Part shown: positions 1-64,000 of the stretch, one piece after another
Numbering within the stretch: position 1 is the stretch's first letter
How the letters are laid out: every line of letters begins with the position of its first letter
NCBI GenBank assembly: GCA_964621645.1
Contig: CAZUMH010000002.1
Span: forward strand, 8,928 to 72,927
Origin: an uncultured bacterium
GTDB taxonomy: Bacteria > Zhuqueibacterota > QNDG01 > JAGLOF01
Length of the DNA: 64,000 nucleotides
Direction: 5' to 3'
Notes under the pieces: generated by a model
Seen by the model: the letters and a program-made list of their open reading frames with translations, nothing else
The model's database searches: none
Told to the model about the DNA's origin: nothing
Translations under genes and position numbers: made by a program

Positions 1-96
1 CTGCCGGTCTCTCCTTTTTCCTATCCTGACGAATTAAAAATTAGCGGCAGGCAAAATGAAAAAGATAATTTTAAAAGCCGCTTTCTGGAGCAGGCG

Positions 97-732
97 GTGG
101 CTGTCTCATTGGCGCTCGAGAGTGACGATTCCCGGAATCTGCTCCCCAAACAGTTCATGAAAGAACTCAAAAGATCCCGACTTCAAAATATTATCCGGTA
201 CGCGGCGGCCGCGGTTGTGGCACTCATAGCGTTGGCATCCTTCCAGCTGAACAGCACTTTAAAGGAGAAGAAGGCTGAAGTGAGCACTGTCGAAAAACGG
301 GGTTCCTTATTTTCCCAAAATGCCGGATTACTATTTACGGCACTGGAAGGCCAGGAGAGAGAACTTAAAACTGAGCTGGTGGCGCTGAAGTCACGGGGAA
401 GTCAGGACCTGACTCCAATTTATATCCTGCGAATGCTCTCCAATATAACGCCCAGCATTTTTTCTTTGGTTTCATTTTCTTATGGTGAAGCCAAGGCCGA
501 GACAAAAAAACCGGAAGGCACTGAATCAGCAGAACCTCCCGGTAAACAGGTGATCATTAGCGGGATTGTTCAGAAGCCGCCCACGGATGTCGAGGTGGTC
601 CTGGCACAATATATTATTGATCTGGAAGAATCGGGATTTTTCTCTTCTGTTAACCTGGATAAAAAGATGCATCTGGAAGAAGAAAATGCCTTCCGTTTTA
701 GTCTGATCGCTCAGGTCCGCAAGGGAGGTTGA
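97..732 (+). CDS. pilN: Type IV pilus assembly protein PilN. Starts at GTG 97 with SD GGAG at 87-90. The frame is also open back to the window edge, so a longer or fused N-terminus cannot be excluded.
   Basis: N-terminal NLLP motif (SRNLLPKQF), a single TM helix (AAAVVALIALASF) then a coiled-coil region; position immediately upstream of pilO/pilP/pilQ. Confidence 0.65.
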   Translation: MAVSLALESDDSRNLLPKQFMKELKRSRLQNIIRYAAAAVVALIALASFQLNSTLKEKKAEVSTVEKRGSLFSQNAGLLFTALEGQERELKTELVALKSRGSQDLTPIYILRMLSNITPSIFSLVSFSYGEAKAETKKPEGTESAEPPGKQVIISGIVQKPPTDVEVVLAQYIIDLEESGFFSSVNLDKKMHLEEENAFRFSLIAQVRKGG

Positions 733-1307
733 GTGTGAAAGATAAGAAACAACTAATTGTTCCCGTACTTGCCGGCCTGGTCGTCGTTGCGTGGATTTTT
801 CTATTTTATCTTCCCTACTCCCAGCAGATCGGAAGCTATAATAATAGGTTGAAGGAATTAGAGAAAAGGGAGGCTGATAGAATATCTCCCATGGATATCA
901 CAATCCAGCAGAACAAGGTTGACAGTCTTAAGGTCAAACTGGACAATACCCTGAAGGCATTTTATCCGGAGGACAAACTGCTGGACCTGGGGAGAACAAT
1001 GGGAAAAGTCGGCAGGGATTACGGCCTCACCCTCGTGTCGATTGTCCCCGATCACAGCAGTCTTTCTATACTTTTTTCTAATCAGCAGATTTCGGAATTA
1101 CCGGTGACTGTCATTTACAGCGGGAGATTCATGAGATTGGCCAGCTTTCTCGATAAAATTGCACATATCGGTGTTTCATTCAAATTGACGGAATTGAAAC
1201 TGGAAAGACCGAGTTTTGATTCACGCGATCTGCAGATAGAATTAAATGGAGTAATCCTGATAAACACCAGGATATCACAATCGGCAGAAAATAAAAACAA
1301 AGCATAG
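729..1307 (+). CDS. pilO: Type IV pilus assembly protein PilO
   Basis: 4-nt overlap with pilN; N-terminal TM helix (LIVPVLAGLVVVAWIFLFYL) followed by a coiled coil; synteny pilN-pilO...pilP-pilQ. Confidence 0.6.
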   Translation: MSVKDKKQLIVPVLAGLVVVAWIFLFYLPYSQQIGSYNNRLKELEKREADRISPMDITIQQNKVDSLKVKLDNTLKAFYPEDKLLDLGRTMGKVGRDYGLTLVSIVPDHSSLSILFSNQQISELPVTVIYSGRFMRLASFLDKIAHIGVSFKLTELKLERPSFDSRDLQIELNGVILINTRISQSAENKNKA

Positions 1308-1358
1308 GATTACGACCTGGTGCTTTCCGGACAGCAGGAAGGAAGACCGGAGGAACAT

Positions 1359-4300
1359 ATGAATCGAATAAAAAGGGATAAGGGACTCATCCAATTCGGC
1401 GCGGCAATGCTGCTGCTGGGACTTTTATGGCTTACCTGTGCTCCCAAGCAACCGATGGATCCCACGGAATCCATCCAGGCACAGGTGACTATCCTGGCTG
1501 ATATGACTGCCGCCCCTTCCCAGGTTGTTATGGGTGGGAACCAGTCCACGGTACGAGTGAGGCTTATTGACGAACAAGGCGATCCCTTAGCCGGTGAAAC
1601 AATTTCTTTTTCCTGTTCTCTGGGAAGCATAACCCAGTCAGATGAAACCGACAGTGATGGGTGGGCCCAGGTTGTATTCACCAGTGGAACCGAGACCGGC
1701 GAAGCGACGGTTACGGCCCGCTACGGTAGTCAGGTCTCAACGGTGACAACAATCAAGATTCTTTCTTATGAGGCAGGAATGCTTCAGATAGAAACCGCGC
1801 GCAGCAGTATTCTGGCCAATGGGATTGACTCCACTGCCGTCCTTGTTACAGTACTGGGAGATTCAGCCCTGCCGGTACAGGGAGCCTTGGTTTCTTTTAG
1901 CACTTCCGCAGGTTCGATAGCATCTACGGCCATGACAAACAGCGAGGGGGTGGCTGAGGCCTATCTCTACAGTGATGCCTCCAAGAGTGATATGGCCGCC
2001 CTGGTAACGGCAGTGTATGATTCTCTAAGCAGTCAGATTTCGGTTAGCTTCAGGGGAGTGAGCATTACGGCAAGCGCCTTTTCCTCAGAGATATTGGCAG
2101 ATGGACAGAGTACTTCGACTATTTCAGTGATTTTAAAGGAGAGTACGAGCAAGGTAGCCATTTCCGGCGCGCGGGTAATATTCGCTACGAATGCCGGCAC
2201 TATACCCCGAAGTGCTCTCTCCAACAGCTCCGGAGTAGCTCAGGCAGATTTAACGAGCTCCAATGCGGCCGATTCTGCCGAGGTGATTATCCGGTACGGT
2301 TCCACCCTGTCCGATACGGTGACGGTCGTATTTGTGGAACAGACAGGTGTGACATACACCTTGAGCAGCTTGATGAGAAGTGCTCCGGTACTCCTGGCGA
2401 ACGGAGTTGATCAGTCAATTATTAGTACGCGGGTAACGGATGTTTCAGGTAATCCCGTATCCGGGATAACGGTTAATTTCACGGCCTCTGCGGGGGAGAT
2501 TGCTTCCAGTGTCGTCACCAGCAGCGACGGGCGGGCTCAGGCTACCCTTATTGCGGCGGCGAGCAGTACCGATATCATCTCTACAGTGACCGCTTCACTG
2601 GGAACTCAAAGTGTGCAGACCCAGGTTTCCCTTGCCGGTGTGAGCATGCTGCTTCTGGCTCAGCCTGATACTATCCTGGCTGACGGCCAAAGCGCCTCTT
2701 CTGTCATGCTCATTTTAAAACGGACTACTTCAAACGAAGCCGTTGCGAACGAGACGATACGGTTTTCGGCGACATTGGGGACTATACCATATCAGATTTC
2801 AACAGATGCCGCCGGAGTGGCCCGCGCCACGCTTACCAGTGTGACCAGCACGGGCACTTCCCGGATCATTGCTCGCTACGGACAGGAACTCTCAGATACC
2901 GCCCTGGTCGTCTTTTCCAATCAGGCACCTACTCAATATGTCTTGCAGAGCCTGACAGCCGGCAAGACGGAGATTATTGCCAATGGTGTTTCTCAGGCTG
3001 TTATCACTGCCAAGATCACGGATAATGATGGCAATCCTGTTTCGGGTGTCCCGGTGGTATTCCTGACCACTTCCGGAAGTATCGAGTCGCAGGCAATCAG
3101 TAACACTGACGGCACGGCCACGGCCCATCTGACATCACTGGCCAGCAGCAGCGATGTCACGGCAACGGTCACGGCGAGACTGGACCAAAGCTCCAGCAGA
3201 AACATCAATATTATCTTTCAGGGATTGACTCTCACCCTGAGTGCGATGCCCGACAGCATTTTGGCAGATGGGCAAAGTACCAGCTCCATCATGGCGGTGT
3301 TAAAGCGTACCGCTACCCAGGTTGCCGTCAACGGTGAGACGATTAATTTCGGCACGGATCTGGGTACCATTCCCGCTGAGGCACAAACAAATATTTCCGG
3401 GGTGGCTCAGGTTGATCTTACCAGCAGCACCCAGATAGGCCAGGCTCAGGTTGTAGCCCGCTATGGAAATCTTATTACCGATACCGTATACGTGGCTATG
3501 CAGGAATCAGTCCCCTACTATCTGCAAGTGACTGCATCACCGCCGGTGATTACGGCAGATGGTCAGAGTCAGTCAACTATCAGTGCTTCGGTGAGTGATA
3601 TCAACCGTAATCCCGTTCCGGACGGTACGATGGTATACTACCGGCTCTTTGGATCAGGAACCTTGCAGCGAAACGCCCAGGGCACCTCCAGCGGAGTTTC
3701 CAGCAATTATCTCACTGCGGGAGCCACGCCGGATACGGCTCAGGTTGAGGTCCGAGTGGGCTCGCTGCGCGATACAGTGGAAATAGTATACAAGGTTGGA
3801 CCAGCCGATCAGATCCTGGTTTCCACCAACAAGGACAGCATCATGGCCGACGGTAAGGAGACGGCCATCATTACGGCCAGGGTTCTGGATGCGCAGGGCA
3901 CTCCCATCCGGAACGCCACGGTGAATTTTGCCTCAAGTCTGGGGGATGTAACTCCCACGGCTCAAACCGGGACAGACGGCAGGGCTACGGCCCAATTCTC
4001 CAGCGGTGAGGTAGGAACGGCTACCGTTACCGCATCGGTAAATCTGGCCGGAGGTGGGACAGCCAGCGGAAATACAACCATTGTTCTGGTTCCGGGCGGG
4101 CCGAATTCCATCCTGCTGCACTTCGATCCCCAGACTATCGGAGTCAGGGGAACCGGCCAGAATCAGACGGCGATCATCGAAGCTGAAGTGCGGGACGCCA
4201 AGAACAATCCTGTCGAGGACGGCACCAATGTGACTTTCTCAATCGTGCATGGGCCCGGCGGCGGGGAATTCCTCACCCCCGGCCCCGCGGATATGCCTAT

Positions 4301-5363
4301 ACCCACCGTCGGGGGAATGGCTCGTGTGTCCATCTCCAGCGGCACAATTTCAGGCAACGTGCGGGTGCAGGCGCAGACCACCGGCAGCCAGGGAAACATC
4401 ATCGCCACAGCTTCCGAAATACTGATCCACGCCGGCCCTCCCTTCATGCTCGATCGGACCGACTACTCCTCAACTCATCTAACGGTGGCCGCGGAACAGC
4501 TGAATATATGGCGAACACTGGGTACGACAAATATGCATCTGGCGGTATTTGACAAATATCACAATCCGGTTCAACAGGGAACGGCAGTCTACCTGACCAG
4601 CTCTGGAGGAGGCGTGAGCACTCATACCGCCCTGACCGACGCCGACGGCAAGGCGACGGTAATCCTTACCGCAGGGAATAATCAGCCGAAGATCTCCGAT
4701 TACTATAATGGAGAACTGATGCAGGATCCCAATTTTCCAAACACAATATTGCCGGGCCCCATTGCTTACAGCGCTCCGGGATCTCCAACTGGTATGGAAT
4801 ACCTCCTTCCGGATTTTGAAAATTCTCTGGTGGCCAACTCCATGGCTGACAGTTTCGCCACCTGTCCCCGTTACCAGGGGAATCCTGTGGTGATGGAATA
4901 TGATTCATTAGAGAACGACGGGATTGCCCGCATAGTAGCGTACACCGAAGGCCAGGATCAGAACGGCGATTCCGTCCGTGTCTGGGATCAGATTACAGTG
5001 GTCTTTTCCGGAGCCGTCGGGTACAATGACGACTCTCAAACATCGCTGGCCTGGGACAGTCTGGGTCCGGGGGAATCCGCCACAATGATTTTCAGCCTCA
5101 TGGATGACAACGGCAATCCCATCGAAGCGCGATCGGATATCACCGCTTCCTTGACCAGCGAAGTGGACGCGGCTCTCTCCTGGACTGCTTTAAATACCGG
5201 CGACGGCTGGGGAACGGTATACTATGCCCTGACGATTTTCAACAAGGTGGATCCGACCAGTCCCAATCCGAAACTGGGGCCGACAACCATAAAAATATCC
5301 TGGACAGGAGATCATCAGTTCGGCGAGGCTATTTCAAAAGTCGGAGTCATTATAACTTCCTAG
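1359..5363 (+). CDS. Giant (about 1335 aa) secreted/lipoprotein-like surface protein. It has about 12-13 tandem bacterial Ig-like (Big_1/invasin-type) repeats and a unique C-terminal domain of about 300 aa.
   Basis: RBS GGAGGA then ATG 1359. Signal peptide MNRIKRDKGLIQFGAAMLLLGLLWLTC. Repeated about 95-aa units of the type 'ILADGQSTS...AGTIP...SNSSGVAQADLTSS...ARYG..LSDTV'. Confidence 0.7.
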   Translation: MNRIKRDKGLIQFGAAMLLLGLLWLTCAPKQPMDPTESIQAQVTILADMTAAPSQVVMGGNQSTVRVRLIDEQGDPLAGETISFSCSLGSITQSDETDSDGWAQVVFTSGTETGEATVTARYGSQVSTVTTIKILSYEAGMLQIETARSSILANGIDSTAVLVTVLGDSALPVQGALVSFSTSAGSIASTAMTNSEGVAEAYLYSDASKSDMAALVTAVYDSLSSQISVSFRGVSITASAFSSEILADGQSTSTISVILKESTSKVAISGARVIFATNAGTIPRSALSNSSGVAQADLTSSNAADSAEVIIRYGSTLSDTVTVVFVEQTGVTYTLSSLMRSAPVLLANGVDQSIISTRVTDVSGNPVSGITVNFTASAGEIASSVVTSSDGRAQATLIAAASSTDIISTVTASLGTQSVQTQVSLAGVSMLLLAQPDTILADGQSASSVMLILKRTTSNEAVANETIRFSATLGTIPYQISTDAAGVARATLTSVTSTGTSRIIARYGQELSDTALVVFSNQAPTQYVLQSLTAGKTEIIANGVSQAVITAKITDNDGNPVSGVPVVFLTTSGSIESQAISNTDGTATAHLTSLASSSDVTATVTARLDQSSSRNINIIFQGLTLTLSAMPDSILADGQSTSSIMAVLKRTATQVAVNGETINFGTDLGTIPAEAQTNISGVAQVDLTSSTQIGQAQVVARYGNLITDTVYVAMQESVPYYLQVTASPPVITADGQSQSTISASVSDINRNPVPDGTMVYYRLFGSGTLQRNAQGTSSGVSSNYLTAGATPDTAQVEVRVGSLRDTVEIVYKVGPADQILVSTNKDSIMADGKETAIITARVLDAQGTPIRNATVNFASSLGDVTPTAQTGTDGRATAQFSSGEVGTATVTASVNLAGGGTASGNTTIVLVPGGPNSILLHFDPQTIGVRGTGQNQTAIIEAEVRDAKNNPVEDGTNVTFSIVHGPGGGEFLTPGPADMPIPTVGGMARVSISSGTISGNVRVQAQTTGSQGNIIATASEILIHAGPPFMLDRTDYSSTHLTVAAEQLNIWRTLGTTNMHLAVFDKYHNPVQQGTAVYLTSSGGGVSTHTALTDADGKATVILTAGNNQPKISDYYNGELMQDPNFPNTILPGPIAYSAPGSPTGMEYLLPDFENSLVANSMADSFATCPRYQGNPVVMEYDSLENDGIARIVAYTEGQDQNGDSVRVWDQITVVFSGAVGYNDDSQTSLAWDSLGPGESATMIFSLMDDNGNPIEARSDITASLTSEVDAALSWTALNTGDGWGTVYYALTIFNKVDPTSPNPKLGPTTIKISWTGDHQFGEAISKVGVIITS
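1780..4455 (+). repeat. Diverged tandem coding repeats, about 285 nt (95 aa) per unit, encoding the Ig-like domains of the giant protein
   Basis: Recurrent peptide blocks (ILADGQS.S.I...L..., ...AGTIP..., RYG..L.DT..V.F) spaced at about 95 aa throughout residues about 150-1040. Confidence 0.5.
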
Positions 5364-5399
5364 AAAGTCGAAAGAGGATGTGTTATAAAGGAAACGGTA

Positions 5400-6188
5400 A
5401 TGATGCTAAAAAACAAGATGATATTGATAATCATGCTTTGCGGGGCTGTCGCCGGAACGGGATGGGCTCAGATGGCGGGTAATCCCACCGGGACCACCGG
5501 AGCTCGGCAGTGGACGATTAACGCGAACGGCACCTATTTTTATCAGGGAGTCGGCAGCGAGAAGGTGGTGTCAAACCGCTTCCTTTTAAAGAGCAATTGG
5601 GGAGTCACCGACTGGCTGGATCTCTACATTCAGGGTGGAGTCGCCAACCTCGAATCCCGTGTCAACTCCCTCAATACCACGGATTATCGGGACAAATACC
5701 GCTTCGCCTATGGAGGTGGATTCAGCACCTCCTATGGCCCCGGAAAACTCAAAGCATGGGCCAGTGCCAATGTCCTGCGTTTTCGTTCGCAAGGGAATTT
5801 CATCGAGACGCTTCTCATTGGAAGTCAGACCTACGATAAACGTTTTGAGATGGGCTATGACTGGCGTGAATTCCGGGCATTTTTAGGGAGCTCATACTCC
5901 TACCGACGGTTTACTTTCTACCTGGCCGCAGCAGGCTGGTACCTCTGGCGGCTGGATACGAAGGATGAATATCTTGAATCCGGCAGCTCAAGTACCTATA
6001 TGGGGCAGGTTAAGGATACATACAGAAGCGGCCTCTGGAGCGGTTTATTAGCGGGTATCCAGATGAATTTACCCCAGCATTATGCCATCAACATTGAAGT
6101 GCTGCTCTTTAATGAAACAAATGTGCAAATCATGGCAGGGATATCACAAACCGGATCCCCGCCGGAGAAACATATAACAGAATTATAG
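5400..6188 (+). CDS. Putative outer-membrane beta-barrel protein with a signal peptide, of unknown function
   Basis: Signal peptide MMLKNKMILIIMLCGAVAGTGWAQ; alternating aromatic/hydrophilic pattern (YRFAYGGGFSTSY, FRAFLGSSYSYRRFTFYLAAAGWYLW) typical of OM beta-strands. Confidence 0.4.
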   Translation: MMLKNKMILIIMLCGAVAGTGWAQMAGNPTGTTGARQWTINANGTYFYQGVGSEKVVSNRFLLKSNWGVTDWLDLYIQGGVANLESRVNSLNTTDYRDKYRFAYGGGFSTSYGPGKLKAWASANVLRFRSQGNFIETLLIGSQTYDKRFEMGYDWREFRAFLGSSYSYRRFTFYLAAAGWYLWRLDTKDEYLESGSSSTYMGQVKDTYRSGLWSGLLAGIQMNLPQHYAINIEVLLFNETNVQIMAGISQTGSPPEKHITEL

Positions 6189-6194
6189 TAAAGG

Positions 6195-6692
6195 GTGCTG
6201 GATATGGCACTGGCCAAGAAAGAAAAAAGACTATTGATAATCTGCGGAATCGTTGCCGTAGGGGCGGGGATTTATCAATTCGTCATTTATCCAGCCCAAC
6301 AGGCTAAAAAGAATCCCCTTGCGGAAAGCAAAGCGGCCGCTCAGGTTCAGCAAGCGGCGGCAGGCGTGACCGGTGAGATTACCCAAAAGGAACCGGTAAT
6401 GCCGACTCAGGCTACCATATTTGCTAATTGGGGCAGGGATCCGTTTGTGGCCGGCTCCCGTGCGGGAGAGTCAGCGTCTTCCAGCGGCGGTGGGTCATCT
6501 TCAGCTTCTAAAAAACTGGTGCTGAAGGGAATTTTCTGGAAGCAGGGCATACCACACGCTCTGATCAACGATTTCGTGTTGGCGGAGGGCGAAACTCAGG
6601 ATGGAATCCTGGTGAAAAAGATAACCGGGACGGAAGTGATTTGCCAGAGAAATAACAGGAAAATCACGCTACACTGGAGCGACAGATCATGA
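6195..6692 (+). CDS. pilP: PilP-like pilus assembly protein. Likely start is ATG 6204 after SD AAGGG; ORF-track start is GTG 6195.
   Basis: N-terminal membrane anchor (LLIICGIVAVGAGIY), Ser/Gly-rich linker, RDPF motif and C-terminal beta-domain (LKGIFWKQG...ALIND.VLAEGE); overlaps pilQ start by 4 nt. Confidence 0.5.
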   Translation: MLDMALAKKEKRLLIICGIVAVGAGIYQFVIYPAQQAKKNPLAESKAAAQVQQAAAGVTGEITQKEPVMPTQATIFANWGRDPFVAGSRAGESASSSGGGSSSASKKLVLKGIFWKQGIPHALINDFVLAEGETQDGILVKKITGTEVICQRNNRKITLHWSDRS

Positions 6693-8995
6693 ACAAGTAC
6701 AAAAAGACTTTGATAGGTATAGCGACCGCCTTTCTGCTTTGCAGCAGTACGGGATGGACGCAGTCCACACTCACTTCTATAAAGAAGGGGGGGGAGGGTG
6801 AACGAAGCTGGATTGTCCTTTCTTTCAATCAGAAGGCGATCTGGAGTGGCATCTCCCGATTGCAGGGGATGAAAGGATACGCCCTCTATTTCATGGGTAA
6901 CGCTGGTATTCTCGACGGGGAACGCCGCAGCATCAATCCGATCAACGGGCCCGATTTGCTGGTTGAGCAGGTAAGCACCGATCCGGAGGTGATGAAGGTT
7001 ACGGTGACCTGTGATGCTGCCACTCAGCTTACCGTTCTGAACAATAACCGGTACGTGGTGGTTTCCTTCAACGACGATCGATTCGTCCAATCGGCTGCAC
7101 TGCAGACCATTGAGGATGTCTCTCCTACACAGGGTGAACTGGTATCGGTTGTTCAGAGGAGCAGCAACAGCAATTTTATCGCATCTATGACGTTTAACGG
7201 ATCATATGAATGGTATGGCTTTATCCAACCGGTTTCCCACGCGGCGGCTTTGCTGATTCGTGGAGCTACCAACACAGGCCGCTCCGATATCAGTTATACA
7301 AATGCCGCTCTGCGCCGTATCCGCATCTTCAATGATGAGGGTGAACATCCCGGGCTTAAAGCAGTGCTTTTCTTTCAGGATGGAAATCCCTATACCATTG
7401 TCAAGAAGGGATCGCAGATGCTGGTGGAGACGGTGAGCCTGGGCGGTACGCCGCAGGAAAAAGTCCTACTGGCCAGCCGGGAACAATCCGGTGCGGTGAC
7501 TGTAACCCCTTCGGCGAAAATGAATGAGGAAGACTGGAAAAAGATCGATGACCTTCTTACCGGAGCACCGCCGGCAGCCAGTGCCGAGCCGGAAGCGGCA
7601 CCGCAGGAACAAAAACAGACAGAGCCCGCCATTAATCAGAGTGGTCAGGGAAAGCAGGTCGAGAAGGAGCAGCCCGCTGTCCAGGAAGAAGTAAATGAGA
7701 AACCAGTTCAGGAAAAACCCAAGGATTTTACTCCAGTAGAGGAGAAGACCAACAGAATTCCGTGGGACGAGAGAGTTACGTTCAGGTTTGATAATACAGA
7801 TTTAAATAAAGCGGTTCGAACAGTTGCAAATCTTTACAATTTGAATGTGGTTTTCTATGAGGGTCTGGAAGGAAAGGTAACCGTTGATTTACATGACGTT
7901 ACGCTGCGACAGGCTTTGGACAAGATGATCTATCCTCTCAATGCCGAGTATCTCGAAGATGACGGCATTATCATGGTCCGCCCGATGAACATGAGTTATG
8001 TTGGCGGGATGAAGACCCGGGTTTTCCGTCTGCAGTACGCCGAAGCGGAGAATGTGGCTCCCATTATCAAACAGGTAGTCAGCAATGACAGCCTTGTCCA
8101 GGTTTTTCATCCGGAATTCCTCAATGTTGAGAAAGGCGGTACCAAACGACAGGAATCGAACAAGATTACCATCCAGGGAGTGAGCCGTACCAGTGTTCTG
8201 GTGGTAACCGAGACTCCCGGCAAACTGAACGAAGTGGCGGATGTTATTAAAGAGCTGGATCGAGCTCCCGTCAAGGTGATCATCCATTCCAAACTGGTGG
8301 AGATGTCGCCCTTAAACAGCAACAAACTGGGGATCGACTGGGATAAAACCATCACCATGGCCTTGAATCAGGTGGATCAGCTGGCAGATGGAAGCAAAAT
8401 TGGCTATTCATTGCTTAATGATGCCCCAGGCAGCGGCGGGACAGTAGAGCTGGGCCACCTAACAGCCAGCAAATTTCAGGCAGTCCTTGATTTCCTGCAG
8501 GAGCGCTCCGACGTGAAACTGAAATCGAATCCCAGCCTGCTGACAAACGACAATGAAGAATCATCCATCAGTGTGGGCACCACGGTGCCGGTTCCGAAGA
8601 TCCAGAGAGGTTTCGGCGGCCAGGGAGACATGGTTACCTTTGATTATAAAGAGGTTAATATTCAGATGAATGTTACTCCTCACGTTACCGAAGATAATAA
8701 GATTACCATGTTCGTTAATCCGGTGATCGAAGAGATAACCGGGTGGGTGGAATTCCAGGGCAATCAGGCACCCATCACGGATAAGAGATCGGTAAACAGT
8801 ATCGTGACAATTAATAATGGAGAAACAGTGGTCATCGGCGGATTGGTAAAGAGTCAGCAGACACGCACCCTGAAAAAGGTCTGGTTCCTGGGCAGCCTTC
8901 CCCTGCTGGGAAAACTTTTCCAACACGAGGAGAACGAGGATAAACAGACAGATTTGATGATTTTTATCACTCCTGAAGTGGTACATGAGGGTTGA
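6689..8995 (+). CDS. pilQ: Type IV pilus secretin PilQ, with AMIN-like N-terminal domains and a Pro/Glu/Gln-rich linker
   Basis: Secretin N domain (NLNVVFYEGLEGKVTVDLHDVTLRQALDKMI) and canonical secretin C-domain (VVIGGLVKSQQTRTLKKVWFLGSLPLLGKLFQHE...DLMIFITPEVV); signal peptide. Confidence 0.85.
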   Translation: MNKYKKTLIGIATAFLLCSSTGWTQSTLTSIKKGGEGERSWIVLSFNQKAIWSGISRLQGMKGYALYFMGNAGILDGERRSINPINGPDLLVEQVSTDPEVMKVTVTCDAATQLTVLNNNRYVVVSFNDDRFVQSAALQTIEDVSPTQGELVSVVQRSSNSNFIASMTFNGSYEWYGFIQPVSHAAALLIRGATNTGRSDISYTNAALRRIRIFNDEGEHPGLKAVLFFQDGNPYTIVKKGSQMLVETVSLGGTPQEKVLLASREQSGAVTVTPSAKMNEEDWKKIDDLLTGAPPAASAEPEAAPQEQKQTEPAINQSGQGKQVEKEQPAVQEEVNEKPVQEKPKDFTPVEEKTNRIPWDERVTFRFDNTDLNKAVRTVANLYNLNVVFYEGLEGKVTVDLHDVTLRQALDKMIYPLNAEYLEDDGIIMVRPMNMSYVGGMKTRVFRLQYAEAENVAPIIKQVVSNDSLVQVFHPEFLNVEKGGTKRQESNKITIQGVSRTSVLVVTETPGKLNEVADVIKELDRAPVKVIIHSKLVEMSPLNSNKLGIDWDKTITMALNQVDQLADGSKIGYSLLNDAPGSGGTVELGHLTASKFQAVLDFLQERSDVKLKSNPSLLTNDNEESSISVGTTVPVPKIQRGFGGQGDMVTFDYKEVNIQMNVTPHVTEDNKITMFVNPVIEEITGWVEFQGNQAPITDKRSVNSIVTINNGETVVIGGLVKSQQTRTLKKVWFLGSLPLLGKLFQHEENEDKQTDLMIFITPEVVHEG

Positions 8996-8998
8996 TGC

Positions 8999-10066
8999 AT
9001 GATAGGTCTTGAACAGATTCATCAACTGCTGACCCACGCGCAAAAACTCTCTGCTTCGGATATCCATCTGGGAGCGGGTTATCCTCCGATTGTACGGATC
9101 GACGGAAAACTGCAGCCCATCAAGGGACGCGTTCTCAGCAAGGGTGATATGGAAGATATCATTGTCCAGGTGCTGGATGATTTCCAAATGGAACGGTTCC
9201 GCAAGGACATGGAACTGGATTTTGGCTACTCCGTGGAAAACGTGGCTCATTTCCGTGTCAACGTGTTCAATAAACTAGGCGGATACGGGATGGCTTTCCG
9301 TATAATCCCTGACAAGATACGCTCCCTGGAAGAACTGGGCCTGCCGGTCACCGTGGCGGAAATGTCCCGGCGGAATGAAGGACTGGTGCTGGTCACGGGG
9401 CCCACGGGACACGGTAAATCGACAACTCTGGCGGCGATGATCGACCTGATGAACACCGAACGCCGCTCCCATATCATTACCATCGAAGATCCTATCGAAT
9501 ACACGCATAAAGCGAAAAACTGTCTTATCCAGCAGCGTGAGCTGGGGCACCATACTCATTCTTTTTCGGCCGCTTTGCGCAGCGCCCTTCGGGAAGATCC
9601 CGATGTGGTGCTGGTGGGAGAGATGCGCGATCTGGAAACAATCGCCCTGGCTTTGACGGCAGCTGAAACCGGACATCTGGTTCTCTCAACCCTGCATACC
9701 AGAAACGCTCCTGATACGGTGAACCGTATCATTGACGTATTCCCGGCTGAACAGCAGAGTCAGATCCTGGCTCAGATCTCAAGCTCACTCCTGGGAATAA
9801 TTTCACAGCGGCTGATACCGAAGGCCCGGGGAGAGGGAAGGATAGCGGCGACGGAAGTCATGGTGGTTAATCCGGCAATCCGCAATCTTATCAGGGAGCG
9901 CAAGACGCACCAAATTCTTTCCATCATGCAATCCAGCACCTCCAAGGGGATGATGTCGATGGACGATCATCTGCTGGAACTGTTGAAAAAAGGATTAATT
10001 TCCAGAGAATTAGCCCAGAAATATGCTTTGGAGCTGGAACGTTTTGTGCCGAAGACCGGCCGCTGA
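8999..10066 (+). CDS. pilT: Twitching-motility retraction ATPase PilT
   Basis: Walker A GPTGHGKSTT, Asp/His boxes, C-terminal AIRNLIRE motif; 355 aa length fits PilT rather than PilB. Confidence 0.85.
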   Translation: MIGLEQIHQLLTHAQKLSASDIHLGAGYPPIVRIDGKLQPIKGRVLSKGDMEDIIVQVLDDFQMERFRKDMELDFGYSVENVAHFRVNVFNKLGGYGMAFRIIPDKIRSLEELGLPVTVAEMSRRNEGLVLVTGPTGHGKSTTLAAMIDLMNTERRSHIITIEDPIEYTHKAKNCLIQQRELGHHTHSFSAALRSALREDPDVVLVGEMRDLETIALALTAAETGHLVLSTLHTRNAPDTVNRIIDVFPAEQQSQILAQISSSLLGIISQRLIPKARGEGRIAATEVMVVNPAIRNLIRERKTHQILSIMQSSTSKGMMSMDDHLLELLKKGLISRELAQKYALELERFVPKTGR

Positions 10067-10100
10067 TACGGCAACGATCCCACCCGTCTACAATTTCCGC

Positions 10101-10126
10101 AGGCCTCCTTCCAGGAGGCCTTTTTG
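10101..10126 (+). terminator. Rho-independent terminator downstream of pilT
   Basis: Stem AGGCCTCC / GGAGGCCT (8 bp, perfect) with loop TTCCA, followed by TTTTT. Confidence 0.65.
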
Positions 10127-10220
10127 ATATTGCCTTCCTCTTGAAACCGCCAAACCAATATTCATTTGCACTGGGACAGAAAAAAATTACGACTAAATAC
10201 GGGCTCCCGGGAAAAAGGGC

Positions 10221-10264
10221 TTGACAAACAGATGTAATATTTGTATATTCAAAAGTTCGAATAT
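10221..10264 (+). promoter_or_regulatory. Consensus sigma70 promoter (TTGACA-17-TATATT), overlapped by a 9-2-9 inverted repeat (ATATTCAAA-AG-TTCGAATAT) that is a candidate ArsR-family operator
   Basis: TTGACA at 10221-10226, 17-nt spacer, TATATT at 10244-10249; inverted repeat at 10245-10264; 30-45 nt upstream of the trxB start. Confidence 0.5.
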
Positions 10265-10293
10265 GGGAATATGCGAATAGCAATGGAGGGGAA

Positions 10294-11235
10294 ATGGCGG
10301 ATTACGATATCTTCATCATCGGCGGTGGGCCGGGAGGGCTTACCGCAGCACTCTATTCAGGGCGAGCACTGGTGAGGACCGCTCTTATAGACAAAATGAT
10401 TCCCGGAGGGCAGATGGTCACCACGGACTGGATTGAGAATTACCCGGGTTTCGATGAAGGTGTCAGCGGCGCGGAACTGGGCCAGCGTATGGAAAAGCAG
10501 GCCCGGCGCTTCGGAGTCAAATTTTTATCCGGAACGGTAACTGATGCTGATTTGCAGAGCAATCCCAAAAAGATTTTTACCGGAGATAAGCAATATACTG
10601 CCACATCTGTTATTGTTTCCACCGGGACAGACCCCCGTATGCTTAATGTTCCCGGTGAAAAGGAGTACCGGGGGAAAGGAGTGTCGTACTGCGGCACCTG
10701 TGATGCTCCCTTTTTTAAAGATAAAGATGTCCTGGTTGTGGGGGGAGGGAGTACCAGCATGCAGGAAAGTCTGCATCTGGCCAAGTTTGCCCGGTCGGTG
10801 CGCCTGCTCTCACGCCGGCCCCGGATAGAAGAGCTCAAGAGTGAACGCATTTTGATCCAGAAAGTGCAGGATCATCCTAAAATCAGTCTGGAACTGCATA
10901 AAAGGGTGCTGGAGATAAAGGGTGAACAGAAGGTCAACAGCGTGGTGATTGAAAACCTCGCCACCGGGGAAATCCAGACGAATCCGATCGACGGAGTCTT
11001 CATCTTCATTGGAGTCATTCCCAATACGGCCTTTTTGCACGGAAAGATTAAGCTCAGCGAAATGAATGAAATAGTCACGGATGAAGAAATGTGTTCTTCG
11101 ATACGGGGAGTCTTCGCCGTAGGGGATGTACGCCAGAAGAGCGTGCGGCAGATTTCCACGGCAGTGGGAGACGGCTCCATCGCTTCCCTGTCAGCGATTC
11201 ATTATGTGGAACATGCAAAAGCAATCGAGGGGTGA
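10294..11235 (+). CDS. trxB: Thioredoxin-disulfide reductase
   Basis: FAD motif IIGGGPGG, redox-active CGTCD motif, NADPH GGG motif (VVGGGSTSMQ). Confidence 0.9.
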   Translation: MADYDIFIIGGGPGGLTAALYSGRALVRTALIDKMIPGGQMVTTDWIENYPGFDEGVSGAELGQRMEKQARRFGVKFLSGTVTDADLQSNPKKIFTGDKQYTATSVIVSTGTDPRMLNVPGEKEYRGKGVSYCGTCDAPFFKDKDVLVVGGGSTSMQESLHLAKFARSVRLLSRRPRIEELKSERILIQKVQDHPKISLELHKRVLEIKGEQKVNSVVIENLATGEIQTNPIDGVFIFIGVIPNTAFLHGKIKLSEMNEIVTDEEMCSSIRGVFAVGDVRQKSVRQISTAVGDGSIASLSAIHYVEHAKAIEG

Positions 11236-11239
11236 TGTC

Positions 11240-11533
11240 ATGGCAGGTGAAAACTTTGAAGAATTCGCTAAAATACTTAAGGCGATCGCTCATCCCACCC
11301 GGCTCCATCTGCTTCATATGATGTATAACGAATGCCCATGTGTGAGAGATATGGAGTCCGAAGTGGGAGTATCTCAGCCGAATATCTCCCAGCATCTATC
11401 ATTGATGAGAAATATCGGTATCGTCAGTTCGGAGCGGGAAGGGAATCAAATGTGTTACAAAATCGAAAACCAGACAGTTCGCAACATTTTACAACTTATG
11501 TTAAAAAAAGAAAGGAGAAACAACAATGAGTAA
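11240..11533 (+). CDS. ArsR/SmtB-family metal(loid)-responsive transcriptional repressor
   Basis: wHTH protein with helix-3 metal site NECPCVRD (ELCVCDL-type); starts 5 nt after the trxB stop. Confidence 0.8.
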
Positions 11534-11852
11534 AGAAATAACCTTGACGGACGCCAATTTCAAAAGTGAAGTTCTGGACTCCGATATTCCCGTGCTGGTG
11601 GATTTCTGGGCCAGCTGGTGTGCTCCCTGCCGCATGATTGCCCCGGCTGTTGAGCAGATCGCAGAGGAATATGCCGGTAAAGCCAAAGTTGGCAAGGTTA
11701 ATACCGAGGACGTCCCCGGTGTCACGGCGCAGTATGGCATCATCAGCATTCCTACGCTGATCATCTTCAAGGGTGGCAAACCGGTGGATCAGATCGTCGG
11801 AGCCGTTCCCAAAGAGATCATCGCCCAAAAGCTGGACGGCGTTCTTAAATGA
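11526..11852 (+). CDS. trxA: Thioredoxin with a variant WCAPC active site
   Basis: RBS AAGGAGA; the [13 protein letters not shown] active-site segment; thioredoxin fold length (108 aa). Confidence 0.85.
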
Positions 11853-12034
11853 CAATTCCCGGGAGAAAAGAGATGCTGCGTATTATTATCGGAGCGGGAC
11901 TGGGTGCGATCCTTGGTTTTCTTTATTACCGGTTTATCGGATGTGCCTCAGGGGCCTGTCCTATCACTAAAAATCCATATTCCAGTTCACTCTATGGTGC
12001 TGTCATGGGTGCGTTGATCGGATCTAGCTTGTAA
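11849..12034 (+). CDS. Small two-helix membrane protein with a C-x4-C motif (GCASGAC). Function unknown; the internal start at 11873 (after GGGAGA) is also possible.
   Basis: Hydrophobic helices [16 protein letters not shown] and [14 protein letters not shown] flank the CASGAC motif; 4-nt overlap with the trxA stop. Confidence 0.4.
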
Positions 12035-12046
12035 AAGGAGAAAACA

Positions 12047-12271
12047 ATGCCCATTTTTGAGTATACCTGCGAGAAATGCGGCAAGACGACCGAATTTCTC
12101 GTGCGTTCAGAAAAAGATGAATTGGTCTGTTCCTGTGGAAGCAAAAATCTGAAGAAGAAATTTTCCGCTTTTGCTGTTTCTGATGGCGGAATGTCTGCTT
12201 CGGGAGGCTGTGCTGACGGCAGCTGCGGGCTGCCTTCTTCGCCATGTGCTTCCGGCATGTGCGGTCTATAA
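12047..12271 (+). CDS. FmdB-family zinc-ribbon protein with a Cys/Gly/Ser-rich tail
   Basis: N-terminal MPIFEYTCEKCG...CSCG zinc ribbon typical of the FmdB family; strong RBS AAAGGAGAAAACA. Confidence 0.6.
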   Translation: MPIFEYTCEKCGKTTEFLVRSEKDELVCSCGSKNLKKKFSAFAVSDGGMSASGGCADGSCGLPSSPCASGMCGL

Positions 12272-12321
12272 TCGCCACATCTCTCGGCTAAGAGTTGAGA
12301 GGGGACATTCTGTGTGAGTTG

Positions 12322-12366
12322 CGCCGCCGGGTGATGACCATTATGTGTTGGCCGGCGGCGTTTTTC
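12322..12366 (+). terminator. Terminator/attenuator-like hairpin between fmdB and osmC: 9-bp GC stem, 21-nt loop, T5 tract
   Basis: CGCCGCCGG ... CCGGCGGCG followed by TTTTT. Confidence 0.3.
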
Positions 12367-12402
12367 AATCGGAATCCGTTGTACAACGATGAGGTGCTGA
12401 AT

Positions 12403-12831
12403 ATGAAGGTTACCGTTAAACAGCTGAAGGGATTGACCTTTGCGGCCAAAGGTGAAAGTAATCACTGGCTTATGATGGATAACGCCGAGGAAAAGGGGGG
12501 ATCCGGGGCGGGTTCCAGACCCATGGAACTCATCCTGATGGGTCTCGGAGGATGCACGGGAATGGACGTGGCCTTTATCCTGAAAAAGAGCCGGGTTGCC
12601 TATGATTATCTCGAGGTTGAGCTGGAAGGGAAACAGGCTGAGAGTATCCCCCGGGTTTATGAGGAGATAACAATCAGGTTCATCATAGGCGGGCGTAATA
12701 TACCGGAGAATAAGGTGAAACAGGCTATTGATCTGTCAGCTGAAAAGTACTGTTCCGTCTCCAAGATGCTGGAAAAGTCAGTAAAGATAAACCATGACTA
12801 CCGTATCGTCGAGGAGGAGCAGGCTCAGTGA
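12403..12831 (+). CDS. OsmC/Ohr-family peroxiredoxin-like protein
   Basis: OsmC-like fold signature (two conserved Cys: GGCTGMD and KYCSVSKM); start ATG 12403 within the longer ORF 12295. Confidence 0.7.
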   Translation: MKVTVKQLKGLTFAAKGESNHWLMMDNAEEKGGSGAGSRPMELILMGLGGCTGMDVAFILKKSRVAYDYLEVELEGKQAESIPRVYEEITIRFIIGGRNIPENKVKQAIDLSAEKYCSVSKMLEKSVKINHDYRIVEEEQAQ

Positions 12832-13610
12832 GAATCGCTCTCTCGCAGATGACTGTTATCAAGGGTGAGCCGGAAGCAAACCTGGCGCGGGCAGCCTCCG
12901 CCGTCAGGCGGGCCGCGGATGCCGGCTGTAATCTCATCCTTTTGCCGGAATTCTGGGCCGTGGGGTTCGATATCAAGCGGATTAAATCCATGGCTGATCC
13001 CCTGGAAAGCGGAGTATTCGCCCAAATGTGCCGTTGGGCCAGGGATTTTTCTTTGGCAGTGGCGGGCACGCATCCCCGCTTGGATAAAGATAAGGTATAT
13101 AATACAGCAGTCCTCTACTCCGATCAAGGCGAACTGCTGGGCAGTTATGACAAGATGCATCTCTTCTCTCCCATGCAGGAGCACCGTTACCTTGCTCCAG
13201 GCCCGGTAATGCCCTCTCCGGTTTCGACTCCCTGGGGACAAATCGGGCTGGTTACCTGTTTCGATCTGAGATTCCCGGAACCGGTCCGGCGGCTGGCGCT
13301 TGCGGGGGCTAATGTGATTCTCATCCCGGCCTACTGGCCCCAGCCCCGTCTGCCCCACTGGTCCCTGCTCCTGCGCGCCAGAGCTTTGGAAAATCAAGTG
13401 TTCATGGCGGGATGCAACCGCGCTTCTGATCCGGGGGAGCGGGAATTCGGTCTCTCGGCCTGCATAGATCCGGCTGGAGAAGTGGTGGCGGAGGCGGGAT
13501 TTACCGAACTGTTGCTTGTGACCGATATCGATCTGGACAGAGTGACACGTATCCGGAAAGAATTTCCCGTTCTTTCAGCCAGGAGAAGCGGGATCTACGG
13601 AAATTTTTAA
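12828..13610 (+). CDS. Carbon-nitrogen hydrolase (nitrilase/omega-amidase superfamily)
   Basis: Catalytic E-K-C triad context (LPEFW, YDKMHLF, VTCFDLRFPE); 260 aa. Confidence 0.8.
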   Translation: MRIALSQMTVIKGEPEANLARAASAVRRAADAGCNLILLPEFWAVGFDIKRIKSMADPLESGVFAQMCRWARDFSLAVAGTHPRLDKDKVYNTAVLYSDQGELLGSYDKMHLFSPMQEHRYLAPGPVMPSPVSTPWGQIGLVTCFDLRFPEPVRRLALAGANVILIPAYWPQPRLPHWSLLLRARALENQVFMAGCNRASDPGEREFGLSACIDPAGEVVAEAGFTELLLVTDIDLDRVTRIRKEFPVLSARRSGIYGNF

Positions 13611-13855
13611 ATCCCTCGTTTCATTGCAGCATCGTTATCTTTCTTCCGATTTAGGAACGACACTGCCATCGGAAAAATCTGTCTTCCGTTTTTCCTTCCA
13701 CATCAGATCAAATACATTGATACACCATTATCTCAATAGGAATAGCAGGTTAACTGAGTAATCCACACTGCTTGACGTGTATTCATTCACCTCTGCGTCC
13801 ATCAGAACAACAGCCATGAACCAAAGTGGATTTTTATTTTTTACGCTGTAGCTCC

Positions 13856-13870
13856 TGGCATGGGGTTTGC
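13856..13870 (+). promoter_or_regulatory. Candidate sigma54 (-24/-12) promoter, TGGCAT-N5-TTGCG, about 110 nt upstream of the chemosensory operon
   Basis: GG and GC dinucleotides spaced exactly as in the TGGCACG-N4-TTGCW consensus; lies in a 370-bp non-coding region. Confidence 0.4.
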
Positions 13871-13981
13871 GAATAACACGGCAGAGCAAAATTGCATGAT
13901 TTTTCGGGAAATAGATTACCTTTTGTAATCATTCTATTCATTTTGAAAGTGGATCAAAATGGTGATAGAGGAGGAACAGAA

Positions 13982-14359
13982 GTGGCTTCAAAAATCCTAA
14001 TCGTTGATGACGATGCGGGGATCCGCCTTCTTTTATCCAAATTTCTCCAGCGGCAGGGATTCGAGATCATTACTGCTGAGGATGGATTGGAAGGGGTGGA
14101 GATGGCCAAGGAGCATCACCCTGATTTGGTGCTGCTGGATGTTGTCATGCCACGCATGAATGGACTGACAGCGGCGCGTCTGATCAAATTCTACAAGCCG
14201 CTTAGTGATGTACCCATCATTTTTCTCACCGCAAAAGACGCCCAGAAAGAGATCGATTTAGCTGAGGCGGCCCGGGCGGATGTTTACATCACTAAACCAT
14301 TTGATGTGCGGCAGGTTGTGGAAGTGGTCACCGAAATGCTGATGCCCTCTCCAGTCTGA
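13982..14359 (+). CDS. CheY-like single-domain response regulator (GTG start, SD GGAGGA)
   Basis: Receiver motifs ILIVDDD, the phospho-acceptor Asp in LVLLDVVMP, conserved Thr/Lys later in the domain; 126 aa from the GTG. Confidence 0.8.
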   Translation: MASKILIVDDDAGIRLLLSKFLQRQGFEIITAEDGLEGVEMAKEHHPDLVLLDVVMPRMNGLTAARLIKFYKPLSDVPIIFLTAKDAQKEIDLAEAARADVYITKPFDVRQVVEVVTEMLMPSPV

Positions 14360-14449
14360 ACCGACATTCAACAGGAGCGGTCCGGCCTGATGTCGTCCGC
14401 TTCGCTGAAAAGGCGATTCCGATTTCCAGCCTGAATTGGAGGACGGTGC

Positions 14450-14938
14450 ATGTCCGATAGAGAGAAAGTACTTCTTTTTTATGTCCAGAAACAGTGTTTT
14501 GCATTGCGGCTGCCTTTGGTCGAGCGCATTACCATGTCGGCCCAGATAACACCGCTGCCTCAGGCCCCGAAGATTGTCCTGGGAGTCATCGATGTGCAGG
14601 GGGATATTTTCCCTGTAATCGATACCAGAAAAAGATTCAGTATGAAAACCAAGAATGTGGGGATGAACGATTATTTTATCATCGGTAAAACGGGTAATCG
14701 AAAGGTTGCCCTCCTGGTCGATAATATAGGAGAGATTGAGACGGTGACCAGTGACGATATCATCGATGGCGAGGATATCCTGCCTAAGACTGGTCCTGTG
14801 GAAGGAGCCTTAAAATTGCGCGGAGATATTATTTTCATTCACGATCTGGAAAAGTGCCTGTCACTGAATGAGGAACGGCAGCTCAGCCGAGCCTTGAAAA
14901 AATCGAATCTCACAACCGGAACGAAAGAACAAAAATGA
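14450..14938 (+). CDS. cheW: CheW-like coupling protein
   Basis: Single CheW domain (GVIDVQGDIFPVIDTRKRF...VALLVDNIGEI). Confidence 0.8.
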   Translation: MSDREKVLLFYVQKQCFALRLPLVERITMSAQITPLPQAPKIVLGVIDVQGDIFPVIDTRKRFSMKTKNVGMNDYFIIGKTGNRKVALLVDNIGEIETVTSDDIIDGEDILPKTGPVEGALKLRGDIIFIHDLEKCLSLNEERQLSRALKKSNLTTGTKEQK

Positions 14939-16431
14939 GTAACCACGTTCATAGCACCGTTATCGATCAGCTTAGTGAGCACTTAAGTAAACATATGGGC
15001 CTTTACTTCCAGAAAGAACGACGTCTGGACTTGCTGCGGGGGATTCGGGAGGCGTCGGAAGTATTCGGCTTTCAGGATGTTGAGACATTTATTCACTGGA
15101 TCATGTCCACCGAGTTGAATCAGCGTCAAGTAGAAGTTTTGGCCCGTTTCCTGACCGTCGGCGAAACCTATTTTATGAGGGAGAAGAGAGTTTTTGAGGC
15201 TTTGGATAGTCAAATCATCCCTGATCTCTTGCGGGAACGCAGGATGAAAGAAAGCTCTATTAACATCTGGAGCGCCGGATGCTGTACCGGTGAGGAGCCT
15301 TACTCGGTGGCGATCATGCTTGATCAGCTCATCCCGGATATTCAGGCGTGGAACATCTCAATCCTCGGGACGGATATCAATCCCTTATTTCTGCAGAAAG
15401 CGAATCGCGGCATTTATACTGAATGGTCCTTCAGGGGGACACCGGCCAGCATCAGGGAGAGATATTTCAAGAAGGTCGGGAGCCGGGAATTCATGATCAT
15501 TGATCGAATAAAACAGATGATCCACTTTTCCTATCTTAATTTGGCCAAAGATCCGTTCCGTACCAGCGGCATCGGCCCGGAACCGATGGATATCATCTTC
15601 TGCCGCAATGTTCTCATGTATTTCAAACCGGATCGCGTTGAAGAGATCGTCAATAAATTCTATGACGTCCTCAATGAGGACGGCTGGCTTATCGTGGGCC
15701 CCAGTGAATCGGCTCATATATATTTCTCGAAATATGAGAGCGTGGAGTTCCCGGGAGCGATTCTCTTCCGCAAGAGCCTTAAACCGAAGAATAAACCCGA
15801 GAAAATTATCAGGCGCCAGAAGAAAAAGGCCATCTACCATACTCTGCCCACAGTCAAGAAAAAGGTTGCCAGGCCCGCGCTGAAGCCCGCTCTCCGTGCT
15901 GAACCGGAGAAAACCAAATCAGAAAAGAAACAGGTTTTCAGTCAGGCATTGCAATATTACCGTGAGAAAAAATATCAAGCTGTTGCGGAGGCGGTGGAAC
16001 AATTCCTCACCATAAGCACCAATCCGGATATAAGAATGATGCTGCTTCTGTCCAAGGCGTATGCCAACCTGGGGCGCCTGGAACAGGCGATGAACTGGTG
16101 CACCAAAGCCATTAACCATGACAAACTGAATCCTCGCTGCTATCATCTGCAAGGGTCTCTTTTCCAGGAACAGGACCGACTGGAAGAGGCCGCGCAATCG
16201 TATCAGAGAGTCCTCTATCTAAATCCCGATTATCCCATGGCTCATTTCATGCTGGGGAATGTATGCAGGCAGCAGGGGAAGGTACGTGAATCCAATAAAT
16301 ATTTCAGCAATGTACTCTCGCTTTTAAACGCTCAGGATAAAGACTCCCTGTTACCGGATGCGGAAGGCATTACGGTAGGAGGGATGCTTGAATGCATTAA
16401 ATCGATGATGAATGGAGAATATCAGGGATGA
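14935..16431 (+). CDS. cheR: CheR-type MCP methyltransferase fused to C-terminal TPR repeats
   Basis: CheR N-terminal helical domain, SAM-binding core (IWSAGCCTGEEPYSVAIML, ILGTDIN), then TPR repeats of about 130 aa. Confidence 0.85.
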   Translation: MSNHVHSTVIDQLSEHLSKHMGLYFQKERRLDLLRGIREASEVFGFQDVETFIHWIMSTELNQRQVEVLARFLTVGETYFMREKRVFEALDSQIIPDLLRERRMKESSINIWSAGCCTGEEPYSVAIMLDQLIPDIQAWNISILGTDINPLFLQKANRGIYTEWSFRGTPASIRERYFKKVGSREFMIIDRIKQMIHFSYLNLAKDPFRTSGIGPEPMDIIFCRNVLMYFKPDRVEEIVNKFYDVLNEDGWLIVGPSESAHIYFSKYESVEFPGAILFRKSLKPKNKPEKIIRRQKKKAIYHTLPTVKKKVARPALKPALRAEPEKTKSEKKQVFSQALQYYREKKYQAVAEAVEQFLTISTNPDIRMMLLLSKAYANLGRLEQAMNWCTKAINHDKLNPRCYHLQGSLFQEQDRLEEAAQSYQRVLYLNPDYPMAHFMLGNVCRQQGKVRESNKYFSNVLSLLNAQDKDSLLPDAEGITVGGMLECIKSMMNGEYQG

Positions 16432-17021
16432 AGGGAAAAGAGAGCAAGACGAAGAAAAAAGACAGCGGTCTGCTCGAAAATTTGCGGGACACCCTTGCCG
16501 TAAATCAGGAAGATGAAGAAAAGCTGCTGGAGCAGCGGGCCAAGGAGCTGGCCGAAGTTCGCAAAGACGAGGATATCGATGAAGATTCTTTAAGTGTGAT
16601 CCAATTTGACCTCGCTTATGAACGCTACGGTATTGAATCGTGCTGGGTACGGGAAGTCTATCCCCTAAAGGAACTCACTCCGGTACCTTGCACTCCAGAT
16701 TTCATTCTCGGTATAACCAGCATCCGCGGACAGATCATATCAATTATGGATCTGAAGCGTTTTTTCGATCTTCCCACCAAAGGTCTGACGGATCTTAATC
16801 GGGTCCTGGTATTGAGAAATGATGAGATGATTTTCGGCATTCTGGCCGATTCAATCTACGGAGTGAGGAGTGTGCGGGAGGATGACCTGTTGGATCGTCC
16901 GGCAGCCGGTGGAAAGATCAGCAATGATTATATAATGGGTGTCACGGAAGATCAGCTGATTGTGCTGGACGGCAGAAAGATATTAAGCGATCAGAAGATT
17001 TTAATCTATGACGAGGGATAA
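16428..17021 (+). CDS. Second CheW-like coupling protein
   Basis: CheW domain (ILGITSIRGQIISIMDLKRFF...VLVLRNDEMIFGILADSI). Confidence 0.75.
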   Translation: MKGKESKTKKKDSGLLENLRDTLAVNQEDEEKLLEQRAKELAEVRKDEDIDEDSLSVIQFDLAYERYGIESCWVREVYPLKELTPVPCTPDFILGITSIRGQIISIMDLKRFFDLPTKGLTDLNRVLVLRNDEMIFGILADSIYGVRSVREDDLLDRPAAGGKISNDYIMGVTEDQLIVLDGRKILSDQKILIYDEG

Positions 17022-17040
17022 ATTGTACAGGGAGAGTACA

Positions 17041-18639
17041 ATGAGCAAGTTTTTCACCATGAAGCTGAAAATTATCATCCTGCCTGCTTTGGCGTCTATT
17101 CTGCTCTTGACCGTGCTGTGCGTCGAATGCGTCTATATGAAGAAGAGCCGGAATCTGTCCGAAAAGGCGATATCCACTCATCTTCCAGCCTGGGAGACGG
17201 GAATCAATATGCGCAACACCCTGGTGAGTTTTCATCATAGTATTGGACAGGCCGTGCTTGACGGGAAACAGAGTGACCTGACGAACGTCCAGACCCAGCT
17301 GGACCACTTTCTGGCTCTGATTGACGATGCCCAAAAAAGGTCACTGATCCCGGCTGAAGAACTCGATCCCATCAGGAAAAACTTCAATAATTATTACAAA
17401 TTATATCAGGATGCCGGATTGGGCCAGCCTGGAAAACATATTTCTGTCCAGGCAAGCATGGCAGAATCATCCTACAACGCAACGTATGATGCCATTGAAA
17501 CTGCTATTACTCAAAGCAACGCCACTCTTTCCTCTGGTCTTACACATCTTGACCAAACCTCGGATTCCATGGGTGACGCGCTGACATGGCTCATAATCAT
17601 CGCTATTGTTATCTTATTCGGCTTTACATACAATATCGTCCAGTCTGTCACAAGGCCAATTAAAAAACTGGCAAAAATCACCTCCCGAATCGCCGAAGGT
17701 GATCTATTGGTGGAAGTGGAACGGTCGGATGGCAGGGATGAATTGGCGGAATTAATCAACGGCTTCAATATCATGGTAGAGAATCTGCATGTTTTAACCC
17801 AGGAAGTCAAGGATGGTACCCAAGGGCTTGCCGCAGCGGCGGGACAGATCTCCGCTTCGGTCACCGAGATTTCTTCCGCTGCCGCCGAGACGGCTTCAGC
17901 GGCGAGTCAGACGAGCACTACGGTTGAGGAAGTGAGGCAGACGGCTCTTGATTCCAACCGCAAGGCGAAGATGGTCTCGGAAAACGCTCATGAGGCTGTG
18001 GAGATATCTCAAACCGGCGAGGATGCGGTTAACCTGAGCATAGAAGGAATGCACCGGATTGAGGAACAGATGGAATCCATTGCCGGCAGCATTATGAAAC
18101 TCAGTGAACATGGACAAGCCATCGGGGACATCATAGCCACTGTGGAAGACATTGCCGAGCAATCACGTCTCCTGGCGGTCAACGCATCCATTGAAGCGGT
18201 GAAGGCCGGGGAACACGGAAAGGGCTTCTCGGTGGTGGCTCAGGAAGTACAAAATCTGGCGGAACAGTCAAAAGAATCCACGGCACGGGTGCGGTCCATT
18301 CTGGACGACATCCAGAAAGCGACCAGTGAAGCTGTTATGAAAACGGAACAGGGGTCAAAGGCGGTTAAGGCCGGAGTAAAGCAATCCCAGGAATCGGGGG
18401 AAGCCATCGCCAGACTGGCTGAGAGCGTGGAACAGGCGGCTCAGGCGACAACCCAGATTTCCGTATCCAGCCAGGAGCAGGTGGTGGGCATGGATCAGGT
18501 GGTTTCGGCCATGGAGAGCATTAAAACAGCCAGCGCCCAGCATGTGGATGCCACCAGGCAGGTGGAACTGGCCGCGCAGGAGCTGCATAAGCTCGGCCAG
18601 CGTTTGTCAGAATTGATGAACCGATATCAGTTAAATTAA
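17041..18639 (+). CDS. Methyl-accepting chemotaxis protein (TM - sensor - TM - HAMP - MA domain)
   Basis: Two TM helices, HAMP (PIKKLAKITSRIAEGDL...), and a methyl-accepting signalling domain with the conserved hairpin region (EQSRLLAVNASIEAVKAGEHGKGFSVVAQEV). Confidence 0.85.
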   Translation: MSKFFTMKLKIIILPALASILLLTVLCVECVYMKKSRNLSEKAISTHLPAWETGINMRNTLVSFHHSIGQAVLDGKQSDLTNVQTQLDHFLALIDDAQKRSLIPAEELDPIRKNFNNYYKLYQDAGLGQPGKHISVQASMAESSYNATYDAIETAITQSNATLSSGLTHLDQTSDSMGDALTWLIIIAIVILFGFTYNIVQSVTRPIKKLAKITSRIAEGDLLVEVERSDGRDELAELINGFNIMVENLHVLTQEVKDGTQGLAAAAGQISASVTEISSAAAETASAASQTSTTVEEVRQTALDSNRKAKMVSENAHEAVEISQTGEDAVNLSIEGMHRIEEQMESIAGSIMKLSEHGQAIGDIIATVEDIAEQSRLLAVNASIEAVKAGEHGKGFSVVAQEVQNLAEQSKESTARVRSILDDIQKATSEAVMKTEQGSKAVKAGVKQSQESGEAIARLAESVEQAAQATTQISVSSQEQVVGMDQVVSAMESIKTASAQHVDATRQVELAAQELHKLGQRLSELMNRYQLN

Positions 18640-18653
18640 GGTGGGAGTGGATA

Positions 18654-19070
18654 ATGAATATTCAGGATCCCGAATTTTTTAAGGAACTGGTGGCCATGTT
18701 CAAGATAGAAACCACTGAACATGTTGAGGCCATTCAGGATGGGTTGGATAAGCTGAAGGGAGATCTGTCCGGATCGGAAAATCAGGATGTACTGGAAGTC
18801 GTTTTCAGAGCCGCCCACAGCTTGAAAGGAGCCGCCCGCACGGTAGGACTGATCGATATAGAATCCATCGGCCAGGAACTGGAACGATTGCTTGCACAGG
18901 TGAAAAACGGAAAACTGGAGCTGGATCAGCGCAAGGTGGTGCTTTTCAAGGAAGTAACCAGTGAATTGCAGGTGATGATACAGTCACTTACCGACGATGG
19001 CAAGATAACGGGTGATTCATCTCAACTTCTGCGCAGGCTGGAACTGGTGGAGCAGGAGAAGGCTCAGTAA
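18654..19070 (+). CDS. Stand-alone Hpt (CheA-P1-like histidine phosphotransfer) protein, paralogous to the CheA N-terminus
   Basis: FRAAHSLKGAARTVGL matches the CheA P1 His motif; about 45% identical in register to residues 1-130 of the downstream CheA. Confidence 0.7.
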   Translation: MNIQDPEFFKELVAMFKIETTEHVEAIQDGLDKLKGDLSGSENQDVLEVVFRAAHSLKGAARTVGLIDIESIGQELERLLAQVKNGKLELDQRKVVLFKEVTSELQVMIQSLTDDGKITGDSSQLLRRLELVEQEKAQ

Positions 19071-19106
19071 TCCGGTACCCTGGCAAAATGAGGACGGAGC
19101 TTTTTC

Positions 19107-21461
19107 ATGAATACAAATGAAGACGGATTCCTAAAGGAACTGCTTGCCATGTTCAAGATCGAGGCCGAGGAACACATCAAGGCCATTACTCTCGGTCTCT
19201 TGGAACTTGAGAAAGCGGAGGACGTCAGCCGTTGTAAAACGGTTCTTGAAACGATCTACCGGGAAGCGCACAGCCTGAAAGGCGCGGCTCGGGCGGTGAA
19301 TCTTCAGGAAGTTGAGTCTCTTTGCCAGACATTGGAAAGCGTGTTTGCCCTGATTAAACGGCAGGAACTGGCGCTGAATCATGAACTCTTCGATGTACTG
19401 CACAACGCCGTAGACGGCGTGGAAACGCTGGTGGAGAAGGGGAAGCTGCCGCAATTGGGTGAACTCATGAGCAAACTCACCAGCATAGAAGAAGGCCGTC
19501 CCGCAACCTCTGTGAAACCATCTGCGCCGGTACCCGAGAAAGTGGAAGTCAAAGAGGCTGAGAAATCAAAATCTGCTGCAGCGGCAGTTGAACCATCGGT
19601 ACCGGAAAAGGCGGTTCCTGAAGAGACTAAACCAGCCGAACCGGCTCCGGAAGTCGCGGAGCCGTCCACGGAGGCACCAGATACTCCTTTGCCTACGGTG
19701 GAATTTTCAGATACAATTCGTCTTCCTGTCTCAAAATTAGATTCTATTCTTCTCCAGGCTGAGGAGATGCTGGGAGCCAAACTGGCTGCCGATCAATATG
19801 TGAATGATCTAAGAGGACTTTCATCTTTCCTTTCCTTGTGGAACCGTGAGCTGGAGAAGGAACGTTTGCACGCTTCTGCTGCTTTTCGTCAAACGGAAAG
19901 GGAAATCGATGACGGAAGGGATATTTCGCAGCTGGTGGGCTGGAACCAGGAACAGGTGAAGTCTTTAGAACTGCGCCTGAGCATGATGAGCAAAAACGCC
20001 GAAAACAACTCCAGGCTTCTGGATGGTATGATCAACAGCCTGCTGGAGGATATGAAACAGATTCTCATGCTGCCGTTTTCCACTCTTCTTAAAATGATGC
20101 CGAAGATCGTACGAGATCTCTCCAGGGACCAGCGCAAGGAAGTACAGCTCATTTCAAAGGGCAGCACCGTAGAGGTGGACCGCCGTATCCTGGAAGAGAT
20201 GAAGGATCCGCTCATCCATCTGTTCCGGAATTGCATCGACCACGGCTTGGAGAAACCGGACGAGCGCCGGAAAAAAGGAAAGGATCCAACCGGGACCCTT
20301 TCCATTGTAGTCAGTCAGAAAAGCGGTGACAAGGTACTGATTGAGGTCAATGACGATGGTCACGGTATTGATGCGGACGTGATTAAAAAAACGGCGATTA
20401 AGCGGGGCGTGATTACCAAGGCCATAGCGGCTGATATGAGTGAAGCGGAGGCTCTGCAGCTGATCTTTCAGTCCGATTTCTCCACCAGCCCCATCATTAC
20501 CGATATTTCCGGTAGAGGATTGGGAATGGCCATAGTGCGGGAGAAAGTGGAAAAACTCGGCGGTACCCTGACCATTGAAACAAAAGTCGGTGAAGGGACG
20601 TCGTTCAGCATGCTTCTCCCGGTGACCGTGGCTACGTTCAGGGGCATTCTGGTGAAATCCTCCGGTTTCAGTTTTGTCATTCCCACTCATCAGGTGGAAT
20701 CAACGCTGCGGATCAGGAGGGACAGTATTAAGACAGTTGAAAATCGCGAGACGCTTATGCTGGGGGGGCAGGCCATTTCTCTTCTTCCCCTTTCAGATGT
20801 TTTGGAGCTGCCAAAACTTAAGAAAGAAAAGGAAAAGAGTGATTATGTCCAGGTGATGATTATCAGCGCAAACGACGAGCAGGTCGGTTTTTACGTCGAT
20901 AAGGTAATGAAAGAACAGGAAGTGCTGGTAAAAGGACTGGGTAACCAGCTCCAGAGGGTTCGTAATATTGCCGGTGCAACGATTCTTGGTGACGGCAGGG
21001 TGGTAACTATCTTGAATGCAGCGGATCTTATAAAGTCCGCCCTAAAGGTAAAAGTCGTTTCTGGTCGGAGAACCGGAGCGCGGGAGGAGACTGTGGAACA
21101 GAAATCAATATTGATTGCGGAAGACTCAATAACGTCACGTACCTTGCTGAAGAACATTCTCACCACAGCAGGATACAATGTAACCGCGACTGTGGACGGC
21201 ATGGAGGCCTATACCACTCTGCGGGAAGGAGCATTCGATTTGGTTGTTTCGGACGTGGAAATGCCCCGAATGAACGGTTTCGATCTGGTGTCAAAGATTC
21301 GCCATGAAGAAAAGACTTTGGAACTGCCGGTTATTCTGGTTACAGGCCTTGAATCCAGGGAAGACCGGGAACGGGGTATCGAGGTCGGGGCCAATGCCTA
21401 TATCGTGAAACGCAGTTTTGATCAAAGCAATCTGCTTGAAGTAATTAAAAAACTTATCTAA
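19107..21461 (+). CDS. cheA: Hybrid CheA histidine kinase with a C-terminal receiver (P1-linker-P3-P4-P5-REC)
   Basis: Hpt His in REAHSLKGAAR, Pro/Glu-rich linker, extended dimerisation region, N-box HLFRNCIDHGLE, G-boxes (GRGLGMAIV), CheW-like P5, C-terminal REC (ILIAEDS...DLVVSDVEMP). Confidence 0.9.
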   Translation: MNTNEDGFLKELLAMFKIEAEEHIKAITLGLLELEKAEDVSRCKTVLETIYREAHSLKGAARAVNLQEVESLCQTLESVFALIKRQELALNHELFDVLHNAVDGVETLVEKGKLPQLGELMSKLTSIEEGRPATSVKPSAPVPEKVEVKEAEKSKSAAAAVEPSVPEKAVPEETKPAEPAPEVAEPSTEAPDTPLPTVEFSDTIRLPVSKLDSILLQAEEMLGAKLAADQYVNDLRGLSSFLSLWNRELEKERLHASAAFRQTEREIDDGRDISQLVGWNQEQVKSLELRLSMMSKNAENNSRLLDGMINSLLEDMKQILMLPFSTLLKMMPKIVRDLSRDQRKEVQLISKGSTVEVDRRILEEMKDPLIHLFRNCIDHGLEKPDERRKKGKDPTGTLSIVVSQKSGDKVLIEVNDDGHGIDADVIKKTAIKRGVITKAIAADMSEAEALQLIFQSDFSTSPIITDISGRGLGMAIVREKVEKLGGTLTIETKVGEGTSFSMLLPVTVATFRGILVKSSGFSFVIPTHQVESTLRIRRDSIKTVENRETLMLGGQAISLLPLSDVLELPKLKKEKEKSDYVQVMIISANDEQVGFYVDKVMKEQEVLVKGLGNQLQRVRNIAGATILGDGRVVTILNAADLIKSALKVKVVSGRRTGAREETVEQKSILIAEDSITSRTLLKNILTTAGYNVTATVDGMEAYTTLREGAFDLVVSDVEMPRMNGFDLVSKIRHEEKTLELPVILVTGLESREDRERGIEVGANAYIVKRSFDQSNLLEVIKKLI

Positions 21462-21480
21462 TGGGAGATCGGGCTCTCGC

Positions 21481-22560
21481 ATGATCAAAGTACTTATTAC
21501 AGATGATTCACCGGTTGTCAGGGGATACTTAAAATACATCCTTAGTTCCGATAAAGATATACAGGTCATCGGAGAAGCCAGGAATGGCAAGGAGGCGGTG
21601 GAACGGGTACAGGAAGAAAAACCGGATGTAGTCACCATGGATATCCATATGCCGCAGATGGATGGATTTGAGGCTACTCGCAGGATCATGGAAACCAATC
21701 CCGTCCCCATTGTCATCTGCAGTGCCAGCTGGAATCCGGAAGAAGTCGACAAGACGTTCCGGACCATGGAGGCGGGCGCCGTGGCGGCTCTGGAGAAACC
21801 ACGGGGCATGGGACATCCCGATTCCGATTCTTCCGTAAAGACGCTCCTGCGCACTGTAAAAGCAATGGCCGATGTCAAGGTGGTGCGGCGCTGGTCCAAG
21901 AAGAAACGTGAACAGCATCCACCCAGGCCGGTGTCACCGTCGCCTCAACCGGCTCGGCAGGTGAGCCGGACAGTCGTACCCGCGGTATTGCCGTCTAAAG
22001 GGATTCAGGTCGTCGCAATCGGGGCTTCCACCGGGGGACCCATGGCCCTGCAAACGATCCTTTCCGGACTGCCAGCGGATTTCAAGGTTCCGGTGCTCAT
22101 TGTGCAGCATATCGCTCCCGGGTTTCTGGCCGGTCTGGGCAGCTGGCTCACGACCAGCACCGGATATCAGGTGGTAGTGCCTGAGGATGGAGAAGCCATG
22201 ATTCCGGGTACGGCCTATCTCGCTCCCGATGATTTCCAGCTGGGTGTACGCGGAGAGCATAAGATTCTTCTGCGCCAGGATCCTCCGGAAAACAATCTCC
22301 GGCCGGCTGTTTCGTATCTGTTCCGCAGCGTGGCCGAAAAATATGGAAAAAACTCATTAGGCGTTCTGCTTACCGGGATGGGTAAAGACGGCGCCGCTGA
22401 GCTTAAGCAGATAGCCGATGCCGGAGGCATAACCATTGCCCAGGACAAAGCTACTTCCATTGTGCACGGCATGCCCGGAGAGGCAATTCGTCTGGGTGCA
22501 GCGACCCATGTCGAGTCAATTCAGAATATTTCGGAAAAGTTGAAAACATTAGTTAATTGA
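21481..22560 (+). CDS. cheB: CheB protein-glutamate methylesterase (REC + CheB catalytic domain)
   Basis: N-terminal receiver (VLITDDS...[10 protein letters not shown]), then the methylesterase core (GASTGGP...[10 protein letters not shown]...GMGKDGA). Confidence 0.9.
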
Positions 22561-22570
22561 GGATACGGAA

Positions 22571-25500
22571 ATGGAAGCTTTTAAAAGCAGCCCCGTCCGA
22601 CATATTGAGATTTTGGTTGTGGAGGACAGCCCCACTCAGGCAATGCATCTGAAACACATCCTTATGAAAGCGGGGTATGAAGTTACGGTACAACGCAACG
22701 GTAAGGATGCCCTGAGCTACATGCGGGAGCATAAGCCGACCATCGTGATAAGCGATATTCTGATGCCGGAGATGGACGGATATGAACTTTGCCGTCAGAT
22801 CAGGGCGGATGCCAATCTTCAGTATATTCCGGTGATTTTGCTCACCCAACTTTTCGATCCCCGTGATGTAATCCGCGGGCTTCTGAGCGGTGCTGATAAC
22901 TTCGTCACCAAACCCTACAGTGATCAATTTCTCATATCACGTATCCAGTACATCCTGGCGAACCAGGAACTCAGACAGAACTCCATAACAGAGATGGGCA
23001 TAGAGATTATTTTCGCTGGTCAGAAGCATTTCATCACCTCTGACCGTATGCAGATTCTCGACCTGCTTTTCTCTACTTTTGAGAATGCGGTGCAGCGGAA
23101 CCAGGAACTGGAAGCGGCCAATAAGAAATTGCGCAAGGCATTGGAAACAATTGAAACCATCAATGATGTCTCACAGAAACTGAACCGCATGCTGACCCCC
23201 CAGGATGTCGCTAAGGCTATCACTGTGGGAGTGAAAAGACTCATTGATTATGACAATTGTGTAGTCTACCAGATCGATGAGGAAGGCAAGTTTCTCGTTC
23301 CGCTGTTCCGGGGAAAAGGAACCAGCCAGGAAAAGGGTGTCATTAAAAAGGTGAAAGTAGGTGAAGGGATCCCCGGCTGGGTGTATGCCCAGGGCAAGCC
23401 CGAGCTGGTCGTCGACGTTGCCAAGCACCCCAAATCGAATTATAAGAGCGGTGTCATTCCGCCGGATGAATCAATGCTGGCCGTTCCCATGCAGTATGAG
23501 GATATGACCACAGGAATTATCCTTCTTAGCAAATCTGGGCTGCATCAATTTACCGAAGAGCATATGCGTACTCTGACAATCCTGGCAGGACAGGCGGCTG
23601 TGGCCATCGAGAATGGACGTCTGCTGCAGGAAGAGAGACGGAGGACCAGACAGCTCTCCCTGATCAATGAGATTTCCAAGAAAGCGGTGTCCACTCTCGA
23701 AATGGTGCAGCTGGGGCGTCTGGTGGTGGATTCTATCAGTAATGAATTTGATGACACGCACGTAATGCTGTTCTTGAACGACGATTCCAAGGAGGAACTG
23801 TTCCTGCAGGCGCAACAGGGACCGCTGGCAAAGAAGATCCCCGATCATAGCCGTCTCCCGGTGAATAAACGGGCCAAGGGTAAATCAACTGCCTGGAGTG
23901 AAGCGGTACTTGCCAAGAATAGTAAACAACTTGATATCGGTTTGAATGTCGACGGAGTTGAATCCCTTCTCAGTATCCCCGTGAAAAAAGGTGACAAGCT
24001 GCTTGGAGTACTCATCATGATGAGTACACGCTCGGGCAAATTCGATGAGAAAGATCAGTCCATGATAAAGATGCTCGCCGATCAGATCGCTATGTCGATT
24101 GAGAACGCCCGCCTCTATGAGAGTGAAAAGAGCAGCAAGGAACTGGCGCAGGGCGCCAACCGGGCCAAGAGTGAATTTCTGGCTAACATGAGCCATGAAA
24201 TCCGTACCCCTATGAATTCCATCATTGGTTTCTCGGATCTTCTTCTGCAGGAGAACCTGCCGGAAGAACTGGGAGATTTCGTGCGAACCATCAAGTTGAA
24301 CGGCGAGAGCCTCCTTGAGATCATCAACCAGATACTCGATTTGGCCAAGGTGGAGACCGGCCGTATGGATATGGAGCAGATAGAATTCGATCTTCAGGAT
24401 CAAGTCGAGAGGGTTGTTCAGCTCCTGCGTCCCCGAGTGCTTGATAAAGGTTTGACGTTTGAGGTCAAGAGCGATCCTCATTCACTGCCCCTGGTGGAGG
24501 GTGACAGCTTGAAGATTCGTCAGGTCATGGTAAACCTGCTGGGGAACGCGGTGAAATTTACCGAAGAGGGCAGCATTTGTCTCAATGTTTCGATTGGTAA
24601 AAAGGATAAGCAGGATATGCTTACGGTCATGGTCGTCGATACCGGTATCGGTATTCATCAGGAGAAACTGTCGGCTATATTCGATTCATTCACTCAGGCG
24701 GATAGTTCCATGACCCGCCGTTTCGGCGGTACCGGATTAGGGCTGGCCATCAGCAAGCAGATGGTTGAGTTGATGGGTGGTCAGATCTGGGTGGAATCTG
24801 AACTCGGCCACGGCAGCACCTTCGGCTTCACCGTTCCGATAAAGACTCTTGTATCCAACACTGAGCCGGTCCAGAAAAAGAAAGGGAAAACGGGGGCTAA
24901 GACCGCCAAACAGTCCGCGAAACCGAAACAGAAGACCGAAATGAAGCGGGAGACGGATAAGGAGGCAAAGAATCCTTCTGTCCTGCTGATCGAAGACAAC
25001 GGCGGTGCCATGGATCTGCTGCGCCGTTATCTGGAACGGGATGGGTATAACGTTGAGTGCAGCACCACCGGCGAAGACGGCCTCATGAAAGCAAAATTCT
25101 ATCGCCCCGATGCCATCATCCTTGAGATTCTTTTACCGGGCAAGATGGATGGCTGGGAGGTGCTCAGAAATCTCAAGTCCGGTCAGCTGACCAGAGATAT
25201 TCCCGTCATTGTCTGTTCGGTGCTTTCCAACCCGAAAAAAGCCTTCAGTCTGGGAGCGGTTGAGTATATCGAGAAGCCGGCTCAGGAAGCTGAATTGCTG
25301 CAGACACTGCATAACAGTGTCGGTATACCTGACAGCAAGGGCAAAGAGGTGGTGGTCGTGGACGACGATCCCACCGTCCTGAACCTGTTCGAGAAGATGT
25401 TCAATCGGCAGAATGTTCCTGTGCGTACTTTCAGTGACGGGAACAAAGTCCTCGATTATCTGAAAGAAGGCAAAAAAGTCGGATTGGTCATCCTCGATCT

Positions 25501-26479
25501 TCTCATGCCGGAAGTGGATGGATTCGAGGTTCTCAACAAGATAAAATCCTCCGAGAAGACACGGGATATTCCCGTTGTCATCTATACGGGTAAGAAACTG
25601 ACCTCCAAGGACCGTTCCCGGTTGAGTCACGATTATGAACTTATCCTGCAGAAGACGGAAGAGACCCCCGAAACACTGTTGAAACAGCTGAAGGAACTCG
25701 TCACGGCTGGCAAGATTAAACGGGCCATCGAGAAGAAGGCACCCCAGAAAGTCGGCAGCAAGAGACTGCTCCTGGCCGAGGATGATCCCTCCGGACAGAA
25801 GCTTATGCGGCATCTGCTGGCCCAGCTGGGCTACACCGCTGATGTGGCCGGTACCGGACAGGAGGTACTCAATCTGCTCGAGAAAAATGAATACGGTCTT
25901 GTTTTAATGGACATGGAAATGCCGGTGATGGATGGATTTACAGCCACACGCAAAATACGCATGATGAAAAAATACGAGGATTTGACCATTATCGCGCTTA
26001 CGGCCCATGCCATGAAGGAACATCGCCAGAAGACGCTGGAGGCCGGGTGTACCGATTATGCTTCCAAACCAGTAAGCAGGCAAGTCCTGAGTGAGCTGTT
26101 GACCAAGTATCTGGGGCCGGTGGAGGTAGAGCAGGTCGCTGACGAAAAAGTATCCCAAAAGGTCGAGACAGTGTCAACCCAGCCGTGCGAAGAGGATGAT
26201 GATCCGCTCATGAAGGAGCTGACCGAATTCTTTGTCAGCGATCTGGGACGCAAGATGGTGCAGTTCGAAAAGGATCTGGTGGAGCAAAATCAGGATGAGG
26301 TAACCCGTTTTGGCCATTCACTCAAGGGTACGGCCGGATCCTATGGTTTCAAGCAATTCTCCGTCTGGGGTGGAGAAATCGAGAAAGCGGCCCAAGTAGG
26401 GGAGTGGCAGAAAATAAAAGAGCTTCAAGCCAAGTTGAAAGAAGAGTTTTCAAAGTTGGAGTACAATAATGACGCCTGA
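22571..26479 (+). CDS. Multidomain hybrid sensor kinase: REC-GAF-GAF-HisKA-HATPase-REC-REC-REC-Hpt
   Basis: N-terminal REC (ILVVEDS..ISDILMP), two GAF-like modules, H-box [12 protein letters not shown]-box GTGLGLAIS, three further receivers ([24 protein letters not shown]...LMDMEMP) and a C-terminal Hpt ([14 protein letters not shown]). Confidence 0.85.
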
Positions 26480-27536
26480 ACACATGACAATATTGACGGT
26501 TGATGACACGCCGGCTAATATCCGTCTGCTAACCCATTACCTGCATAAACAGGGCTATCGGGTGATAACCGCCGAAGACGGTTTTGAAGGATTTAAAGCC
26601 GCAATCAAGCACAAGCCGGATCTCATCCTGCTGGATGTCATGATGCCCGGTACCGACGGCTACGAAGTCTGTGAACTGCTGAAGACAGAGGAAGAGACAA
26701 GGGATATACCGGTTGTCTTTCTCACAGCCAAAGCGGAAGTGGAAGATCGCATCCGCGGGTTCGAAATGGGCGCGATGGATTATATCACCAAACCGTTTAA
26801 TCTCACTGAAATAGCCACGCGGGTACAAACACAGCTGGAATTATGTTACCTGAAACAACAAAACCGCCGCTACAGCGCCGCTTTTGATCAGTCCAGTTCT
26901 CTGCTTTCCATGGGGATACTGGCTCAGAGACTTTTACAGCAGGCCGACCGGGAACTGGATGAGCTCAGTAAAAAGGTCGGATCTAGTGACAAGGATCTTG
27001 ATAAAACCCTGAAACAGGTTAATGTGACAACGAAGTCCTGTCGAACCCTGCATAACAGGATGAGCAGCATTGCCCAGGCTACCAAGAGAACGCCCCTTTC
27101 GGTACTTTTAAACGACGCCGTGGATCTGGTTCAATACCGTTTGGGGGATGATCTACCGCTGCGCTTCGAAAAACCGGATTCCGATATGCTGGTGTTCAGC
27201 CATCCCGGACTCAGCATGCACGGGCTGTCGGAACTGATGATTTTTGGCTTTACCTTGGCGGAAGAGACCGATTTGATCGAAGTAAGCCATGGAGAGAAGG
27301 AAGAAAATCAAGAGGGTTCCTTCGTCCCCATCTTCATTCGGACCGAAGGCAGGATCGAGGCCGTGGTTCCGGAGATCACCGAGATAGATACTGTCCTGAC
27401 CGACCTGAACGGAAACGACGCCACTTACGCTCTTACGGCCGCCATTCTGGCTCTGCGGGCGGCGGGAAGCGGAGTTGATTCTTCTTTCAAAAATGGGGAA
27501 TTGCTCTTCAAGGTTTTTCTGCCGGTTGCCAACTAG
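26469..27536 (+). CDS. Response regulator: N-terminal REC fused to an about 230-aa C-terminal domain resembling a degenerate histidine-kinase module with no catalytic His
   Basis: REC motifs ([18 protein letters not shown] and K present); the C-terminus has a DHp-like helix ([15 protein letters not shown], no His) and a GHKL-like alpha/beta tail. Confidence 0.7.
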
Positions 27537-27989
27537 AGCATTATTGTAAATAAAGATCCGATATCCCGTCTGTCAGCTGGATGGAAGATCCAGCATCCTG
27601 AAAAAGTGATTTTATCTCCTTTCCATCCCGTTATAATATCCAGGTAGTCATCGTTTTATAATCTTTACAATAATATACCGTCACCCCCGGATGCTCTCTG
27701 CCGAAAACGGCCGGATGCCCCGTGCCTGTCTTGCTGATGTCCATTATTATATCGCCTGTCAAGGGTGTGTCCTACACCGCTGAAAAGGAGAGTAAACTCT
27801 TCCTTGCTTGCATGACGTCAATGAAGCGAAAAACATCCCGTGATACATTCAACAGAACTTTATTGAGGTTGTTTATGTCTTATTATTACAGATTTCTGCT
27901 GCGGCTGGAGTAAACAAGGAAATACTGGTTTACCAGTGAACATATTCATCCGGGAAAAAGTGTCGGCAATATTACTAAAATTATCATTC

Positions 27990-28001
27990 ATATCATGATA
28001 T
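27990..28001. promoter_or_regulatory. Perfect 12-bp palindrome ATATCATGATAT in the leader of the RND efflux operon; a candidate repressor operator
   Basis: The sequence is its own reverse complement; it sits about 125 nt upstream of the MFP start, inside a 590-bp AT-rich non-coding region. Confidence 0.3.
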
Positions 28002-28126
28002 CATTTTTGCGGCCGCCAATATGTAAATAAAAATATTTGCATTTTGTTGAAATAGAGATTATCTTTTTATTTATTTAAGGGAAACTCCAGGGATAAAACA
28101 CAGTATACTGATTGAGGAGGTGTCCC

Positions 28127-29368
28127 ATGACCATGATGGTCAGGTTTATTCAGAAAGCTTATAAACCCCTTACCGTAATCCTTCTCTTTGCACTCATAGT
28201 TGTCATCATCAAACGCACCGGCAAGAAAGAGGAAGGCGAGGTCACCTATAAATCGGATGAAAAGGCCCGTCAGCCCGTTTCGGTGCAGGTGGCGGAATGC
28301 TTCAGGGGCGAACTGGTAATGCGGGTCACGGCTGCTGGTCTGGTAAGGCCGGCCAGACAAACCGGGATCATCCCCAAGATCTCGGGGACGGTGGTTGAGC
28401 TGCTGGCGCGGGAAGGTGACCGGGTACAGAAGGGTGAGCTGCTGGTACGTTTGGATGATCGTGAAGCGAAGCTGGAATGGCTCAGCGCCAGAGATAATCT
28501 TTCCAAGGCCGAGGACAGTTTTGTGGAAAAGATTATGAGCAGCAGCGCCGCACTGGATGCACAAACTGACTCTCAGCCCGATTATATGAAGAAAATCGAT
28601 ACCATTGTCCGGGAACTGGAACGATCGGTCCAGCAGGGTACGGCCGATGAAAGCGACCTGGAAATGGCGCGGCTCTGGCAGTCCTCGATAAAAAATTTCA
28701 CCGATGAACGGGTGGAGGAACGGTGGGCCTCCAGCACCGGGCTTACCGCTGCCAAGATCGCCGTTGATCAGGCGAAATACCGGCTGGATCAATGCCGTGT
28801 CGTGGCGCCTTTTACCGGAATCCTCGGAGAGCAGGATATTTGTCTGGGGCAGGAGCTGAGCTCCGGTAAATCCATTTTTACTCTGGTGGATCTATCCGCC
28901 GTATATATGGCGGCCCAGTGTCTGGAAAGTGAGGTGGCCCACGTCCGGACAGGATCACGGGCCCAGGTGCGCCTCCCAGCTTTTCCGGGGGAAGTTTTCA
29001 ACGGCGAAGTTGTGTCCATCAATCCTATTGTGGATGAGAAAACCCGCACCTGCCGGATTACCGTAAAGATAGCGAATCCCGACAGACAGATCCGGGCCGG
29101 CATGTACGCTGAAGCCAGTCTTGAAGCGGCCCGCTATCAGGATCGGCTGCTGGTACCCCGGGCCGCGGTGCTGGAGCGGGACGGCCGCACCTTGGTCTTC
29201 ATCGCTCGCGAAGGTCTGGCCAAATGGTGTTATGTGGATCTGGGACTGAGCAACGACGAGTACTATGAAGTATTATCTTCAGCTTTCGATCTGAAAGCGG
29301 GGGAAAAGGTTCTCATCGAAGGGCATTATACCCTGGCACACGACTCACCCATAAAGATCATCGAATAA
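28127..29368 (+). CDS. RND efflux membrane-fusion protein (periplasmic adaptor, HlyD/AcrA family)
   Basis: SD GAGGAGG then ATG 28127; N-terminal TM anchor, coiled-coil hairpin, lipoyl and beta-barrel domains (VVAPFTGILGEQ..., VRTGSRAQVRLPAFPGEVFNGEVVSINP). Confidence 0.85.
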   Translation: MTMMVRFIQKAYKPLTVILLFALIVVIIKRTGKKEEGEVTYKSDEKARQPVSVQVAECFRGELVMRVTAAGLVRPARQTGIIPKISGTVVELLAREGDRVQKGELLVRLDDREAKLEWLSARDNLSKAEDSFVEKIMSSSAALDAQTDSQPDYMKKIDTIVRELERSVQQGTADESDLEMARLWQSSIKNFTDERVEERWASSTGLTAAKIAVDQAKYRLDQCRVVAPFTGILGEQDICLGQELSSGKSIFTLVDLSAVYMAAQCLESEVAHVRTGSRAQVRLPAFPGEVFNGEVVSINPIVDEKTRTCRITVKIANPDRQIRAGMYAEASLEAARYQDRLLVPRAAVLERDGRTLVFIAREGLAKWCYVDLGLSNDEYYEVLSSAFDLKAGEKVLIEGHYTLAHDSPIKIIE

Positions 29369-29544
29369 AAGCGGCTGATTCCAGGTAATCCAATCCCCTC
29401 TATGGATGTCAGATGGTAATCATCACGGATCCGGAATTTTTACTGATATTCCCGGAGCCGTTTCAGAGTGGTGAATTACTAATACATGTAATACTGGAAC
29501 CACATTAACCGAATCAGGCATTAAAACTCGACGGAGTAAGGTGC

Positions 29545-32500
29545 ATGCACATTGCCGAACGAGTTATTCAGCGACCTGTCGCCGTTTGTATGAGCTATCT
29601 GGCGGTTTTACTTCTCGGCGGCATCAGCCTTTCACGCATCCCCGTTGATCTGCTTCCGGATCTTTCCTATCCCAAACTGACGGTGCAGACCGAATACAGC
29701 GATGCGCCGCCCGAAGAAGTGGAGCGGCTGATCAGCCAGAGTATCGAGCGGGTGATGGCCAATGTCCCGGGATTGCGGCGTATCTCATCTGTTTCCAGGG
29801 AAGGATTAAGCGTGGTGACGCTTGAATTTACCTGGGGCCAGAATATGGATTTCGCGGCTCTCCATGTACGGGAAAACCTGGACCGGCTGGGCCGTATGCC
29901 GGAAGGAGCGGAAGATCCGGTGGTGATTCGTCTCGATCCATCCAGTCAACCCTTTATGGGACTGTCTGTCACCGGCTCCGATCTGCCCCACCTGGCTGAT
30001 CTGTCCCGTAATGTTTTCAAGAGGCGGTTGGAACAGATTGACGGCGTCGCCCTGGCCCAGGTTACGGGCGGGCCCCGCCGGGAAATCCAGGTGGACCTCG
30101 ATCCGGAAAAGATGGAACACCTCGGACTAACGGTAGCAGAAGTCGCCGCCAGCATCAATCAGGCTAATCGGGATCTTCCCGGCGGCACTCTGCTGCGGGG
30201 GCGATACCGTTTCAGTCTGCGGACATTGGGAGCGTTTCAATCCCTCCAGGATATTGGCAATGTGGTGATTTGGCGCGGAGACGGCGGCAATAAGGTGCTC
30301 CTTCAGGATCTCGCTGAGATTCGGGATGGATTCAGGGAGAAGACGGCTATTACCCGCTATAACGGGGAGGAGTCCATCGGGTTGCTGCTGCAAAAAGAGG
30401 CCGATGCCAACACAGTGCAGGTGTCAGGCATCGTGAAAAAAGTTCTGCAGCAGCTCAGGACACAGTACCCGGAAGTGACTATTGCTGTCGCTTACAACCA
30501 GGCGGAATTTATTCAGCAGGCCATCACAAATTTACTCCTGGCTATTCTGCTGGGCGGTGTGCTGGCTTTTCTGGTCCTCTTTATCTTTCTGCATGACGCC
30601 CGCCATCCGCTGGCGGTCGGAGTGGCCATTCCCATAGCCATTGTTGCGACATTCATGTTGCTCCATTTTACCGGTGTCACCCTGAACCTGATGTCTTTAG
30701 GAGGGCTGGCCCTGGGAGTGGGCATGCTTGTGGACGCTTCCATCGTCGTTTTGGAGAATATTTTCAGACACCATGAAGAGGGAGCGAATATCCAGGCGGC
30801 TGCGGCCAGTGGTACCAAGGAAGTAGCAATGGCTGTCACAGCTTCCACCTTCACCACCATAGCCGTATTCTTGCCGGTACTCTACGTTAAAGGCGTGGCA
30901 GGCCAGCTTTTCCGTGATCAGGCTCTTACCGTCACTTTTTCCCTGCTTTCCTCTCTGATCGTCAGCCTCACTCTGCTGCCGGTGATGGCAGCTCGTTTCA
31001 GAAAGATTTCCGATCTTCCCGATGATAGGGGATATTTCAAGAGGGAAAACCAGGCTTCGATATGGCGTTCACATCGCCTGCTGTTCTGGATCAGCCGACC
31101 CTTCCGGCTGCTCAGAGACGGATTTAATTTTCTCATCATCGACGGACTGCGTCAGATGGGTCGGGCTGTATCACGGGTTGCCGGCTTATTGGCGAAGGCG
31201 ATCTCCCGGTCACTGAAGCCGCTTTTTGAGCAGACCGACCGCATTCTGGCCCGGGCTTTGGCCTTTTATGAGAAAGTGTTGGAAAGAGCGCTGGAACGGC
31301 GGGCATTGACGCTGGGGCTGCTTGGTTTGGTTCTGGTCCTCACATTCTTCATAGCCAAAGGACTGGACCGGCAGCTCCTCCCTGTCGTCGATCAGGGCGA
31401 GTTTCTCATTTCCCTGAGGCTGTTGCCGGGGGCCAGTCTCGAGGCGGTGGCGGAATCCGCAGCCCGTATGGAAGACCTGCTCCTGAACAATCCATCCGTG
31501 GCGGATGTCTTTACCAACATAGGCCGTGTGGAGGGAGAAGAATCTGAGAATGCCGATTTGAATCAAGCCAAAATGCGGGTACTCTTAAAACGAGGCAGGT
31601 CCACCAGGTCCGTAATGGAGGAGTTGAGGCATTCGACAAGCATGATCGCAGCAGAGGTAACAATGGAAGGAAGTCAGTCGGTGTTGGGCCAGCTCCTCGG
31701 ACAGGTGGGAGGTGAAGTTGAAATCCAGCTGATTGGTAATGACCTGGAGACCAACATCGGTTTGGTGGACTCTGTTAAGGCTTTGCTGGAGGGCACTGGT
31801 CTCGGGGAAGTAACCAGTGTTGATGACTGGTCCAGACCGGAAATTCGCCTTGAGATCGATCGGCGCAAGGCCGGGCTTTATCAGCTTTCTATTTTTCAAG
31901 TAGCGGCTTTCATCCGGAATCAGGTAGCGGGCAGTGTGGCAACCCAGTATAAAGCGTTCGATCAGAAAATAGATGTCCTGGTTCGGCCGCTTCATGCTGA
32001 AGGAATTTCTCTGCCCGATCTTCTCGATAGACGTATCCCCGCCGGTATTTCATCCGTTCCTCTCCGTGAATTTGTGAGGGCTTCCACCGGGAGAGGAACA
32101 ACTGCCATTCGCCGGGAAAATCAGGCCCGGATCGTACTCCTGAAAGCCAGGCTGGAAAAAGGAGGATTGGGACAGGCAATGGCTTTGGCCCAAAAGAGAC
32201 TGGCACCTCTCTCTTCTGACAGAATGCGTATTGAGATAGGGGGCACCAGGACAGAAATGTCTGAGAGTTACGGCAGTCTTGCCATGGCGGCGGCGCTGGC
32301 GGCGGCACTGGTTTTCATGATCATGGCGGCACAATTCGAATCATTACGGCACCCTTTTGTCATTCTGTTATCTGTACCCATGGGTGTCATCGGCAGTGTC
32401 TGGCTTCTTTTCCTCACCGGGCAGTCAATAAATGTTATTTCACTGATCGGACTGGTGGTACTGGTGGGAATAGCGGTCAATGACGCCATCGTCAAGGTCG

Positions 32501-32793
32501 ACTTCATCAACCAGCGACGGCGCGAGGGCATGCCTTTGCGTCAAGCTCTTCTGGATGCGGGCCGCAAACGTTTCCGTCCCATTATCATGACTTCTCTCAC
32601 CACAATTCTGGGACTTTTACCGCTGGCTATTGGATTGGGACGCGGAGCTGAGCTGCAGCGTCCTCTGGCTCTGGCGATCATCGGCGGATTGATTACCTCC
32701 ACGATCCTTACTCTGATCTGTATTCCGGTCATTTACAGCCTGATGGACAAGGAGAAACTGCAAATGACCGGTGGAGAGGAACCGGGTAGTTAA
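29545..32793 (+). CDS. RND-family (HAE1/AcrB-like) efflux permease, subunit 1
   Basis: 1082 aa, 12-TM with two large periplasmic loops, conserved AcrB motifs (VGMLVDASIVVLENI, LGLLPLAIGLG). Confidence 0.9.
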   Translation: MHIAERVIQRPVAVCMSYLAVLLLGGISLSRIPVDLLPDLSYPKLTVQTEYSDAPPEEVERLISQSIERVMANVPGLRRISSVSREGLSVVTLEFTWGQNMDFAALHVRENLDRLGRMPEGAEDPVVIRLDPSSQPFMGLSVTGSDLPHLADLSRNVFKRRLEQIDGVALAQVTGGPRREIQVDLDPEKMEHLGLTVAEVAASINQANRDLPGGTLLRGRYRFSLRTLGAFQSLQDIGNVVIWRGDGGNKVLLQDLAEIRDGFREKTAITRYNGEESIGLLLQKEADANTVQVSGIVKKVLQQLRTQYPEVTIAVAYNQAEFIQQAITNLLLAILLGGVLAFLVLFIFLHDARHPLAVGVAIPIAIVATFMLLHFTGVTLNLMSLGGLALGVGMLVDASIVVLENIFRHHEEGANIQAAAASGTKEVAMAVTASTFTTIAVFLPVLYVKGVAGQLFRDQALTVTFSLLSSLIVSLTLLPVMAARFRKISDLPDDRGYFKRENQASIWRSHRLLFWISRPFRLLRDGFNFLIIDGLRQMGRAVSRVAGLLAKAISRSLKPLFEQTDRILARALAFYEKVLERALERRALTLGLLGLVLVLTFFIAKGLDRQLLPVVDQGEFLISLRLLPGASLEAVAESAARMEDLLLNNPSVADVFTNIGRVEGEESENADLNQAKMRVLLKRGRSTRSVMEELRHSTSMIAAEVTMEGSQSVLGQLLGQVGGEVEIQLIGNDLETNIGLVDSVKALLEGTGLGEVTSVDDWSRPEIRLEIDRRKAGLYQLSIFQVAAFIRNQVAGSVATQYKAFDQKIDVLVRPLHAEGISLPDLLDRRIPAGISSVPLREFVRASTGRGTTAIRRENQARIVLLKARLEKGGLGQAMALAQKRLAPLSSDRMRIEIGGTRTEMSESYGSLAMAAALAAALVFMIMAAQFESLRHPFVILLSVPMGVIGSVWLLFLTGQSINVISLIGLVVLVGIAVNDAIVKVDFINQRRREGMPLRQALLDAGRKRFRPIIMTSLTTILGLLPLAIGLGRGAELQRPLALAIIGGLITSTILTLICIPVIYSLMDKEKLQMTGGEEPGS

Positions 32794-32803
32794 ACGGAAG
32801 CAG

Positions 32804-35800
32804 ATGAATTCTCGGAAAGACGACAAATTAAGTCTGACCTTTATCGCTCACGCGGTGAGACGACCGGTGGCTGTTGCCATGGGCGGACTGGTCATTCTTT
32901 TCACGGGGATCTACACGGCGCTGCATCTTCCCCTTGAAGTAACGCCCAACACGGATTTCCCGCGCCTGACCGTGACGACCAGCTGGTATGATACCTCGCC
33001 GGAGATCATGGAGGCTTTTATTACTTCTCCCGTTGAAGCCGCTGCTGCGCGCTTGACAGGGGTGAGAAATATTTCTTCCCGTTCCAGCGAGGGGTCTTCA
33101 TCTGTAACACTGGAGTTCCAGCGAGGCACCGATATGGAATTCGCGGCCCTGGCCCTCAGCGAGGAACTGCATAAAGTGCGAAAGAGCCTGCCCGTCGGAG
33201 CGAGCCCTCCTTTCATCACCAAGTACGTTCCCGAGGAATTCCAGAGAGGCAATTTTTTTACAGCGCGCATGTCAGGGACGCAGGGGCTGGCCAGTCTGCG
33301 GCAGATGGCCGTTGGGATCATTCGGCCTACGATGCTGGGAGTGAGCGGCGTCGCCGAAGTAAGCGTCTCCGGGGGACAGGACAGGGAACTGGCAATTCGC
33401 TTGAATGAATCCGCCATGCGGGCCCAGCGGGTTGATGAGCGGGACGTGGAAGCAGCCCTTACTACCTTGGTGTATCACAAGTCAGTGGGAGCAATCGGAC
33501 AAAACGGTCAGCGGAGGGTCTTATTTGTCGACATGCCCCTTGATTCCATTATCACAATAGAAGACGCGGTGATCAAAGTGCAGGATGGGGTGCCGGTGCG
33601 GCTTTCCGATATCGCGGACGTCAGCGATTCATATGGTTTTCCTAACAGCCTGACCCGTATCGACGGTAACCCTTCCGTAACCATTCATATTGAGAAAGAG
33701 ACAGGTAAAAACACTATCCGGGTGGCCGATGCCGTTACAGCCAAATTAAAAGAAATCATCGAGCGGCTTCCTTCCGGCATCGAGTTTATCATACTTGAAG
33801 ATCAGAGCCAGCAAATAAGAACCGAGCTTTCCACATTGAGCAGAAGAGCTCTCTACTCGGTGGCGGTGATCTTCGTGGTCCTTCTGGCATTTCTTTCGAC
33901 ATTGCGGGCTCCGATAATTATTCTCTCCACCATCCTGTTTTCGGTGCTTCTTGCCTTCAACGGATTCGTCCTTGCCGGTATGACGCTCAATCTTCTCACT
34001 CTGGCGGGTCTGGCTCTGGGATTCGGCATGTTGGTGGATAACGCTATCGTGGTTGTGGAAAATATAACCAAGTACCGTCAAAACGGTTTCCCTATACTGC
34101 AGGCGTCTGAAAAGGGAGCTTCTGAAGTTGCCATGCCGGTACTTGCGGCTACCCTTACCACCTTGGCGGCTTTTGTCCCCTTTCTCTATCTGACAGGAGA
34201 ATTGCGCCTTTACTATCTGCCCTTTACTCTGGCTGTAGGTTTCTCTCTCCTGGCCAGCATGGTGGTTGCCTTTGTAATGACCCCCTCCCTTATGGCCCGG
34301 CTTTATCGTGAAAGGGGCCCGGGAAAAGAGATGCGTTGGACGGGCAGACTGCGCCGGGGATACGCCTCCTTCCTGGCGGCTACCCTGCGTCATCGTGGAG
34401 TGACCTTGACTTTGACAGTGGTGGTGGTGCTTATCAGCTTCAGGATCTTCGATCAGAAGGTGAGCAAGGGGGAGATTTGGAATTACGGCGGCAACCGTAA
34501 AGAGACGTTGAACGTTTCCCTCCGGATGCCCCGGGGGACGCGTCTGGACCGCACTGACGCAATCATCAGCCGTTTCGAAAAAGAGGCGGTCGGTCAAAGT
34601 GGCGTATACCGGGTGGAGACCTATGTCACCGATGAATCGGCCCGTATGACAGTACGGTTTACCGATGCCGGATTAAACAGTATCGTTCCGTATCTCATTA
34701 AGGAGAAATTTGCAGCCGAGGCCGCCAACATCGCGGGATTCACTATTACAATATACGGATTCGGTGATCCCTTCTATACAGGAGGGGTAATGGGACAAAA
34801 TTTTTCCAACCGTCTGGAAATCCTGGGGTACAATTTCCAGGAAGTTAAAAACATCGCAGAGGATCTGGCGGTCCGGCTGAAGAGGAATCCCCGGGTGCGG
34901 GAAGTTGATACCGATGTGAGTTCTTCCTGGCTGGGAAGCGGACAGGAGATGGTGCTGCGGATTAACCGTGAACGGCTCTCCATGTATGACGTCGAACCCG
35001 CCTGGCTGCTGCAGCGCCTTCAGAGCCATTTGCGCGAGAATCTTCAGAACAGCAGTCTGGTCATCAATAAAGAGCAGGTTCCCTATGCCCTAAAATTCAA
35101 GTCCTCCGATAATTTTAATATCGATGATCTGGAATCGATGCTTATTACCCTGCCATCCGGCGAGACTCTGCGTTTGAATGAGGTTGTTCAGCTGGAGAGC
35201 CGGCGAACAATGAGCACCATCAGTCGGGAGAATCAACAGTATCAGCGGATAGTAGCCTGGGACTTTCGCGGTCCCGCGAAACTGGCCCAGCGGCTCACCG
35301 ATCAGATCGTGGAAACCACCTACCTGCCGCCTGGTTACCATTTGCAGCAGCCGCGTTGGAGGTTATCAAGTGAGGAGAAGCGGCAGATCTGGCTGGTTCT
35401 TGCTTTGTCTATACTCTTAGTCTATATGGTCACCGCCGGTTTGTTTGAATCATTCCTGCATCCCTTTGTCATCCTGTTGACGGTACCTCTCTCGCTATCG
35501 GGCGTCTTTCTGATTTTCTGGCTCACTGATACAAATTTTAATCAGTCCGCATATATCGGAGTTGTCCTCCTGGGCGGAATCGTAGTAAATGATTCCATCC
35601 TCTTAGTGGACCATATCAATCAAAGAAGAAAACAGGGCGAAAATCTGCTAAAGGCGGTGGAACAGGGTGCCATAGACCGGGTCCGCCCCATCCTGATGAC
35701 GACACTGACTACCATCGGGGGCCTGCTGCCCCTGGTGCTGGCCGGCGGTGACGGCACTGCCGATATCTGGTATACGCTGGCCCTGGCGACCATCGGCGGT

Positions 35801-35893
35801 CTGCTGTCTTCCACGCTGCTCACGCTTACCGTGATTCCGTCTCTCTACGTATCCCTGGAAAAATGGCGCTGGCGCATCCGTGGACACGGTTGA
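32804..35893 (+). CDS. RND-family efflux permease, subunit 2 (MdtB/MdtC-like tandem arrangement). The ORF is open from 32771 and overlaps the upstream stop.
   Basis: 1029-1040 aa, AcrB-type architecture (GFGMLVDNAIVVVENI, LTTIGGLLPLVLAGG). Confidence 0.9.
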   Translation: MNSRKDDKLSLTFIAHAVRRPVAVAMGGLVILFTGIYTALHLPLEVTPNTDFPRLTVTTSWYDTSPEIMEAFITSPVEAAAARLTGVRNISSRSSEGSSSVTLEFQRGTDMEFAALALSEELHKVRKSLPVGASPPFITKYVPEEFQRGNFFTARMSGTQGLASLRQMAVGIIRPTMLGVSGVAEVSVSGGQDRELAIRLNESAMRAQRVDERDVEAALTTLVYHKSVGAIGQNGQRRVLFVDMPLDSIITIEDAVIKVQDGVPVRLSDIADVSDSYGFPNSLTRIDGNPSVTIHIEKETGKNTIRVADAVTAKLKEIIERLPSGIEFIILEDQSQQIRTELSTLSRRALYSVAVIFVVLLAFLSTLRAPIIILSTILFSVLLAFNGFVLAGMTLNLLTLAGLALGFGMLVDNAIVVVENITKYRQNGFPILQASEKGASEVAMPVLAATLTTLAAFVPFLYLTGELRLYYLPFTLAVGFSLLASMVVAFVMTPSLMARLYRERGPGKEMRWTGRLRRGYASFLAATLRHRGVTLTLTVVVVLISFRIFDQKVSKGEIWNYGGNRKETLNVSLRMPRGTRLDRTDAIISRFEKEAVGQSGVYRVETYVTDESARMTVRFTDAGLNSIVPYLIKEKFAAEAANIAGFTITIYGFGDPFYTGGVMGQNFSNRLEILGYNFQEVKNIAEDLAVRLKRNPRVREVDTDVSSSWLGSGQEMVLRINRERLSMYDVEPAWLLQRLQSHLRENLQNSSLVINKEQVPYALKFKSSDNFNIDDLESMLITLPSGETLRLNEVVQLESRRTMSTISRENQQYQRIVAWDFRGPAKLAQRLTDQIVETTYLPPGYHLQQPRWRLSSEEKRQIWLVLALSILLVYMVTAGLFESFLHPFVILLTVPLSLSGVFLIFWLTDTNFNQSAYIGVVLLGGIVVNDSILLVDHINQRRKQGENLLKAVEQGAIDRVRPILMTTLTTIGGLLPLVLAGGDGTADIWYTLALATIGGLLSSTLLTLTVIPSLYVSLEKWRWRIRGHG

Positions 35894-36008
35894 TACCATG
35901 TCTATTCCATTTATTTCTCATAATGATTTGAAATGGCTGGGAGGTAATAAAAGCGGATACGGTTTTACGGGAAGATCTTGCGGATAAGATTGCACCCGCG
36001 AAGGATTT

Positions 36009-36410
36009 CTAAGAGGGATCGGCTGGATGAGACCTCTTTAAAAGTTTGTAGATCATCTCAATAAGTTTTTCAGGGGTGATGTTTCCTTTAACACAGTAGT
36101 GATTGGCGCCGGCTTGAAGTACTTCCTGTACCTGTTTGATCTCTCTTACCGCGGTCAGAGCCAGGACAGGGATATTCTTTGTCAACGGTTCATTCCGTAT
36201 CTGTTTAAGGATCTGCAATCCAGAGATGTCCGGCAACATCATGTCCAGAATAACGATATCAGGGTACTCCTTGTTGATCACTTCCAAAGCCGTATTTCCG
36301 TCTTCCGCCTCGATAACCTTGAATCCGGCTTTTTCGATGGCGTGTCGGTAAAAAAGGCGAGTAGTCATCGAATCTTCTACCAATACGATGCTGATTTCTC
36401 GCACTGACAT
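36009..36410 (-). CDS. Orphan single-domain response regulator (CheY-like)
   Basis: IVLVEDS, IVILDMMLPD, LTAVREIK, and K in YCVKG. Confidence 0.8.
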   Translation of the reverse strand: MSVREISIVLVEDSMTTRLFYRHAIEKAGFKVIEAEDGNTALEVINKEYPDIVILDMMLPDISGLQILKQIRNEPLTKNIPVLALTAVREIKQVQEVLQAGANHYCVKGNITPEKLIEMIYKLLKRSHPADPS

Positions 36411-36831
36411 TACATGATCCTCCTAGATACTCATTTCCTCCGGCGATGGTACAAATGTAACCAAAATTATTGCAACAAATCTCGGGCCAACGTATTCAAG
36501 GATAGCTATTAATGTATATTTAACAATATGTTAAGCTGTCACATAAAAGAATAAATCCTTTCAACCGTTTTTCATATTGAAATCGTCCCTGAAAGGGTGG
36601 AAGTGCTTGATAATACATAAAATACTGCTCGTAAGGAAATGAGGAAGTAAGACTGTATGAGATACGAGAGCGGCTTTCATTGCACATTGTCAGACTGACA
36701 GATAATTGTTATTACTCCGGGATTTTCAGCCATTTTGACACGAATATGTCCGGGATTCAATAATGAGATAACCTATTGATAAAATAGATATTAAATTGTC
36801 TGGCACATTCTTTGTCACAATAAGAAAATAT

Positions 36832-36876
36832 GGAGTTGCAGATAGGTCGGCAGTGATTGTCCGATCGGCGCAACTC
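36832..36876 (+). promoter_or_regulatory. Inverted repeat GGAGTTGC-N29-GCAACTCC in the clpB 5' region
   Basis: Perfect 8-bp arms about 50 nt upstream of the clpB ATG; the region also holds the TGTCAG-A-CTGACA palindrome (36688-36700) and TGGCAC-N5-TTGT (36801-36815). Confidence 0.3.
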
Positions 36877-36925
36877 CGGGTGGATGCAAGAATACAATAC
36901 TGCTGAGATCAAAACAGGAGAAGAA

Positions 36926-39547
36926 ATGACGTTTGAAAAATTTACTCTGAAAGCACAGGAAGCCGTTGCCAGGGCTGAGTCCATATCTTCGGAACATGGT
37001 CAGCAACAGGTGGAAGTAGAACATCTGCTCCTGGCGCTCTTGACGGAAAACGATGGGGTTCCTGCCGCGATTCTCCAGAAAATCGGAGTCAACCGTTCCA
37101 ATATAATGGATCGGCTGCAGCAGGAAATCGATACGCTTCCACGAATTTCCGGTCCCGGAGCGGCTGGACAGATATATATATCACAAAGATTGAATGATGT
37201 ATTCGGCGAAGCGTTGAAGCTGATCAAGCAGATGAAGGATGATTATGTCAGTACCGAACATCTGTTTCTAGCGGTCGCCGAAGAAAAAGGCTGCGCAGCT
37301 TCACGCATTCTGAAAGATGCGGGTGTGACCAGTGATGATATCCTCGCGGTGTTGAAAGAGATCCGGGGAAGTCAGCGGGTAACGGATCAGAACCCCGAAA
37401 GCAAATATCAGGCTCTGGAACGTTTCGGCAGGGATCTTACCGCACTGGCCCGGCAGGGAAAGCTCGATCCCGTCATTGGCAGGGATGAAGAAATCAGGAG
37501 AACCATCCAGGTGCTTTCCCGCCGCACCAAGAACAATCCGGTCCTGGTCGGTGATCCCGGAGTGGGGAAGACGGCCATTGCGGATAGCATTGCCCAGCGC
37601 ATTGCCGATGGTGATGTGCCGGAATCGCTGAAAGACCGCAGAGTCGTCCAGCTGGAAATGGGTTCACTGCTGGCCGGGGCCAAATACAGGGGTGAATTCG
37701 AGGAGCGTTTGAAGGCGGTGCTCAAGGAGATTGAGGAAGCTGAGGGTAGGATAATTCTCTTTATCGATGAACTCCATACCATGGTGGGAGCCGGAGCGGC
37801 TGAGGGTGCTGTGGACGCGGCCAACATGCTTAAACCCATGCTGGCCCGGGGCGAGCTGCGGTTGATCGGAGCCACTACCCTGGATGAGTATCGTAAATAT
37901 ATCGAAAAAGACAAAGCCCTGGAACGCCGTTTCCAGCCGGTGATGGTGGATCAGCCTTCGGTGGAGGATACCATATCGATTCTCCGCGGTCTCAAGGAAC
38001 GCTATGAAGTGCATCACGGAGTACGCATTACAGACGGTGCTATTGTGGCCGCGGCCACGCTTTCCCACCGCTATATAGCGGAGCGGTTCCTGCCTGACAA
38101 GGCCATTGACCTGATCGATGAAGCAGCGGCAAAACTTCGTACCGAAATTGATTCCATGCCCGAGGAAATCGACGAACTGGATCGGCGCCTCAAACAGCTT
38201 GAGATCGAGAAGGTGGCCTTAAAAAAAGAAAAGGATTCCGCTTCCCGGGAACGACTGGAAAAACTCGGCAAAGAGCTGAGCGATCTTAAAGAAAAAGCCT
38301 CCCAATTGAAGGCGCGCTGGCAGGTAGAGAAGGAGACCATCCAGCAGATCCGTGACACCAAAGCCAGGATCGAGGAACGGCGCCAGGAGGCTGAGATACT
38401 TGAGAGGGACGGCAATTTGAACAAGGTGGCGGAGCTGCGCTACAGTCTTATCCCGTCCCTGGAACAGGAGCTTCAGAAACTGAACGACAGACTTACTGAA
38501 CTGCACCAGGAAGGTTCCCTCCTCAAGGAAGAGGTGACCGAAGAGGACATCGCAGAGATAGTCTCACGCTGGACCGGTATTCCGGTGGCAAAGATGCTGG
38601 AAAGCGAACGGGAAAAAATCCTCAAGATCGGCGACCTGCTCCGGGAACGAGTGGTGGGGCAGGATGAGGCTGTGGAGGCTGTAGCCAACGCGGTACAGCG
38701 CTCCCGGGCCGGTATGAGTGAAGAAAACCGTCCCCTGGGATCCTTCATCTTTTTGGGCCCCACCGGAGTGGGGAAGACGGAACTGGGAAAGGCTCTCGCT
38801 GAATTTCTCTTCGACGACGAGGATGCCCTGGTCCGTATCGATATGTCAGAATATATGGAGGCCTTTAATGTATCCCGCCTGGTGGGAGCGCCCCCCGGGT
38901 ATGTGGGATATGAAGAGGGGGGGCAGCTGACGGAAGCGGTGCGCCGCCGGCCCTATTCGGTCGTTCTGTTGGATGAGATAGAGAAGGCTCATCCCCAGGT
39001 TTTCAACATCCTGCTGCAGGTGCTGGATGACGGACGGCTTACAGACAGCCAGGGACATGTGGTCACGTTTGCCAATACCATTATCATTATGACGTCCAAC
39101 CTCGGCGCTGAACTCATCCGGGAACGGTTTCAGGATATTTCTGATGAAAACCGTGTCACGGTGTATGAGGAGACCCGCACCGCGGTGCTGAAGCTTATGC
39201 AGCAGACGCTGCGCCCGGAGTTTCTCAACCGGGTGGATGAGTTCATCGTTTTCCGGCCGCTGACCCGGGAACATATCCGCCAAATCGTTGGGATCCAGTT
39301 TGAGCGCATGGTGCGGCGGCCGCTTCTGCGGCAGCGGCTGGATGCCGAGCTCAGTGAAAAAGCTCGCAAGATCATCGCCGCTGAAGGCTATGATCCCATT
39401 TTCGGGGCCAGGCCTTTAAAGCGGGTGCTGCAGCACCGTCTGACCGATGAGATCTCCCGCCGCATTCTTATGGGGGAATTTATTGCCGGAGACACCATCC
39501 TCATAGACGGAAAAGGAGATCAGCTTACCTTTAAAAAAAAAGGCTGA
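36926..39547 (+). CDS. clpB: ClpB disaggregase chaperone (AAA+ x2 with a middle coiled-coil domain)
   Basis: Clp-N repeats, Walker A GDPGVGKT and GPTGVGKT, long M-domain coiled coil, sensor-2; SD AGGAG before ATG 36926. Confidence 0.95.
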
Positions 39548-39554
39548 TAAAAGC

Positions 39555-39580
39555 GTCGGGGCCGGGTTAACGGCCCCGAC
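39555..39580 (+). terminator. GC-rich hairpin downstream of clpB (10-bp perfect stem, 6-nt loop, no U-tract)
   Basis: GTCGGGGCCG-GGTTAA-CGGCCCCGAC. Confidence 0.4.
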
Positions 39581-39740
39581 GGAATCAATCCGGAAAATTG
39601 GATGGGAGGTCCGTACGATAAAGCGCAGATATGGTAAAAAGGCCATCCTGCCGATCCTTTCTATCCTTCTCATTTCAATTGGATGCAGACAAGACGGTGC
39701 CGTCGAATCGTCTCAGGATTCCCGGGATTATCGCCGGGAG

Positions 39741-40622
39741 ATGCGGCTGTTTATCTCAGATCTGGCCGCCTGGGCCCGGACCCGGAAACCGGGATTTATC
39801 ATAATCCCGCAGAACGGTCAAGAGCTGGTCACTGATACCGGGCAGGAGGATGGAACGATTCAGCGGGATTATCTTGCCTGTCTCGACGCTACCGGAAGGG
39901 AGGAGCTCTTTTTCGGATATAATGGGGATGATCAGGAAACCCCGATCACCGTGTCCTCTTATCTTGCCGGGCTTTGCCGCCTCTTTGAAGAAAACGGCGT
40001 GGAGGTTCTGGTGACGGATTACTGCCATACTCACACACGGATGGACAGCAGCTATGCCAGGAATGACAGACTCAGTTTTACTTCCTTCGCGGCCCCTGAC
40101 CGGGAGTTGCGGGTCGTCCCATTTTATCCTCCCGCACCCTACCATGAGAACGGAAACGATATTACCAGTGTCCATAATGTCCGTAATTTTCTGTACCTGA
40201 TCAATACTGACATCTTTGCCGACAGGGAGGATTTTATCCAGGCCGTAGCCGTCACCAGTTACGACCTGCTCATTACAGATCTCTTTTACGATGAGTCATC
40301 CTTTCTTCCCGATGAGATCGATCGACTGAAGATAAAGAAGAACGGAGGGCGGCGGCTGGTCATTGCCTACCTCAGTATCGGCGAGGCCGAGGATTACCGT
40401 TACTACTGGCAGCAGTCCTGGTCCCTTAATCCGCCTTCCTGGCTCCTGCCTGAGAATCCCGACTGGGAAGGAAACTATCCCGTGCGTTACTGGGATAAAG
40501 GGTGGCAGGAGATCATCTTCGGTGAGGAAGATTCATACCTGGACCGGATCATTCAAGCCGGATTCGACGGCGTCTATCTCGATCTGGTAGACGCCTTCGA
40601 ATATTTCGAAGAGGAGCGCTGA
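39741..40622 (+). CDS. GH114-like (TM1410/PelA-hydrolase-like) glycoside hydrolase. The true start is probably about 40 codons upstream (near 39618), where the same frame encodes a lipoprotein signal peptide.
   Basis: Motifs AYLSIGEAEDYRYYW, GFDGVYLDLVDA, DYCH; the upstream in-frame sequence KRRYGKKAILPILSILLISIGC is a lipobox. Confidence 0.55.
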   Translation: MRLFISDLAAWARTRKPGFIIIPQNGQELVTDTGQEDGTIQRDYLACLDATGREELFFGYNGDDQETPITVSSYLAGLCRLFEENGVEVLVTDYCHTHTRMDSSYARNDRLSFTSFAAPDRELRVVPFYPPAPYHENGNDITSVHNVRNFLYLINTDIFADREDFIQAVAVTSYDLLITDLFYDESSFLPDEIDRLKIKKNGGRRLVIAYLSIGEAEDYRYYWQQSWSLNPPSWLLPENPDWEGNYPVRYWDKGWQEIIFGEEDSYLDRIIQAGFDGVYLDLVDAFEYFEEER

Positions 40623-40731
40623 TTACGAGTCATCCAAATCCAAAGACAAACGAGAAAAAAGTGCTTGAATTCCCGGCGCCGGGCCAGTAACTTATCCCAA
40701 TTATATCGGACTCTTTCAGATGGAGCTAGGC

Positions 40732-41490
40732 ATGAATTACTTTACGAGAAACGAGATCCCCCCTTTCCGAAAACCGTGGCAGAGAGCGACGTTCGTTTTT
40801 CCCATCGCTCTCTTTGCTGTTTTCATCCTCATGAAGATTTTTCTGCCTGAGGTCTACCTGGCCCAGGTGCACGAGGATTCCGTGGTCGAATACACGCAGG
40901 CTCTCTTCTATCTGGCGGCCGCGGTGCTGGCCGCGGTCGGGGCCTTGGCTTTCTCCCGCCGGGGGGAGCACTTCGGCAGCGCGGTCTTCCTGATCCTGGC
41001 CCTGGGATTCTTCTTGGTCTGCGGGGATGAGATAAGCTGGGGGCAGCGTCTCTTTCACTTTGGCAATCCACGCATCTTCGCAGAGTACAACGTGCAGGAC
41101 GAGACCTCCTTGCACAACCTGAACATAGTGCAGCCATTCCTACACAAGATCTACATCCTGGTGGGATTCCTGGGCGCCTTTGCCTGGAAACTCATGCCGA
41201 TGCGCTGGCGGGGCTGGCGGGGCGGCCTGCCCGAATACCTTATCCCGGACTGGTTTCTGGCGCCCTACTTTTTCTTCGTGCTCTTGGTCTACGGCTACTT
41301 CGATCTCCTGCGGCCGATCTTCGCAGGCCTCTTGAAGATCCAGTCCATGGACATCGGAGGGTTTCTCATCTGGCGCGATCAGGAGCCGCCCGAACTGCTT
41401 TTAGCAGTGGGATTCACCCTGCTCATGCTGCGGGCGCTGGGGAAAATCCGCACTCTCCGGCCCGGTCGAGAGGGAAGCCCATCCACATAG
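40732..41490 (+). CDS. Hypothetical 6-TM integral membrane protein
   Basis: Six hydrophobic helices of about 20 aa each; no recognisable catalytic motif. Confidence 0.45.
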   Translation: MNYFTRNEIPPFRKPWQRATFVFPIALFAVFILMKIFLPEVYLAQVHEDSVVEYTQALFYLAAAVLAAVGALAFSRRGEHFGSAVFLILALGFFLVCGDEISWGQRLFHFGNPRIFAEYNVQDETSLHNLNIVQPFLHKIYILVGFLGAFAWKLMPMRWRGWRGGLPEYLIPDWFLAPYFFFVLLVYGYFDLLRPIFAGLLKIQSMDIGGFLIWRDQEPPELLLAVGFTLLMLRALGKIRTLRPGREGSPST

Positions 41491-41621
41491 AGGAGGGGAG
41501 CGCCGTCCCGGTGCCTATAAGAAAGGGTGAAGAGTGTTCCCATCAAAATGTGCGGATGAACCGCATCCAAACACATAAGATACAGAGAAGAGAAGGGGGA
41601 TCAGTGAGGAAGCAGACGGAG

Positions 41622-41867
41622 ATGGAACGCATCCCCGGAGTGGGACCCAGTATCGCCCGGGACCTGAAGGAAATGGGATATCGAAACCCTTCCGACCTTC
41701 GGGGAGAGGACCCGGAGAAGATGTACTGGCAGCTCTGCAACCTGCGGGGCCAGCAAATGGATCGCTGTGTACTGTACGTCTTCCGCTGCGCGGTATATTT
41801 TGCATCAGCTGAAGAGCATGATCCTGAGCTGCTTAAATGGTGGAACTGGAAAGATATCAATCCCTGA
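41622..41867 (+). CDS. Helix-hairpin-helix protein of the Cdd1 'pathogenicity locus' family
   Basis: IPGVGPSIARDLKEMGY HhH motif; about 80 aa as for the family; SD GACGGAG before ATG 41622. Confidence 0.5.
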   Translation: MERIPGVGPSIARDLKEMGYRNPSDLRGEDPEKMYWQLCNLRGQQMDRCVLYVFRCAVYFASAEEHDPELLKWWNWKDINP

Positions 41868-41912
41868 ATCCATCCCATATCATAAGAGAATAGGGGCAAG
41901 GAGAATGTTGAG

Positions 41913-43166
41913 ATGGATATGATTATGATCGAACAGCTTGCGATTTCTTTGGGACTGGGACTGTTGGTCGGGCTGGAAAGGGAGTGGCTGCCTACCAAAA
42001 AAGAAGCCGGCATCAGGACTTTTGCCCTGATCACTCTTTTAGGCACGGTGTGCGCCTGGCTGTCGCGGCAGTTTAGCGGCGTCCTGGCGGTAGGCCTGGT
42101 GGCGGTGGCCATGACTCTCTTTCTGGGACAGTATCTTCGCGTCAGAATGGGAGATGCCCGGGACTACGGTATTACCACCGAGATCGCGGCCTTGGTGATG
42201 TTCGGAGTCGGGGCTCTGCTGGTAATCGCTCCACTACCTCTGGCAGTGATTATCGGCGGCTGTGTTGCCGTGCTTTTGCAGTGGAAAAGGGGACTGCATG
42301 GTCTGGTCCAGCGTATCGGTGATAATGAGATCCGTGCCGTCAGCCGTCTCATCCTCATCTGGCTCATCATTCTTCCGGTTATGCCCAACCGGACCTTTGG
42401 GCCTTACGATGTCCTCAATCCTTACCAGATCTGGCTGATGGTGGTCCTTATTGTTGGACTCAGTCTGGGAGGATATATCGCCTACCGGGCTTTTGGCGCC
42501 AGGGCCGGGACCTTGCTGGCTGGACTGTTCGGCGGTCTTATTTCCAGTACAGCGACATCGGTAAGCTACTCCCGCCGTTCCCGCATGCCCGAGGCTTCCA
42601 CGGCCTTGATCGCACTGGTAATTATGATAGCTTCCGGCATCGTCTTCGCGCGGGTGACTTTTGAGATATTCATAGTGGCGCCGGAATTTCTCACGAAAAT
42701 GGCACCTCCGCTTCTCACTCTGATGCTGCTGATACTCCTGATATCCGTTGTTTTCTGGCTGTATGGAGGTAGAGGCGCGACGAAACCTTTGCCGATGGAG
42801 AAGGACCCGGCCCAGTTGAAGACAGCCGTTATTTTCGGATTGCTCTACGCGCTGATACTCTTCGCGGTCGCCGCAGCCAGAGAATATCTGGGAAGGCGGG
42901 GATTGTACCTGGTCTCAGCCATATCGGGGCTCACCGATGCCGACGCCATAACCCTGAGTACGGCCCATATGGTGAAGACCGGAAAAGTCGCGCTTGACAC
43001 CGGCTGGCGAATGATTCTTCTGGGAGCGTTATGCAACGTGCTTTTTAAAGGGGGAATCGTGGCGGTTCTGGGATCGCCGCGGTTGTTCAGGAAGATAGCC
43101 GCCGGTTTCGGTGCCGCTATTATCGGCGGCGTTCTCATTCTGCTTTTCTGGCCGCCGGTAATTTGA
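41913..43166 (+). CDS. MgtC/SapB-family membrane protein with a C-terminal DUF4010-like multi-TM domain
   Basis: MgtC signature GLGLLVGLEREW...GIRT at the N-terminus; about 10 TM helices; 417 aa. Confidence 0.65.
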   Translation: MDMIMIEQLAISLGLGLLVGLEREWLPTKKEAGIRTFALITLLGTVCAWLSRQFSGVLAVGLVAVAMTLFLGQYLRVRMGDARDYGITTEIAALVMFGVGALLVIAPLPLAVIIGGCVAVLLQWKRGLHGLVQRIGDNEIRAVSRLILIWLIILPVMPNRTFGPYDVLNPYQIWLMVVLIVGLSLGGYIAYRAFGARAGTLLAGLFGGLISSTATSVSYSRRSRMPEASTALIALVIMIASGIVFARVTFEIFIVAPEFLTKMAPPLLTLMLLILLISVVFWLYGGRGATKPLPMEKDPAQLKTAVIFGLLYALILFAVAAAREYLGRRGLYLVSAISGLTDADAITLSTAHMVKTGKVALDTGWRMILLGALCNVLFKGGIVAVLGSPRLFRKIAAGFGAAIIGGVLILLFWPPVI

Positions 43167-43196
43167 GTCCAGGAGGGGCTGTATACAGAGACCCAA

Positions 43197-44198
43197 TTAT
43201 CTCCCCGGATCAGACTGAATCCAGCCGTTTTCCAGTCCGTAATCATCCAACCACTTTCTGGCCCGGCGATATTCACGTGAGGAGAGTCTCCTGTGCAGGG
43301 GAGGAATATTCACTGCTTGGTTGGCCGGGAAGTACTGGCTCATGAAACTGATATAGGTGGCGGGTGAGATCTCCCGGGTAATGAATTCAAGAACCCGGCG
43401 GGTAGCGGACAGATCTTCGGGAAGCAGCAGGTGCCTGATAATCAAACCGGAAACGGCGATGCCTTCTTCATCCATCACGAGGTCGCCGACCTGCAGGTAC
43501 ATCTCACGGATCGCAGTCTGATTAATGGATGGGTAGTCTGGAGCCGCTGAGCAGTGAAGAGCAGCTTCGGAGTCTCCATATTTCATATCCGGCAGGTAGA
43601 TATCCACAATACCCCGCAGCAGCCGCAGTGCTGTCAGTGATTCATACCCACCTGAGTTGTAGACAAGCGGAATCCGCAGTCCTCCTCTGTAGGCGAATAG
43701 CAGTGCTTCCATGATCTGGGGAACAAAATGGGTCGGGGTAACGAGGTTAATGTTGTGCGCCCCGGCCGTTTGCAGGCGGAGCATTCTGCGGGCCAAATCC
43801 TGCGGTTCAAGCGTTTCTCCATGACGCAGCTGACTGATGGGGTAGTTTTGGCAGAAGAGGCAGTGCAGGGAGCAGCCGGTAAAAAATATGGTGCCTGATC
43901 CACGGCTGCCGGATAGAGGCGGCTCTTCGCCGTGATGCAGATTATCAGATGAGACGACCAGTTCCCGGCCCATGCCGCATTCTCCCCGCTCATCAGCAGT
44001 TCTGTCAACGCCGCAATGACGGGGACAAACCCGGCACTTTTGCAGGAGGGCCATGGCGGCATCCAGCCGCTTTTCCAATCGTTCTATTTTGTCTTTCGTG
44101 CCCAGGATCATATTCCCGTCGTTTCCCCCGTAAAGAGAAGCTTCCATTCCCTCATGCAGACTGATTGGTGTCCCCTTAGGAAGCGGCATTGGGATCAT
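43197..44198 (-). CDS. Radical SAM enzyme of the PflA-like activase type, with an N-terminal CxxCPRxC...ECG Cys cluster (AmmeMemoRadiSam-like)
   Basis: CSLHCLFCQNY (CX3CX2C + QN), an N-terminal CRVCPRHCGVDR...GECG preamble, GEEP, and a Gly-rich SAM motif. Confidence 0.65.
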   Translation of the reverse strand: MIPMPLPKGTPISLHEGMEASLYGGNDGNMILGTKDKIERLEKRLDAAMALLQKCRVCPRHCGVDRTADERGECGMGRELVVSSDNLHHGEEPPLSGSRGSGTIFFTGCSLHCLFCQNYPISQLRHGETLEPQDLARRMLRLQTAGAHNINLVTPTHFVPQIMEALLFAYRGGLRIPLVYNSGGYESLTALRLLRGIVDIYLPDMKYGDSEAALHCSAAPDYPSINQTAIREMYLQVGDLVMDEEGIAVSGLIIRHLLLPEDLSATRRVLEFITREISPATYISFMSQYFPANQAVNIPPLHRRLSSREYRRARKWLDDYGLENGWIQSDPGR

Positions 44199-44364
44199 CT
44201 TAATAATTCCCGCTTACTGTATTATGTCTTCCCTTCTATATAATATGCAACACCATGCTCCTGATGAACGACGCTGGCTAAACCAAGCGGGATATGTTTT
44301 CTGGAAATAGTATACGGCAGGCAAGAGGGTGGTTTTCACAATACCATCAGTTTCGGTGCTCTTC

Positions 44365-44766
44365 CTAAACCTTGCCCAGAGAGAGATCGCCGCTCAGTTT
44401 CAGGACATTTCCATCCTGGCTTACCTTCAGGTGCCGCCCGGGAAAGTGATTTTTGAGACCACGGCGCAGAAAGGAGAGGGCGAATGTATAAACTTCTTTT
44501 TCAACCTCCGGAGGCACCCGCTCCAGGGTCGATATATGTATGTCGATAACATAGCCGCGTCCATGTTTGGAGCCGAGCCCAAGCGTGAATCCGGCGGCGA
44601 TGTCAAAAAGTCCGTCATGAGATTTGTTGGCGGTGGCGCCACGGGGACGGCGGGCAGGATGAAGGAGAAAACGGGAGCCGAATGTCTCTTCCAGCGCGTC
44701 GTCCAGAGCATCCAGCAGTTCTTTAAGGGATGTTTCCCAACGTTCCAGGGAAGGATGCTGTACCAT
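44365..44766 (-). CDS. Hypothetical protein (133 aa), co-directional between the SPOR-TPR gene and the radical SAM gene
   Basis: Protein-like composition and operon context; the overlapping + strand and other-frame ORFs look non-protein-like. Confidence 0.4.
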   Translation of the reverse strand: MVQHPSLERWETSLKELLDALDDALEETFGSRFLLHPARRPRGATANKSHDGLFDIAAGFTLGLGSKHGRGYVIDIHISTLERVPPEVEKEVYTFALSFLRRGLKNHFPGRHLKVSQDGNVLKLSGDLSLGKV

Positions 44767-44801
44767 AAAGGGTTCCGTGTCATTGGTGCTGTCAAGGACG
44801 A

Positions 44802-45629
44802 TTACAATTGTTCATCCCGTTGTCGCGAGACAAGGGTAAAGGGAGTGCCATACTTTTTTTTCAGCTGGTCACCAAACTTTCGCGCCTCTTCTGAATCGGT
44901 AAACGATCCGATCCAGACCAGATAGAGGAGCACATCGTCTTTGCGTTTTGTGGCGAGGCGGACCTGATAGCCTTTCTGTTCAAAGAATGATTTCCTGAGA
45001 AGGGCCCGCTGCTGTTGACTGAAGGCTCCTACCTGCACCACCCATTCCTGGCCGGATTCCTGAGGTTGGTCTCCCGGACCGAACCTTCCTCCCAGTGAGT
45101 CCAGGGCCGCGGCAGCCAATTCGGATATCTGATTCACCGTGTAGCGGTACGCGGCTTCCCGAAAGGCGAGTCCCGCCGAGTCCCGCTGCCCTAGAGCCAG
45201 ATAACATCGTCCCAGCCAATACCAACTCTCCTGAATATGTCCTGATCCTGGAAAGTGTTCACGCAACCCGATATATCGGCTGCGGGCCTGCTGGTAAAGA
45301 CCGCGGGCATAGGCCAGATGTCCCAGGCGAAGGAGGGCAAAATCACTATAAGAAAAGGAAGGATAATCTGTCAGCAGTTTATAATAGAGAACCGCGGCCG
45401 AGTCAGCCTGTATGGTAAGAAGGGCTTGCAAGAAAAGAGTCTCGGCAGGGGAATTATCCGGGGCCATTTTTTCGATCAGCGACCGGGCCTCTGCTATATG
45501 GCCCTGCTGCACCAGCTCCACCACCGAATTGATCGTCTGACCCCTGAGAAGGTTGCTGCCGAGTATGAAAAGCAGCGTCAGGAAAATCAGTTGCTTACGA
45601 GGACGCACAAGTATCTTCCTTCTCTGCAT
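44802..45629 (-). CDS. Signal peptide + TPR repeats + C-terminal SPOR (septal peptidoglycan-binding) domain protein
   Basis: C-terminal WVVQVGAFSQQQRA...YQVRLATKRKDDVLLYLVWIGSFTDSEEARKFGDQLKKKYG has the SPOR fold; TPRs sit centrally. Confidence 0.7.
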   Translation of the reverse strand: MQRRKILVRPRKQLIFLTLLFILGSNLLRGQTINSVVELVQQGHIAEARSLIEKMAPDNSPAETLFLQALLTIQADSAAVLYYKLLTDYPSFSYSDFALLRLGHLAYARGLYQQARSRYIGLREHFPGSGHIQESWYWLGRCYLALGQRDSAGLAFREAAYRYTVNQISELAAAALDSLGGRFGPGDQPQESGQEWVVQVGAFSQQQRALLRKSFFEQKGYQVRLATKRKDDVLLYLVWIGSFTDSEEARKFGDQLKKKYGTPFTLVSRQRDEQL

Positions 45630-45640
45630 TCGAGCTTACG

Positions 45641-46774
45641 CTAAAAGGTATCCCAGCCGCCGCAGGAAGGACAACGCCAGATCAGTTCTTCCGTTTCGTG
45701 GCCGCAGGTCCGGCAGATATATTTAACCGCCTTGGCTTTTTGTACGGTGATGATTTCCAGCGCTTTTTTCAACGCTTCTTCACAGCTGCCCTGTTCGTTA
45801 AGCAGAGTTACCAAAAGATATTTTGTTTCCATCGATTCAGGGAAGGAGGCAAGAACATCACGGCACTGTTGAACCGCCTTGCCCATACTGCCCTGTTTCT
45901 GATAGAATTCCGCCAACTGTAAAGCCGCGTGTGGATTCCCGGGTTTTTTACTGATTACCTTTTGATAGATTTTTTCCATTTCACTGAACTGTCCCAGATC
46001 GAAGAGAACTTCTCGCAGTCTGGAAAAGGCCAGGTGGGCCTCAGCGGGGATTTTTTCCGTGAATTCCCGCCATTCATGCAGGGCGTCATGGTCCCGATCC
46101 TCCCTGCGGTAAGAGTCGCCAATATAGAGGTACGCGGGGATGCATTTGCGATCGATCTTTAAGGCCTCCCGGTAGCGGATCCGGCTCTCCCGCTCGGATC
46201 CATTCTCAGCCAGAGCCAGTCCCGACTGTACCTTATATAGGGCTAAAAGGTGCTGATCCCCCTTCTTTTGCCACTTGTTGAGGCTCTGCCTGTAAAAGAA
46301 GGCCTTATCCCAATCATGCTTCTCTTCGTAGGCAGAGAGCAGCAGTTTTTGATATTCCCTGTTTTTCTTGTCTTTTTCTATGAGCCGTTCTGCCATCTCT
46401 ACAGCCCGGTCCAGGGCGCCGTATTCCCGGTAGTCTTTCACCAGATGAAACAGAACAAGGCGCGTCTGTTTTTCATTGAGATCACCCCGGACCAGAAGAT
46501 TACGGTGTATTTTTGCTCCCAGAAGCGGATTGCCCTTGCGTCTGTAAATATCGCCCAGCTGGATATAGGCCATAATATTATCACTGTCCAGTCGTACCGT
46601 GCGCTTCAGATCTTCCAGGGCGTCGTCCTCCCGGCCCTCCAGCAATTTATGTAGCGCTTCCAGGTAGGGACTGGCAGCCCGAGATGTATGCTTCCGGCGT
46701 CGCCCCGCCAGCAGGCCGATGACGACAATAATCACGAGTGCGGCTCCCGCCGCGATGAGTAGAGTGGTACTCAT
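45641..46774 (-). CDS. lapB: LapB (YciM): lipopolysaccharide assembly protein B, with TPRs and a C-terminal rubredoxin-like zinc finger
   Basis: N-terminal TM, 9 TPR-like repeats, C-terminal YICRTCGHETEELIWRCPSCGGW. Confidence 0.8.
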   Translation of the reverse strand: MSTTLLIAAGAALVIIVVIGLLAGRRRKHTSRAASPYLEALHKLLEGREDDALEDLKRTVRLDSDNIMAYIQLGDIYRRKGNPLLGAKIHRNLLVRGDLNEKQTRLVLFHLVKDYREYGALDRAVEMAERLIEKDKKNREYQKLLLSAYEEKHDWDKAFFYRQSLNKWQKKGDQHLLALYKVQSGLALAENGSERESRIRYREALKIDRKCIPAYLYIGDSYRREDRDHDALHEWREFTEKIPAEAHLAFSRLREVLFDLGQFSEMEKIYQKVISKKPGNPHAALQLAEFYQKQGSMGKAVQQCRDVLASFPESMETKYLLVTLLNEQGSCEEALKKALEIITVQKAKAVKYICRTCGHETEELIWRCPSCGGWDTF

Positions 46775-46795
46775 TCACCTGTCCTCAGATTTTTT

Positions 46796-47149
46796 TTACT
46801 GTTCAGCGGCCGGTTCTGCAGGTAATTCTTCTTCTTTGTCGGCTGATTCCTCGGTGACCAGTTCATCGATGTCGATATTGCGCAACCGGCTGATCTCTTC
46901 CCGTAGTTTACGGTTTTCCCGCTGCAGTTTGAGTATTGCGCCTTTTTGTTTCAGGATATTGAATATCGAAACCAGCGCCCAGAAAAGCAGACCGATCCCA
47001 AAGGAGATATAGAGAAGGATGTAAAGCGGTATTTGGGGGGAAGTCCAGTTAATGATAGTTACAGATGCTGAAGTATCCTGATTCTGCAGGGCAAAACCCA
47101 GCACCGCGAGTATGATAATTGCTCCAAGAATCCAACGTACTATCCACAT
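46796..47149 (-). CDS. lapA: LapA (YciS)-like inner-membrane protein (DUF1049)
   Basis: Two TM helices then a short coiled coil (LQRENRKLREEISRL); immediately upstream of lapB as in E. coli. Confidence 0.6.
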   Translation of the reverse strand: MWIVRWILGAIIILAVLGFALQNQDTSASVTIINWTSPQIPLYILLYISFGIGLLFWALVSIFNILKQKGAILKLQRENRKLREEISRLRNIDIDELVTEESADKEEELPAEPAAEQ

Positions 47150-48504
47150 AATTTCCTCCGGGATTTAGGTGCGGAATAAACCGAATCGGAAGCAAGAGGG
47201 ATCCCCCGCAAGGTTGATCCGGCCAGAGAAGTGATCCGCACTATCGTACGTTCACCGGGATGCAGATCCCGGCCGGGAAATATAACTGCCTGGTCGGTAC
47301 GGCTCCGGCCCATCCACTCGGACGGATTCTGTTTGCTGGGGATTTCGACCATTACCTCCACGGTCTTTCCGATCAGTTCTTTTTTTATTTCCAGTGAAAT
47401 ATTTCTTTGCAAATCAATAAGCAGCCGCAGGCGCTCCAGCCGGATTTCATCGGGCAGCTGATCCGGCATCGATGCGGCAGGTGTACCGCTGCGGGGCGAG
47501 AAATGGTAGGTGAAGGCGTCCTGAAAACGCACTTCGCTCACCAGGCGGCAGGTATCTTCGAATTCTGCTTCAGTCTCGCCGGGAAAGCCTACCATAATAT
47601 CCGTAGTCAGGGCGACATCCGGTATTACACGGCGAATATTCGCCACCAGGTTCAGGTAATCCGCGGAAGAGTACCCGCGATTCATGCGCCGCAGGATTCG
47701 GTCGGATCCAGCCTGAAGCGGCAGATGAATATGTTCGCAGATATTATCCCCGTCGGCGATCACCTCTAACAGTTTTGGAGAAAGATCTTTTGGGTGCGAG
47801 GTCAGAAAGCGAAGCCTGGGAATTGCGGCAGAAGAAGAAATCCGTCCCAGCAGTCCCGGAAAGTCGATCACGCCGTCCTGATAGGAGTTCACGTTCTGTC
47901 CAAGCAGTGTTAATTCACGATATCCCTGCCGTTCCAGGAGTGCTATCTCCCTCAGAATTTCATTCGCAGGGCGGCTGCGCTCCCTTCCCCGGGTGTAGGG
48001 AACGATACAGTAGGAACAGAAATTATTGCAGCCGCGCATGATGGTCAGCCAGGCTGAAAGCCCTCCTTCACGCCGGGGAGTGATGCCTTCGTAGAGTTCC
48101 TTGTGGTCCAGACGGGAGTGGCAGGAGGCAGCTGATGTTCCGAGAAGTTCGGGAAGGTCCCGGTAGGAGTCGGGTCCGACCACCAGATCCAGGTGGGGTT
48201 TTATGGTCAGAAGTTCATCTCCCAACCGCTGGGCCATACAGCCGATGACTCCGAGGCGGCGGCCCTTTTTCTTCTCTTTCCAGCCGGCCAGAGAGGATAT
48301 CCGTCCCAGGGCCCGGTCTTCAGCGTGCTGCCGAACCGAGCAGGTATTGATAAGAAGGAGGTCCGCCGTTTCTGGTGAAGCAGCCTTGCGCCAGCCGTTT
48401 CTCGCCAGGATGCTTTCCACTATTTCCGTGTCGCTCTTGTTCATCTGGCAGCCATATGTCTCAATGAAAACAGCCGGCTGTCCTATTTGTCTTGATTCAT
48501 CCAT
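47140..48504 (-). CDS. miaB: tRNA-i6A37 methylthiotransferase MiaB (radical SAM MTTase). Start is ATG at 48504; the ORF track extends to 48624.
   Basis: MTTase N-domain (FIETYGCQMNKSDTE), radical SAM CNNFCSYCIVPYTRG, TRAM domain. Confidence 0.9.
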   Translation of the reverse strand: MDESRQIGQPAVFIETYGCQMNKSDTEIVESILARNGWRKAASPETADLLLINTCSVRQHAEDRALGRISSLAGWKEKKKGRRLGVIGCMAQRLGDELLTIKPHLDLVVGPDSYRDLPELLGTSAASCHSRLDHKELYEGITPRREGGLSAWLTIMRGCNNFCSYCIVPYTRGRERSRPANEILREIALLERQGYRELTLLGQNVNSYQDGVIDFPGLLGRISSSAAIPRLRFLTSHPKDLSPKLLEVIADGDNICEHIHLPLQAGSDRILRRMNRGYSSADYLNLVANIRRVIPDVALTTDIMVGFPGETEAEFEDTCRLVSEVRFQDAFTYHFSPRSGTPAASMPDQLPDEIRLERLRLLIDLQRNISLEIKKELIGKTVEVMVEIPSKQNPSEWMGRSRTDQAVIFPGRDLHPGERTIVRITSLAGSTLRGIPLASDSVYSAPKSRRKLCG

Positions 48505-48640
48505 GAGTAGTAAAATGTAGCGGAAAAAGGTGGTAAATGCAAATTTTTTCTTAGGCCGGGGCAGAGTCTGCGGCTCGATATGTCTGGAGATAGTGGGAAG
48601 ACGAATGCCGGCGCATCCGATCAACCGCTCCAGGAAGTGA

Positions 48641-49138
48641 TCAAGGCTGTATTTGTTTTACATAGATATACTTGGAGTCTCCGGGGGCGTAAAAATCCGG
48701 GAGCACGGCGGCTTCCATATAACCGCAGCGCAGGTAGAAGCTGCGGGTGGGCCGATAGAGATCGAGCCCGGAAGTCTCGATGTAGATCCTCGTGCCTCCC
48801 AGGTCTCGGATCCGCTCTTCCGTCCGGACGATGAGCACCTTACCGAGGCCGGCCCCCTGGGCGTCGGGATGAACGGCGATCCAATAGAGATCGTAACTGG
48901 AGCTGGTGACCGGGATAGGGCCGAAACAGGTATATCCGAGCACGATCCCGCCCCGCTCGGCAAAGATAAAGTGGTAGCCGCTGGCCAGATCCTTTTCCAG
49001 TCTTTCGCGGGCCAGTTCAGCGGCGAGGTCGATCTCATCCTCCGAAAAATACTTGGTGGCGCCGACAATCCGGCGGATGGACGCTTCGTCATCCGGTCCG
49101 ATGGTTTCACGATAGCTGATTTCTTCTGGTACCGCCAT
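48641..49138 (-). CDS. GNAT-family N-acetyltransferase (165 aa)
   Basis: Acetyl-CoA motif A (QGAGLGKVLI) and motif B; 32-nt overlap with the upstream gene. Confidence 0.75.
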   Translation of the reverse strand: MAVPEEISYRETIGPDDEASIRRIVGATKYFSEDEIDLAAELARERLEKDLASGYHFIFAERGGIVLGYTCFGPIPVTSSSYDLYWIAVHPDAQGAGLGKVLIVRTEERIRDLGGTRIYIETSGLDLYRPTRSFYLRCGYMEAAVLPDFYAPGDSKYIYVKQIQP

Positions 49139-50906
49139 TTGTTTTCTCCTTTGCCTGACCCGGATGAACCTGGTGACAACCCTGCCAAAGTCCCGTGAAA
49201 AAAGAGCGGGCGTTTATGCCGAGAGAACGGACACGATAGCCTCCTTCCTGGACGACAATAATTGGAAGGCCCAGCGATCCGATCATACGGCCGTTCTCCT
49301 GAAAATCTGCAGCCCGCAGATTCCAGGAACCGGTGGGATCCCCCCTGGCGGTGTCAAGCCCCAGGGCTACGACCAGAAAATTCGGCTCATACCGCCGTAT
49401 TCGCCGCAGGGCCACCTCCAAAGCCCGCCGGTATCGTTCACCACTGATATTTTCTTCCAACGGAATATTGAGGTTATATCCGGTCCCGTCATCAGAGCCA
49501 CGCTCTTCGGAAAATCCGCTGAAATAGGGATAGGTGAAGCGGGGGTGCCCGTGGATCGATACAGTGAGCACGTCAGGGCGCTGGTAAAATATCATCTGCT
49601 GGCCGTTGCCGTGATGATAATCAATATCGAGGATGGCCACCTTGCCGAAGCCGCTGAGTAAGTGTGCCGCGATGGCGGTGGAATTGAAATAGCAGAATCC
49701 TCCGAAAACATTTGCTTCCGCGTGATGACCCGGGGGACGAACCAGAGCGTAGGCGATACGGTGACCTTCAAGAAGACAGTGAGCCGCGGTGAGGGTGCAG
49801 TCCACGGCCCGTTTTGCGGCCAGGAAAGCGTTATGATTGAGAGGGGTAAAGGTGTCGATGCAGTAGTAACCCGCTCTGATGAAAAGTTCTTTGGGGGGAC
49901 GGGCCTGGTTCCGGATGGGAAAGACATACGGGTAAACCGACTTGCCGGCGGGGAGCTTGCGGCATACGGTCTGCAGGTAGTGTACGAAGCGGGTGTCATG
50001 TACAGCGGTGATGTGGCGCTCGGCGAATACCTTCGGTTTACGGTTTTCAAAGAGACCTGTGGGAATAATTTCCTTCAGAATAGCATTGACCCGCACCGGG
50101 GCCTCCACATAGCCGCGATCATGGACCTGATGGATTTCATGCCGGTCGTTTACTACCAGGGCGATCCTGCTGTCCATGGCGAAATATTTGTTTGTCCGGT
50201 GTGTTCCCGTGATCTTGCTGTATTTTGGAGCGCGGAGGCGGATCGGGTTGTCCTGGAAGGAGTTCACTACTGTGTCAATGTACCCCTCGGGACAGACCGT
50301 GCCGTACTTTCGTTCCAGGATGGCCCAGACGATGGCACGGGCCTTTTTTTGTGAAAGGGGGATACCGCTGCCCAGATCATCGAAGACAAGGTAGGGGGGG
50401 CAGTCATCTCCCGGGGTCAGAGGAGTTTCATATTTTGTCCCTGTAATCGGTCTGGCGCCATAGCGTTCGTAGAAACGCAGACGGGCGGCGTTTTGTTTGA
50501 CATGATCCGGATCGCGGCAGAGATCCGCATCATCGGGAAGGCATTCGAAGAAGAGGCCGGTAACATCCAGTTCCCGGGCTGTATCGCGGACGATTTCATA
50601 AAGGGCCCCTCCAATTCCCCGTCCCGTCTTCTGCTGCGCCGCGGATATGTAATCCAGATAACAGAAACGCACATCGGCGGCATGCAGCAGAAGGGCGAAT
50701 CCTTTCACCCTCCTCTTTTCATCCTCTGCCACGATCAGCATAGTACGGAAGCGGTATTTCAGCGGATTGAGCAGTTTATGCGGCAGTTCGTCGATATCCT
50801 CTTCGGGCAGCTCATAAAACTGAGTCCTCAGGATCTGCTGTACCTGGGAGATCGCCTCCTTGTTAAGGGGAAGCGTGTTATCGTAGATACGCCTAACGTG
50901 GAACAT
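49107..50906 (-). CDS. Fusion protein: N-terminal GNAT acetyltransferase-like domain + C-terminal histone-deacetylase-family (AcuC/acetylpolyamine amidohydrolase-type) Zn deacetylase
   Basis: GNAT core (GFALLLHAADVRFCYLDYISAAQQKTGRGIGGALY); HDAC motifs LVRPPGHHAE, ILDIDYHHGNGQQ, GLDTARGDPTG, VVQEGGY. Confidence 0.8.
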   Translation of the reverse strand: MFHVRRIYDNTLPLNKEAISQVQQILRTQFYELPEEDIDELPHKLLNPLKYRFRTMLIVAEDEKRRVKGFALLLHAADVRFCYLDYISAAQQKTGRGIGGALYEIVRDTARELDVTGLFFECLPDDADLCRDPDHVKQNAARLRFYERYGARPITGTKYETPLTPGDDCPPYLVFDDLGSGIPLSQKKARAIVWAILERKYGTVCPEGYIDTVVNSFQDNPIRLRAPKYSKITGTHRTNKYFAMDSRIALVVNDRHEIHQVHDRGYVEAPVRVNAILKEIIPTGLFENRKPKVFAERHITAVHDTRFVHYLQTVCRKLPAGKSVYPYVFPIRNQARPPKELFIRAGYYCIDTFTPLNHNAFLAAKRAVDCTLTAAHCLLEGHRIAYALVRPPGHHAEANVFGGFCYFNSTAIAAHLLSGFGKVAILDIDYHHGNGQQMIFYQRPDVLTVSIHGHPRFTYPYFSGFSEERGSDDGTGYNLNIPLEENISGERYRRALEVALRRIRRYEPNFLVVALGLDTARGDPTGSWNLRAADFQENGRMIGSLGLPIIVVQEGGYRVRSLGINARSFFTGLWQGCHQVHPGQAKEKTNGGTRRNQLS

Positions 50907-51885
50907 TCGTCACCCCCAGAGAATCCTCCAAAATCCTTTCGATAACCTTGTCATACGGCAGAGCGGCTCTTTCCCCGGCGGCGATAAAGCCGCTGTCCGG
51001 AGAGATGCAGGGATTGGCATTGACTTCGAGCACGAAAGGGTTCCCGGCGGCATCGACCCTGATATCGACCCGGGCATAGCCCCGCAGAGAGAAAAGGTTC
51101 CAGCAGCGCAGTGAAATTTCTCTCAGCCGGTCGATGAGATCATTGTCCTCGGGATTAAAATCGAAAGAGCGGACCGTATGATGATATTCAAAGGAGGACG
51201 AATCCCACTTTGCTTCATATCCGACCAGCCAGGGTTTGCCTTCCGGGTAATCCTGAAAGGTCATCTCGGCAGGCGGAAGCACTTCCGGTCCCTCACTGCC
51301 GGCCAGCAGAGAAATGTTGAATTCCCGGCCGTGGATATATAATTCCGCGAAACACTCACCGTAGCGGTTCATCCGCTCGGCCAGAACAGAAGGAAGATGT
51401 TTGACATCAGAGACGATAGCTTCCTCGTCCAGTCCCACCGAGGCGTCTTCGTTTACCGGTTTGATGATGAAAGGCGGCTTTATCCCGGGATTGTTCCCGA
51501 GTATCTCTTTTCCTCCGGCCCAGGGGGGAGTGGGGATGCCTCCGGCCCGGAGCCGCTCTTTCGCCAGCAGTTTGTTGGTGGTCAAATAGAGAGCCTCACT
51601 GCTCGCGCCCGTGAAGGGGAGCCGCAGCTCCTCCAGCAGGGCGGGGGCGAAATAGATGAAGCGGCCGGCTCCGCCGATGGATTCGACCAGATTGAAGACG
51701 ATCTCCGGTGTGAATCGCAGCAGTGCTTCCCTGGCCTCTAGCAGGTTGAGCGAGAGGGGCAGGTGTTCCACCTCATATCCCAGTTTTGTCAGGGCCTTGG
51801 AGACATGGTCCATCTGCACCAGGACGTCCTGTTCATCTTCCGGCGAGTCACAGGAGACCTGGTTGAAGAGAATCACGGCTTTCAT
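50893..51885 (-). CDS. ATP-grasp ligase of the D-Ala-D-Ala-ligase family (paralog A)
   Basis: Ddl-like N-domain, ATP-grasp fold motifs (FIIKPVNEDASVG, RVDIRVDAAGNPFVLEVNANPCIS); 4-nt overlap with paralog B. Confidence 0.75.
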   Translation of the reverse strand: MKAVILFNQVSCDSPEDEQDVLVQMDHVSKALTKLGYEVEHLPLSLNLLEAREALLRFTPEIVFNLVESIGGAGRFIYFAPALLEELRLPFTGASSEALYLTTNKLLAKERLRAGGIPTPPWAGGKEILGNNPGIKPPFIIKPVNEDASVGLDEEAIVSDVKHLPSVLAERMNRYGECFAELYIHGREFNISLLAGSEGPEVLPPAEMTFQDYPEGKPWLVGYEAKWDSSSFEYHHTVRSFDFNPEDNDLIDRLREISLRCWNLFSLRGYARVDIRVDAAGNPFVLEVNANPCISPDSGFIAAGERAALPYDKVIERILEDSLGVTNVPR

Positions 51886-52874
51886 AGAAGGGCCGCTTTG
51901 ACCTTGACCCTTTCCATGGCGCTTTCCAGAATCATTTTAAAAAGCTGCCGGTAAGTAATGCCGTAATACGTACAGATAATAGGGAGGTCGGAATGCTCGG
52001 GATGGATGCCCGCCAGGGGGTTGAGCTCCATCACGTTGGGGACGCCCTTGTCATCGACCCGGAGATCGATTCGGCCTGCGTCCCGACACCCGAACGTGCG
52101 CCAGGTTTCCAGGGCGATTTCCACGGCCCGGAGGGCAAGCTCATCATTGACGGGAATATACCCCACGAATTCTTCGCATCTTTCCTTGTTCACATAAGAA
52201 TAGGCGAATTCTTCGGCGCCGCCTCTTAGCACGATCTCGACAACTCCAACAGAGCGTGCTGCGGGTCCCGTACCTACCAGACCTACGGTAAACTCCCGTC
52301 CCGGCAGATAGGTCTCCACCAGTACGGGCTGCCGGTAGGCAGCCAGAAGCCGGTCACAGACATCCCGCAGCTGCTCCCGGGTTTCAACCCTGGAAGAGGA
52401 ATCGATGCCTTTTCCCGTTCCCTCCGCCACAGGTTTGGCAAATAGAGGGAAGGGTAGGGTGATCGTTTCCACGTCTTCGATAACGCGGATTTCCTGAAAA
52501 TCAGGAGTGGGCAGACTGAAATCCCGCAACACTCTCTTGGTCATGGTTTTATGCAGAGTGAGTGCGAGGATGAGGGGTCCAGAAAATGTATAGGGGATGT
52601 CGTAGGCATCCAGCAGAGCAGGCACTTGCGCCTCCCGTCCGATGCCCCGCAATCCCTCGGCGATATTGAAGACCAGATCCCAGTGATCGCCCGAGGCCAG
52701 ACGTTTGGTCAGGCTCCAGATATTTCCGATCCGGTCTGTTTCGTGTCCCAGCTCCCGCAAGGTGTTCTCGATATTTTCGATGGTGGAGATACGGTCAAAT
52801 TCCGCCGTTTCTTCTTCACCATAGCCCAGGTCGAGATAATCCTGGCGCAGGTCGTAGGTAATGCCGATAATCAT
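51882..52874 (-). CDS. ATP-grasp ligase of the D-Ala-D-Ala-ligase family (paralog B)
   Basis: FNIAEGLRGIGREAQVPALLDAYDIPYTFSG (Ddl N-domain), FAKPVAEGTGKGI, RIDLRVDDKGVPNVMELNPLAG. Confidence 0.75.
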   Translation of the reverse strand: MIIGITYDLRQDYLDLGYGEEETAEFDRISTIENIENTLRELGHETDRIGNIWSLTKRLASGDHWDLVFNIAEGLRGIGREAQVPALLDAYDIPYTFSGPLILALTLHKTMTKRVLRDFSLPTPDFQEIRVIEDVETITLPFPLFAKPVAEGTGKGIDSSSRVETREQLRDVCDRLLAAYRQPVLVETYLPGREFTVGLVGTGPAARSVGVVEIVLRGGAEEFAYSYVNKERCEEFVGYIPVNDELALRAVEIALETWRTFGCRDAGRIDLRVDDKGVPNVMELNPLAGIHPEHSDLPIICTYYGITYRQLFKMILESAMERVKVKAALL

Positions 52875-53830
52875 AGCAGCTGCCTTTCTTCCGCTACCAG
52901 GCAGTCAGCCAGCGGGTCGCCGATAGAACCTTCCGGGTCGGGATACATGTAGATGTTCCCTTCATAGTTGCGCAGCAGCAGATTGTCTCCAGAGCGGCCG
53001 GCCACGTATTCGGGGAGAAGGGGAATCTTGCCGCCTCCGCCGGGGGCGTCGACTACGAAAGAGGGGACGGCATACCCTGAAGTGAATCCTCTCAGGCCGG
53101 CAATGATTTCCAATCCTTTTTCAACCGTGGTGCGGAAATGCGAGGTGCCGCGCACCGGGTCGCACTGATAGAGATAATAAGGCCGGACTCTGATTTTCAT
53201 CAGGCCCTGGTTCAGCCGGGTCATGGTCTCCACCCTGTCATTGACACCTTTGAGAAGCACGGTCTGGCTTCCCAGAGGAATGCCGGCGTCCGCCAGGCGT
53301 CGACAGGCTTCCGCTGTCTCGGGAGTCAGCTCATCAGGATGACTGAAATGAATGCTCATCCATAGGGGATGATATTTATGCAGCATCTCCACCAGCTGTT
53401 TCGTGATGCGTTGGGGCAGCACTACCGGCACTTTGGTCCCGATGCGTATCACTTCAACGTGAGGGATTCGCCGCACTTGCGAGATGAGCCATTCGAGTTT
53501 ACTGTCGGAGATGGTGAGCGGGTCACCGCCGGAAAGGAGAACATCCCGCACCTCAGGATGCTGTCTGATATACGATATGGCGTTTTCCCAGTACTGAGGA
53601 CTAATGTGGTGCATTTTTCTGACATCGCCCACGATGCGGGAGCGGGTGCAATAGCGGCAATAGACAGCGCAGAATCCCGTTACCAGAAAGAGAACCCGGT
53701 CAGGATAGCGATGCACAATTCCGGGGACAGGGGAGTCGTTGTCTTCCGAGAGCGGATCTTCCGCTTCCGATGGAGTGATATGATATTCATTATTGCTGAT
53801 AATAACCGTACGGCGTACCGCCTGGTTCAC
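52871..53830 (-). CDS. kamA: Lysine 2,3-aminomutase (KamA family, radical SAM/PLP), C-terminal about 320-aa portion. The gene continues upstream in another frame (feature 53827-54288), implying a frameshift or sequencing error.
   Basis: HRYPDRVLFLVTGFCAVYCRYCTR (CX3CX2C), PLP-Lys region, ITPYYASILDP encoded just upstream in the same frame. Confidence 0.85.
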   Translation of the reverse strand: MNQAVRRTVIISNNEYHITPSEAEDPLSEDNDSPVPGIVHRYPDRVLFLVTGFCAVYCRYCTRSRIVGDVRKMHHISPQYWENAISYIRQHPEVRDVLLSGGDPLTISDSKLEWLISQVRRIPHVEVIRIGTKVPVVLPQRITKQLVEMLHKYHPLWMSIHFSHPDELTPETAEACRRLADAGIPLGSQTVLLKGVNDRVETMTRLNQGLMKIRVRPYYLYQCDPVRGTSHFRTTVEKGLEIIAGLRGFTSGYAVPSFVVDAPGGGGKIPLLPEYVAGRSGDNLLLRNYEGNIYMYPDPEGSIGDPLADCLVAEERQLL

Positions 53831-54288
53831 ATCGGCCGGGTCGAGGATGCTGGCATAGTAGGGAGTGATGGAAAAAGGCAGTGGATTCTTGTGATCCAGA
53901 ATAGCTTCGATTTCTTCCGGTTGATTTTCGTTAAGGTCTGGATGTCTCTGATACGATTTTTTACCTGCCAGTGCCAGTCATTCCACTGGCTGTCCGGCAC
54001 GTTGGAAAAAAACAACCGACGAAATTGTCGTGTTCGTTTACTGATGACAAACGGTGGTTTTGATTTTGGTATTATTTTAAATTTATTGTGCGGGAAGGAT
54101 CCAGGAGTCACATTCAGGGCTCTTTGGACAAGAGCGGATTCTTCTGAGCGACGTCCATCAAGGACTTGATTTGAAAGGCGTTCCCCAAAGGGAGGATTTA
54201 CAAAGTGTTTGGTTTTGGCAGCACCGGTTAAACTGGTACCACCACCAGGAGGTTCGTCTTTGTCGTCAATAGAAGTTGTTGTTTTCAT
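53827..54288 (-). CDS. kamA: N-terminal portion of the same KamA gene in the -1 frame, plus an about 80-100-aa low-complexity N-terminal extension
   Basis: WNDWHWQVKNRIRDIQTLTKIN matches the conserved KamA N-terminal helix (WNDWxWQ...R...L); strong RBS GGAAGGAG before ATG 54288. The frame switch lies at about 53921-53931 in an A4/T4 run. Confidence 0.55.
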   Translation of the reverse strand: MKTTTSIDDKDEPPGGGTSLTGAAKTKHFVNPPFGERLSNQVLDGRRSEESALVQRALNVTPGSFPHNKFKIIPKSKPPFVISKRTRQFRRLFFSNVPDSQWNDWHWQVKNRIRDIQTLTKINRKKSKLFWITRIHCLFPSLPTMPASSTRPM

Positions 54289-54487
54289 GTTTCATTGTTC
54301 TCCTTCCTTCGAACTGCATTAAAGGATGTTAAATTGCCGTTTTATATAAAACAAATATAGTTTTTTTTAACAAAAAAGCAAGAGAAAACGTTATAAAATC
54401 CGTTTCCCTGAAAAAAATATTTTACAATCTTTCAGGACCTGAACACTTTCCCGGAGGCGTTAATTTTTATAAAAACAAAATTTCCCT

Positions 54488-54575
54488 TGACATTCCCATA
54501 AAAGTTTTGTTTATTTAATCGAATCCCTTGAAATTCTTTAAAATTCTTAGAAATCCCTAAGAATACAGGAAATCT
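54488..54575 (+). promoter_or_regulatory. dcw-cluster promoter region upstream of mraZ, with a -35-like TTGACA and direct repeats (AAATTCTT x2; GAATCCCTT/GAAATCCCT) that are candidate MraZ operator repeats
   Basis: TTGACA at 54488-54493; repeats between 54513 and 54560, directly upstream of mraZ. Confidence 0.3.
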
Positions 54576-54587
54576 CCGGAGCTCGAT

Positions 54588-55187
54588 ATGCTCTGTTTTA
54601 CAGGAAAATCCAAATTTACTGTTGATGCGAAACGCAGGGTAAATATTCCCGCTTCCGCTATTCTGGAACTGTATAAACAGAGCCAAGAGTACAAGCAGGA
54701 GGTCACCGGGGAAGCAGGGAATAATGAGATAAAAGAGAGTGAGGCGATCAAGAAGTTCAAGGAGTCGGCCATTATTTTTCATCTTACCAGGGGGCCGAAC
54801 GACTGTCTCTTCGTCTATCCCCGGGAAGTATTCATGGAAAAGGCGGCACGGCTCAGCGCTCACTTCGGATCCCGCGGCACCGATGATGAAGCACGGCGAT
54901 ATTTTCTGGAAACGATGGCGGATGCGCATCCAGTGCGCTGTGATCAACAGGGCAGGGTAACCGTTCCGCAAGAACACCTCGATTACGCGAAAATCAGTGA
55001 TCAGGTTCTGGTTGTCGGCGCTTTTGATCACCTGGAAATATGGTCCCCGGACGTATATGGGGCCTTTATCTCCGGAGGCAAGACGTCATCACAGGAGCGC
55101 GTCAAGCTGTTTGGCTGGGCGGAGCAAGAATCGGCGGCACATGGATCCTCTGACAGACACATTCCATCTCCCGATTCTGGTCGATGA
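54588..55187 (+). CDS. mraZ: MraZ transcriptional regulator, unusually long (199 aa) with an insertion between its two repeats
   Basis: Two MraZ repeats with DxxxR motifs (VDAKRRVNIP; CDQQGRVTVP). Confidence 0.85.
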   Translation: MLCFTGKSKFTVDAKRRVNIPASAILELYKQSQEYKQEVTGEAGNNEIKESEAIKKFKESAIIFHLTRGPNDCLFVYPREVFMEKAARLSAHFGSRGTDDEARRYFLETMADAHPVRCDQQGRVTVPQEHLDYAKISDQVLVVGAFDHLEIWSPDVYGAFISGGKTSSQERVKLFGWAEQESAAHGSSDRHIPSPDSGR

Positions 55188-56079
55188 AGTCGTTCATTTT
55201 TTTATTACTGACAGGTCGGGAACATACGTGGACGCCACCCTCGGTGGCGGCGGCTATGCCGCGGCTATTCTCCCCATCCTCAATAAGAAAGGCCGATATA
55301 TCGGAGTGGACAGGGATGAAGACGCTGTTCAGCACAGCCGCTCACGTTTCCCTGTTTCTGAAACCCGTTTCATAGCCCGGCAGGGCCAATTGGCTCAGCT
55401 GAATGAGGTGCTGAAGGAGGAGAAAATTTCCAGAATTGATGGATTGCTCTTAGACCTGGGTGTTTCTTCTTATCAGATCGATACGGCTGAACGGGGATTC
55501 GGCTATCTGGAAGAAGGGCCGCTTGATATGCGAATGGATCGCAGCAGCGGAAAAGATGCCTCTTTCGTCATCAATGAATATTCCGAAAAGGAACTGGCCG
55601 ATACTTTATACAAATATGGAGAGGAAAGAAGATCCCGTCAGATTGCCAGGGCTATCATCGCTTCCCGTGAGGCGAATCCCATCAACACCACGCTGGAACT
55701 CGCGGCTGTAATCCGCCGCATGACGCCGCGTCCCCATCAGATTAAAACCCTGGCTCGTGTCTGGCAGGCGCTGCGTTTTGAAGTAAATGGGGAATTGGAT
55801 CAATTAAGAAAGGGATTGGAGCGTAGTTACCCGCTGCTCAAATCGGGGGGCCGTATGGTGGTTCTCAGTTATGAGTCCCTTATGGACAGAATGGTGAAAC
55901 GGTTTTTCCGCGGTCAGGAGCCGCTCTTTTCCCGTTTTGAAGAACCCGGCACTGTTCCGGAGTATTCATTCACCATTCTGACAAAAAAGGTCGTGCGGTC
56001 CTCCGTGCAGGAAATAGCAGGCAATCCCCGCGCCCGAAGCGCAAGACTGCGGGCGGCAGAAAAAAAAGAGAAAGGCTAA
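55141..56079 (+). CDS. rsmH: 16S rRNA m4C1402 methyltransferase RsmH (MraW)
   Basis: HLPILVDEV, TYVDATLGGGGYAAAIL, LLDLGVSSYQID motifs. Confidence 0.9.
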   Translation: MDPLTDTFHLPILVDEVVHFFITDRSGTYVDATLGGGGYAAAILPILNKKGRYIGVDRDEDAVQHSRSRFPVSETRFIARQGQLAQLNEVLKEEKISRIDGLLLDLGVSSYQIDTAERGFGYLEEGPLDMRMDRSSGKDASFVINEYSEKELADTLYKYGEERRSRQIARAIIASREANPINTTLELAAVIRRMTPRPHQIKTLARVWQALRFEVNGELDQLRKGLERSYPLLKSGGRMVVLSYESLMDRMVKRFFRGQEPLFSRFEEPGTVPEYSFTILTKKVVRSSVQEIAGNPRARSARLRAAEKKEKG

Positions 56080-56083
56080 GAGG

Positions 56084-56476
56084 ATGGCGGGGAAAAGCAA
56101 ATCCTCCAGACAGAGCAGGCAGAGAAAACGGACTTCGTCACTGCCGATTCAGTTCCTCACGGTTGTTGGGCTGTGTCTTTTCTTGATATATCTCTGGGGT
56201 CGGGTCCAGATCGATTCGGATCTGCGGGAACAATTCAAGCATGAGCAGGAAAAGGCAAAGCTGATCAGTGAGATCAGCGACCTCAGAGTCCAAAATGAAC
56301 GATTGACGACATATGCAGTTATCGCAGCAAAAGTCTCGGGTATGGGAATGCATATTGTTCCGCCTTCCCGAATATCAAAACTGGTTGTCGATTTTGAGGG
56401 ATTATCTCTCCCGGGCGGACTTAACGCACAATTCCCGCTGCAAATGGCGGGGATGTCACCACCGGGTATGAGGTGA
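56084..56476 (+). CDS. ftsL: Cell-division protein FtsL-like (small bitopic, coiled coil)
   Basis: Basic N-terminus, single TM (LTVVGLCLFLIYLW), coiled coil; position between rsmH and ftsI. Confidence 0.6.
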   Translation: MAGKSKSSRQSRQRKRTSSLPIQFLTVVGLCLFLIYLWGRVQIDSDLREQFKHEQEKAKLISEISDLRVQNERLTTYAVIAAKVSGMGMHIVPPSRISKLVVDFEGLSLPGGLNAQFPLQMAGMSPPGMR

Positions 56477-58536
56477 CCTATTTACCGTATGAAAGAGGCA
56501 AGAACATGAGAAGAAGACAGAGATCGGAAATGATAGAGAGGCGTCTGAGAGGGCTCTCTTTCCTTTTTTTTACCGGTTTCGTCATTGTCCTGCTGAGGAG
56601 TTTTTCCTTCCAAATTATCGGCAGGGAACCCTGGATTCAGGCAGCCGAAGCTCAGTATGAACATCGGGAACCCCTACCTGCAGAGAGAGGCACCATATAC
56701 GACCGTAACCTGAATGTTCTGGCTTTGGATATCTCAAGTGTTTCGCTGGCGGTTGATCCCTCCATGCTGCCCAGTTCAGAAGCAGTGGCATGTTCTCTGC
56801 AAACGGTGCTGGGAGGAGCTAAGACAGAGTTTCTATCCCGTCTGAAGACTTCAGGTTTTTCGAAATACCATCCTTTGCAGCTGGTTCTTTCTACCCGGGA
56901 AAAAGACAGATTAATGGCCACCGGCATCCCGGGATTGATCTTTGAACCGCGGCAGCAGCGGGTTCACCCCCGCAATGATCTTGCCCTCCAGGTTCTGGGA
57001 GTCACCGACAACAGTCGCTGCGGTGCCTGGGGTATTGAACAGGAACTTAACGGTCGTCTGGCGGGTATGGACGGCTGGGCCGTCCGGCAATGGGACGGTC
57101 TTAAACGGTACCACGTTTCACTGGATCTTCCCAGACAGGAAGCCCGTCCCGGACAAGACGTGGTCCTTACTCTGGATCATGCCATACAGGAAGTCCTCGA
57201 TGAGGAAATCAGTAAAGGAGTCGAAACCTACCAAGCCAAATTTGGAACAGGAATTCTCCTTGATCCCTTCAGCGGCGAAGTGCTGGCCATGACAACAGCT
57301 ATCGGTCCTGAATCACGCACAGGACAGCTCGACTTTTCCGCCAGAATGATGAACAGGGCCGTGCAATGGCAATTTGAACCGGGTTCGGTTTTCAAAATCG
57401 TCACGGCCGCTGCGGCACTGGAAGAGGGCGCCTTCAATCCCAAGTCCCTCATTTTTTGCGAAAATGGTTCTTATATAGTTAATAAACGTGAAATTAATGA
57501 TCATAATAACTCATTTGCCTGGCTGACGCTAAATCAAGTCATGGAACATTCCTCCAATATCGGCATGGCCAAGGTCGGACAGAAGCTGGGAGACAAGACT
57601 CTCTGCCGTTACGCCCAGAATTTCGGATTCGGCAACAAGACCGGAATAAGACTTCCGGGAGAGACAGCAGGCATTCTGCGTCCGGTTTATCAGTGGACGC
57701 CTTCTTCTATTGTTTCCATTTCCTTCGGACAGGAAATCTCGGCCTCGGCTCTGCAGATAGCCGGGATGACCGCAGTGGTAGCGAACGGCGGAGAACTGAT
57801 AGAACCGCGCATCGTCAAACAGATCCTTGGTCAGGACGGCAGGGTGCTGATGCAGACAAAGAGACGGGTAATCAGGAGGGTCATTTCACCGCAAACAGCC
57901 GATCAGCTCACGGATATCCTTGTCAACGTGGTGAAACGGGGAAGCGGAATGAAGGCTATGGTTCCGGGAGTGACAGTGGCCGGCAAAACGGGGACGGCGC
58001 AAAAATCCATAGAAGGACATAGAGGATATGTCCGCGGAGTCGATGTCAGTTCCTTTACCGGGTTCTGGCCGGCGGAGACCCCCCGCTACGTTCTGGTCAT
58101 CGTCCTGGATGAACCGGCTCTGGGAAGCTGGGGCAGTTTATCGGCGGCTCCGATTTTTGCCCAGGTGGTAAAACGGATATCAGGTCTGCCTTCCCTGCAG
58201 GGAGGAGGCGGTTCTCCCCTGGTTCAAACGCAAACCTCCTCTTCAGCAGTACCGCAAGCTCAATTCACCTCCTTTGAAAGTAATGCAAATCCTGAGGTGA
58301 AAACGAAGGCAGCCGTATCCATGCCGGCTCTTAATTCCTCCCATCACATCCCGGATTTGCGGGGACTGAGTGTACGTCAGGCACTTCACAGTCTGGCAGA
58401 GCTTAACGTAAAAGCGCGGGTTATCGGAAGCGGCATTATTAAAACACAATGGCCCAAACCCGGCACCCGTATTTCGGATAATATTGTCTGCCAACTTTCC
58501 TGCGGGGATCAAACACCCGTAAAGGGGAACCAGTAA
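56473..58536 (+). CDS. ftsI: Penicillin-binding protein (FtsI/PBP2B-type transpeptidase) with a C-terminal PASTA domain
   Basis: SVFK (SxxK), SSN, KTGT(A) motifs; C-terminal IPDLRGLSVRQALHSLAELNVKARVIGSG...QWPKPG is a PASTA domain. Confidence 0.9.
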   Translation: MTYLPYERGKNMRRRQRSEMIERRLRGLSFLFFTGFVIVLLRSFSFQIIGREPWIQAAEAQYEHREPLPAERGTIYDRNLNVLALDISSVSLAVDPSMLPSSEAVACSLQTVLGGAKTEFLSRLKTSGFSKYHPLQLVLSTREKDRLMATGIPGLIFEPRQQRVHPRNDLALQVLGVTDNSRCGAWGIEQELNGRLAGMDGWAVRQWDGLKRYHVSLDLPRQEARPGQDVVLTLDHAIQEVLDEEISKGVETYQAKFGTGILLDPFSGEVLAMTTAIGPESRTGQLDFSARMMNRAVQWQFEPGSVFKIVTAAAALEEGAFNPKSLIFCENGSYIVNKREINDHNNSFAWLTLNQVMEHSSNIGMAKVGQKLGDKTLCRYAQNFGFGNKTGIRLPGETAGILRPVYQWTPSSIVSISFGQEISASALQIAGMTAVVANGGELIEPRIVKQILGQDGRVLMQTKRRVIRRVISPQTADQLTDILVNVVKRGSGMKAMVPGVTVAGKTGTAQKSIEGHRGYVRGVDVSSFTGFWPAETPRYVLVIVLDEPALGSWGSLSAAPIFAQVVKRISGLPSLQGGGGSPLVQTQTSSSAVPQAQFTSFESNANPEVKTKAAVSMPALNSSHHIPDLRGLSVRQALHSLAELNVKARVIGSGIIKTQWPKPGTRISDNIVCQLSCGDQTPVKGNQ

Positions 58537-59999
58537 TGCGGCTTGCGGAATTATGCCACGGAATTTGCCGTATTAAGGATCCGGGACTCAAGGATCTCGA
58601 AATCAGCGGACTGAGCAGTGATTCCCGCCAGATACTGCCGGGAACGCTCTTCGTGGCTGTGAAGGGATTCAAGACGGACGGTCACCGCTATCTGGAGGAA
58701 GCTGTCGCCAAGGGAGCAGTGGCGGCAATAGTTGACAGGCACGTATCCCAGCAGGGCCTGCCAATTCTGCAGGTTTCCGACTCCAGGAAGGCGGCCGCCC
58801 TGCTGGCGGCGCGTTTCTATGACAATCCGGCGAAGGATCTTACCATGGTTGGCATTACCGGAACCAACGGCAAGACGACGCTCACCTTCCTGCTGGAATC
58901 CATTTTCAGCAAGGAGGGAAGGAATCCTGGTGTCATGGGGACGCTTAATTATCGCTGGTGCGGGCTGACATTGAAGGCCACTCACACGACTCCTGATGCC
59001 ATCCTGCTTCAGAAAAACCTTGACAATATGCGCCGCTGCGGAGTCGACTGTGTGATTATGGAAGTCTCATCCCACGCGTTGGCCCTGTACCGGACGGAAG
59101 GAATTTCTTTTGATGCGGCTGTCTTTACCAATCTCTCCCGGGACCACCTTGATTTTCACGGAACTGAGGATGAATATGCCGCCACTAAATCACGGTTGTT
59201 TGCTCAGCTTAAGAATAAAGGAACGGCTCTGATCAACGCAGACGATGAAGCGGCTCCGGTGATGCTTTCCAGTGCCGGCGAAAAGTCTGTTACCTACGGT
59301 TTCACGTCGAAGGATGCCGATTTCCGTATCACCGATGTCGAACTTGGCTGGGAGGGGAGCCGATTTTGTCTGAAACGGGGGGATGACACGCTCGTTATTG
59401 AAACTCCCCTGATCGGAATCTTTAATGTCATGAATGCCGCTGCCGCCGCGGCATGCGGAATGGTTTTAGGGCTGAAACATGAAAACATCATCGCGGGTTT
59501 GGCCCGGCCTGAGCCGGTTCCGGGCCGGATGGAGCTGGTAGCACCTGATCATCCAATCCAGGTCATCGTGGATTACGCACACACGCCGGACGCCCTGCGA
59601 AAGGTAATTGAGACCCTGCGTGAACTCTGTCGGGGCAGGCTTGTGGTTGTGTTCGGCTGCGGCGGGGACCGGGACAGAGGCAAACGGCCGCTTATGGGCC
59701 AGTTTGCGGAAGAACTGGCCGACATGGTGATCGTGACCAGCGACAATCCTCGCAGTGAAGATCCCAAGCGCATCGTTGACGATATTCTGGCCGGAATGGG
59801 AAATCCCGATAAGGTGACGGTGATAGAAAACAGAGAAGAAGCGATACGGTACGCCATTGAAAAAGAAGCCCGGCCGGGAGATACCGTGCTTATCGCGGGC
59901 AAAGGGCATGAGAGTGAGCAGATCATCGGGAACGAAAGGATTCATTTCGACGATCGTGAGATAGCACGGGCCTGTCTGGCCCGCACGGGTGGAGAGTGA
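58536..59999 (+). CDS. murE: UDP-MurNAc-tripeptide synthetase MurE (meso-DAP-adding type)
   Basis: GITGTNGKTT P-loop; DNPR motif (VTSDNPRSEDP) diagnostic for meso-DAP specificity. Confidence 0.9.
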   Translation: MRLAELCHGICRIKDPGLKDLEISGLSSDSRQILPGTLFVAVKGFKTDGHRYLEEAVAKGAVAAIVDRHVSQQGLPILQVSDSRKAAALLAARFYDNPAKDLTMVGITGTNGKTTLTFLLESIFSKEGRNPGVMGTLNYRWCGLTLKATHTTPDAILLQKNLDNMRRCGVDCVIMEVSSHALALYRTEGISFDAAVFTNLSRDHLDFHGTEDEYAATKSRLFAQLKNKGTALINADDEAAPVMLSSAGEKSVTYGFTSKDADFRITDVELGWEGSRFCLKRGDDTLVIETPLIGIFNVMNAAAAAACGMVLGLKHENIIAGLARPEPVPGRMELVAPDHPIQVIVDYAHTPDALRKVIETLRELCRGRLVVVFGCGGDRDRGKRPLMGQFAEELADMVIVTSDNPRSEDPKRIVDDILAGMGNPDKVTVIENREEAIRYAIEKEARPGDTVLIAGKGHESEQIIGNERIHFDDREIARACLARTGGE

Positions 60000-61369
60000 C
60001 AGTGACCTTAAGATTGTCCGACATAGCGGCGCTTCTCAGGAGATCCGCAGATTTCCGGGAAGATATTCCGGTTCGCGGAGCGGTCATTGATTCCAGGGAG
60101 GTAGAACCGGGGATGCTTTTCGTGGCGCTGCCGGGCAGCAATACAGATGGCCGGCTTTATGTCAAGGAAGCAGAAATGCGGGGAGCGGCAGGTGTTTTGA
60201 CCGCCCGCAACGGAGCCGTCGAGGAAACAACCCTTCCCCTCTTTCAGGTTGATGATCCCCTGTCCGCTCTGCAGAACCTGGCGACAGCTTACCGTAAACG
60301 GTTCACAGTCCCGGTGATAGCCGTCACCGGATCCAACGGGAAAACAACTACCAAAGAGATGATTGCCGCGCTTCTTTCCGATCGGTATACCGTGGCCAAA
60401 TCCCGGGGAAATTTAAATAATCATCTTGGGCTTCCCTTGAGCATCCTCAACTGGGATGAAACGGTTGAAATTGCCGTCCTGGAACTGGGGATGAATCATA
60501 TCGGAGAGATCGCTAGGCTTTGCGAGATCGCCAGACCGACCTGTGGTCTCATAACAAACATAGGGAAGAGCCACCTGGAATTTCTCCACAGTCCGGAAGG
60601 AGTGGCCCGGGGGAAAAGCGAACTGCTCACCGCCCTGCCGCGGAAAGGGGTGGCTTTCCTGAACGGCGACGATCCTCTTCTCAGGGAAATGATCACAATG
60701 GTTCCCAGAACCATCACCTATGGTTTCGGCGAGGATTGTGACAGGCGCGGCACCTTTATCGGCCTGGATAAGGCGGGGCACCCGTCCTTCAGATTTGAGA
60801 GACAGGACATCAGTCTTACCCTGCCGGGAACCTTTAACGCGATCAACGGCCTGGCTGCTGCAGTTGTCGCTGCACACTTTGAGATCTCTCCCAAAAGAAT
60901 AAAGAACATTCTGGAACGATTCTTTCCCGTAGCTCAGCGGATGCAGGTTATCCGAAGCGGGGATATCACGGTCATTGATGATTCCTACAACGCCAATCCC
61001 AGTTCGGTTCGGGAGATGCTGATAACCATGCAGCAGATGAAAAATGCCGGCCGCAGAATAGCGGTACTGGGAGATATGAAGGAACTCGGCAGTACCGCAC
61101 CGAAAGAACACGTCGGAGTTGGAGAACTCGCGGCGGACGTGAATCTGGACGCCTTCTTCACTCTGGGATCCGATATGGCCCTGGCGGCGGAAGCCGCCGA
61201 ACGAAAGGGGATGAAGAACGTCTTCCATTTTGCCTCCGCTGCGGCTCTGATAGATCACCTGCTCTTGAATATCCAGCCCGGCGATACACTGCTGGTAAAA
61301 GGAAGCCGCAGCATGAGAATGGAAGAGATCGTAGAGGCAATAATCCGGAACAGAAAAGGGGAACATTAA
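59996..61369 (+). CDS. murF: UDP-MurNAc-pentapeptide synthetase MurF
   Basis: AVTGSNGKTTTKEM P-loop; Mur ligase middle and C-terminal domains. Confidence 0.9.
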   Translation: MTVTLRLSDIAALLRRSADFREDIPVRGAVIDSREVEPGMLFVALPGSNTDGRLYVKEAEMRGAAGVLTARNGAVEETTLPLFQVDDPLSALQNLATAYRKRFTVPVIAVTGSNGKTTTKEMIAALLSDRYTVAKSRGNLNNHLGLPLSILNWDETVEIAVLELGMNHIGEIARLCEIARPTCGLITNIGKSHLEFLHSPEGVARGKSELLTALPRKGVAFLNGDDPLLREMITMVPRTITYGFGEDCDRRGTFIGLDKAGHPSFRFERQDISLTLPGTFNAINGLAAAVVAAHFEISPKRIKNILERFFPVAQRMQVIRSGDITVIDDSYNANPSSVREMLITMQQMKNAGRRIAVLGDMKELGSTAPKEHVGVGELAADVNLDAFFTLGSDMALAAEAAERKGMKNVFHFASAAALIDHLLLNIQPGDTLLVKGSRSMRMEEIVEAIIRNRKGEH

Positions 61370-61370
61370 T

Positions 61371-62456
61371 ATGCTCTACCATCTGCTCTATCCCTTGCGG
61401 GAATATTTTATCGGATTCAACCTGTTCAACTACATCTCCTTCCGATCGGGGGCCGCTGCTATAACGGCTCTTGTAATAACTTTTTTCCTGGGACCACGAA
61501 TTCTGCGCTGGCTTCATAAAAAGTCTTTTACCGAAGAGATACGGGAGGAGACTCCCGAAAGTCACAAACAGAAGGCCGGTACCGTCTCCATGGGGGGACT
61601 GATCATCCATTCCGCCGTACTGGTCCCGGTTTTGCTGTTTTGTCGGCTGGATAATGTGCTGGTACAGCTAATGATCCTGACCACGGTATGGCTTGGAACG
61701 GTAGGATTCGTGGATGATTATCTCAAAGTGGTGAAAAAATATCCCAAAGGTCTGATTGGACGCTATAAGCTGGCGGGACAGATTGCTTTGGGGCTGGTAG
61801 TGGCCCTGGTCGTTACCTATTCCAAGACGTTTGCGGGATTTCAATGGTCCACCGCGGTTCCCTTCTTCAAAGATGCGGTGATAAATTTCGGCTGGTTCTA
61901 TATTCCGCTGGTGATATTCGTGATTACCGGTACTTCGAACGCCGTGAATTTAACTGACGGACTGGATGGTCTGGCTATCGGTCTGGTAGGCATTTCTGCT
62001 CTGGCCTGGGCTATCATCAGCTATGTCACCGGACATGCCGTCTTCAGTGAATATCTGGGAATCGTGAATATAAAGGGTGCTGGCGAACTGACGGTTTACT
62101 GTGCCGCCCTTATCGGTGCCTGTCTGGGATTTCTCTGGTTTAACAGCCATCCTGCCACTGTTTTCATGGGTGACACCGGCGCACTGGCTCTGGGCGGCGC
62201 CCTGGGTACCCTGGCTGTGCTCCTGAAGCGGGAACTGCTGCTCCCCCTGATTGCAGGAGTCTTCCTGGCCGAGGCCCTTTCGGTAATCCTGCAGGTTGCC
62301 TCGTTCCGTTGGCGGGGGAAGAGAATCTTTAAAATGGCGCCGATCCATCATCACTTTGAATTATGCGGCTGGCCGGAAGAGAAAGTGGTTGTGCGGTTCT
62401 GGATCATCGCCATCTTGCTTATCTTGATGGGAATCGGAACACTCAAGGTCCAGTAG
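61371..62456 (+). CDS. mraY: Phospho-MurNAc-pentapeptide translocase MraY
   Basis: 10-TM; conserved NAVNLTDGLDGLA and HHHFE motifs. Confidence 0.95.
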   Translation: MLYHLLYPLREYFIGFNLFNYISFRSGAAAITALVITFFLGPRILRWLHKKSFTEEIREETPESHKQKAGTVSMGGLIIHSAVLVPVLLFCRLDNVLVQLMILTTVWLGTVGFVDDYLKVVKKYPKGLIGRYKLAGQIALGLVVALVVTYSKTFAGFQWSTAVPFFKDAVINFGWFYIPLVIFVITGTSNAVNLTDGLDGLAIGLVGISALAWAIISYVTGHAVFSEYLGIVNIKGAGELTVYCAALIGACLGFLWFNSHPATVFMGDTGALALGGALGTLAVLLKRELLLPLIAGVFLAEALSVILQVASFRWRGKRIFKMAPIHHHFELCGWPEEKVVVRFWIIAILLILMGIGTLKVQ

Positions 62457-62466
62457 GGAGGATCGT

Positions 62467-63822
62467 CTGAAAGAGTTAACAGAACATCTTGATTCATCGA
62501 GAGTCGGTGTCATCGGAGCGGCCCGCAGCGGTATAGCGGCGGCCCGGCTCCTTCACAGTAAAGGCGCCAAGGTGCTGCTCAGTGAAAAAGCAGAGCATCC
62601 GGACAACCTCTCTCAGCTTCTAACTCTTAAAAAAAGCGGTGTCGCCGTTGAACTGGGTGGCCATTCCCGGGAGCTGCTGGCCTGCGATTTTCTGGTGGTC
62701 AGTCCAGGGGTGCCCGTTACTGCCGAAATCCTCGCTCTGGCCAGAGAGAAAGACATACGGATCCTGGCCGAGATAGAGGTAGCCTCCTGGTTCTGCCAGG
62801 CTCCCATTGTCGCAGTCACCGGGTCAAACGGGAAGTCCACCACCTGTGCTCTTCTGGGAGAAATATTTAAAAAGGCAGGATTCAGGACGATCGTGGCGGG
62901 CAATATCGGAAATCCCTTCAGTGATCTGACGGAAAGTATCGGGCCCGAGGGAGTGGTAGTACTGGAAGTGAGCAGTTTTCAGCTGGAAACGGTGCTGGAT
63001 TTCCATCCGAAGGTTTCTGTAATTCTTAATCTTACGCCGGATCACCTGGATCGACACGGTGACATGCGTTCCTATGGCGAGCTTAAAGCGCGCATCTTTG
63101 GCAAGCAGCGAGACGATGATGTTATTATTTGTCACGGCACGGATCCACTCCTGCAGGAGCTGGTCGGTTCAGCCCGGGCCCGGGTCTGGCATCTTGGTGC
63201 CGACAGGGGTAATGACTGCGGTTTTGTGAGGGATCAAAAACTGATCCTGCGACGCGGCGGAATGGAACAGGAGATTCTTCCCTGTTCAGAGATGCGTTTG
63301 CGGGGAGAACATAATTGGCTTAACGGACTCGCTGCCTCAATGGCGGCCTCGGTGATGAAGGTAGAATTATCTGGGATCACGACGGCCTTGAAGGATTTCG
63401 CCGGTCTGCCGCACCGGATGGAGCCGGTGCGGGTGCTTCGGGGCGTTGAGTGGATCAATGATTCCAAGGCTACCAATGTTGATTCGGTCTGGTATGCGTT
63501 GGGCGGATTCGACCAGTCCATTATTCTTATAGCCGGTGGCAGGGACAAGGATTCTGATTTCACGTTGCTGCGCACCCGAGTGCAGGAAAAAGTGAAGCAC
63601 ATCATCCTTATCGGTGAAGCGGCCGAAAAGATCAAAGCGGCCCTTGAGGGGGCGACGATGATACATATGGCCGGATCTCTGGAAGAGGCGGTCTCTCTGG
63701 CGGAAGGTCTGGCCCAGAGCGGCGATGTCGTCCTGCTTTCGCCGGCCTGCGCCTCATTCGATATGTTCCATAATTTTGAAAACCGGGGAGAACGATTCAA
63801 GCAACTGGTACGGGAGCTGTAA
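62467..63822 (+). CDS. murD: UDP-MurNAc-L-Ala--D-Glu ligase MurD. The first canonical start (GTG 62572) lies after the N-terminal GxGxxG Rossmann motif, so the true start is probably CTG 62467 after SD GGGAGG.
   Basis: RVGVIGAARSGIAAARLL (nucleotide-binding), VTGSNGKSTT P-loop, Mur ligase C-domain. Confidence 0.85.
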   Translation: MKELTEHLDSSRVGVIGAARSGIAAARLLHSKGAKVLLSEKAEHPDNLSQLLTLKKSGVAVELGGHSRELLACDFLVVSPGVPVTAEILALAREKDIRILAEIEVASWFCQAPIVAVTGSNGKSTTCALLGEIFKKAGFRTIVAGNIGNPFSDLTESIGPEGVVVLEVSSFQLETVLDFHPKVSVILNLTPDHLDRHGDMRSYGELKARIFGKQRDDDVIICHGTDPLLQELVGSARARVWHLGADRGNDCGFVRDQKLILRRGGMEQEILPCSEMRLRGEHNWLNGLAASMAASVMKVELSGITTALKDFAGLPHRMEPVRVLRGVEWINDSKATNVDSVWYALGGFDQSIILIAGGRDKDSDFTLLRTRVQEKVKHIILIGEAAEKIKAALEGATMIHMAGSLEEAVSLAEGLAQSGDVVLLSPACASFDMFHNFENRGERFKQLVREL

Positions 63823-64000
63823 ATGCATCCTGAAGAGACACAGCGTTCCGACATGATTTTGCTGACGGCCGTAGCAGTGCTGGTTATCATCGGACTATTG
63901 ATGATATACAGTGCCAGCTCATTTCGGGCGGAAGAGAAATACGGTGATGCCAATATATTTCTTTTTCAGCATCTGGTGCGGGTGTTCATCGGATTGGTTA
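63823..64000 (+). CDS. ftsW: FtsW (SEDS family lipid II flippase/polymerase), 5'-partial at the window end
   Basis: LLMIYSASS motif in first TM; position after murD in the dcw cluster. Confidence 0.7.
   Translation, partial: MHPEETQRSDMILLTAVAVLVIIGLLMIYSASSFRAEEKYGDANIFLFQHLVRVFIGLV

Follow-up and report, generated by a model that had tools for sequence, protein, structure and literature searches.

Ig-like domains of the Big_1/Invasin_D3 type occur in the passengers of intimin and invasin. In these proteins and YeeJ, the inverse autotransporters of type Ve, a chain of variable domain number is carried on the same polypeptide as an N-terminal 12-stranded barrel. The PilY1/PilC adhesins of pili are likewise large and secreted, and PilY1 genes usually occupy the distal end of a minor-pilin cluster. 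In the canonical pilMNOPQ arrangement of Pseudomonas, Myxococcus and Neisseria, pilM, pilN and pilO are followed by the PilP connector and the secretin, with pilT nearby. In SprB-SprF and other type-B-CTD/PorP pairs, a giant repeat adhesin is anchored by an adjacently encoded small barrel (PMC9143113). Here we describe a locus from an uncultured bacterium, contained in a stretch of 64,000 nucleotides (the window; all coordinates are window positions on the plus strand), in which a giant Ig-repeat protein, BIG, and a predicted small barrel, p262, are encoded within a pilus operon. No published description of this BIG-p262 module was found in the literature.

The operon opens with the 3' part of a pilM-pilN fusion (1..732), whose frame is open from base 1 and which runs off the start of the window; what remains encodes the end of PilM, a TM helix and a periplasmic domain like that of PilN, and full orthologs are about 575 aa long. 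One PilMN ortholog (L003:4636-6366) matched TIGR01175 pilM with 95 bits, which is below cutoff, as well as the Amuc_1101_fam PilM-like family, and the synteny of pilMN was backed by tblastn and phmmer. The pilO gene (729..1307) shares 4 nt with the end of pilMN and scores 23 bits with PF04350 PilO, for which the cutoff is 22; its ortholog in L002 was precomputed as PilO. Beyond BIG and p262 lies p165 (6204..6692), a bitopic inner-membrane protein in which a TM helix at the N-terminus is joined through a low-complexity linker to a C-terminal beta domain, conserved and some 60 aa long. Searched as a profile against the PDB, p165 gave no match, and its weak Pfam match to T2SSM (23 bits) fell below cutoff; position and architecture suggest a putative PilP/GspC-type connector. 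The p165 stop overlaps the start of a pilQ-type secretin gene (6689..8995; PF00263 Secretin 153 bits, Secretin_N 50 bits), which aligned with positions 2-427 of the 428 of TIGR02515 PilQ at 212 bits, below cutoff. The pilT retraction ATPase gene follows (8999..10066) and, at 474.7 bits, clears the TIGR01420 pilT_fam cutoff of 319.1.

From pilM/N through pilO, BIG, p262, p165 and pilQ to pilT the genes follow one another unbroken on the same strand, separated by short gaps at most. BIG is flanked by no convincing promoter or terminator; the sole strong terminator is an intrinsic-terminator-like hairpin past pilT (10101..10121; 9-bp stem with 6 GC pairs, T-run), which closes the operon and is followed at 10221-10249 by a promoter-like site for trxB (11/12 promoter match). 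The operon encodes PilM/N/O proteins, a secretin and a PilT-family ATPase, by which a type IVa pilus is recognized, and a Pil-Chp-like chemosensory cluster belongs to the surrounding system. Judged from this gene content, the system is a motility-type type IVa pilus (T4aP). Gene order and functions are those of the canonical operon, with three exceptions: the fusion of pilM to pilN, a connector bearing a TM helix in place of a lipobox, and the inserted 4.8-kb BIG-p262 module, which separates pilO from the connector. An adhesin gene amid a machine operon would be unusual. An earlier note on this DNA had placed a giant protein in the pil operon, between pilO and pilP. Its presence there and the pilO side were confirmed, but the gene immediately downstream is p262, and only then the PilP-like p165.

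The open frame of BIG spans 1320-5363, and a ribosome-binding site, GGAGG, precedes the ATG at 1359, the likely start, which gives a protein of 1334 aa (1359..5363); the frame reported earlier was thus correct, but not the lengths of 1335 and 1347 aa that accompanied it. The N-terminal region (1359..1490) consists of a signal peptide to Cys27 (LLWLT directly before the C), a motif and a short linker, with Ig1 beginning 18 residues past the Cys. When the N-termini of 20 orthologs were aligned, the Cys was found to be followed by a family-specific motif, C-x-x-x-x-P-[LIVM]-D-P-T, which across approximately 600 kb of related loci was confined to BIG orthologs. A Cys closed the hydrophobic region in 22/23 full-length orthologs examined, the N-terminus of L025 being unclear. 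Relative to the lipobox consensus used, [LVI][ASTVI][GAS]C, the residue at -1 deviated in many orthologs (T, A, V, M, F, Q or H). The near-constant Cys would suit lipidation of BIG on Cys27, whereas the residue at -1 speaks against it.

An array of 10 Big_1/Invasin_D3 Ig-like domains, in which A and B types alternate, occupies aa 45-1019 (1491..4415). By Pfam, Big_1 was matched in 10 stretches (E=2e-101) and Invasin_D3 in 11 (E=4e-101), and an HMM built from BIG's own repeats returned 10 strong domains in the same region plus a degenerate one at aa 1053-1114. The repeats are diverged at the DNA level, as had been claimed, with approximately 47-59% DNA identity and 22-49% protein identity to each other, and Tandem Repeats Finder detected no tandem repeat in the BIG DNA. 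Domains 3, 5 and 7 are mutually alike (43-49%), as are domains 2, 4 and 6 (37-40%), which suggests that an old two-domain unit was duplicated. Orthologs carry 5, 7, 8, 11, 14, 15 or 25 Ig domains, a roughly five-fold range in length, while both the N-terminal motif and the C-terminal module are kept. Given the size of an Ig domain, chains of 5-25 domains would be about 20 nm to 100 nm long. Orthologs that carry 11 Ig domains are most alike in Ig8-Ig10 and aa 1020-1120 (49-79% identity) and least alike in Ig2-Ig6 (28-54%). The variable domain number between conserved ends argues for a surface stalk of variable length rather than a periplasmic spacer.

The conserved C-terminal module (aa 1020-1334, about 315 aa; 4416..5360) includes a degenerate Big_1-like domain and ends in a beta-sandwich; the variable insert between them bears an NDG-AR-A motif that is invariant in the alignment of homologs. 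Only 14 homologs of the module were found among 5.8 billion clusters. With respect to structure, AF2 modelled the last approximately 110 aa as a beta-sandwich at pLDDT 80-94 and the rest of the module poorly (overall pLDDT 55; aa 1105-1220 below 50). Foldseek matched the model to tandem Ig domains, with intimin D00-D0 as the best match and the Ig tandems of SbsC also found. No match to a lectin or other recognizable binding fold was obtained in the module, in which aa 1105-1220 were modelled at pLDDT <50. Together with a sub-threshold Big_1 match inside the module, these models suggest that, as far as can be seen, it is made up mostly of further degenerate Ig-like sandwiches and has no distinct non-Ig fold. 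The earlier description of this domain as unique is therefore not upheld.

Directly downstream, p262 (5400..6188) carries a signal peptide and was modelled by AF2 with 10 long antiparallel strands at medium confidence (pTM 0.63, pLDDT 67). Foldseek ranked OmpT/Pla, FapF, OpcA and the barrels of autotransporters highest (E down to 6e-8, TM about 0.5), and one match was a porin belonging to the Legionella Dot/Icm machine. PF13505 OMP_b-brl was weakly matched by 15/65 family members (best E=6e-6) and Legionella_OMP, also weakly, by 3 of the 65. Conserved motifs are AQxxGNP near the N-terminus and GISQTG near the C-terminus. The model and the profile matches support a predicted outer-membrane beta-barrel fold; the modelled barrel is narrow, with no obvious room for threading a polypeptide. 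In 36/36 related loci (approximately 34 non-redundant), the gene directly following BIG is a p262 homolog, usually after a gap of 5-20 nt or with the two genes overlapping. On this pairing, which the earlier note had missed, BIG and p262 appear as one conserved two-gene module with p262 as the obligate partner gene. The strictness of the pairing also suggests that the two proteins may be in physical contact.

All organisms in which the pair was found are uncultured MAGs, and the pair occurs in three independent gene arrangements. The insertion present in the window (pilMN-pilO-BIG-p262-p165-pilQ-pilT) was sought in orthologous pil operons, as the earlier note had proposed, and was recovered in 13 non-redundant loci with at least one flank (L001-L010, L014, L029 and L031; L030 apparently duplicates L005). 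Both flanks were seen in 11 of the 13, and only the downstream side in L001 and L031. In a further locus, counted apart, only pilO-BIG-p262 is visible and the contig ends after p262 (L012). Within this clade the pair splits the otherwise universally contiguous pilMNOPQ genes, and the insertion is kept down to about 42% identity. In the second arrangement (group b, nine loci), the pair follows pilR, pilC, pilA, minor pilins and further genes and precedes M23 and pyrR, with no secretin nearby. In the third, found in L036, an AMIN protein gene and a secretin gene precede BIG-p262. The proposed link to the pilus system is thus real and conserved, and more distant orthologs still adjoin minor pilins or a secretin. 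Two loci, L024 and L025, carry the pair with no pil neighbours within 8-10 kb, which is the unlinked case that had been named as refuting the link; with these set aside, 24/24 non-redundant loci with enough flank place the pair beside pilus genes. The three arrangements point to a functional coupling of the pair to the pilus, and L024 and L025 indicate that the module can exist away from pil genes, so that a pilus-specific role is not obligatory.

In its domain composition BIG resembles the inverse autotransporters, sharing the Big_1/Invasin_D3 chain of variable number, a C-terminal model closest to intimin D00-D0, a conserved distal end and an outer-membrane barrel of similar size. In contrast to that family, the barrel is a separate protein encoded downstream and looks 10-stranded in its model, and BIG has a lipoprotein-like N-terminus and no matches to LysM or a C-type-lectin head. 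The PF11924 barrel was matched neither by BIG (Pfam) nor by p262 and 64 relatives at E<=0.1. The SprB-SprF and other T9SS type-B-CTD pairs of Bacteroidota, members of the same broad superphylum, also have an adhesin gene followed by a barrel gene and an association with a motility apparatus. That apparatus is the gliding/T9SS motor, whereas BIG is found with a type IVa pilus and has a Cys-terminated signal peptide. Full-length BIG contained no PF13585/TIGR04131 or PF18962 (Pfam, NCBIfam), no T9SS CTD was matched in 13 C-terminal modules even at E<=1, and BIG was accordingly rejected as a type-B-CTD cargo. PF11751 was matched by 0/65 p262 family members, which have only the generic outer-membrane barrel fold in common with PorP/SprF. 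The pair may thus be regarded as analogous to intimin/invasin and to SprB-SprF, while failing the tests by which each family is recognized in sequence. T9SS-sorted proteins do occur in relatives of this organism. As for PilY1/PilC, the group-b loci place BIG at the distal end of the minor-pilin cluster, but BIG differs in its lipoprotein-like signal and dedicated barrel and is not beside minor pilins in the window's clade; a tip adhesin of this type was rejected, as Pfam detected no PF05567 beta-propeller and no vWA domain. Alpha-2-macroglobulin was rejected likewise: the MG3/MG4 matches were weak and did not exceed their cutoffs, there is no thioester CxEQ motif, and Pfam detected no A2M or TED family.

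The reading we favour, at a probability of roughly 0.45, is that BIG-p262 is a lipid-anchored, barrel-partnered surface adhesin co-produced with the type IVa pilus. BIG would be exported by Sec, probably lipidated on Cys27, and kept at the outer membrane together with p262, the approximately 10-stranded barrel. BIG could contact p262 through its N-terminal motif, which would make for an intimin-like anchor, or through its C-terminal sandwich, on the model of SprB-SprF. The Ig chain, its number varying by species, would project the most conserved region outward from the cell, namely Ig8 to about aa 1120 and then the terminal sandwich, and this distal region may bind a surface or a partner. Since the pair lies between pilO and pilP/pilQ and no promoter or terminator is visible there, its production should always accompany that of the pilus machine, and it may act as a short-range adhesin complementing the long-range retractile pili. 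Among the three roles offered by the earlier note, a pilus-associated adhesin fits best, and the note's interpretation as a whole is partly supported.

A rather unlikely alternative is that the pair is a structural accessory of the pilus outer-membrane complex, such as a collar, guide or stabilizer at the secretin exit or a conduit through a capsule or S-layer. In the window and 13 other loci the pair has the alignment-complex genes on one side and pilP/pilQ on the other, and in L036 it comes right after the secretin. Both places would suit such a part, as would the tight spacing with no internal promoter or terminator seen, the predicted location of both proteins in or at the outer membrane, the Foldseek match of p262 to the Dot/Icm porin and the weak Legionella_OMP matches. 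A five-fold range in Ig number is nevertheless hard to square with a part of fixed geometry, the nine group-b loci pair the module with pilins and no nearby secretin, L024 and L025 keep it with no adjacent pil genes, and the known partners of secretins (TsaP, pilotins) were not matched in Pfam/NCBIfam searches. The pairs in L024 and L025 would fit an autonomous surface module that has no function specific to the pilus and merely resides, co-expressed, in envelope and motility clusters, a reading we consider equally improbable. Neither BIG nor p262 resembles a pilus component in sequence, and their place relative to pil genes varies by lineage, showing that the pair moves as a unit; yet chance hitch-hiking would not be expected to leave 24 non-redundant loci beside pilus genes in three arrangements, nor a split pilMNOPQ retained to about 42% identity.

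The two remaining roles raised earlier fare much worse. Protein-exporting T4P-like systems are known, and pullulanase is a lipoprotein encoded next to its own secretion genes; BIG, with its Sec-type, lipoprotein-like signal and its gene within a secretin-encoding operon, could by comparison be a cargo of the secretin in a T2SS-like use of the machinery. This we judge very improbable, since the PilT above the TIGR01420 cutoff, the minor pilins of orthologs and the Pil-Chp-like chemosensory cluster are typical of a retractile T4aP, an always-adjacent dedicated barrel is needless for a secretin cargo, and in the group-b loci the secretin is unlinked to the pair. Least probable of all is a stoichiometric spacer reaching across a thick periplasm from the inner-membrane platform to the secretin. 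The gene order pilO-BIG-pilP, an extended Ig chain and the weak Pfam MG matches, which recall the periplasmic lipoprotein alpha-2-macroglobulin, would agree with it. Orthologs with 5 to 25 Ig domains do not, and BIG has neither thioester motif nor A2M domain, its partner is an outer-membrane barrel rather than a periplasmic protein, and a PilP-like connector is already there.

A more speculative extension of the adhesin reading, and a doubtful one, is that BIG-p262 represents a previously unrecognized class of pilus-coupled surface apparatus. An intimin-like Ig stalk and a small barrel would work together in trans, as a 'split' anchor resembling type Ve or SprB/SprF but unrelated to both in sequence, and would have become an integral, co-transcribed part of the T4aP in KSB1/Latescibacterota-related bacteria. 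If so, the apparatus could be a short-range adhesin loaded by pilus retraction or an extracellular guide at the secretin exit.

Mature BIG is acidic (pI 4.3), with Ser/Thr/Ala/Val/Gly making up 51% of residues and Lys 1.6%, and contains two Cys (aa 86 and aa 1169). Its overall GC is higher than that of host genes, the source being this amino-acid composition; GC3 is 0.58, equal to host genes, which argues that BIG is not a recent transfer.

Type IVa pilus gene clusters belong to the most thoroughly studied envelope machines, and their pilMNOPQ unit is considered to be unbroken. In the window this unit is split by two genes. The genes from base 1 to 10066 all lie on the + strand, spaced by -4 to 51 nt, in the order: the 3' part of a fused pilM-pilN (1-732), pilO (729-1307; PF04350, slightly over cutoff), BIG, which encodes the lipoprotein-like Ig-repeat protein under study (1359-5363; Big_1/Invasin_D3 domains), p262, encoding a predicted barrel (5400-6188), the PilP-like gene p165 (6204-6692), the secretin gene (6689-8995; PF00263 at 153 bits, with the PilQ model aligned end to end) and pilT (8999-10066; TIGR01420 at 475 bits versus a cutoff of 319). 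A strong hairpin terminator follows pilT at 10101-10121, and trxB, 3' of this terminator, is preceded by an 11/12 promoter match. Scanning of the BIG flanks revealed no promoter-like or terminator-like element exceeding chance, which makes it plausible from the sequence that BIG is co-transcribed within the pil operon. The fusion of pilM and pilN into a single gene of approximately 575 aa is found in the window's clade (ortholog L003:4636-6366), with orthologs matching both TIGR01175 pilM and the Amuc_1101 PilM-like family of Akkermansia.

While the earlier note had placed pilP directly 3' of BIG, it is p262 that lies there, a partner gene which had been overlooked. The stop of p165 overlaps the start of pilQ, and in its product a low-complexity linker joins an N-terminal TM helix to a conserved beta domain of about 60 aa at the C-terminus. 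The only Pfam match was a weak one to T2SSM and, since a profile search of the PDB gave no match, p165 is taken on position and architecture alone to be a PilP/GspC-type connector. With respect to the secretin, its first ~360 aa (window 6689-7780), ahead of N0/STN, include a long Glu-, Lys-, Pro- and Gln-rich linker and have no Pfam match to an AMIN domain, a domain that the relative in locus L036 has.

The BIG open reading frame was listed at 1320-5363 (+); the likeliest start is the ATG at 1359, with GGAGG upstream, giving a product of 1334 aa whose mature form has a pI of 4.3. Pfam analysis matched Big_1 in 10 stretches (E=2e-101) and Invasin_D3 in 11 (E=4e-101), and an HMM built from BIG's own repeats delineated ten strong Ig-like domains at aa 45-1019, plus a single degenerate one at aa 1053-1114. 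Identification as an alpha-2-macroglobulin was ruled out, as MG hits were weak and the thioester domain was absent by Pfam. Pairwise identity between the domains is 22-49% at the protein level and near background at the DNA level, and Tandem Repeats Finder reported no repeats in the BIG DNA; the repeats are thus diverged, as had been claimed from the window alone, and recent slippage was ruled out. Domains 3, 5 and 7 resemble one another, as do domains 2, 4 and 6, indicating an ancient duplication unit of two domains. Recent horizontal insertion was also ruled out, because the GC3 of BIG (0.58) matches that of host genes both nearby and remote (0.55-0.61); its raised overall GC arises at the second codon position, owing to the abundance of Ser, Thr, Ala, Gly and Val in the protein.

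Nearly all full-length BIG orthologs begin with positive charge, a hydrophobic stretch and a Cys, and most carry the motif C-[ST]-x-x-x-P-[LIVM]-D-P-T, followed by about 10 more residues before the first Ig-like domain (Ig1). Within approximately 600 kb of related sequence this motif was confined to BIG orthologs, and it was therefore rejected as a general lipoprotein sorting signal. Lipidation at the N-terminal Cys is no more than likely, since in many orthologs the residue ahead of it is a larger one (V, M, F, Q or H). At the other end of the protein, a search of 5.8 billion protein clusters with the C-terminal 324 aa gave just 14 homologs, every one metagenomic. The C-terminal module (aa 1020-1334) holds a sub-threshold Big_1 match and a variable insert in which some residues, among them an NDG-AR-A motif, are invariant. 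An AF2 model from 13 sequences had an overall pLDDT of 55 and was usable only over the last ~110 aa, a terminal beta-sandwich with pLDDT 80-94; the Foldseek result for the whole module, tandem Ig structures with intimin D00-D0 best, is consequently weak. Domain searches detected neither a lectin or enzyme domain nor a T9SS sorting domain in the module. Where BIG homologs are named, they appear as 'hypothetical protein' or 'Ig-like domain-containing protein'.

A signal peptide and a pattern of alternating aromatic and hydrophobic residues mark the p262 sequence. An AF2 model (pTM 0.63, pLDDT 67) contained ten long antiparallel strands, and Foldseek against the PDB returned outer-membrane barrels only (OmpT/Pla, FapF, OpcA and autotransporter translocators), with E-values to 6e-8 and TM-scores of about 0.5. 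The modelling thus supports, with medium confidence, a predicted outer-membrane barrel fold. Exhaustive HMMER searching of 1.84 billion representatives recovered a family of 101 clusters, nearly all of 240-280 aa, with conserved motifs AQxxGNP (N-terminal) and GISQTG (C-terminal). When 65 family members were examined, 15 matched PF13505 OMP_b-brl weakly and none matched the inverse-autotransporter barrel or PorP/SprF. A PDB sequence search with p262 gave no match, and its homologs are unnamed in the source databases. Word-indexed protein searches yielded just 3-7 homologs for p262 and 14 for the C-terminal module, so the alignments for both were shallow.

Related loci numbered 36, comprising 26 from a set with one genome per species, 8 from a metagenome scan by C-terminal alignment and 2 from protein look-ups; approximately 34 are non-redundant (L035 equals L026, and L030 apparently equals L005). 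They derive from candidate division KSB1, Candidatus Latescibacterota and sources labelled simply 'bacterium'. A p262 homolog lies directly 3' of BIG in all 36, usually with a gap of 5-20 nt or overlapping. In arrangement a the order is pilC, pilins, a DUF4900-like gene, pilMN, pilO, BIG, p262, p165, pilQ and pilT. It was found in the window and, with at least one flank, in 13 non-redundant loci (L012 has the upstream flank only, its contig ending after p262), with C-terminal-module identity down to ~42%; the insertion noticed in the window is therefore present in orthologous pil operons as well. Arrangement b, seen in nine loci, runs pilR, pilC, pilA, minor pilins, DUF4900-like gene, BIG, p262 and usually M23 peptidase, pyrR and pyrB, and many of these loci have a gene for a T9SS-sorted beta-helix or propeller protein ahead of BIG. 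Arrangement c, found in L036 only, consists of an AMIN-domain ORF, a secretin ORF, BIG and p262. The linkage to pil genes implied by the earlier note stood in arrangements a-c and did not extend to L024 and L025, where pil genes were absent within 8-10 kb upstream and flagellin/fliD/comM-like genes, or an aminoacyl-tRNA synthetase gene, were found instead; the remaining loci were too short to judge. Given these varied arrangements, together with L024 and L025, BIG-p262 is an evolutionary unit moving as a pair, with a strong but not absolute tie to pilus genes.

Several further observations were made in these loci. The T9SS-tailed proteins between the minor pilins and BIG in arrangement b (L017:6459-8129; L033:953-2602; L021:4076-5833, - strand) are of beta-helix/NosD or beta-propeller type, and their sorting tails indicate that these lineages possess a T9SS. 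In both arrangements a and b a conserved protein of ~310-470 aa follows the minor pilins (L003:2976-3902; L017:4667-6085; L021:6701-7648); a DUF4900 match was obtained for the L017 protein and no Pfam match for those of L003 and L021, and the protein could be a large minor pilin resembling PilX or GspK. In L036 (3-10819) the BIG ortholog (2783 aa, 25 Ig domains) starts 12 nt 3' of a secretin that is divided between two ORFs, one for a 428-aa AMIN-domain protein and one for a 382-aa secretin domain; this division may reflect a frameshift or a truly split pilQ. In L034 (886-2475) a 327-aa ORF directly after a pilin gene consists of the C-terminal module alone, without a signal peptide, and in L002 (712-4223) BIG is broken up into three ORFs; both are probably assembly errors, frameshifts or pseudogenes.

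BIG orthologs range from 723 to 2783 aa and have 5, 7, 8, 11, 14, 15 or 25 Ig domains, with the C-terminal module present in all. Among the 11-Ig orthologs identity peaks in Ig8-Ig10 and aa 1020-1120 (49-79%) and is lowest in Ig2-Ig6 (28-54%). Conserved ends with a roughly five-fold variation in stalk length are the pattern of a surface adhesin and not of a machine part of fixed dimensions. This counts against the earlier suggestion of a periplasmic spacer, which we regard as the least probable reading of all. That BIG is a cargo of the secretin is hardly more credible; the surrounding system is a retractile type IVa pilus and not a dedicated T2SS.

PorP/SprF-like barrels anchor SprB and other type-B-CTD proteins, and their genes adjoin the cargo genes (PMC9143113). 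The always-adjacent small barrel p262 recalls these cargo-side anchors, and also the barrel domain that intimin and invasin carry themselves. Sequence-based membership tests nevertheless placed BIG-p262 outside both the intimin/invasin and the type-B-CTD/PorP families, so that any resemblance would at most be one of working, by analogy, and not of family. Conserved ends, a variable stalk and a constantly adjacent barrel, yet failed family tests, lead us to propose, with a probability of roughly 0.45, that BIG would be lipid-anchored at the outer membrane and exposed at the surface, and that one of its ends would contact p262, the two forming a barrel-partnered stalk. Such a stalk would be made together with the pilus, to which it may be functionally coupled, and would serve as a short-range adhesin. 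Two other readings are each considered unlikely. The pair might be an accessory of the secretin's outer-membrane complex, beside whose gene it lies in arrangement c and near which it lies in arrangement a; in arrangement b its neighbours are minor pilins. Alternatively, with L024 and L025 on one side and the three pilus-linked arrangements on the other, it might equally be an autonomous surface module with no pilus-specific role.

A literature search covering KSB1, pilMNOPQ, Ig-like proteins and inverse autotransporters found no account of an Ig-repeat gene inside pilMNOPQ and no description of the p262 family. This is a real, conserved and apparently undescribed variant of the type IVa pilus gene cluster, assembled from familiar parts, namely Big_1 domains and a small barrel. 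A conserved two-gene insertion splits pilMNOPQ here, and in other lineages the same pair remains next to pilins or the secretin, which points to an unstudied accessory pilus function in a large assemblage of uncultured bacteria from sediments and hydrothermal settings. A barrel-anchored Ig stalk would, if true, be a third independent way to display Ig-repeat adhesins on diderms, the first two being inverse autotransporters and PorP-anchored T9SS type-B cargo. The p262 family, being small, would lend itself to structural studies and heterologous expression as a compact and tractable target. The finding would gain if the pair proved to be a new adhesin anchoring or a true component of the pilus machine; for an ordinary surface protein travelling with pilus genes its value would be modest and mainly annotational.

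Approximately 4 kb downstream of the pilus operon lies a Pil-Chp/Frz-like chemosensory cluster (13892-27536) encoding a response regulator, CheW, CheR-TPR, a second CheW, an MCP, a hybrid CheA, CheB and a 1302-aa multi-receiver hybrid kinase. The remainder of the window, including 28112-35893 and 56473-62456, has ordinary diderm chromosomal content, among it an RND efflux system (an HlyD-type adaptor and two AcrB-type pumps), ClpB and the start of a division/cell-wall cluster (FtsI, MurE).

Follow-up and report, generated by a model that had tools for sequence, protein, structure and literature searches.

A probable ACF-type chemosensory operon with a receiver-controlled hybrid histidine kinase as its likely output in an uncultured bacterium

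Within the window, a 64,000-nucleotide stretch of DNA from an uncultured bacterium, ten che-type genes occupy positions 13982-27536 of the + strand (Table 1). Checked gene by gene, Pfam and NCBIfam matches bore out every gene and the order given in the initial annotation. Neighbouring genes overlap by 4-14 nt or are separated by gaps of at most 90 nt; the gene for a 1302-aa kinase begins 10 nt after cheB and overlaps the last, or tail, gene by 11 nt, and a search of the + strand between these three genes found no terminator-like site. The first gene, encoding a CheY-like protein, has a GTG start and the ribosome-binding site GGAGGA, and a sigma-54-type promoter candidate lies 126 nt 5' of this start. 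The candidate is the only match to TGGCAY-N5-TTGC on both strands of the 64-kb window, where 0.27 would be expected by chance. Six related loci each have one match, 117-148 nt 5' of the CheY gene; the motif was looked for in related loci L003 and L015 and not found. The spacing and motif comparisons show a tightly packed, predicted single transcription unit with a conserved sigma-54-type promoter candidate. Catalytic and phospho-acceptor motifs are intact in the MCP, both CheW proteins, CheR-TPR, CheB, the CheA-REC hybrid and both CheA-type Hpt domains, as well as in the HisKA/CA core, REC1, REC3, REC4 and the C-terminal Hpt of the 1302-aa kinase; the degenerate parts of the operon are REC2 of that kinase and the tail of the last protein.

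Table 1. Features of the chemosensory operon and its upstream region, in positions of the window.
Feature	Position	Strand	Basis
Sigma-54-type promoter candidate	13856..13871	+	TGGCATGGGGTTTGCG, -24 GG / -12 GC
REC, CheY-like single-domain response regulator, 125 aa	13982-14359	+	Pfam Response_reg 7.7e-28
CheW 1	14450-14938	+	Pfam CheW 2.2e-26
CheR methyltransferase with C-terminal TPR	14935-16431	+	Pfam CheR 1.5e-51 (residues 77-261); TPR families (343-450)
CheW 2	16428-17021	+	Pfam CheW 1.9e-26
Transmembrane chemoreceptor MCP	17008-18639	+	Pfam HAMP and MCPsignal
Stand-alone Hpt protein	18654-19070	+	Pfam Hpt 1.2e-16
CheA-REC hybrid kinase	19107-21461	+	Pfam Hpt, HATPase_c, CheW, Response_reg
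CheB methylesterase, REC and catalytic domain	21481-22560	+	Pfam CheB_methylest 2.1e-58; NCBIfam CheB 347 bits (cut-off 293)
REC-controlled hybrid histidine kinase (predicted), 1302 aa	22571-26479	+	Pfam
REC1 (aa 14-125) and ~70-aa conserved extension (aa 126-195)	22610..23155	+	Homology across loci
REC2 pseudo-receiver	24980..25330	+	E at position 57 in alignment to E. coli CheY
REC3 and REC4	25349..26125	+	Canonical acid pocket, Asp57, Thr87 and Lys109 in both
C-terminal Hpt of hybrid kinase, motif HSLKGTAG	26219..26458	+	Pfam Hpt (residues 1217-1296), 1.9e-06, above gathering score
REC-pseudo-histidine-kinase (predicted), 355 aa, last operon gene	26469-27536	+	AlphaFold model and Foldseek

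The CheY-like protein keeps residues D12, D13, D57, T87 and K109. The chemoreceptor has two transmembrane helices, with hydrophobic segments at residues 20-44 and 190-213, and a periplasmic domain of ~145 aa for which a family search gave no match. Its signalling domain is of the 40-heptad class, the arms flanking Glu402 at the hairpin tip being 141 aa each.

The CheA hybrid comprises P1 (Hpt), a Pro/Glu/Ala-rich linker in place of P2, an extended P3 hairpin (~204-321), P4, a CheW-like P5 and a REC domain that keeps D57, T87 and K109; it aligns to T. maritima CheA structures at an E of 1e-67. The ~150-aa insert that the initial annotation placed after P3 and before the N-box proved both mislocated and oversized. 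P3 extends over 117 aa, from the start motif IRLPVSKLD at residue 204 to the end motif MLPFSTLL at residue 321; the equivalent span in T. maritima CheA is ~56 aa. Consistent with a longer P3, the alignment to chain 1b3q begins with query residue 312 at residue 54 of 1b3q. The P3 helical hairpin contains the extra ~60 aa, which are present in 12 of 12 aligned homologs, and an extended P3 is a documented CheA variation (PMC10782961). The stand-alone Hpt protein, with the motif HSLKGAA, shares 48% identity over 92 aa with P1 of the adjacent CheA, indicating that the two are paralogs. The Hpt is a separate ORF in every KSB1-type locus, and a Binatia homolog of 1015 aa has two such Hpt domains fused in tandem. 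In the ACF (alternative cellular function) and Tfp classes, CheA typically has several Hpt domains and a C-terminal REC, and an Hpt encoded by a gene of its own has precedent (PMC10782961).

The 1302-aa kinase comprises, in order, REC1, a conserved extension, two GAF domains, HisKA, HATPase_c, a pseudo-REC2, REC3, REC4 and Hpt. Its core pairs HisKA (PF00512) with HATPase_c, with the H-box SHEIRTP and with N, G1 and G2 boxes readable in the translation. REC1 has the phospho-acceptor Asp equivalent to CheY D57, together with T87 and K109. Domain classification with Pfam reproduced the architecture first claimed for the operon, except that REC2 had to be amended to a pseudo-receiver with Glu for Asp; its motif IILEILLPG is kept in L001 and L003, and the Binatia homolog has Asp. 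A Pfam search returned no family covering the extension that follows REC1. Used alone as a query, the extension retrieved 1205 representative proteins at E<=0.001, nearly all with the match at residues ~118-200 after an N-terminal REC, and across these ~1200 proteins its fixed position is combined with diverse outputs, among them kinases, GGDEF/EAL, HD-GYP and a Cys-motif domain. The extension is modelled as a β-hairpin and a long helix, the hairpin at low confidence (pLDDT 55-64).

The last protein was modelled with AlphaFold (pLDDT 79.7) as a REC domain, a long helix, a DHp-like hairpin and a CA-like α/β domain. Its best Foldseek match is LvrB (8vc9, E 1.9e-17), followed by HK853, RetS and ZraS at ~1e-8. 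A Pfam search of the 230-aa tail gave no match, HATPase_c included, and some relatives of the protein still match HATPase_c. Motif inspection found no conserved His in residues 126-215, no N-box Asn and no G1 or G2 boxes, so the term pseudo-kinase tail, already used in the initial annotation, is right. Across homologs the REC domain is 85% identical and the tail 18%.

The ten-gene order recurs in ~10 related uncultured genomes near candidate division KSB1. Annotated gene calls give an identical cluster in L001, L003, L007 and L009, and tblastn located the cluster in L011, L013, L015 and L022 and contained parts of it on the truncated contigs L012, L014 and L037. The 3' flank varies between the four annotated loci, and thus the conserved block ends after the tail gene. 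A core order of CheW, CheR-TPR, CheW, MCP, CheA-REC, CheB and an output protein that begins with REC and the 70-aa extension spans many phyla, archaea included. The CheA clade, at 44-62% identity, likewise covers many bacterial phyla and Methanoperedens/ANME archaea; Polaromonas, Sideroxydans and related betaproteobacterial metagenome-assembled genomes fall within it, with outputs of the REC-kinase type. Among 89 fetched loci (72 from a wider scan, some duplicates), cheB was found in 82, and in 67 of these a REC-extension gene lies immediately 3' of it, at 31-95% identity. HATPase_c occurs in 42 and HisKA in 40 of 56 REC-extension outputs, with GGDEF in six, EAL in five and Hpt in six. These comparisons support the view that the kinase gene and the che genes have stayed linked in evolution, and by homology REC1 with its extension is the signature input module of the present chemosensory clade. 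The domain content and the conserved linkage to cheB also agree with the earlier view that the output is a hybrid kinase phosphorelay and not a GGDEF or motor protein.

Several traits bear on the class of the pathway. An MCP, a CheA and two CheW proteins are encoded together (Pfam); CheR carries a C-terminal TPR region; and a multidomain response regulator is encoded directly after cheB. CheA has a C-terminal REC, no P2 and a second Hpt as a neighbouring paralog, traits common to the Tfp class. A search for CheC, CheD, CheX, CheZ and CheV that covered the operon and the ORFs scanned elsewhere in the 64-kb window found none. ACF clusters are characterized by CheR-TPR and by REC outputs with several domains, and Tfp systems have mostly single-domain regulators (PMC3447774). 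From gene and domain content we assign the locus, with a probability of roughly 0.7, to an ACF-type chemosensory pathway whose cognate output is a receiver-controlled hybrid histidine kinase, in line with the non-flagellar ACF-type module originally suggested. The process under control is more likely to be gene regulation or a lifestyle switch than direct motor control. On the same reading, the locus gives an uncultured phylum a complete and clear-cut ACF pathway, ending in what would be a full His-Asp-His-Asp relay, and the REC-plus-extension output after cheB appears to be the rule for the CheA clade across many bacterial phyla and methane-oxidizing archaea.

The description of the relay as novel is not supported. 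In the survey of CheR-TPR clusters by Munoz-Martinez et al. (2012), ~40% of the response regulators carry a kinase module (REC-HisKA-HATPase), whose autokinase activity is proposed there to be modulated by phosphorylation of the REC (PMC3447774). REC-PAS-HK-REC-HPT architectures are already listed there, the example being REC-PAS/PAC-HisK-HATPase-REC-HPT of Polaromonas sp. JS666, and some outputs add PAS or GAF, further REC domains or Hpt (PMC3447774). The wiring principle is thus published and, in one organism, tested, as transfer from CheA3 to CheS3 (PMC3868531). Since such wiring is common in the ACF class and was catalogued years ago, the present locus adds a member and not a new category. 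It shares with the surveyed clusters a CheR-TPR within the che cluster and a multidomain REC output; compared with them, the kinase of the present lineage has an additional, second GAF and three C-terminal receivers (REC2 being a pseudo-receiver), and the operon has both a split-off Hpt gene and its dedicated REC-pseudokinase.

The conserved post-REC extension has no description in the 2012 survey (PMC3447774). We tentatively raise the possibility that it is an undescribed, class-specific module marking the cognate receiver of the P2-less CheA clade, for instance as an element for docking or dimer switching through which CheA is made specific for its target, and that the relay in the KSB1-like lineage ends in a fast-evolving REC-pseudokinase regulating another kinase or the neighbouring pilus-like machine.

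The genomic neighbourhood raises the question of pili. A gene for a PilT/PilU-family ATPase (NCBIfam TIGR01420, 474.7 bits; cut-off 319.1) ends at 10066, 3.9 kb upstream of the che genes as first noted, and a secretin gene also lies upstream in this pil neighbourhood. The block order of pil, redox and che genes is kept in L001, L007, L009 and L011 despite a CheA identity of only 53-62%, and one Binatia locus has a REC-MshEN-T2SSE ATPase directly upstream of its che genes. The MCP has 40 heptads, a class that PilJ-type receptors use too. The Tfp class, too, shows two Hpt domains and a CheA with an extended P3 and a C-terminal REC (PMC10782961); P. aeruginosa Pil-Chp (ChpA) resembles the present locus in its multiple Hpt domains and C-terminal REC on CheA, its single-domain CheY-like proteins and its genomic link to pilus genes. 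Such features would suit a system of the Tfp class, similar to Pil-Chp, in control of the type IV pilus-like machine next to it, the CheY-like protein acting on PilT/PilB as PilG/PilH do and the hybrid kinase being an accessory. We consider this unlikely. Between the pil and che genes stand genes for thioredoxin-system proteins, OsmC and nitrilase, and a distinct, che-specific sigma-54 promoter candidate; in ~70 loci of other phyla the 10 kb around the che cluster contained neither a PilT nor a secretin homolog, so that among the loci compared this adjacency is restricted to the KSB1-like lineage. The constant companion of cheB is the REC-extension output and not a pil gene. The operon does have one CheY-like gene, but the output conserved clade-wide is a multidomain REC protein, and the CheR-TPR and REC-kinase output speak for ACF. 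Set beside Pil-Chp, the present locus has only two Hpt domains. Of the suggested sensory control of pili, the conserved secretin/PilT neighbourhood within the lineage stands, but the intervening genes and promoter candidate and the absence of such neighbours elsewhere leave the link to pili weak.

Returning to the ACF reading, we compared the locus by gene content and published architecture with R. centenum Che3. Both have a CheY, two CheW, a CheR, one MCP, a CheB, a CheA-REC hybrid and a second kinase with a phosphorylatable N-terminal REC, and in both the second kinase contains a degenerate receiver. CheS3 is a REC-pseudoREC-PAS-HWE kinase without C-terminal receivers or Hpt, whereas the present kinase is built as REC-extension-GAF-GAF-HisKA-CA-pseudoREC-REC-REC-Hpt; of the two, only CheS3 has an HWE-type core. 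The present locus further differs in its stand-alone Hpt and its REC-pseudokinase, and the R. centenum gene order places cheA3 last, unlike that of the present operon. When tested in R. centenum, CheA3 phosphorylated REC1 of CheS3, the CheA3 REC served as a sink, and the second kinase, not CheA, fed the single-domain regulator (PMC3868531). In Leptospira LvrB, REC phosphorylation frees the CA domains (PMC13269768). An N-terminal REC controlling a HisKA kinase is a principle that LvrB would share with the 1302-aa kinase. From its REC through the signalling helix to DHp and CA, the last operon protein has the fold of LvrB along its entire length, at an identity of only 17-18%; it is without the phospho-acceptor His and the ATP-binding motifs, so an LvrB-like working is impossible for the tail protein.

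We propose that a cue in the periplasm is sensed by the 40-heptad transmembrane MCP, which controls CheA through the two CheW proteins, with CheR-TPR and CheB adapting the receptor. CheA would phosphorylate its own P1 His, and the stand-alone Hpt may be loaded too, directly or by reverse transfer via the CheA REC, which would otherwise act as a phosphate sink. From P1 or Hpt the phosphoryl group would pass to REC1 of the 1302-aa kinase, and the autokinase could then be switched on or off through the helix leaving REC1, by analogy with CheS3 and LvrB. The effect of a phosphorylated REC, activating or inhibiting, is opposite in these two precedents (PMC3868531, PMC13269768), and hence either sign is possible for REC1. 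The two GAF domains may add intracellular input. The relay would continue from the kinase His to Asp in REC4, and perhaps REC3, to His in the C-terminal Hpt and finally to Asp in terminal receivers. These could be the very conserved REC of the REC-pseudokinase, the CheY-like protein or both, the pairing of Hpt and receiver being a guess. The pseudokinase most likely would work through contacts with other proteins, such as pairing with a further kinase or titrating it.

Phosphoryl flow might also follow the reverse logic, the GAF-driven hybrid kinase being the primary sensor and the Che module mainly draining or gating phosphoryl groups through its Hpt domains and the CheA REC sink. The hybrid kinase has sensory GAF domains of its own and a complete His-Asp-His relay, the CheA REC and extra Hpt form a possible route for reverse flow, and there are precedents in M. 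xanthus Che3, a phosphatase on CrdA (cited in PMC3868531), and in the ChpA REC, a sink or source for Hpt domains (PMC10782961). We judge this somewhat less probable still: a phosphorylatable N-terminal REC1 and a clade-wide extension encoded right after cheB argue that REC1 is the acceptor of CheA, and the one tested homologous layout, that of R. centenum, showed forward transfer from CheA3 to REC1 (PMC3868531). Hybrid kinases are very numerous in such genomes, and L001 has two more directly downstream, as might be expected if the hybrid kinase and the REC-pseudokinase were an unrelated two-component pair beside a self-contained Che operon; the 10-nt gap, the 11-nt overlap, the lack of a + strand terminator-like site between the genes and the REC-extension gene that follows cheB in many phyla and archaea, whatever the flanks, make this very improbable. 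Least probable of all is a flagellar chemotaxis system with flagellar genes elsewhere in the genome, which the single-domain CheY-like protein of the first gene would suit, but in the 64-kb window, where nearly all non-overlapping ORFs of at least 150 aa were scanned, no CheZ, CheC, CheX, CheD or CheV and no flagellar family was matched, in line with the lack of flagellar context stated in the initial annotation; CheR-TPR, the CheA-REC hybrid, two Hpt and a CheA without P2 are traits of non-flagellar systems (PMC3447774, PMC10782961), and most strains with CheR-TPR clusters and single-domain regulators are without flagellar genes (PMC3447774).

For annotation, che genes of this kind in metagenome-assembled genomes should not be taken as markers of chemotaxis or motility, and the comparison helps in choosing targets for phosphotransfer experiments. 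Pseudomonas Wsp (WspA-F, WspR) also resembles the present locus by gene content: besides CheB and a CheA-REC hybrid it has a CheR-TPR (WspC) and a pair of CheW-like proteins, and a REC output of several domains is encoded after cheB. The Wsp output is REC-GGDEF, a type of domain that few outputs of the present clade carry (6/56), and Wsp is without the second Hpt. The order of the genes differs too: wspA, the MCP gene, comes first in wsp, and the MCP gene of the present operon lies between cheW2 and hpt.

The stretch carries a chemosensory operon of ten genes, all on the + strand, and their coordinates in the initial annotation agree with an ORF table and with Pfam and NCBIfam scans. In the ORF table, adjacent genes share 4-14 nt or have gaps of at most 90 nt between them, and an HlyD-type gene begins 575 nt past the end of the operon. 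The MCP has two transmembrane segments and a hairpin tip flanked by two arms of 141 residues each, which corresponds to 40 heptads. By alignment to E. coli CheY, the acid pocket, the phospho-acceptor Asp, Thr/Ser87 and Lys109 are present in seven of the eight operon receivers. The absence of flagellar context holds within the window, where a scan of almost every non-overlapping ORF of 150 aa or more gave no match to flagellar families.

Coordinates of the chemosensory operon and associated features in the window
Feature	Position	Strand	Basis or remark
Secretin	6689-8995	+	Precedes PilT
PilT/PilU-family ATPase	8999-10066	+	NCBIfam score above cut-off
Sigma-54-type -24/-12 motif TGGCATGGGGTTTGCG	13856-13871	+	Intergenic, 5' of CheY-like gene
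CheY-like REC	13982-14359	+	ORF table, Pfam, NCBIfam
CheW	14450-14938	+	ORF table, Pfam, NCBIfam
CheR with C-terminal TPR domain	14935-16431	+	ORF table, Pfam, NCBIfam
CheW (second)	16428-17021	+	ORF table, Pfam, NCBIfam
MCP with HAMP	17008-18639	+	ORF table, Pfam, NCBIfam
Stand-alone Hpt	18654-19070	+	ORF table, Pfam, NCBIfam
CheA with C-terminal REC	19107-21461	+	ORF table, Pfam, NCBIfam
CheB	21481-22560	+	ORF table, Pfam, NCBIfam
Hybrid kinase, REC-GAF-GAF-HisKA-HATPase_c-REC-REC-REC-Hpt, 1302 aa	22571-26479	+	ORF table, Pfam, NCBIfam
Extension of ~70 aa	22946-23155	+	aa 126-195 of hybrid kinase, directly behind REC1
REC protein, 355 aa, 230-aa tail without family match	26469-27536	+	ORF table, Pfam, NCBIfam

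The motif TGGCAY-N5-TTGC matches only once on both strands of the window, with 0.27 matches expected by chance. Each of six related loci, about 22 kb in size, likewise has a single match (position 4758 in L001, 4719 in L007, 4512 in L009, 5109 in L011, 4543 in L013 and 4971 in L022), and the motif lies 117-148 nt upstream of the CheY-like gene in the window and all six; an exact match was not found in two other related loci. This unique, position-conserved sigma-54 motif supports a reading of the ten genes as one transcription unit that probably needs an enhancer-binding activator, and no such activator is encoded in the window. Scans for sigma-70 promoters and terminators were uninformative, with terminator-like sites at chance level and none on the + strand between operon genes.

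The nearest CheA homologs, at 53-62% identity, come from uncultured 'bacterium' MAGs and candidate division KSB1. In four annotated loci the ten genes stand in exactly this order, again preceded by a secretin/PilT block and then a thioredoxin system, and the downstream flanks all differ. By tblastn, the ten-gene order was found in four further loci and in the parts contained on three truncated contigs. In a scan of species-representative genomes, the CheA clade extended at 44-50% identity to Desulfobacterota-type MAGs, Nitrospirota, Acidobacteriota, Verrucomicrobiota, Planctomycetota, Spirochaetota, Betaproteobacteria, a Desulfotomaculum isolate and Methanoperedens/ANME archaea, with the usual gene order CheW, CheR-TPR, CheW, MCP, CheA-REC, CheB. 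Methanoperedens and ANME-2 archaeal MAGs (loci L008, L016, L020 and L025) carry the same cluster with a CheA identity of 49-50%, which suggests that the whole module was transferred between domains of life. These archaeal loci encode a cytoplasmic PAS-MCP and kinases with a receiver and extension, up to three of them consecutive in L016.

The constant element at the output end is the receiver followed by an extension of ~70 aa, as seen behind REC1, the N-terminal receiver of the hybrid kinase. Of the 82 fetched loci with an identified cheB, 67 encode this combination in the gene directly after cheB, with the extension 31-95% identical to aa 126-195 of the hybrid kinase. A query with the extension alone retrieved 1205 representative proteins (E<=0.001). 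Their outputs are kinase, GGDEF/EAL or HD domains, among others, and the extension nearly always follows an N-terminal receiver, at residues ~118-200. Among 56 complete receiver-extension proteins scanned for output domains, we found HATPase_c in 42, HisKA in 40, GGDEF in 6, EAL in 5, HD in 2 and Hpt in 6. The architectures include REC-GAF-PAS-HK-REC-Hpt in Methylobacter, REC-PAS-HK with three receivers and an Hpt in Binatia, REC-HK in Geobacteraceae and Syntrophus, and REC-PAS-GAF-GAF-GGDEF-EAL in Sulfuriferula and Sideroxydans. Isolates among the hits include Sulfuriferula sp. GW1 and Desulfotomaculum sp. 1211_IL3151, both with GGDEF-type outputs. No Pfam family covers the extension in the hybrid kinase or the 56 relatives; PDE8A_N was rejected as a candidate since its overlap falls on receiver domains. 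The extension is modelled as a β-hairpin, at low confidence, and a long helix. Foldseek searches with the REC1-extension model returned receiver domains only (best match, Syntrophus receiver 3gt7, 49% identity), leaving the extension unmatched by any solved structure. On a limited literature check, this conserved element seems to be undescribed so far. Many stand-alone response regulators of ~250 aa also carry the receiver and extension (among proteins P0243-P0360, e.g. P0261, P0264 and P0289). Their C-terminal Cys/His motif, PICxxCKKIRDDxGxWxxxExYIxxHSxAxF(S/T)HGxCPxC, has no Pfam match and looks like a small metal-binding output domain.

Further along the hybrid kinase, REC2 has a Glu at the phospho-acceptor position by alignment to E. 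coli CheY. This Glu is kept in two relatives and is an Asp in a Binatia homolog, marking REC2 as a lineage-specific pseudo-receiver.

The CheA protein had been thought to carry an insert of 150 aa between P3 and the N-box; the additional sequence is instead shorter and lies elsewhere, in an extended P3 (residues 204-321). The P3 start and end motifs, at residues 204 and 321, give a span of 117 aa, as compared to ~56 aa in T. maritima CheA. The alignment to T. maritima CheA structures begins by pairing residue 312 with residue 54 of the crystallized P3-P5 construct. Residues ~125-200 form a Pro/Glu/Ala-rich linker where P2 would be, and this layout of extended P3 and P2-less linker is kept in 12 CheA homologs of 50-64% identity. 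Berry et al. 2023 described CheA dimerization domains extended up to 170 aa and often missed by HMMER, the lack of P2 in more than half of CheAs, multiple Hpt domains and a C-terminal REC mostly in the ACF and Tfp classes, and separately encoded Hpt genes (PMC10782961); thus, the long P3, missing P2, extra Hpt and REC of the window CheA all have reported counterparts there. The stand-alone Hpt is a paralog of P1 from the neighbouring CheA, to which it is 48% identical over 92 aa, and it carries an HSLKGAA motif. Both Hpt domains are fused in tandem in a Binatia CheA of 1015 aa. A frameshift artefact of such a two-Hpt CheA was rejected as the origin of the separate Hpt, since a distinct ORF of 138-143 aa recurs in independent assemblies.

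The last operon protein was correctly recognized as having a pseudo-kinase tail. A PDB sequence search matched its REC and nothing beyond, so the tail fold was derived by modelling. In the AlphaFold model (pLDDT 79.7), a long helix leads from the REC to a helical hairpin, and an alpha/beta domain follows. Over its full length the model is closest in structure to the REC-controlled kinase LvrB (E 1.9e-17), with HK853, RetS and ZraS as the next matches. Several homologs of the protein still match HATPase_c. The homolog alignment contains no conserved His in the tail helices, and neither the N-box Asn nor the G1/G2 boxes were found in the window protein; the tail is a degenerate kinase. Mean identity to 17 homologs is 85% for the REC versus 18% for the tail; the two parts of this one protein are under extremely different constraint.

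The ten-gene module is established in its gene content, intact motifs and conserved linkage. Based on the precedent of R. centenum Che3, we infer a signalling chain, including all of its phosphotransfer steps. The MCP would act through the two CheW proteins to control CheA, and CheA-P1, perhaps also the paralogous Hpt, would transfer phosphate onto REC1, thereby tuning the autokinase of the hybrid kinase, with the GAF domains as a possible second input. Phosphate could then pass from His to Asp (REC4, perhaps REC3) and on to the kinase's own Hpt, and from there to the CheY-like protein, the strongly conserved pseudokinase REC, or both. Adaptation would be the task of CheR-TPR and CheB. In R. 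centenum, two receivers take phosphate from CheA3: its own REC, serving as a sink, and REC1 of a second kinase, CheS3. Phosphorylation of REC1 turns CheS3 off, and CheY3 is phosphorylated by CheS3, not CheA3 (PMC3868531).

The relay had initially been presented as novel, but such chemosensory-to-phosphorelay wiring was already published in a survey (PMC3447774) and tested in R. centenum (PMC3868531); it is a known principle, tested in one organism. In that survey, Munoz-Martinez et al. 2012 located CheR-TPR genes chiefly to clusters of the ACF type whose REC outputs are multidomain proteins. About 40% of these outputs contain HisKA-HATPase, and the authors already suggested kinase modulation by REC phosphorylation. 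The tabulated outputs include REC-PAS/PAC-HisK-HATPase-REC-HPT in Polaromonas and REC-GAF-GAF-GGDEF-EAL in Nitrosospira (PMC3447774), and genera of the same groups occur in the CheA clade of the window. A survey of Geobacter che clusters mentions cheAY fusions and a 'Frz-like' cluster and does not describe a kinase output. A literature search on KSB1 turned up no relevant paper. What sets this lineage apart is the split Hpt, a hybrid kinase with a pseudo-receiver, two additional receivers and an Hpt, a dedicated REC-pseudokinase and the predicted sigma-54 promoter.

The location of pilT 3.9 kb upstream of the operon was confirmed. Between PilT and the che genes lie genes for a thioredoxin reductase, an ArsR regulator, a thioredoxin, OsmC and a nitrilase-family protein. 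PilT/secretin homologs near che genes were seen in the KSB1-like lineage only. A Candidatus Binatia MAG (L005) encodes an unrelated 753-aa REC-MshEN-T2SSE ATPase (4524-6785) directly upstream of its homologous cluster, along with two more hybrid kinases with Hpt; the cluster is without an MCP gene between cheW2 and cheA. A gene inside the pilus-like cluster of the window (1320-5363, +) encodes a 1347-aa protein with eight or nine Big_1/Invasin_D3 Ig-like repeats, and such a protein is unusual company for genes of type IV pilus or secretion assembly. The gene is flanked by a weak PilO-like gene (729-1307) on one side and, on the other, by a weak T2SS-M-like gene (6195-6692), the secretin and PilT. 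Elsewhere, a gene run at 49107-53830 (-) encodes a 599-aa histone-deacetylase-family protein, two D-Ala-D-Ala-ligase-like ATP-grasp proteins and a lysine-2,3-aminomutase-like radical SAM protein, and may represent a small-molecule or modified-amino-acid pathway. Lastly, 54997-63822 (+) holds an ordinary start of a dcw cluster, with MraW, a PBP with a PASTA domain, three Mur ligases and MraY.

Follow-up and report, generated by a model that had tools for sequence, protein, structure and literature searches.

Several described systems make beta-lysine compounds or N-acetylated small peptides. AblA/AblB of methanogens and KamA/YodP of Bacillus subtilis produce N-epsilon-acetyl-beta-lysine. The Ngg/AsnO pathway makes N-acetylglutaminylglutamine amide, with a GNAT and an ATP-grasp domain fused in Ngg and with AsnO as the amidotransferase. 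Mammalian NAT8L and RIMKLA make N-acetyl-aspartyl-glutamate. Here, we describe a locus from an uncultured bacterium that combines elements of these systems, located in a DNA stretch of 64,000 nucleotides (the window). We propose, at roughly even chances, that it is one copy of a widespread four-enzyme module, KamA-G1-G2-GNAT2, which would convert L-lysine into an N-acetylated beta-lysine peptide or pseudopeptide. No curated family model, source annotation or searchable paper (mostly without subscription journals) was found to assign the cluster, in agreement with the earlier claim that this gene combination is not a characterised pathway.

Downstream of kamA, the window contains four minus-strand open reading frames (Table 1), with successive overlaps, including kamA/G1, of 4, 4, 14 and 32 nt. 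A previous reading of the same DNA from the sequence alone had reported a set of five overlapping genes. Our ORF and domain calls reproduced the genes, their domains and the overlaps, but not the description of kamA as an intact single ORF. None of the five proteins matched a family among the PADLOC anti-phage defence models.

Table 1. Features of the locus (positions in the window).
Feature	Position	Strand	Description
E12-P13-P14-G15 motif, KamA N-terminal tail	54244..54255	(-)	E-P-P-[G/S] near-invariant among 56 homologues
kamA 5' part, frame A	53936..54288	(-)	N-terminal tail and WNDWHWQ..RIRDIQ segment; homology to cluster-type KamA up to ~53936
kamA lesion, approximate site, 10-nt deficit	53930..53940	(-)	Three-frame translation and homologue alignment
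kamA 3' part, frame B (-1 vs frame A)	52871..53935	(-)	Radical-SAM/PLP catalytic core
G1, Ddl-family ATP-grasp ligase	51882..52874	(-)	330 aa; Dala_Dala_lig_C
G2, second Ddl-family ATP-grasp ligase	50893..51885	(-)	330 aa; Dala_Dala_lig_C
GNAT::APAH fusion, accessory gene	49107..50906	(-)	599 aa; Acetyltransf_1 and Hist_deacetyl
GNAT2, small acetyltransferase, core component	48641..49138	(-)	165 aa; Acetyltransf_1; PDB 2R7H family

A relative of G1 is encoded in the genomes of at least 597 species. The carriers are mostly anaerobic bacteria from more than 10 phyla, including Desulfobacterota, Planctomycetota, Bacteroidota/Ignavibacteria, Acidobacteriota, Spirochaetota, Fibrobacterota, KSB1 and Calditrichota. 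Neighbourhoods were counted for the best 80 G1 loci, with the loci that had enough flanking sequence as denominators. The kamA gene preceded G1 in 66 of 73 genome loci, G2 came next in 63 of 69, and GNAT2 was present in 56 of 63. All four core genes occurred in the fixed order kamA-G1-G2-GNAT2 in 49 of 57 loci (86%). Hence, kamA passed the check, set beforehand, of co-localisation with paired Ddl-like genes in other genomes. A few genomes encode G1 without the rest of the cluster (L025, L033, L058 and L064). According to their record titles, many carriers originate from fresh water, peat, soil or groundwater, which disfavours a purely salt-driven osmolyte.

The KamA protein consists of LAM_C and Radical_SAM domains and scored 365 bits against TIGR00238 (cut-off 199). 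Alignment to the solved enzyme of C. subterminale (2A5H) showed that C125, C129 and C132 of the CxxxCxxC motif and the PLP-binding lysine K337 are kept. The same applies to R134, D293 and D330 (in CTR, YQCD and VVDAPGGGGK), the lysine-specific substrate residues in the published structure. KamA is thus supported as a predicted lysine-type aminomutase, and the earlier assignment as lysine 2,3-aminomutase holds at every lysine-specific residue of 2A5H. The best NCBIfam model for the frame-repaired KamA was AblA (TIGR03820), at 498.1 bits below the equivalog cut-off of 525.4. Intact homologues also fell short of this cut-off (478.4, 503.9 and 482.2 bits) and matched only positions 1–361 of the 417 in the AblA profile. 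The EpmB model TIGR03821, which has a cut-off of 369.3 bits, gave 256.7. Cluster-type KamA proteins nearly all have an N-terminal tail, which is variable except for the E-P-P-[G/S] motif. Among 56 homologues the Glu is conserved in 96% and the two prolines in 100% and 93%, and [DE]PP is found in 53 of 58 cluster-type proteins. The motif is absent from both 2A5H and the AblA profile.

The kamA gene of this genome, previously described as encoding one product, has a broken reading frame. Its span of 1418 nt (52871..54288) is not divisible by three and contains no single ORF; a frame change splits it into ORFs of 153 aa (53827..54288) and 319 aa (52871..53830). The frame-A ORF supplies the N-terminal ~120 residues of KamA and continues past the region of homology to a stop at 53827. 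The first start codon in frame B is a GTG at 53830, yet homology begins already at ~53935. The WQ and ITPYY codons are 95 nt apart here, whereas the C. subterminale LAM and 53 of 57 homologues have 105 nt (35 codons) at this place; kamA therefore lacks 10 nt near 53935–53940. No other split genes are visible in the 64-kb window. Either kamA has recently become a pseudogene or the assembly contains a local error. Because of the missing 10 nt, the first step of the pathway has probably been lost in this genome, unless the gap is an assembly error, and the pathway as a whole may be inactive here. Annotation of this genome should mark its kamA copy as disrupted.

G1 and G2 are paralogues with 26% identity. 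Both belong to the Ddl family of ATP-grasp ligases, as the sequence-only reading had recognised, but they are not ordinary Ddl enzymes, because their scores are far below the Ddl cut-offs (NF002378: 140.4 bits for G1 and 110.7 for G2, cut-off 243; TIGR01205: 107.6 and 93.9 bits, cut-off 245.65) and because substrate positions have changed. The ATP/Mg catalytic residues of Ddl (in E. coli DdlB, K97, K144, E180, R255, D257, E270 and N272) are kept by at least 90% of the members of each ligase family. In contrast, the substrate-site residues E15, S150, Y216 and S281-L282 are not retained as such: S150 is replaced by T in G1 and A in G2, and L282 by D and G, respectively. Y216 corresponds to a gap or E231 in G1 and to W in G2, where the alignment of the loop is uncertain; a Glu resembling E15 is possibly retained one position off. 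With the same uncertainty in the loop, G1 has invariant acidic residues where the alignments place Y216 and L282 of DdlB. The AF2 model of G1 (pLDDT 90) has a Ddl fold, with Foldseek hits to Ddl structures at E 1e-21, TM 0.7–0.8 and 19–26% identity. G1 is the most conserved component of the cluster (57–69% identity across phyla). This unusually high conservation and the E-P-P-[G/S] tail of KamA would be compatible with a macromolecular partner or carrier no less than with a free metabolite. The label 'D-alanine--D-alanine ligase' on these proteins is wrong, which matters for genome annotation.

The best NCBIfam match of GNAT2, two homologues and the fusion was RimI, at 39–52 bits below the cut-off of 86. 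No AblB model was among the NCBIfam matches of GNAT2, the two homologues and the GNAT of the fusion at E ≤ 0.01. GNAT2 is related to PDB 2R7H, a structural-genomics GNAT whose deposited name, 'putative D-alanine N-acetyltransferase', is a guess. In two lineages G2 and GNAT2 are fused in a single ORF (L013 and L062), and a triple fusion occurs in L045.

The remaining gene encodes an N-terminal GNAT (about residues 1–230) followed by a Zn-deacetylase of the acetylpolyamine-amidohydrolase type. The fusion scored 248 bits against PF00850 (Hist_deacetyl; cut-off 27.9), and the closest solved relatives of its deacetylase domain are acetylpolyamine amidohydrolases (6PHR, 9GKZ, 3MEN and 3Q9B; E 1e-73 to 1e-60). 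The motifs GHHAE, DIDYHHGNG, GLDTARGDP and QEGGY are kept in at least 95% of 120 homologues. The catalytic Tyr, the HH dyad and the zinc-binding residues (D-x-H and D) are likewise retained. The fusion gene is present in only 13 of 62 loci (21%), and in Desulfuromonas carbonis it is located far from kamA, following a MarR/OEP/MFP/MFS efflux operon. The fusion, previously listed among the five genes of the cluster, is thus an accessory gene outside the conserved core. Therefore, protecting-group chemistry by acetylation and deacetylation, raised earlier as a possibility, is unlikely to be obligatory, and the usual end product probably contains the acetyl group.

Together, these results suggest the following pathway. 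KamA would convert L-lysine to beta-lysine, as predicted from its conserved substrate residues. G1 and G2 would each form one amide bond via an acyl-phosphate, as in Ddl, in view of their retained ATP/Mg residues. G1 probably takes the cationic beta-lysine partner, if its acidic pocket is read correctly from the uncertain loop alignment. The G2::GNAT2 fusions suggest that GNAT2, in acetylating a free amine, acts immediately before or after G2. The usual end product would keep the acetyl group, and is probably a cytoplasmic compound with a solute-like, polyamine-like or storage role. In about one fifth of the clusters, including this one, the fusion most likely serves turnover or recycling, by removing or moving the acetyl group that sits on the aminoalkyl chain. 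We can only guess at the order of the steps and at the partner(s) that would be joined to beta-lysine. We favour a small molecule because no conserved transporter, precursor-peptide or target-protein gene was found in the flanks of the cluster.

An alternative explanation, which we consider unlikely, might be that the ligases decorate a macromolecule, placing beta-lysine, subsequently acetylated, on a protein, a peptidoglycan precursor or a different polymer of the envelope. The ATP-grasp D-aspartate ligase of Enterococcus, which adds a side-chain residue to UDP-MurNAc-pentapeptide, offers a model. Ddl is the closest family, and the identity of about 60% among G1 proteins across more than 10 phyla is what contact with a conserved macromolecule would lead one to expect. 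The operon described here also adjoins the dcw cluster: it is flanked by LapB, LapA and MiaB on one side and by MraZ, RsmH and FtsI on the other, a neighbourhood that had been pointed out earlier. However, the same adjacency to dcw, lapAB and miaB was not seen in other loci, and it carries no functional weight. Moreover, no mur, fem, flippase-type or target gene is conserved nearby, and G1 and G2 have the size of small-molecule Ddl-type ligases.

Alternatively, the product might be a cationic oligopeptide of beta-lysine that acts as an antibiotic or binds nucleic acids, for which GNAT2 would provide self-protection and the deacetylase activation. Streptothricin acetyltransferases confer self-protection in this manner, by acetylating a beta-lysine amine. 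A pair of ligases would be able to assemble beta-lysyl chains, the deacetylase belongs to a type that unmasks aminoalkyl amines, and the efflux operon preceding the fusion gene in D. carbonis would also fit. Yet, an exporter is not conserved with the cluster, the deacetylase required for activation is missing from ~80% of the clusters, and GNAT2 was not matched by streptothricin-acetyltransferase models. The very broad, vertical-looking conservation is also unlike that of a typical antibiotic cluster. Hence, this explanation appears quite improbable.

The tail of KamA raises another alternative, modelled on the amino-group carrier system LysW/LysX. The acidic E-P-P-[G/S] motif might serve as an acceptor or docking arm in a flexible tail, where an ATP-grasp ligase would tether the intermediate. 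Conservation of this motif in an otherwise variable tail of nearly all cluster-type KamA proteins, its absence from 2A5H and the AblA profile, and the fact that carboxylates are targets of ATP-grasp enzymes are in line with this idea. However, KamA retains all residues that bind free lysine (at the carboxylate, at the alpha-amine via PLP and at the epsilon-ammonium), which indicates that its substrate is not tethered. Furthermore, the motif may just as well serve for docking or cause polyproline stalling, and we know of no Ddl-type enzyme that acylates a protein side chain. A carrier-arm pathway therefore seems very unlikely. We also see little chance for the related proposal that the module, shared by anaerobes of more than 10 phyla, builds a new class of beta-lysine metabolite or modification, in its most far-reaching form with the KamA tail as a built-in carrier or docking arm for Ddl-type ligases; if true, these would be the first Ddl-family enzymes acting on a protein-tethered substrate.

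Finally, an ordinary AblA/AblB pathway to N-epsilon-acetyl-beta-lysine, with the Ddl-like genes as merely adjacent cell-wall paralogues, would agree with AblA as the best model for KamA and with a GNAT in the same operon, but is disfavoured as extremely improbable by the fixed gene order of 49 of 57 loci, which puts G1 and G2 between kamA and GNAT2, the G2 to GNAT2 fusions in two lineages, the scores of both ligases far under the Ddl cut-offs, the 478–504 bits of intact KamA proteins against the AblA cut-off of 525.4, and the lack of an AblB match at E ≤ 0.01 for GNAT2 or the fused GNAT.

If the proposed reading of the four-enzyme module is right, hundreds of mostly uncultured anaerobic species share an undescribed route to a beta-lysine compound. 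The identity of the product would add a class of metabolites (a solute, a cofactor-like peptide or a polyamine-like compound) to the physiology of anaerobes and new substrate specificities to the Ddl fold. It would also give a function to the structural-genomics protein 2R7H and explain a widespread acetyltransferase::deacetylase fusion.

Compared to known systems, the locus resembles AblA/AblB and KamA/YodP in that a lysine-type aminomutase with all lysine-binding residues and a GNAT are encoded in one operon. It differs from AblA/AblB by two conserved ATP-grasp genes between these two genes, by a GNAT2 that lacks an AblB match, and by a KamA that scores below the AblA cut-off, carries the additional E-P-P tail and lacks the last ~55 positions of the AblA profile. 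As in EpmB/EpmA, which beta-lysylates EF-P, a KamA-family aminomutase would supply beta-lysine to a dedicated ligase. However, the ligases here are ATP-grasp enzymes rather than a LysRS paralogue, the EpmB score is below cut-off, and no LysRS-like EpmA partner was found among the conserved neighbours. Routes to EF-P modification that use ATP-grasp enzymes are absent from a recent review (2026; PMC12856214).

G1 and G2 share the fold and the ATP/Mg catalytic residues of the Ddl/VanA family, which implies amide-bond formation via an acyl-phosphate. Yet, they are only 19–26% identical to this family, with scores below cut-off and altered substrate positions, and their genes are linked to kamA instead of mur or dcw genes. 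The whole C-terminal domain of the fusion matches the acetylpolyamine amidohydrolases, including their catalytic and zinc residues. Whereas those enzymes stand alone, this domain is joined to a conserved GNAT of 230 aa, often inside the kamA cluster. With Ngg/AsnO and NAT8L plus RIMKLA, the module would share the combination of acetylation by a GNAT with ligation by an ATP-grasp enzyme to yield an N-acetylated small peptide, and in some members (L013 and L062) a GNAT and an ATP-grasp enzyme form one polypeptide (G2::GNAT2). In contrast to Ngg/AsnO, no amidotransferase is conserved in the neighbourhoods. In contrast to both pathways, the ATP-grasp enzymes are Ddl-type instead of RimK-type, and the building block would be a beta-amino acid made by a radical-SAM enzyme.

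Our results show that the cluster is highly conserved, but that its core is smaller than first proposed. The sequence-only reading had described five genes. Four of these, namely kamA (lysine 2,3-aminomutase), the Ddl-like ATP-grasp ligase genes G1 and G2, and the small acetyltransferase gene GNAT2, were conserved together in 49 of 57 loci, whereas the GNAT::deacetylase fusion was present in only 13 of 62 loci and is accessory. These counts were obtained by tblastn of the window proteins against the best 80 G1 loci in other genomes (L numbers below), and included only loci with enough flanking sequence. kamA was located immediately upstream of G1 in 66 of 73 loci, G2 downstream of G1 in 63 of 69, and GNAT2 downstream in 56 of 63. 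Hence, the co-localisation of kamA with paired Ddl-like genes extends to other genomes. The order was invariably kamA-G1-G2-GNAT2, with the fusion either before or after GNAT2.

A scan for G1-specific motifs, using one genome per species, yielded at least 597 loci. The best 80 of these were from Desulfobacterota (Desulfobacterales, Desulfobulbales, Syntrophales), Bacteroidota/Ignavibacteriales, Planctomycetota, Spirochaetota, Acidobacteriota, Myxococcota, Fibrobacterota, Krumholzibacteriia, WOR-3 and Neomarinimicrobiota. The protein collection contains thousands of close G1 relatives (64–75% identity among the best 120), whose sources include KSB1, Calditrichota, Krumholzibacteria, Deltaproteobacteria and Acidobacteria; those with a name are annotated solely as 'D-alanine-D-alanine ligase' or 'ATP-grasp domain-containing protein'. 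The nearest relatives are KSB1- and Calditrichota-type MAGs. A lone G1 (58–63% identical) occurs in some genomes of Polyangiaceae, Spirochaetaceae and Phycisphaerae (L025, L033, L058, L064), where kamA, G2 and GNAT2 are all missing within 10 kb and the neighbours gave no hint of function.

The flanks of the examined loci contained no other broadly conserved gene, including no transporter and no obvious precursor or target gene. As an exception, about 14 Desulfobacterota-type loci (L084, 4200-6193; L078, L021, L042, L036, L073, L059, L075, L031, L010, L016, L007, L018, L011) carry a sigma-54-type response regulator and a protein of ~75 aa just upstream of kamA. The latter has a core of G[VI][VI]IPxxWDxxG...DExEY...EVEVxG and no Pfam match. 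The window has neither of the two.

In the window, a tight gene series on the minus strand fills 48641 to 54288. The overlaps of 4, 4, 14 and 32 nt described earlier agree with the ORF coordinates, and the domain calls were upheld by Pfam and NCBIfam: LAM_C and Radical_SAM with KamA subfamily TIGR00238 for the aminomutase, Dala_Dala_lig_C for both ligases, the GNATs, and Hist_deacetyl (248 bits in the fusion, next to its weak GNAT match). The envelope and dcw flanks also proved correct, with LapB, LapA and MiaB downstream and MraZ, RsmH and FtsI divergent upstream. Neither sigma-54 promoter nor terminator signals around the operon exceeded chance, and since no terminator-like site lies between the operon and miaB, read-through into miaB-lapA-lapB is possible. 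The longest miaB ORF (47140-48624, minus) has a TTG start 17 nt past the GNAT2 stop and an N-terminal extension of ~40 residues. A 199-aa ORF in the divergent promoter region (54432-55031, minus) runs antisense to mraZ/rsmH and is unlikely to represent a gene.

Features of the cluster in the window
Feature	Position	Strand	Description
D-E-P-P-G motif, KamA tail	54244..54258	minus	E-P-P-[G/S] of cluster-type KamA
ORF (kamA, first piece)	53827..54288	minus	153 aa
ORF (kamA, second piece)	52871..53830	minus	319 aa
G1	51882..52874	minus	330 aa; Dala_Dala_lig_C
G2	50893..51885	minus	330 aa; Dala_Dala_lig_C
GNAT::deacetylase fusion	49107..50906	minus	599 aa; weak GNAT + strong Hist_deacetyl
GNAT2	48641..49138	minus	165 aa; GNAT domain

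Contrary to the initial description, kamA is not one ORF: its span (52871..54288) of 1418 nt is no multiple of 3, and it consists of two ORFs in two frames. Three-frame translation placed the N-terminal ~120 residues (to ...WNDWHWQVKNRIRDIQ) in one frame and the remainder (LNENQPEEIEAILDHKNPLPFSITPYYASILD...) in the -1 frame, while alignment with 14 homologues identified both pieces as one protein. Within 53870-53965 (minus), the spacing from the WQ to the ITPYY codons is 95 nt, whereas 53 of 57 homologues and the solved C. subterminale enzyme have a spacing of 35 codons (105 nt). Hence, 10 nt are absent near 53935-53940 (minus). A homopolymer slip was rejected as the cause of the frame change. 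Programmed frameshifting or recoding was rejected as well, because the deficit is 10 nt instead of 1, and because residues downstream of the sole slippery-looking run (A AAA AAT) are still in the original frame. The first start codon of the second frame is a GTG at 53830, and a product from this start would be without the conserved N-terminal third of KamA. No other large ORF of the window is broken, so that the assembly appears sound overall, and the other four cluster genes look intact. The lesion arose by recent inactivation of the gene or is an error of the assembly at this site; owing to it, the pathway may be dead in this genome.

With the two frames joined, the repaired KamA aligned to the C. 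subterminale lysine 2,3-aminomutase (PDB 2A5H; E 6e-136) and retained the CxxxCxxC cysteines, R134, D293, D330 and K337. In the published structure, these residues serve as ligands of the iron-sulfur cluster, the substrate carboxylate and epsilon-ammonium group, and PLP. Their retention indicates lysine, and neither arginine nor glutamate, as the substrate. AblA was the best-scoring curated model, although its score of 498 bits lies below the cut-off of 525.4; three intact homologues also remained below the cut-off (478–504 bits) and covered profile positions 1–361 of 417. By its sequence, the cluster KamA is a distinct clade near AblA. Lysine fermentation was rejected, since the conserved neighbours of the cluster included neither a beta-lysine 5,6-aminomutase nor the genes of later steps.

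The cluster-type KamA proteins have an N-terminal tail of 35–100 aa (a median of 81 residues ahead of WxxWxWQ among the L001-L078 homologues), which is missing in 2A5H and in the AblA profile. The tail varies in sequence, but its motif E-P-P-[G/S] is near-invariant (E 96%, P 100%, P 93%), and 73% have an extra Glu 3 residues before it. This motif may serve for docking, act as an acceptor arm or cause polyproline stalling.

The two ligases are not ordinary Ddl enzymes. G1 (140 bits) and G2 (111 bits) scored far below the Ddl cut-off of 243, share 26% identity with each other and 19–26% with solved Ddl structures, and are altered at Ddl substrate positions. The structure of G1 was modelled with confidence as a Ddl fold (pLDDT 90). 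In an alignment with E. coli DdlB, the G1 and G2 families retain K97, K144, E180, R255, D257, E270 and N272, and are altered at S150 (T/A), Y216 and L282. In pairwise alignments, which are uncertain in the loops, the Y216 position is occupied by an invariant Glu in G1 (E231) and Trp in G2, and the L282 position by an invariant Asp in G1 (D296) and Gly in G2. Given this loop uncertainty, the acidic pair is only a hint at a cationic G1 partner, which would probably be the beta-lysine moiety.

GNAT2 falls into the PDB 2R7H family (E 3e-41). 2R7H is a solved structural-genomics GNAT, whose deposited name, 'putative D-alanine N-acetyltransferase', probably reflects adjacent Ddl-like genes and not an assay. 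GNAT2 matched no AblB model in NCBIfam (E<=0.01). In two unrelated lineages, G2 and GNAT2 form a single ORF (L013, 11636-13219; L062, 11017-12618), and these fusions suggest that GNAT2 would act adjacent to G2. In L045 (12049-14295), the deacetylase fusion is further joined to GNAT2 in one ORF.

The family of the deacetylase fusion is widespread (62–68% conserved among the best 120), and the fusion is commoner among the closest relatives of the window than in the loci overall. For 21 of its best 120 homologues, the longest contig had the same length as for a best-120 G1 homologue, which hints indirectly at co-location. In the cultured Desulfuromonas carbonis (L082, CP015080; 4969-11749), the fusion directly follows a MarR regulator and an OEP/MFP/MFS efflux operon, at a locus without kamA, G1 and G2. 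Its occurrence away from kamA marks it as an independent module that joins the cluster only sometimes. In L001, on a 6.56-Mb ENA contig, G2 and the deacetylase gene are separated by an inserted gene for a YitT/DUF2179 membrane protein (12216-13118).

The earlier statement that this gene combination is not a recognised pathway still holds. None of G1, G2, GNAT2 and the fusion is covered by a specific model in NCBIfam release 20, source annotations of the homologues are generic, and no description of the gene set was found in the full-text papers searched, which leave out most subscription journals, so that an earlier one may exist. The cluster genes are not mentioned in a D. vulgaris fitness paper, and a 2026 review of EF-P modification (PMC12856214) lists no ATP-grasp route. 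An anti-phage defence system was rejected, as PADLOC gave no match.

At the sequence level, the cluster combines a lysine-specific aminomutase, two catalytically equipped amide-forming non-Ddl ligases, a co-travelling GNAT and an optional APAH-type (acetylpolyamine amidohydrolase) deacetylase. Lysine would be converted to beta-lysine, two ATP-dependent amide bonds would be made, and one amine would be acetylated. Because GNAT2 is core and the deacetylase only accessory, the acetyl group most likely belongs to the normal end product, and its proposed role as a transient protecting group is not likely; the fusion enzyme would serve turnover or editing. We give roughly even chances to this scheme of beta-lysine formation, two ligations and acetylation, with a product like an N-acetylated peptide solute.

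Decoration of peptidoglycan or another macromolecule is unlikely; the envelope genes beside the cluster in the window speak for it, the lack of a conserved target gene across loci against it. Somewhat less probable is a cationic beta-lysine oligopeptide with acetylation as self-protection, and a carrier-arm pathway via the KamA tail seems more improbable still. The plain AblAB pathway with unrelated Ddl neighbours is very improbable, as the ligase genes accompany kamA elsewhere. A purely osmotic role is doubtful as well, since many carriers are, by their source titles, from fresh water, peat, soil and groundwater.

All components are from known enzyme families, which places the pathway within beta-lysine and N-acetyl-beta-lysine metabolism, as a variant. 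N-acetylated peptide solutes are made by a GNAT and ATP-grasp ligases in other systems, namely NAGGN in bacteria and NAAG in mammals. An acetylated beta-lysine peptide would resemble these in its logic of GNAT plus ATP-grasp ligases, and would extend the AblA/AblB scheme.
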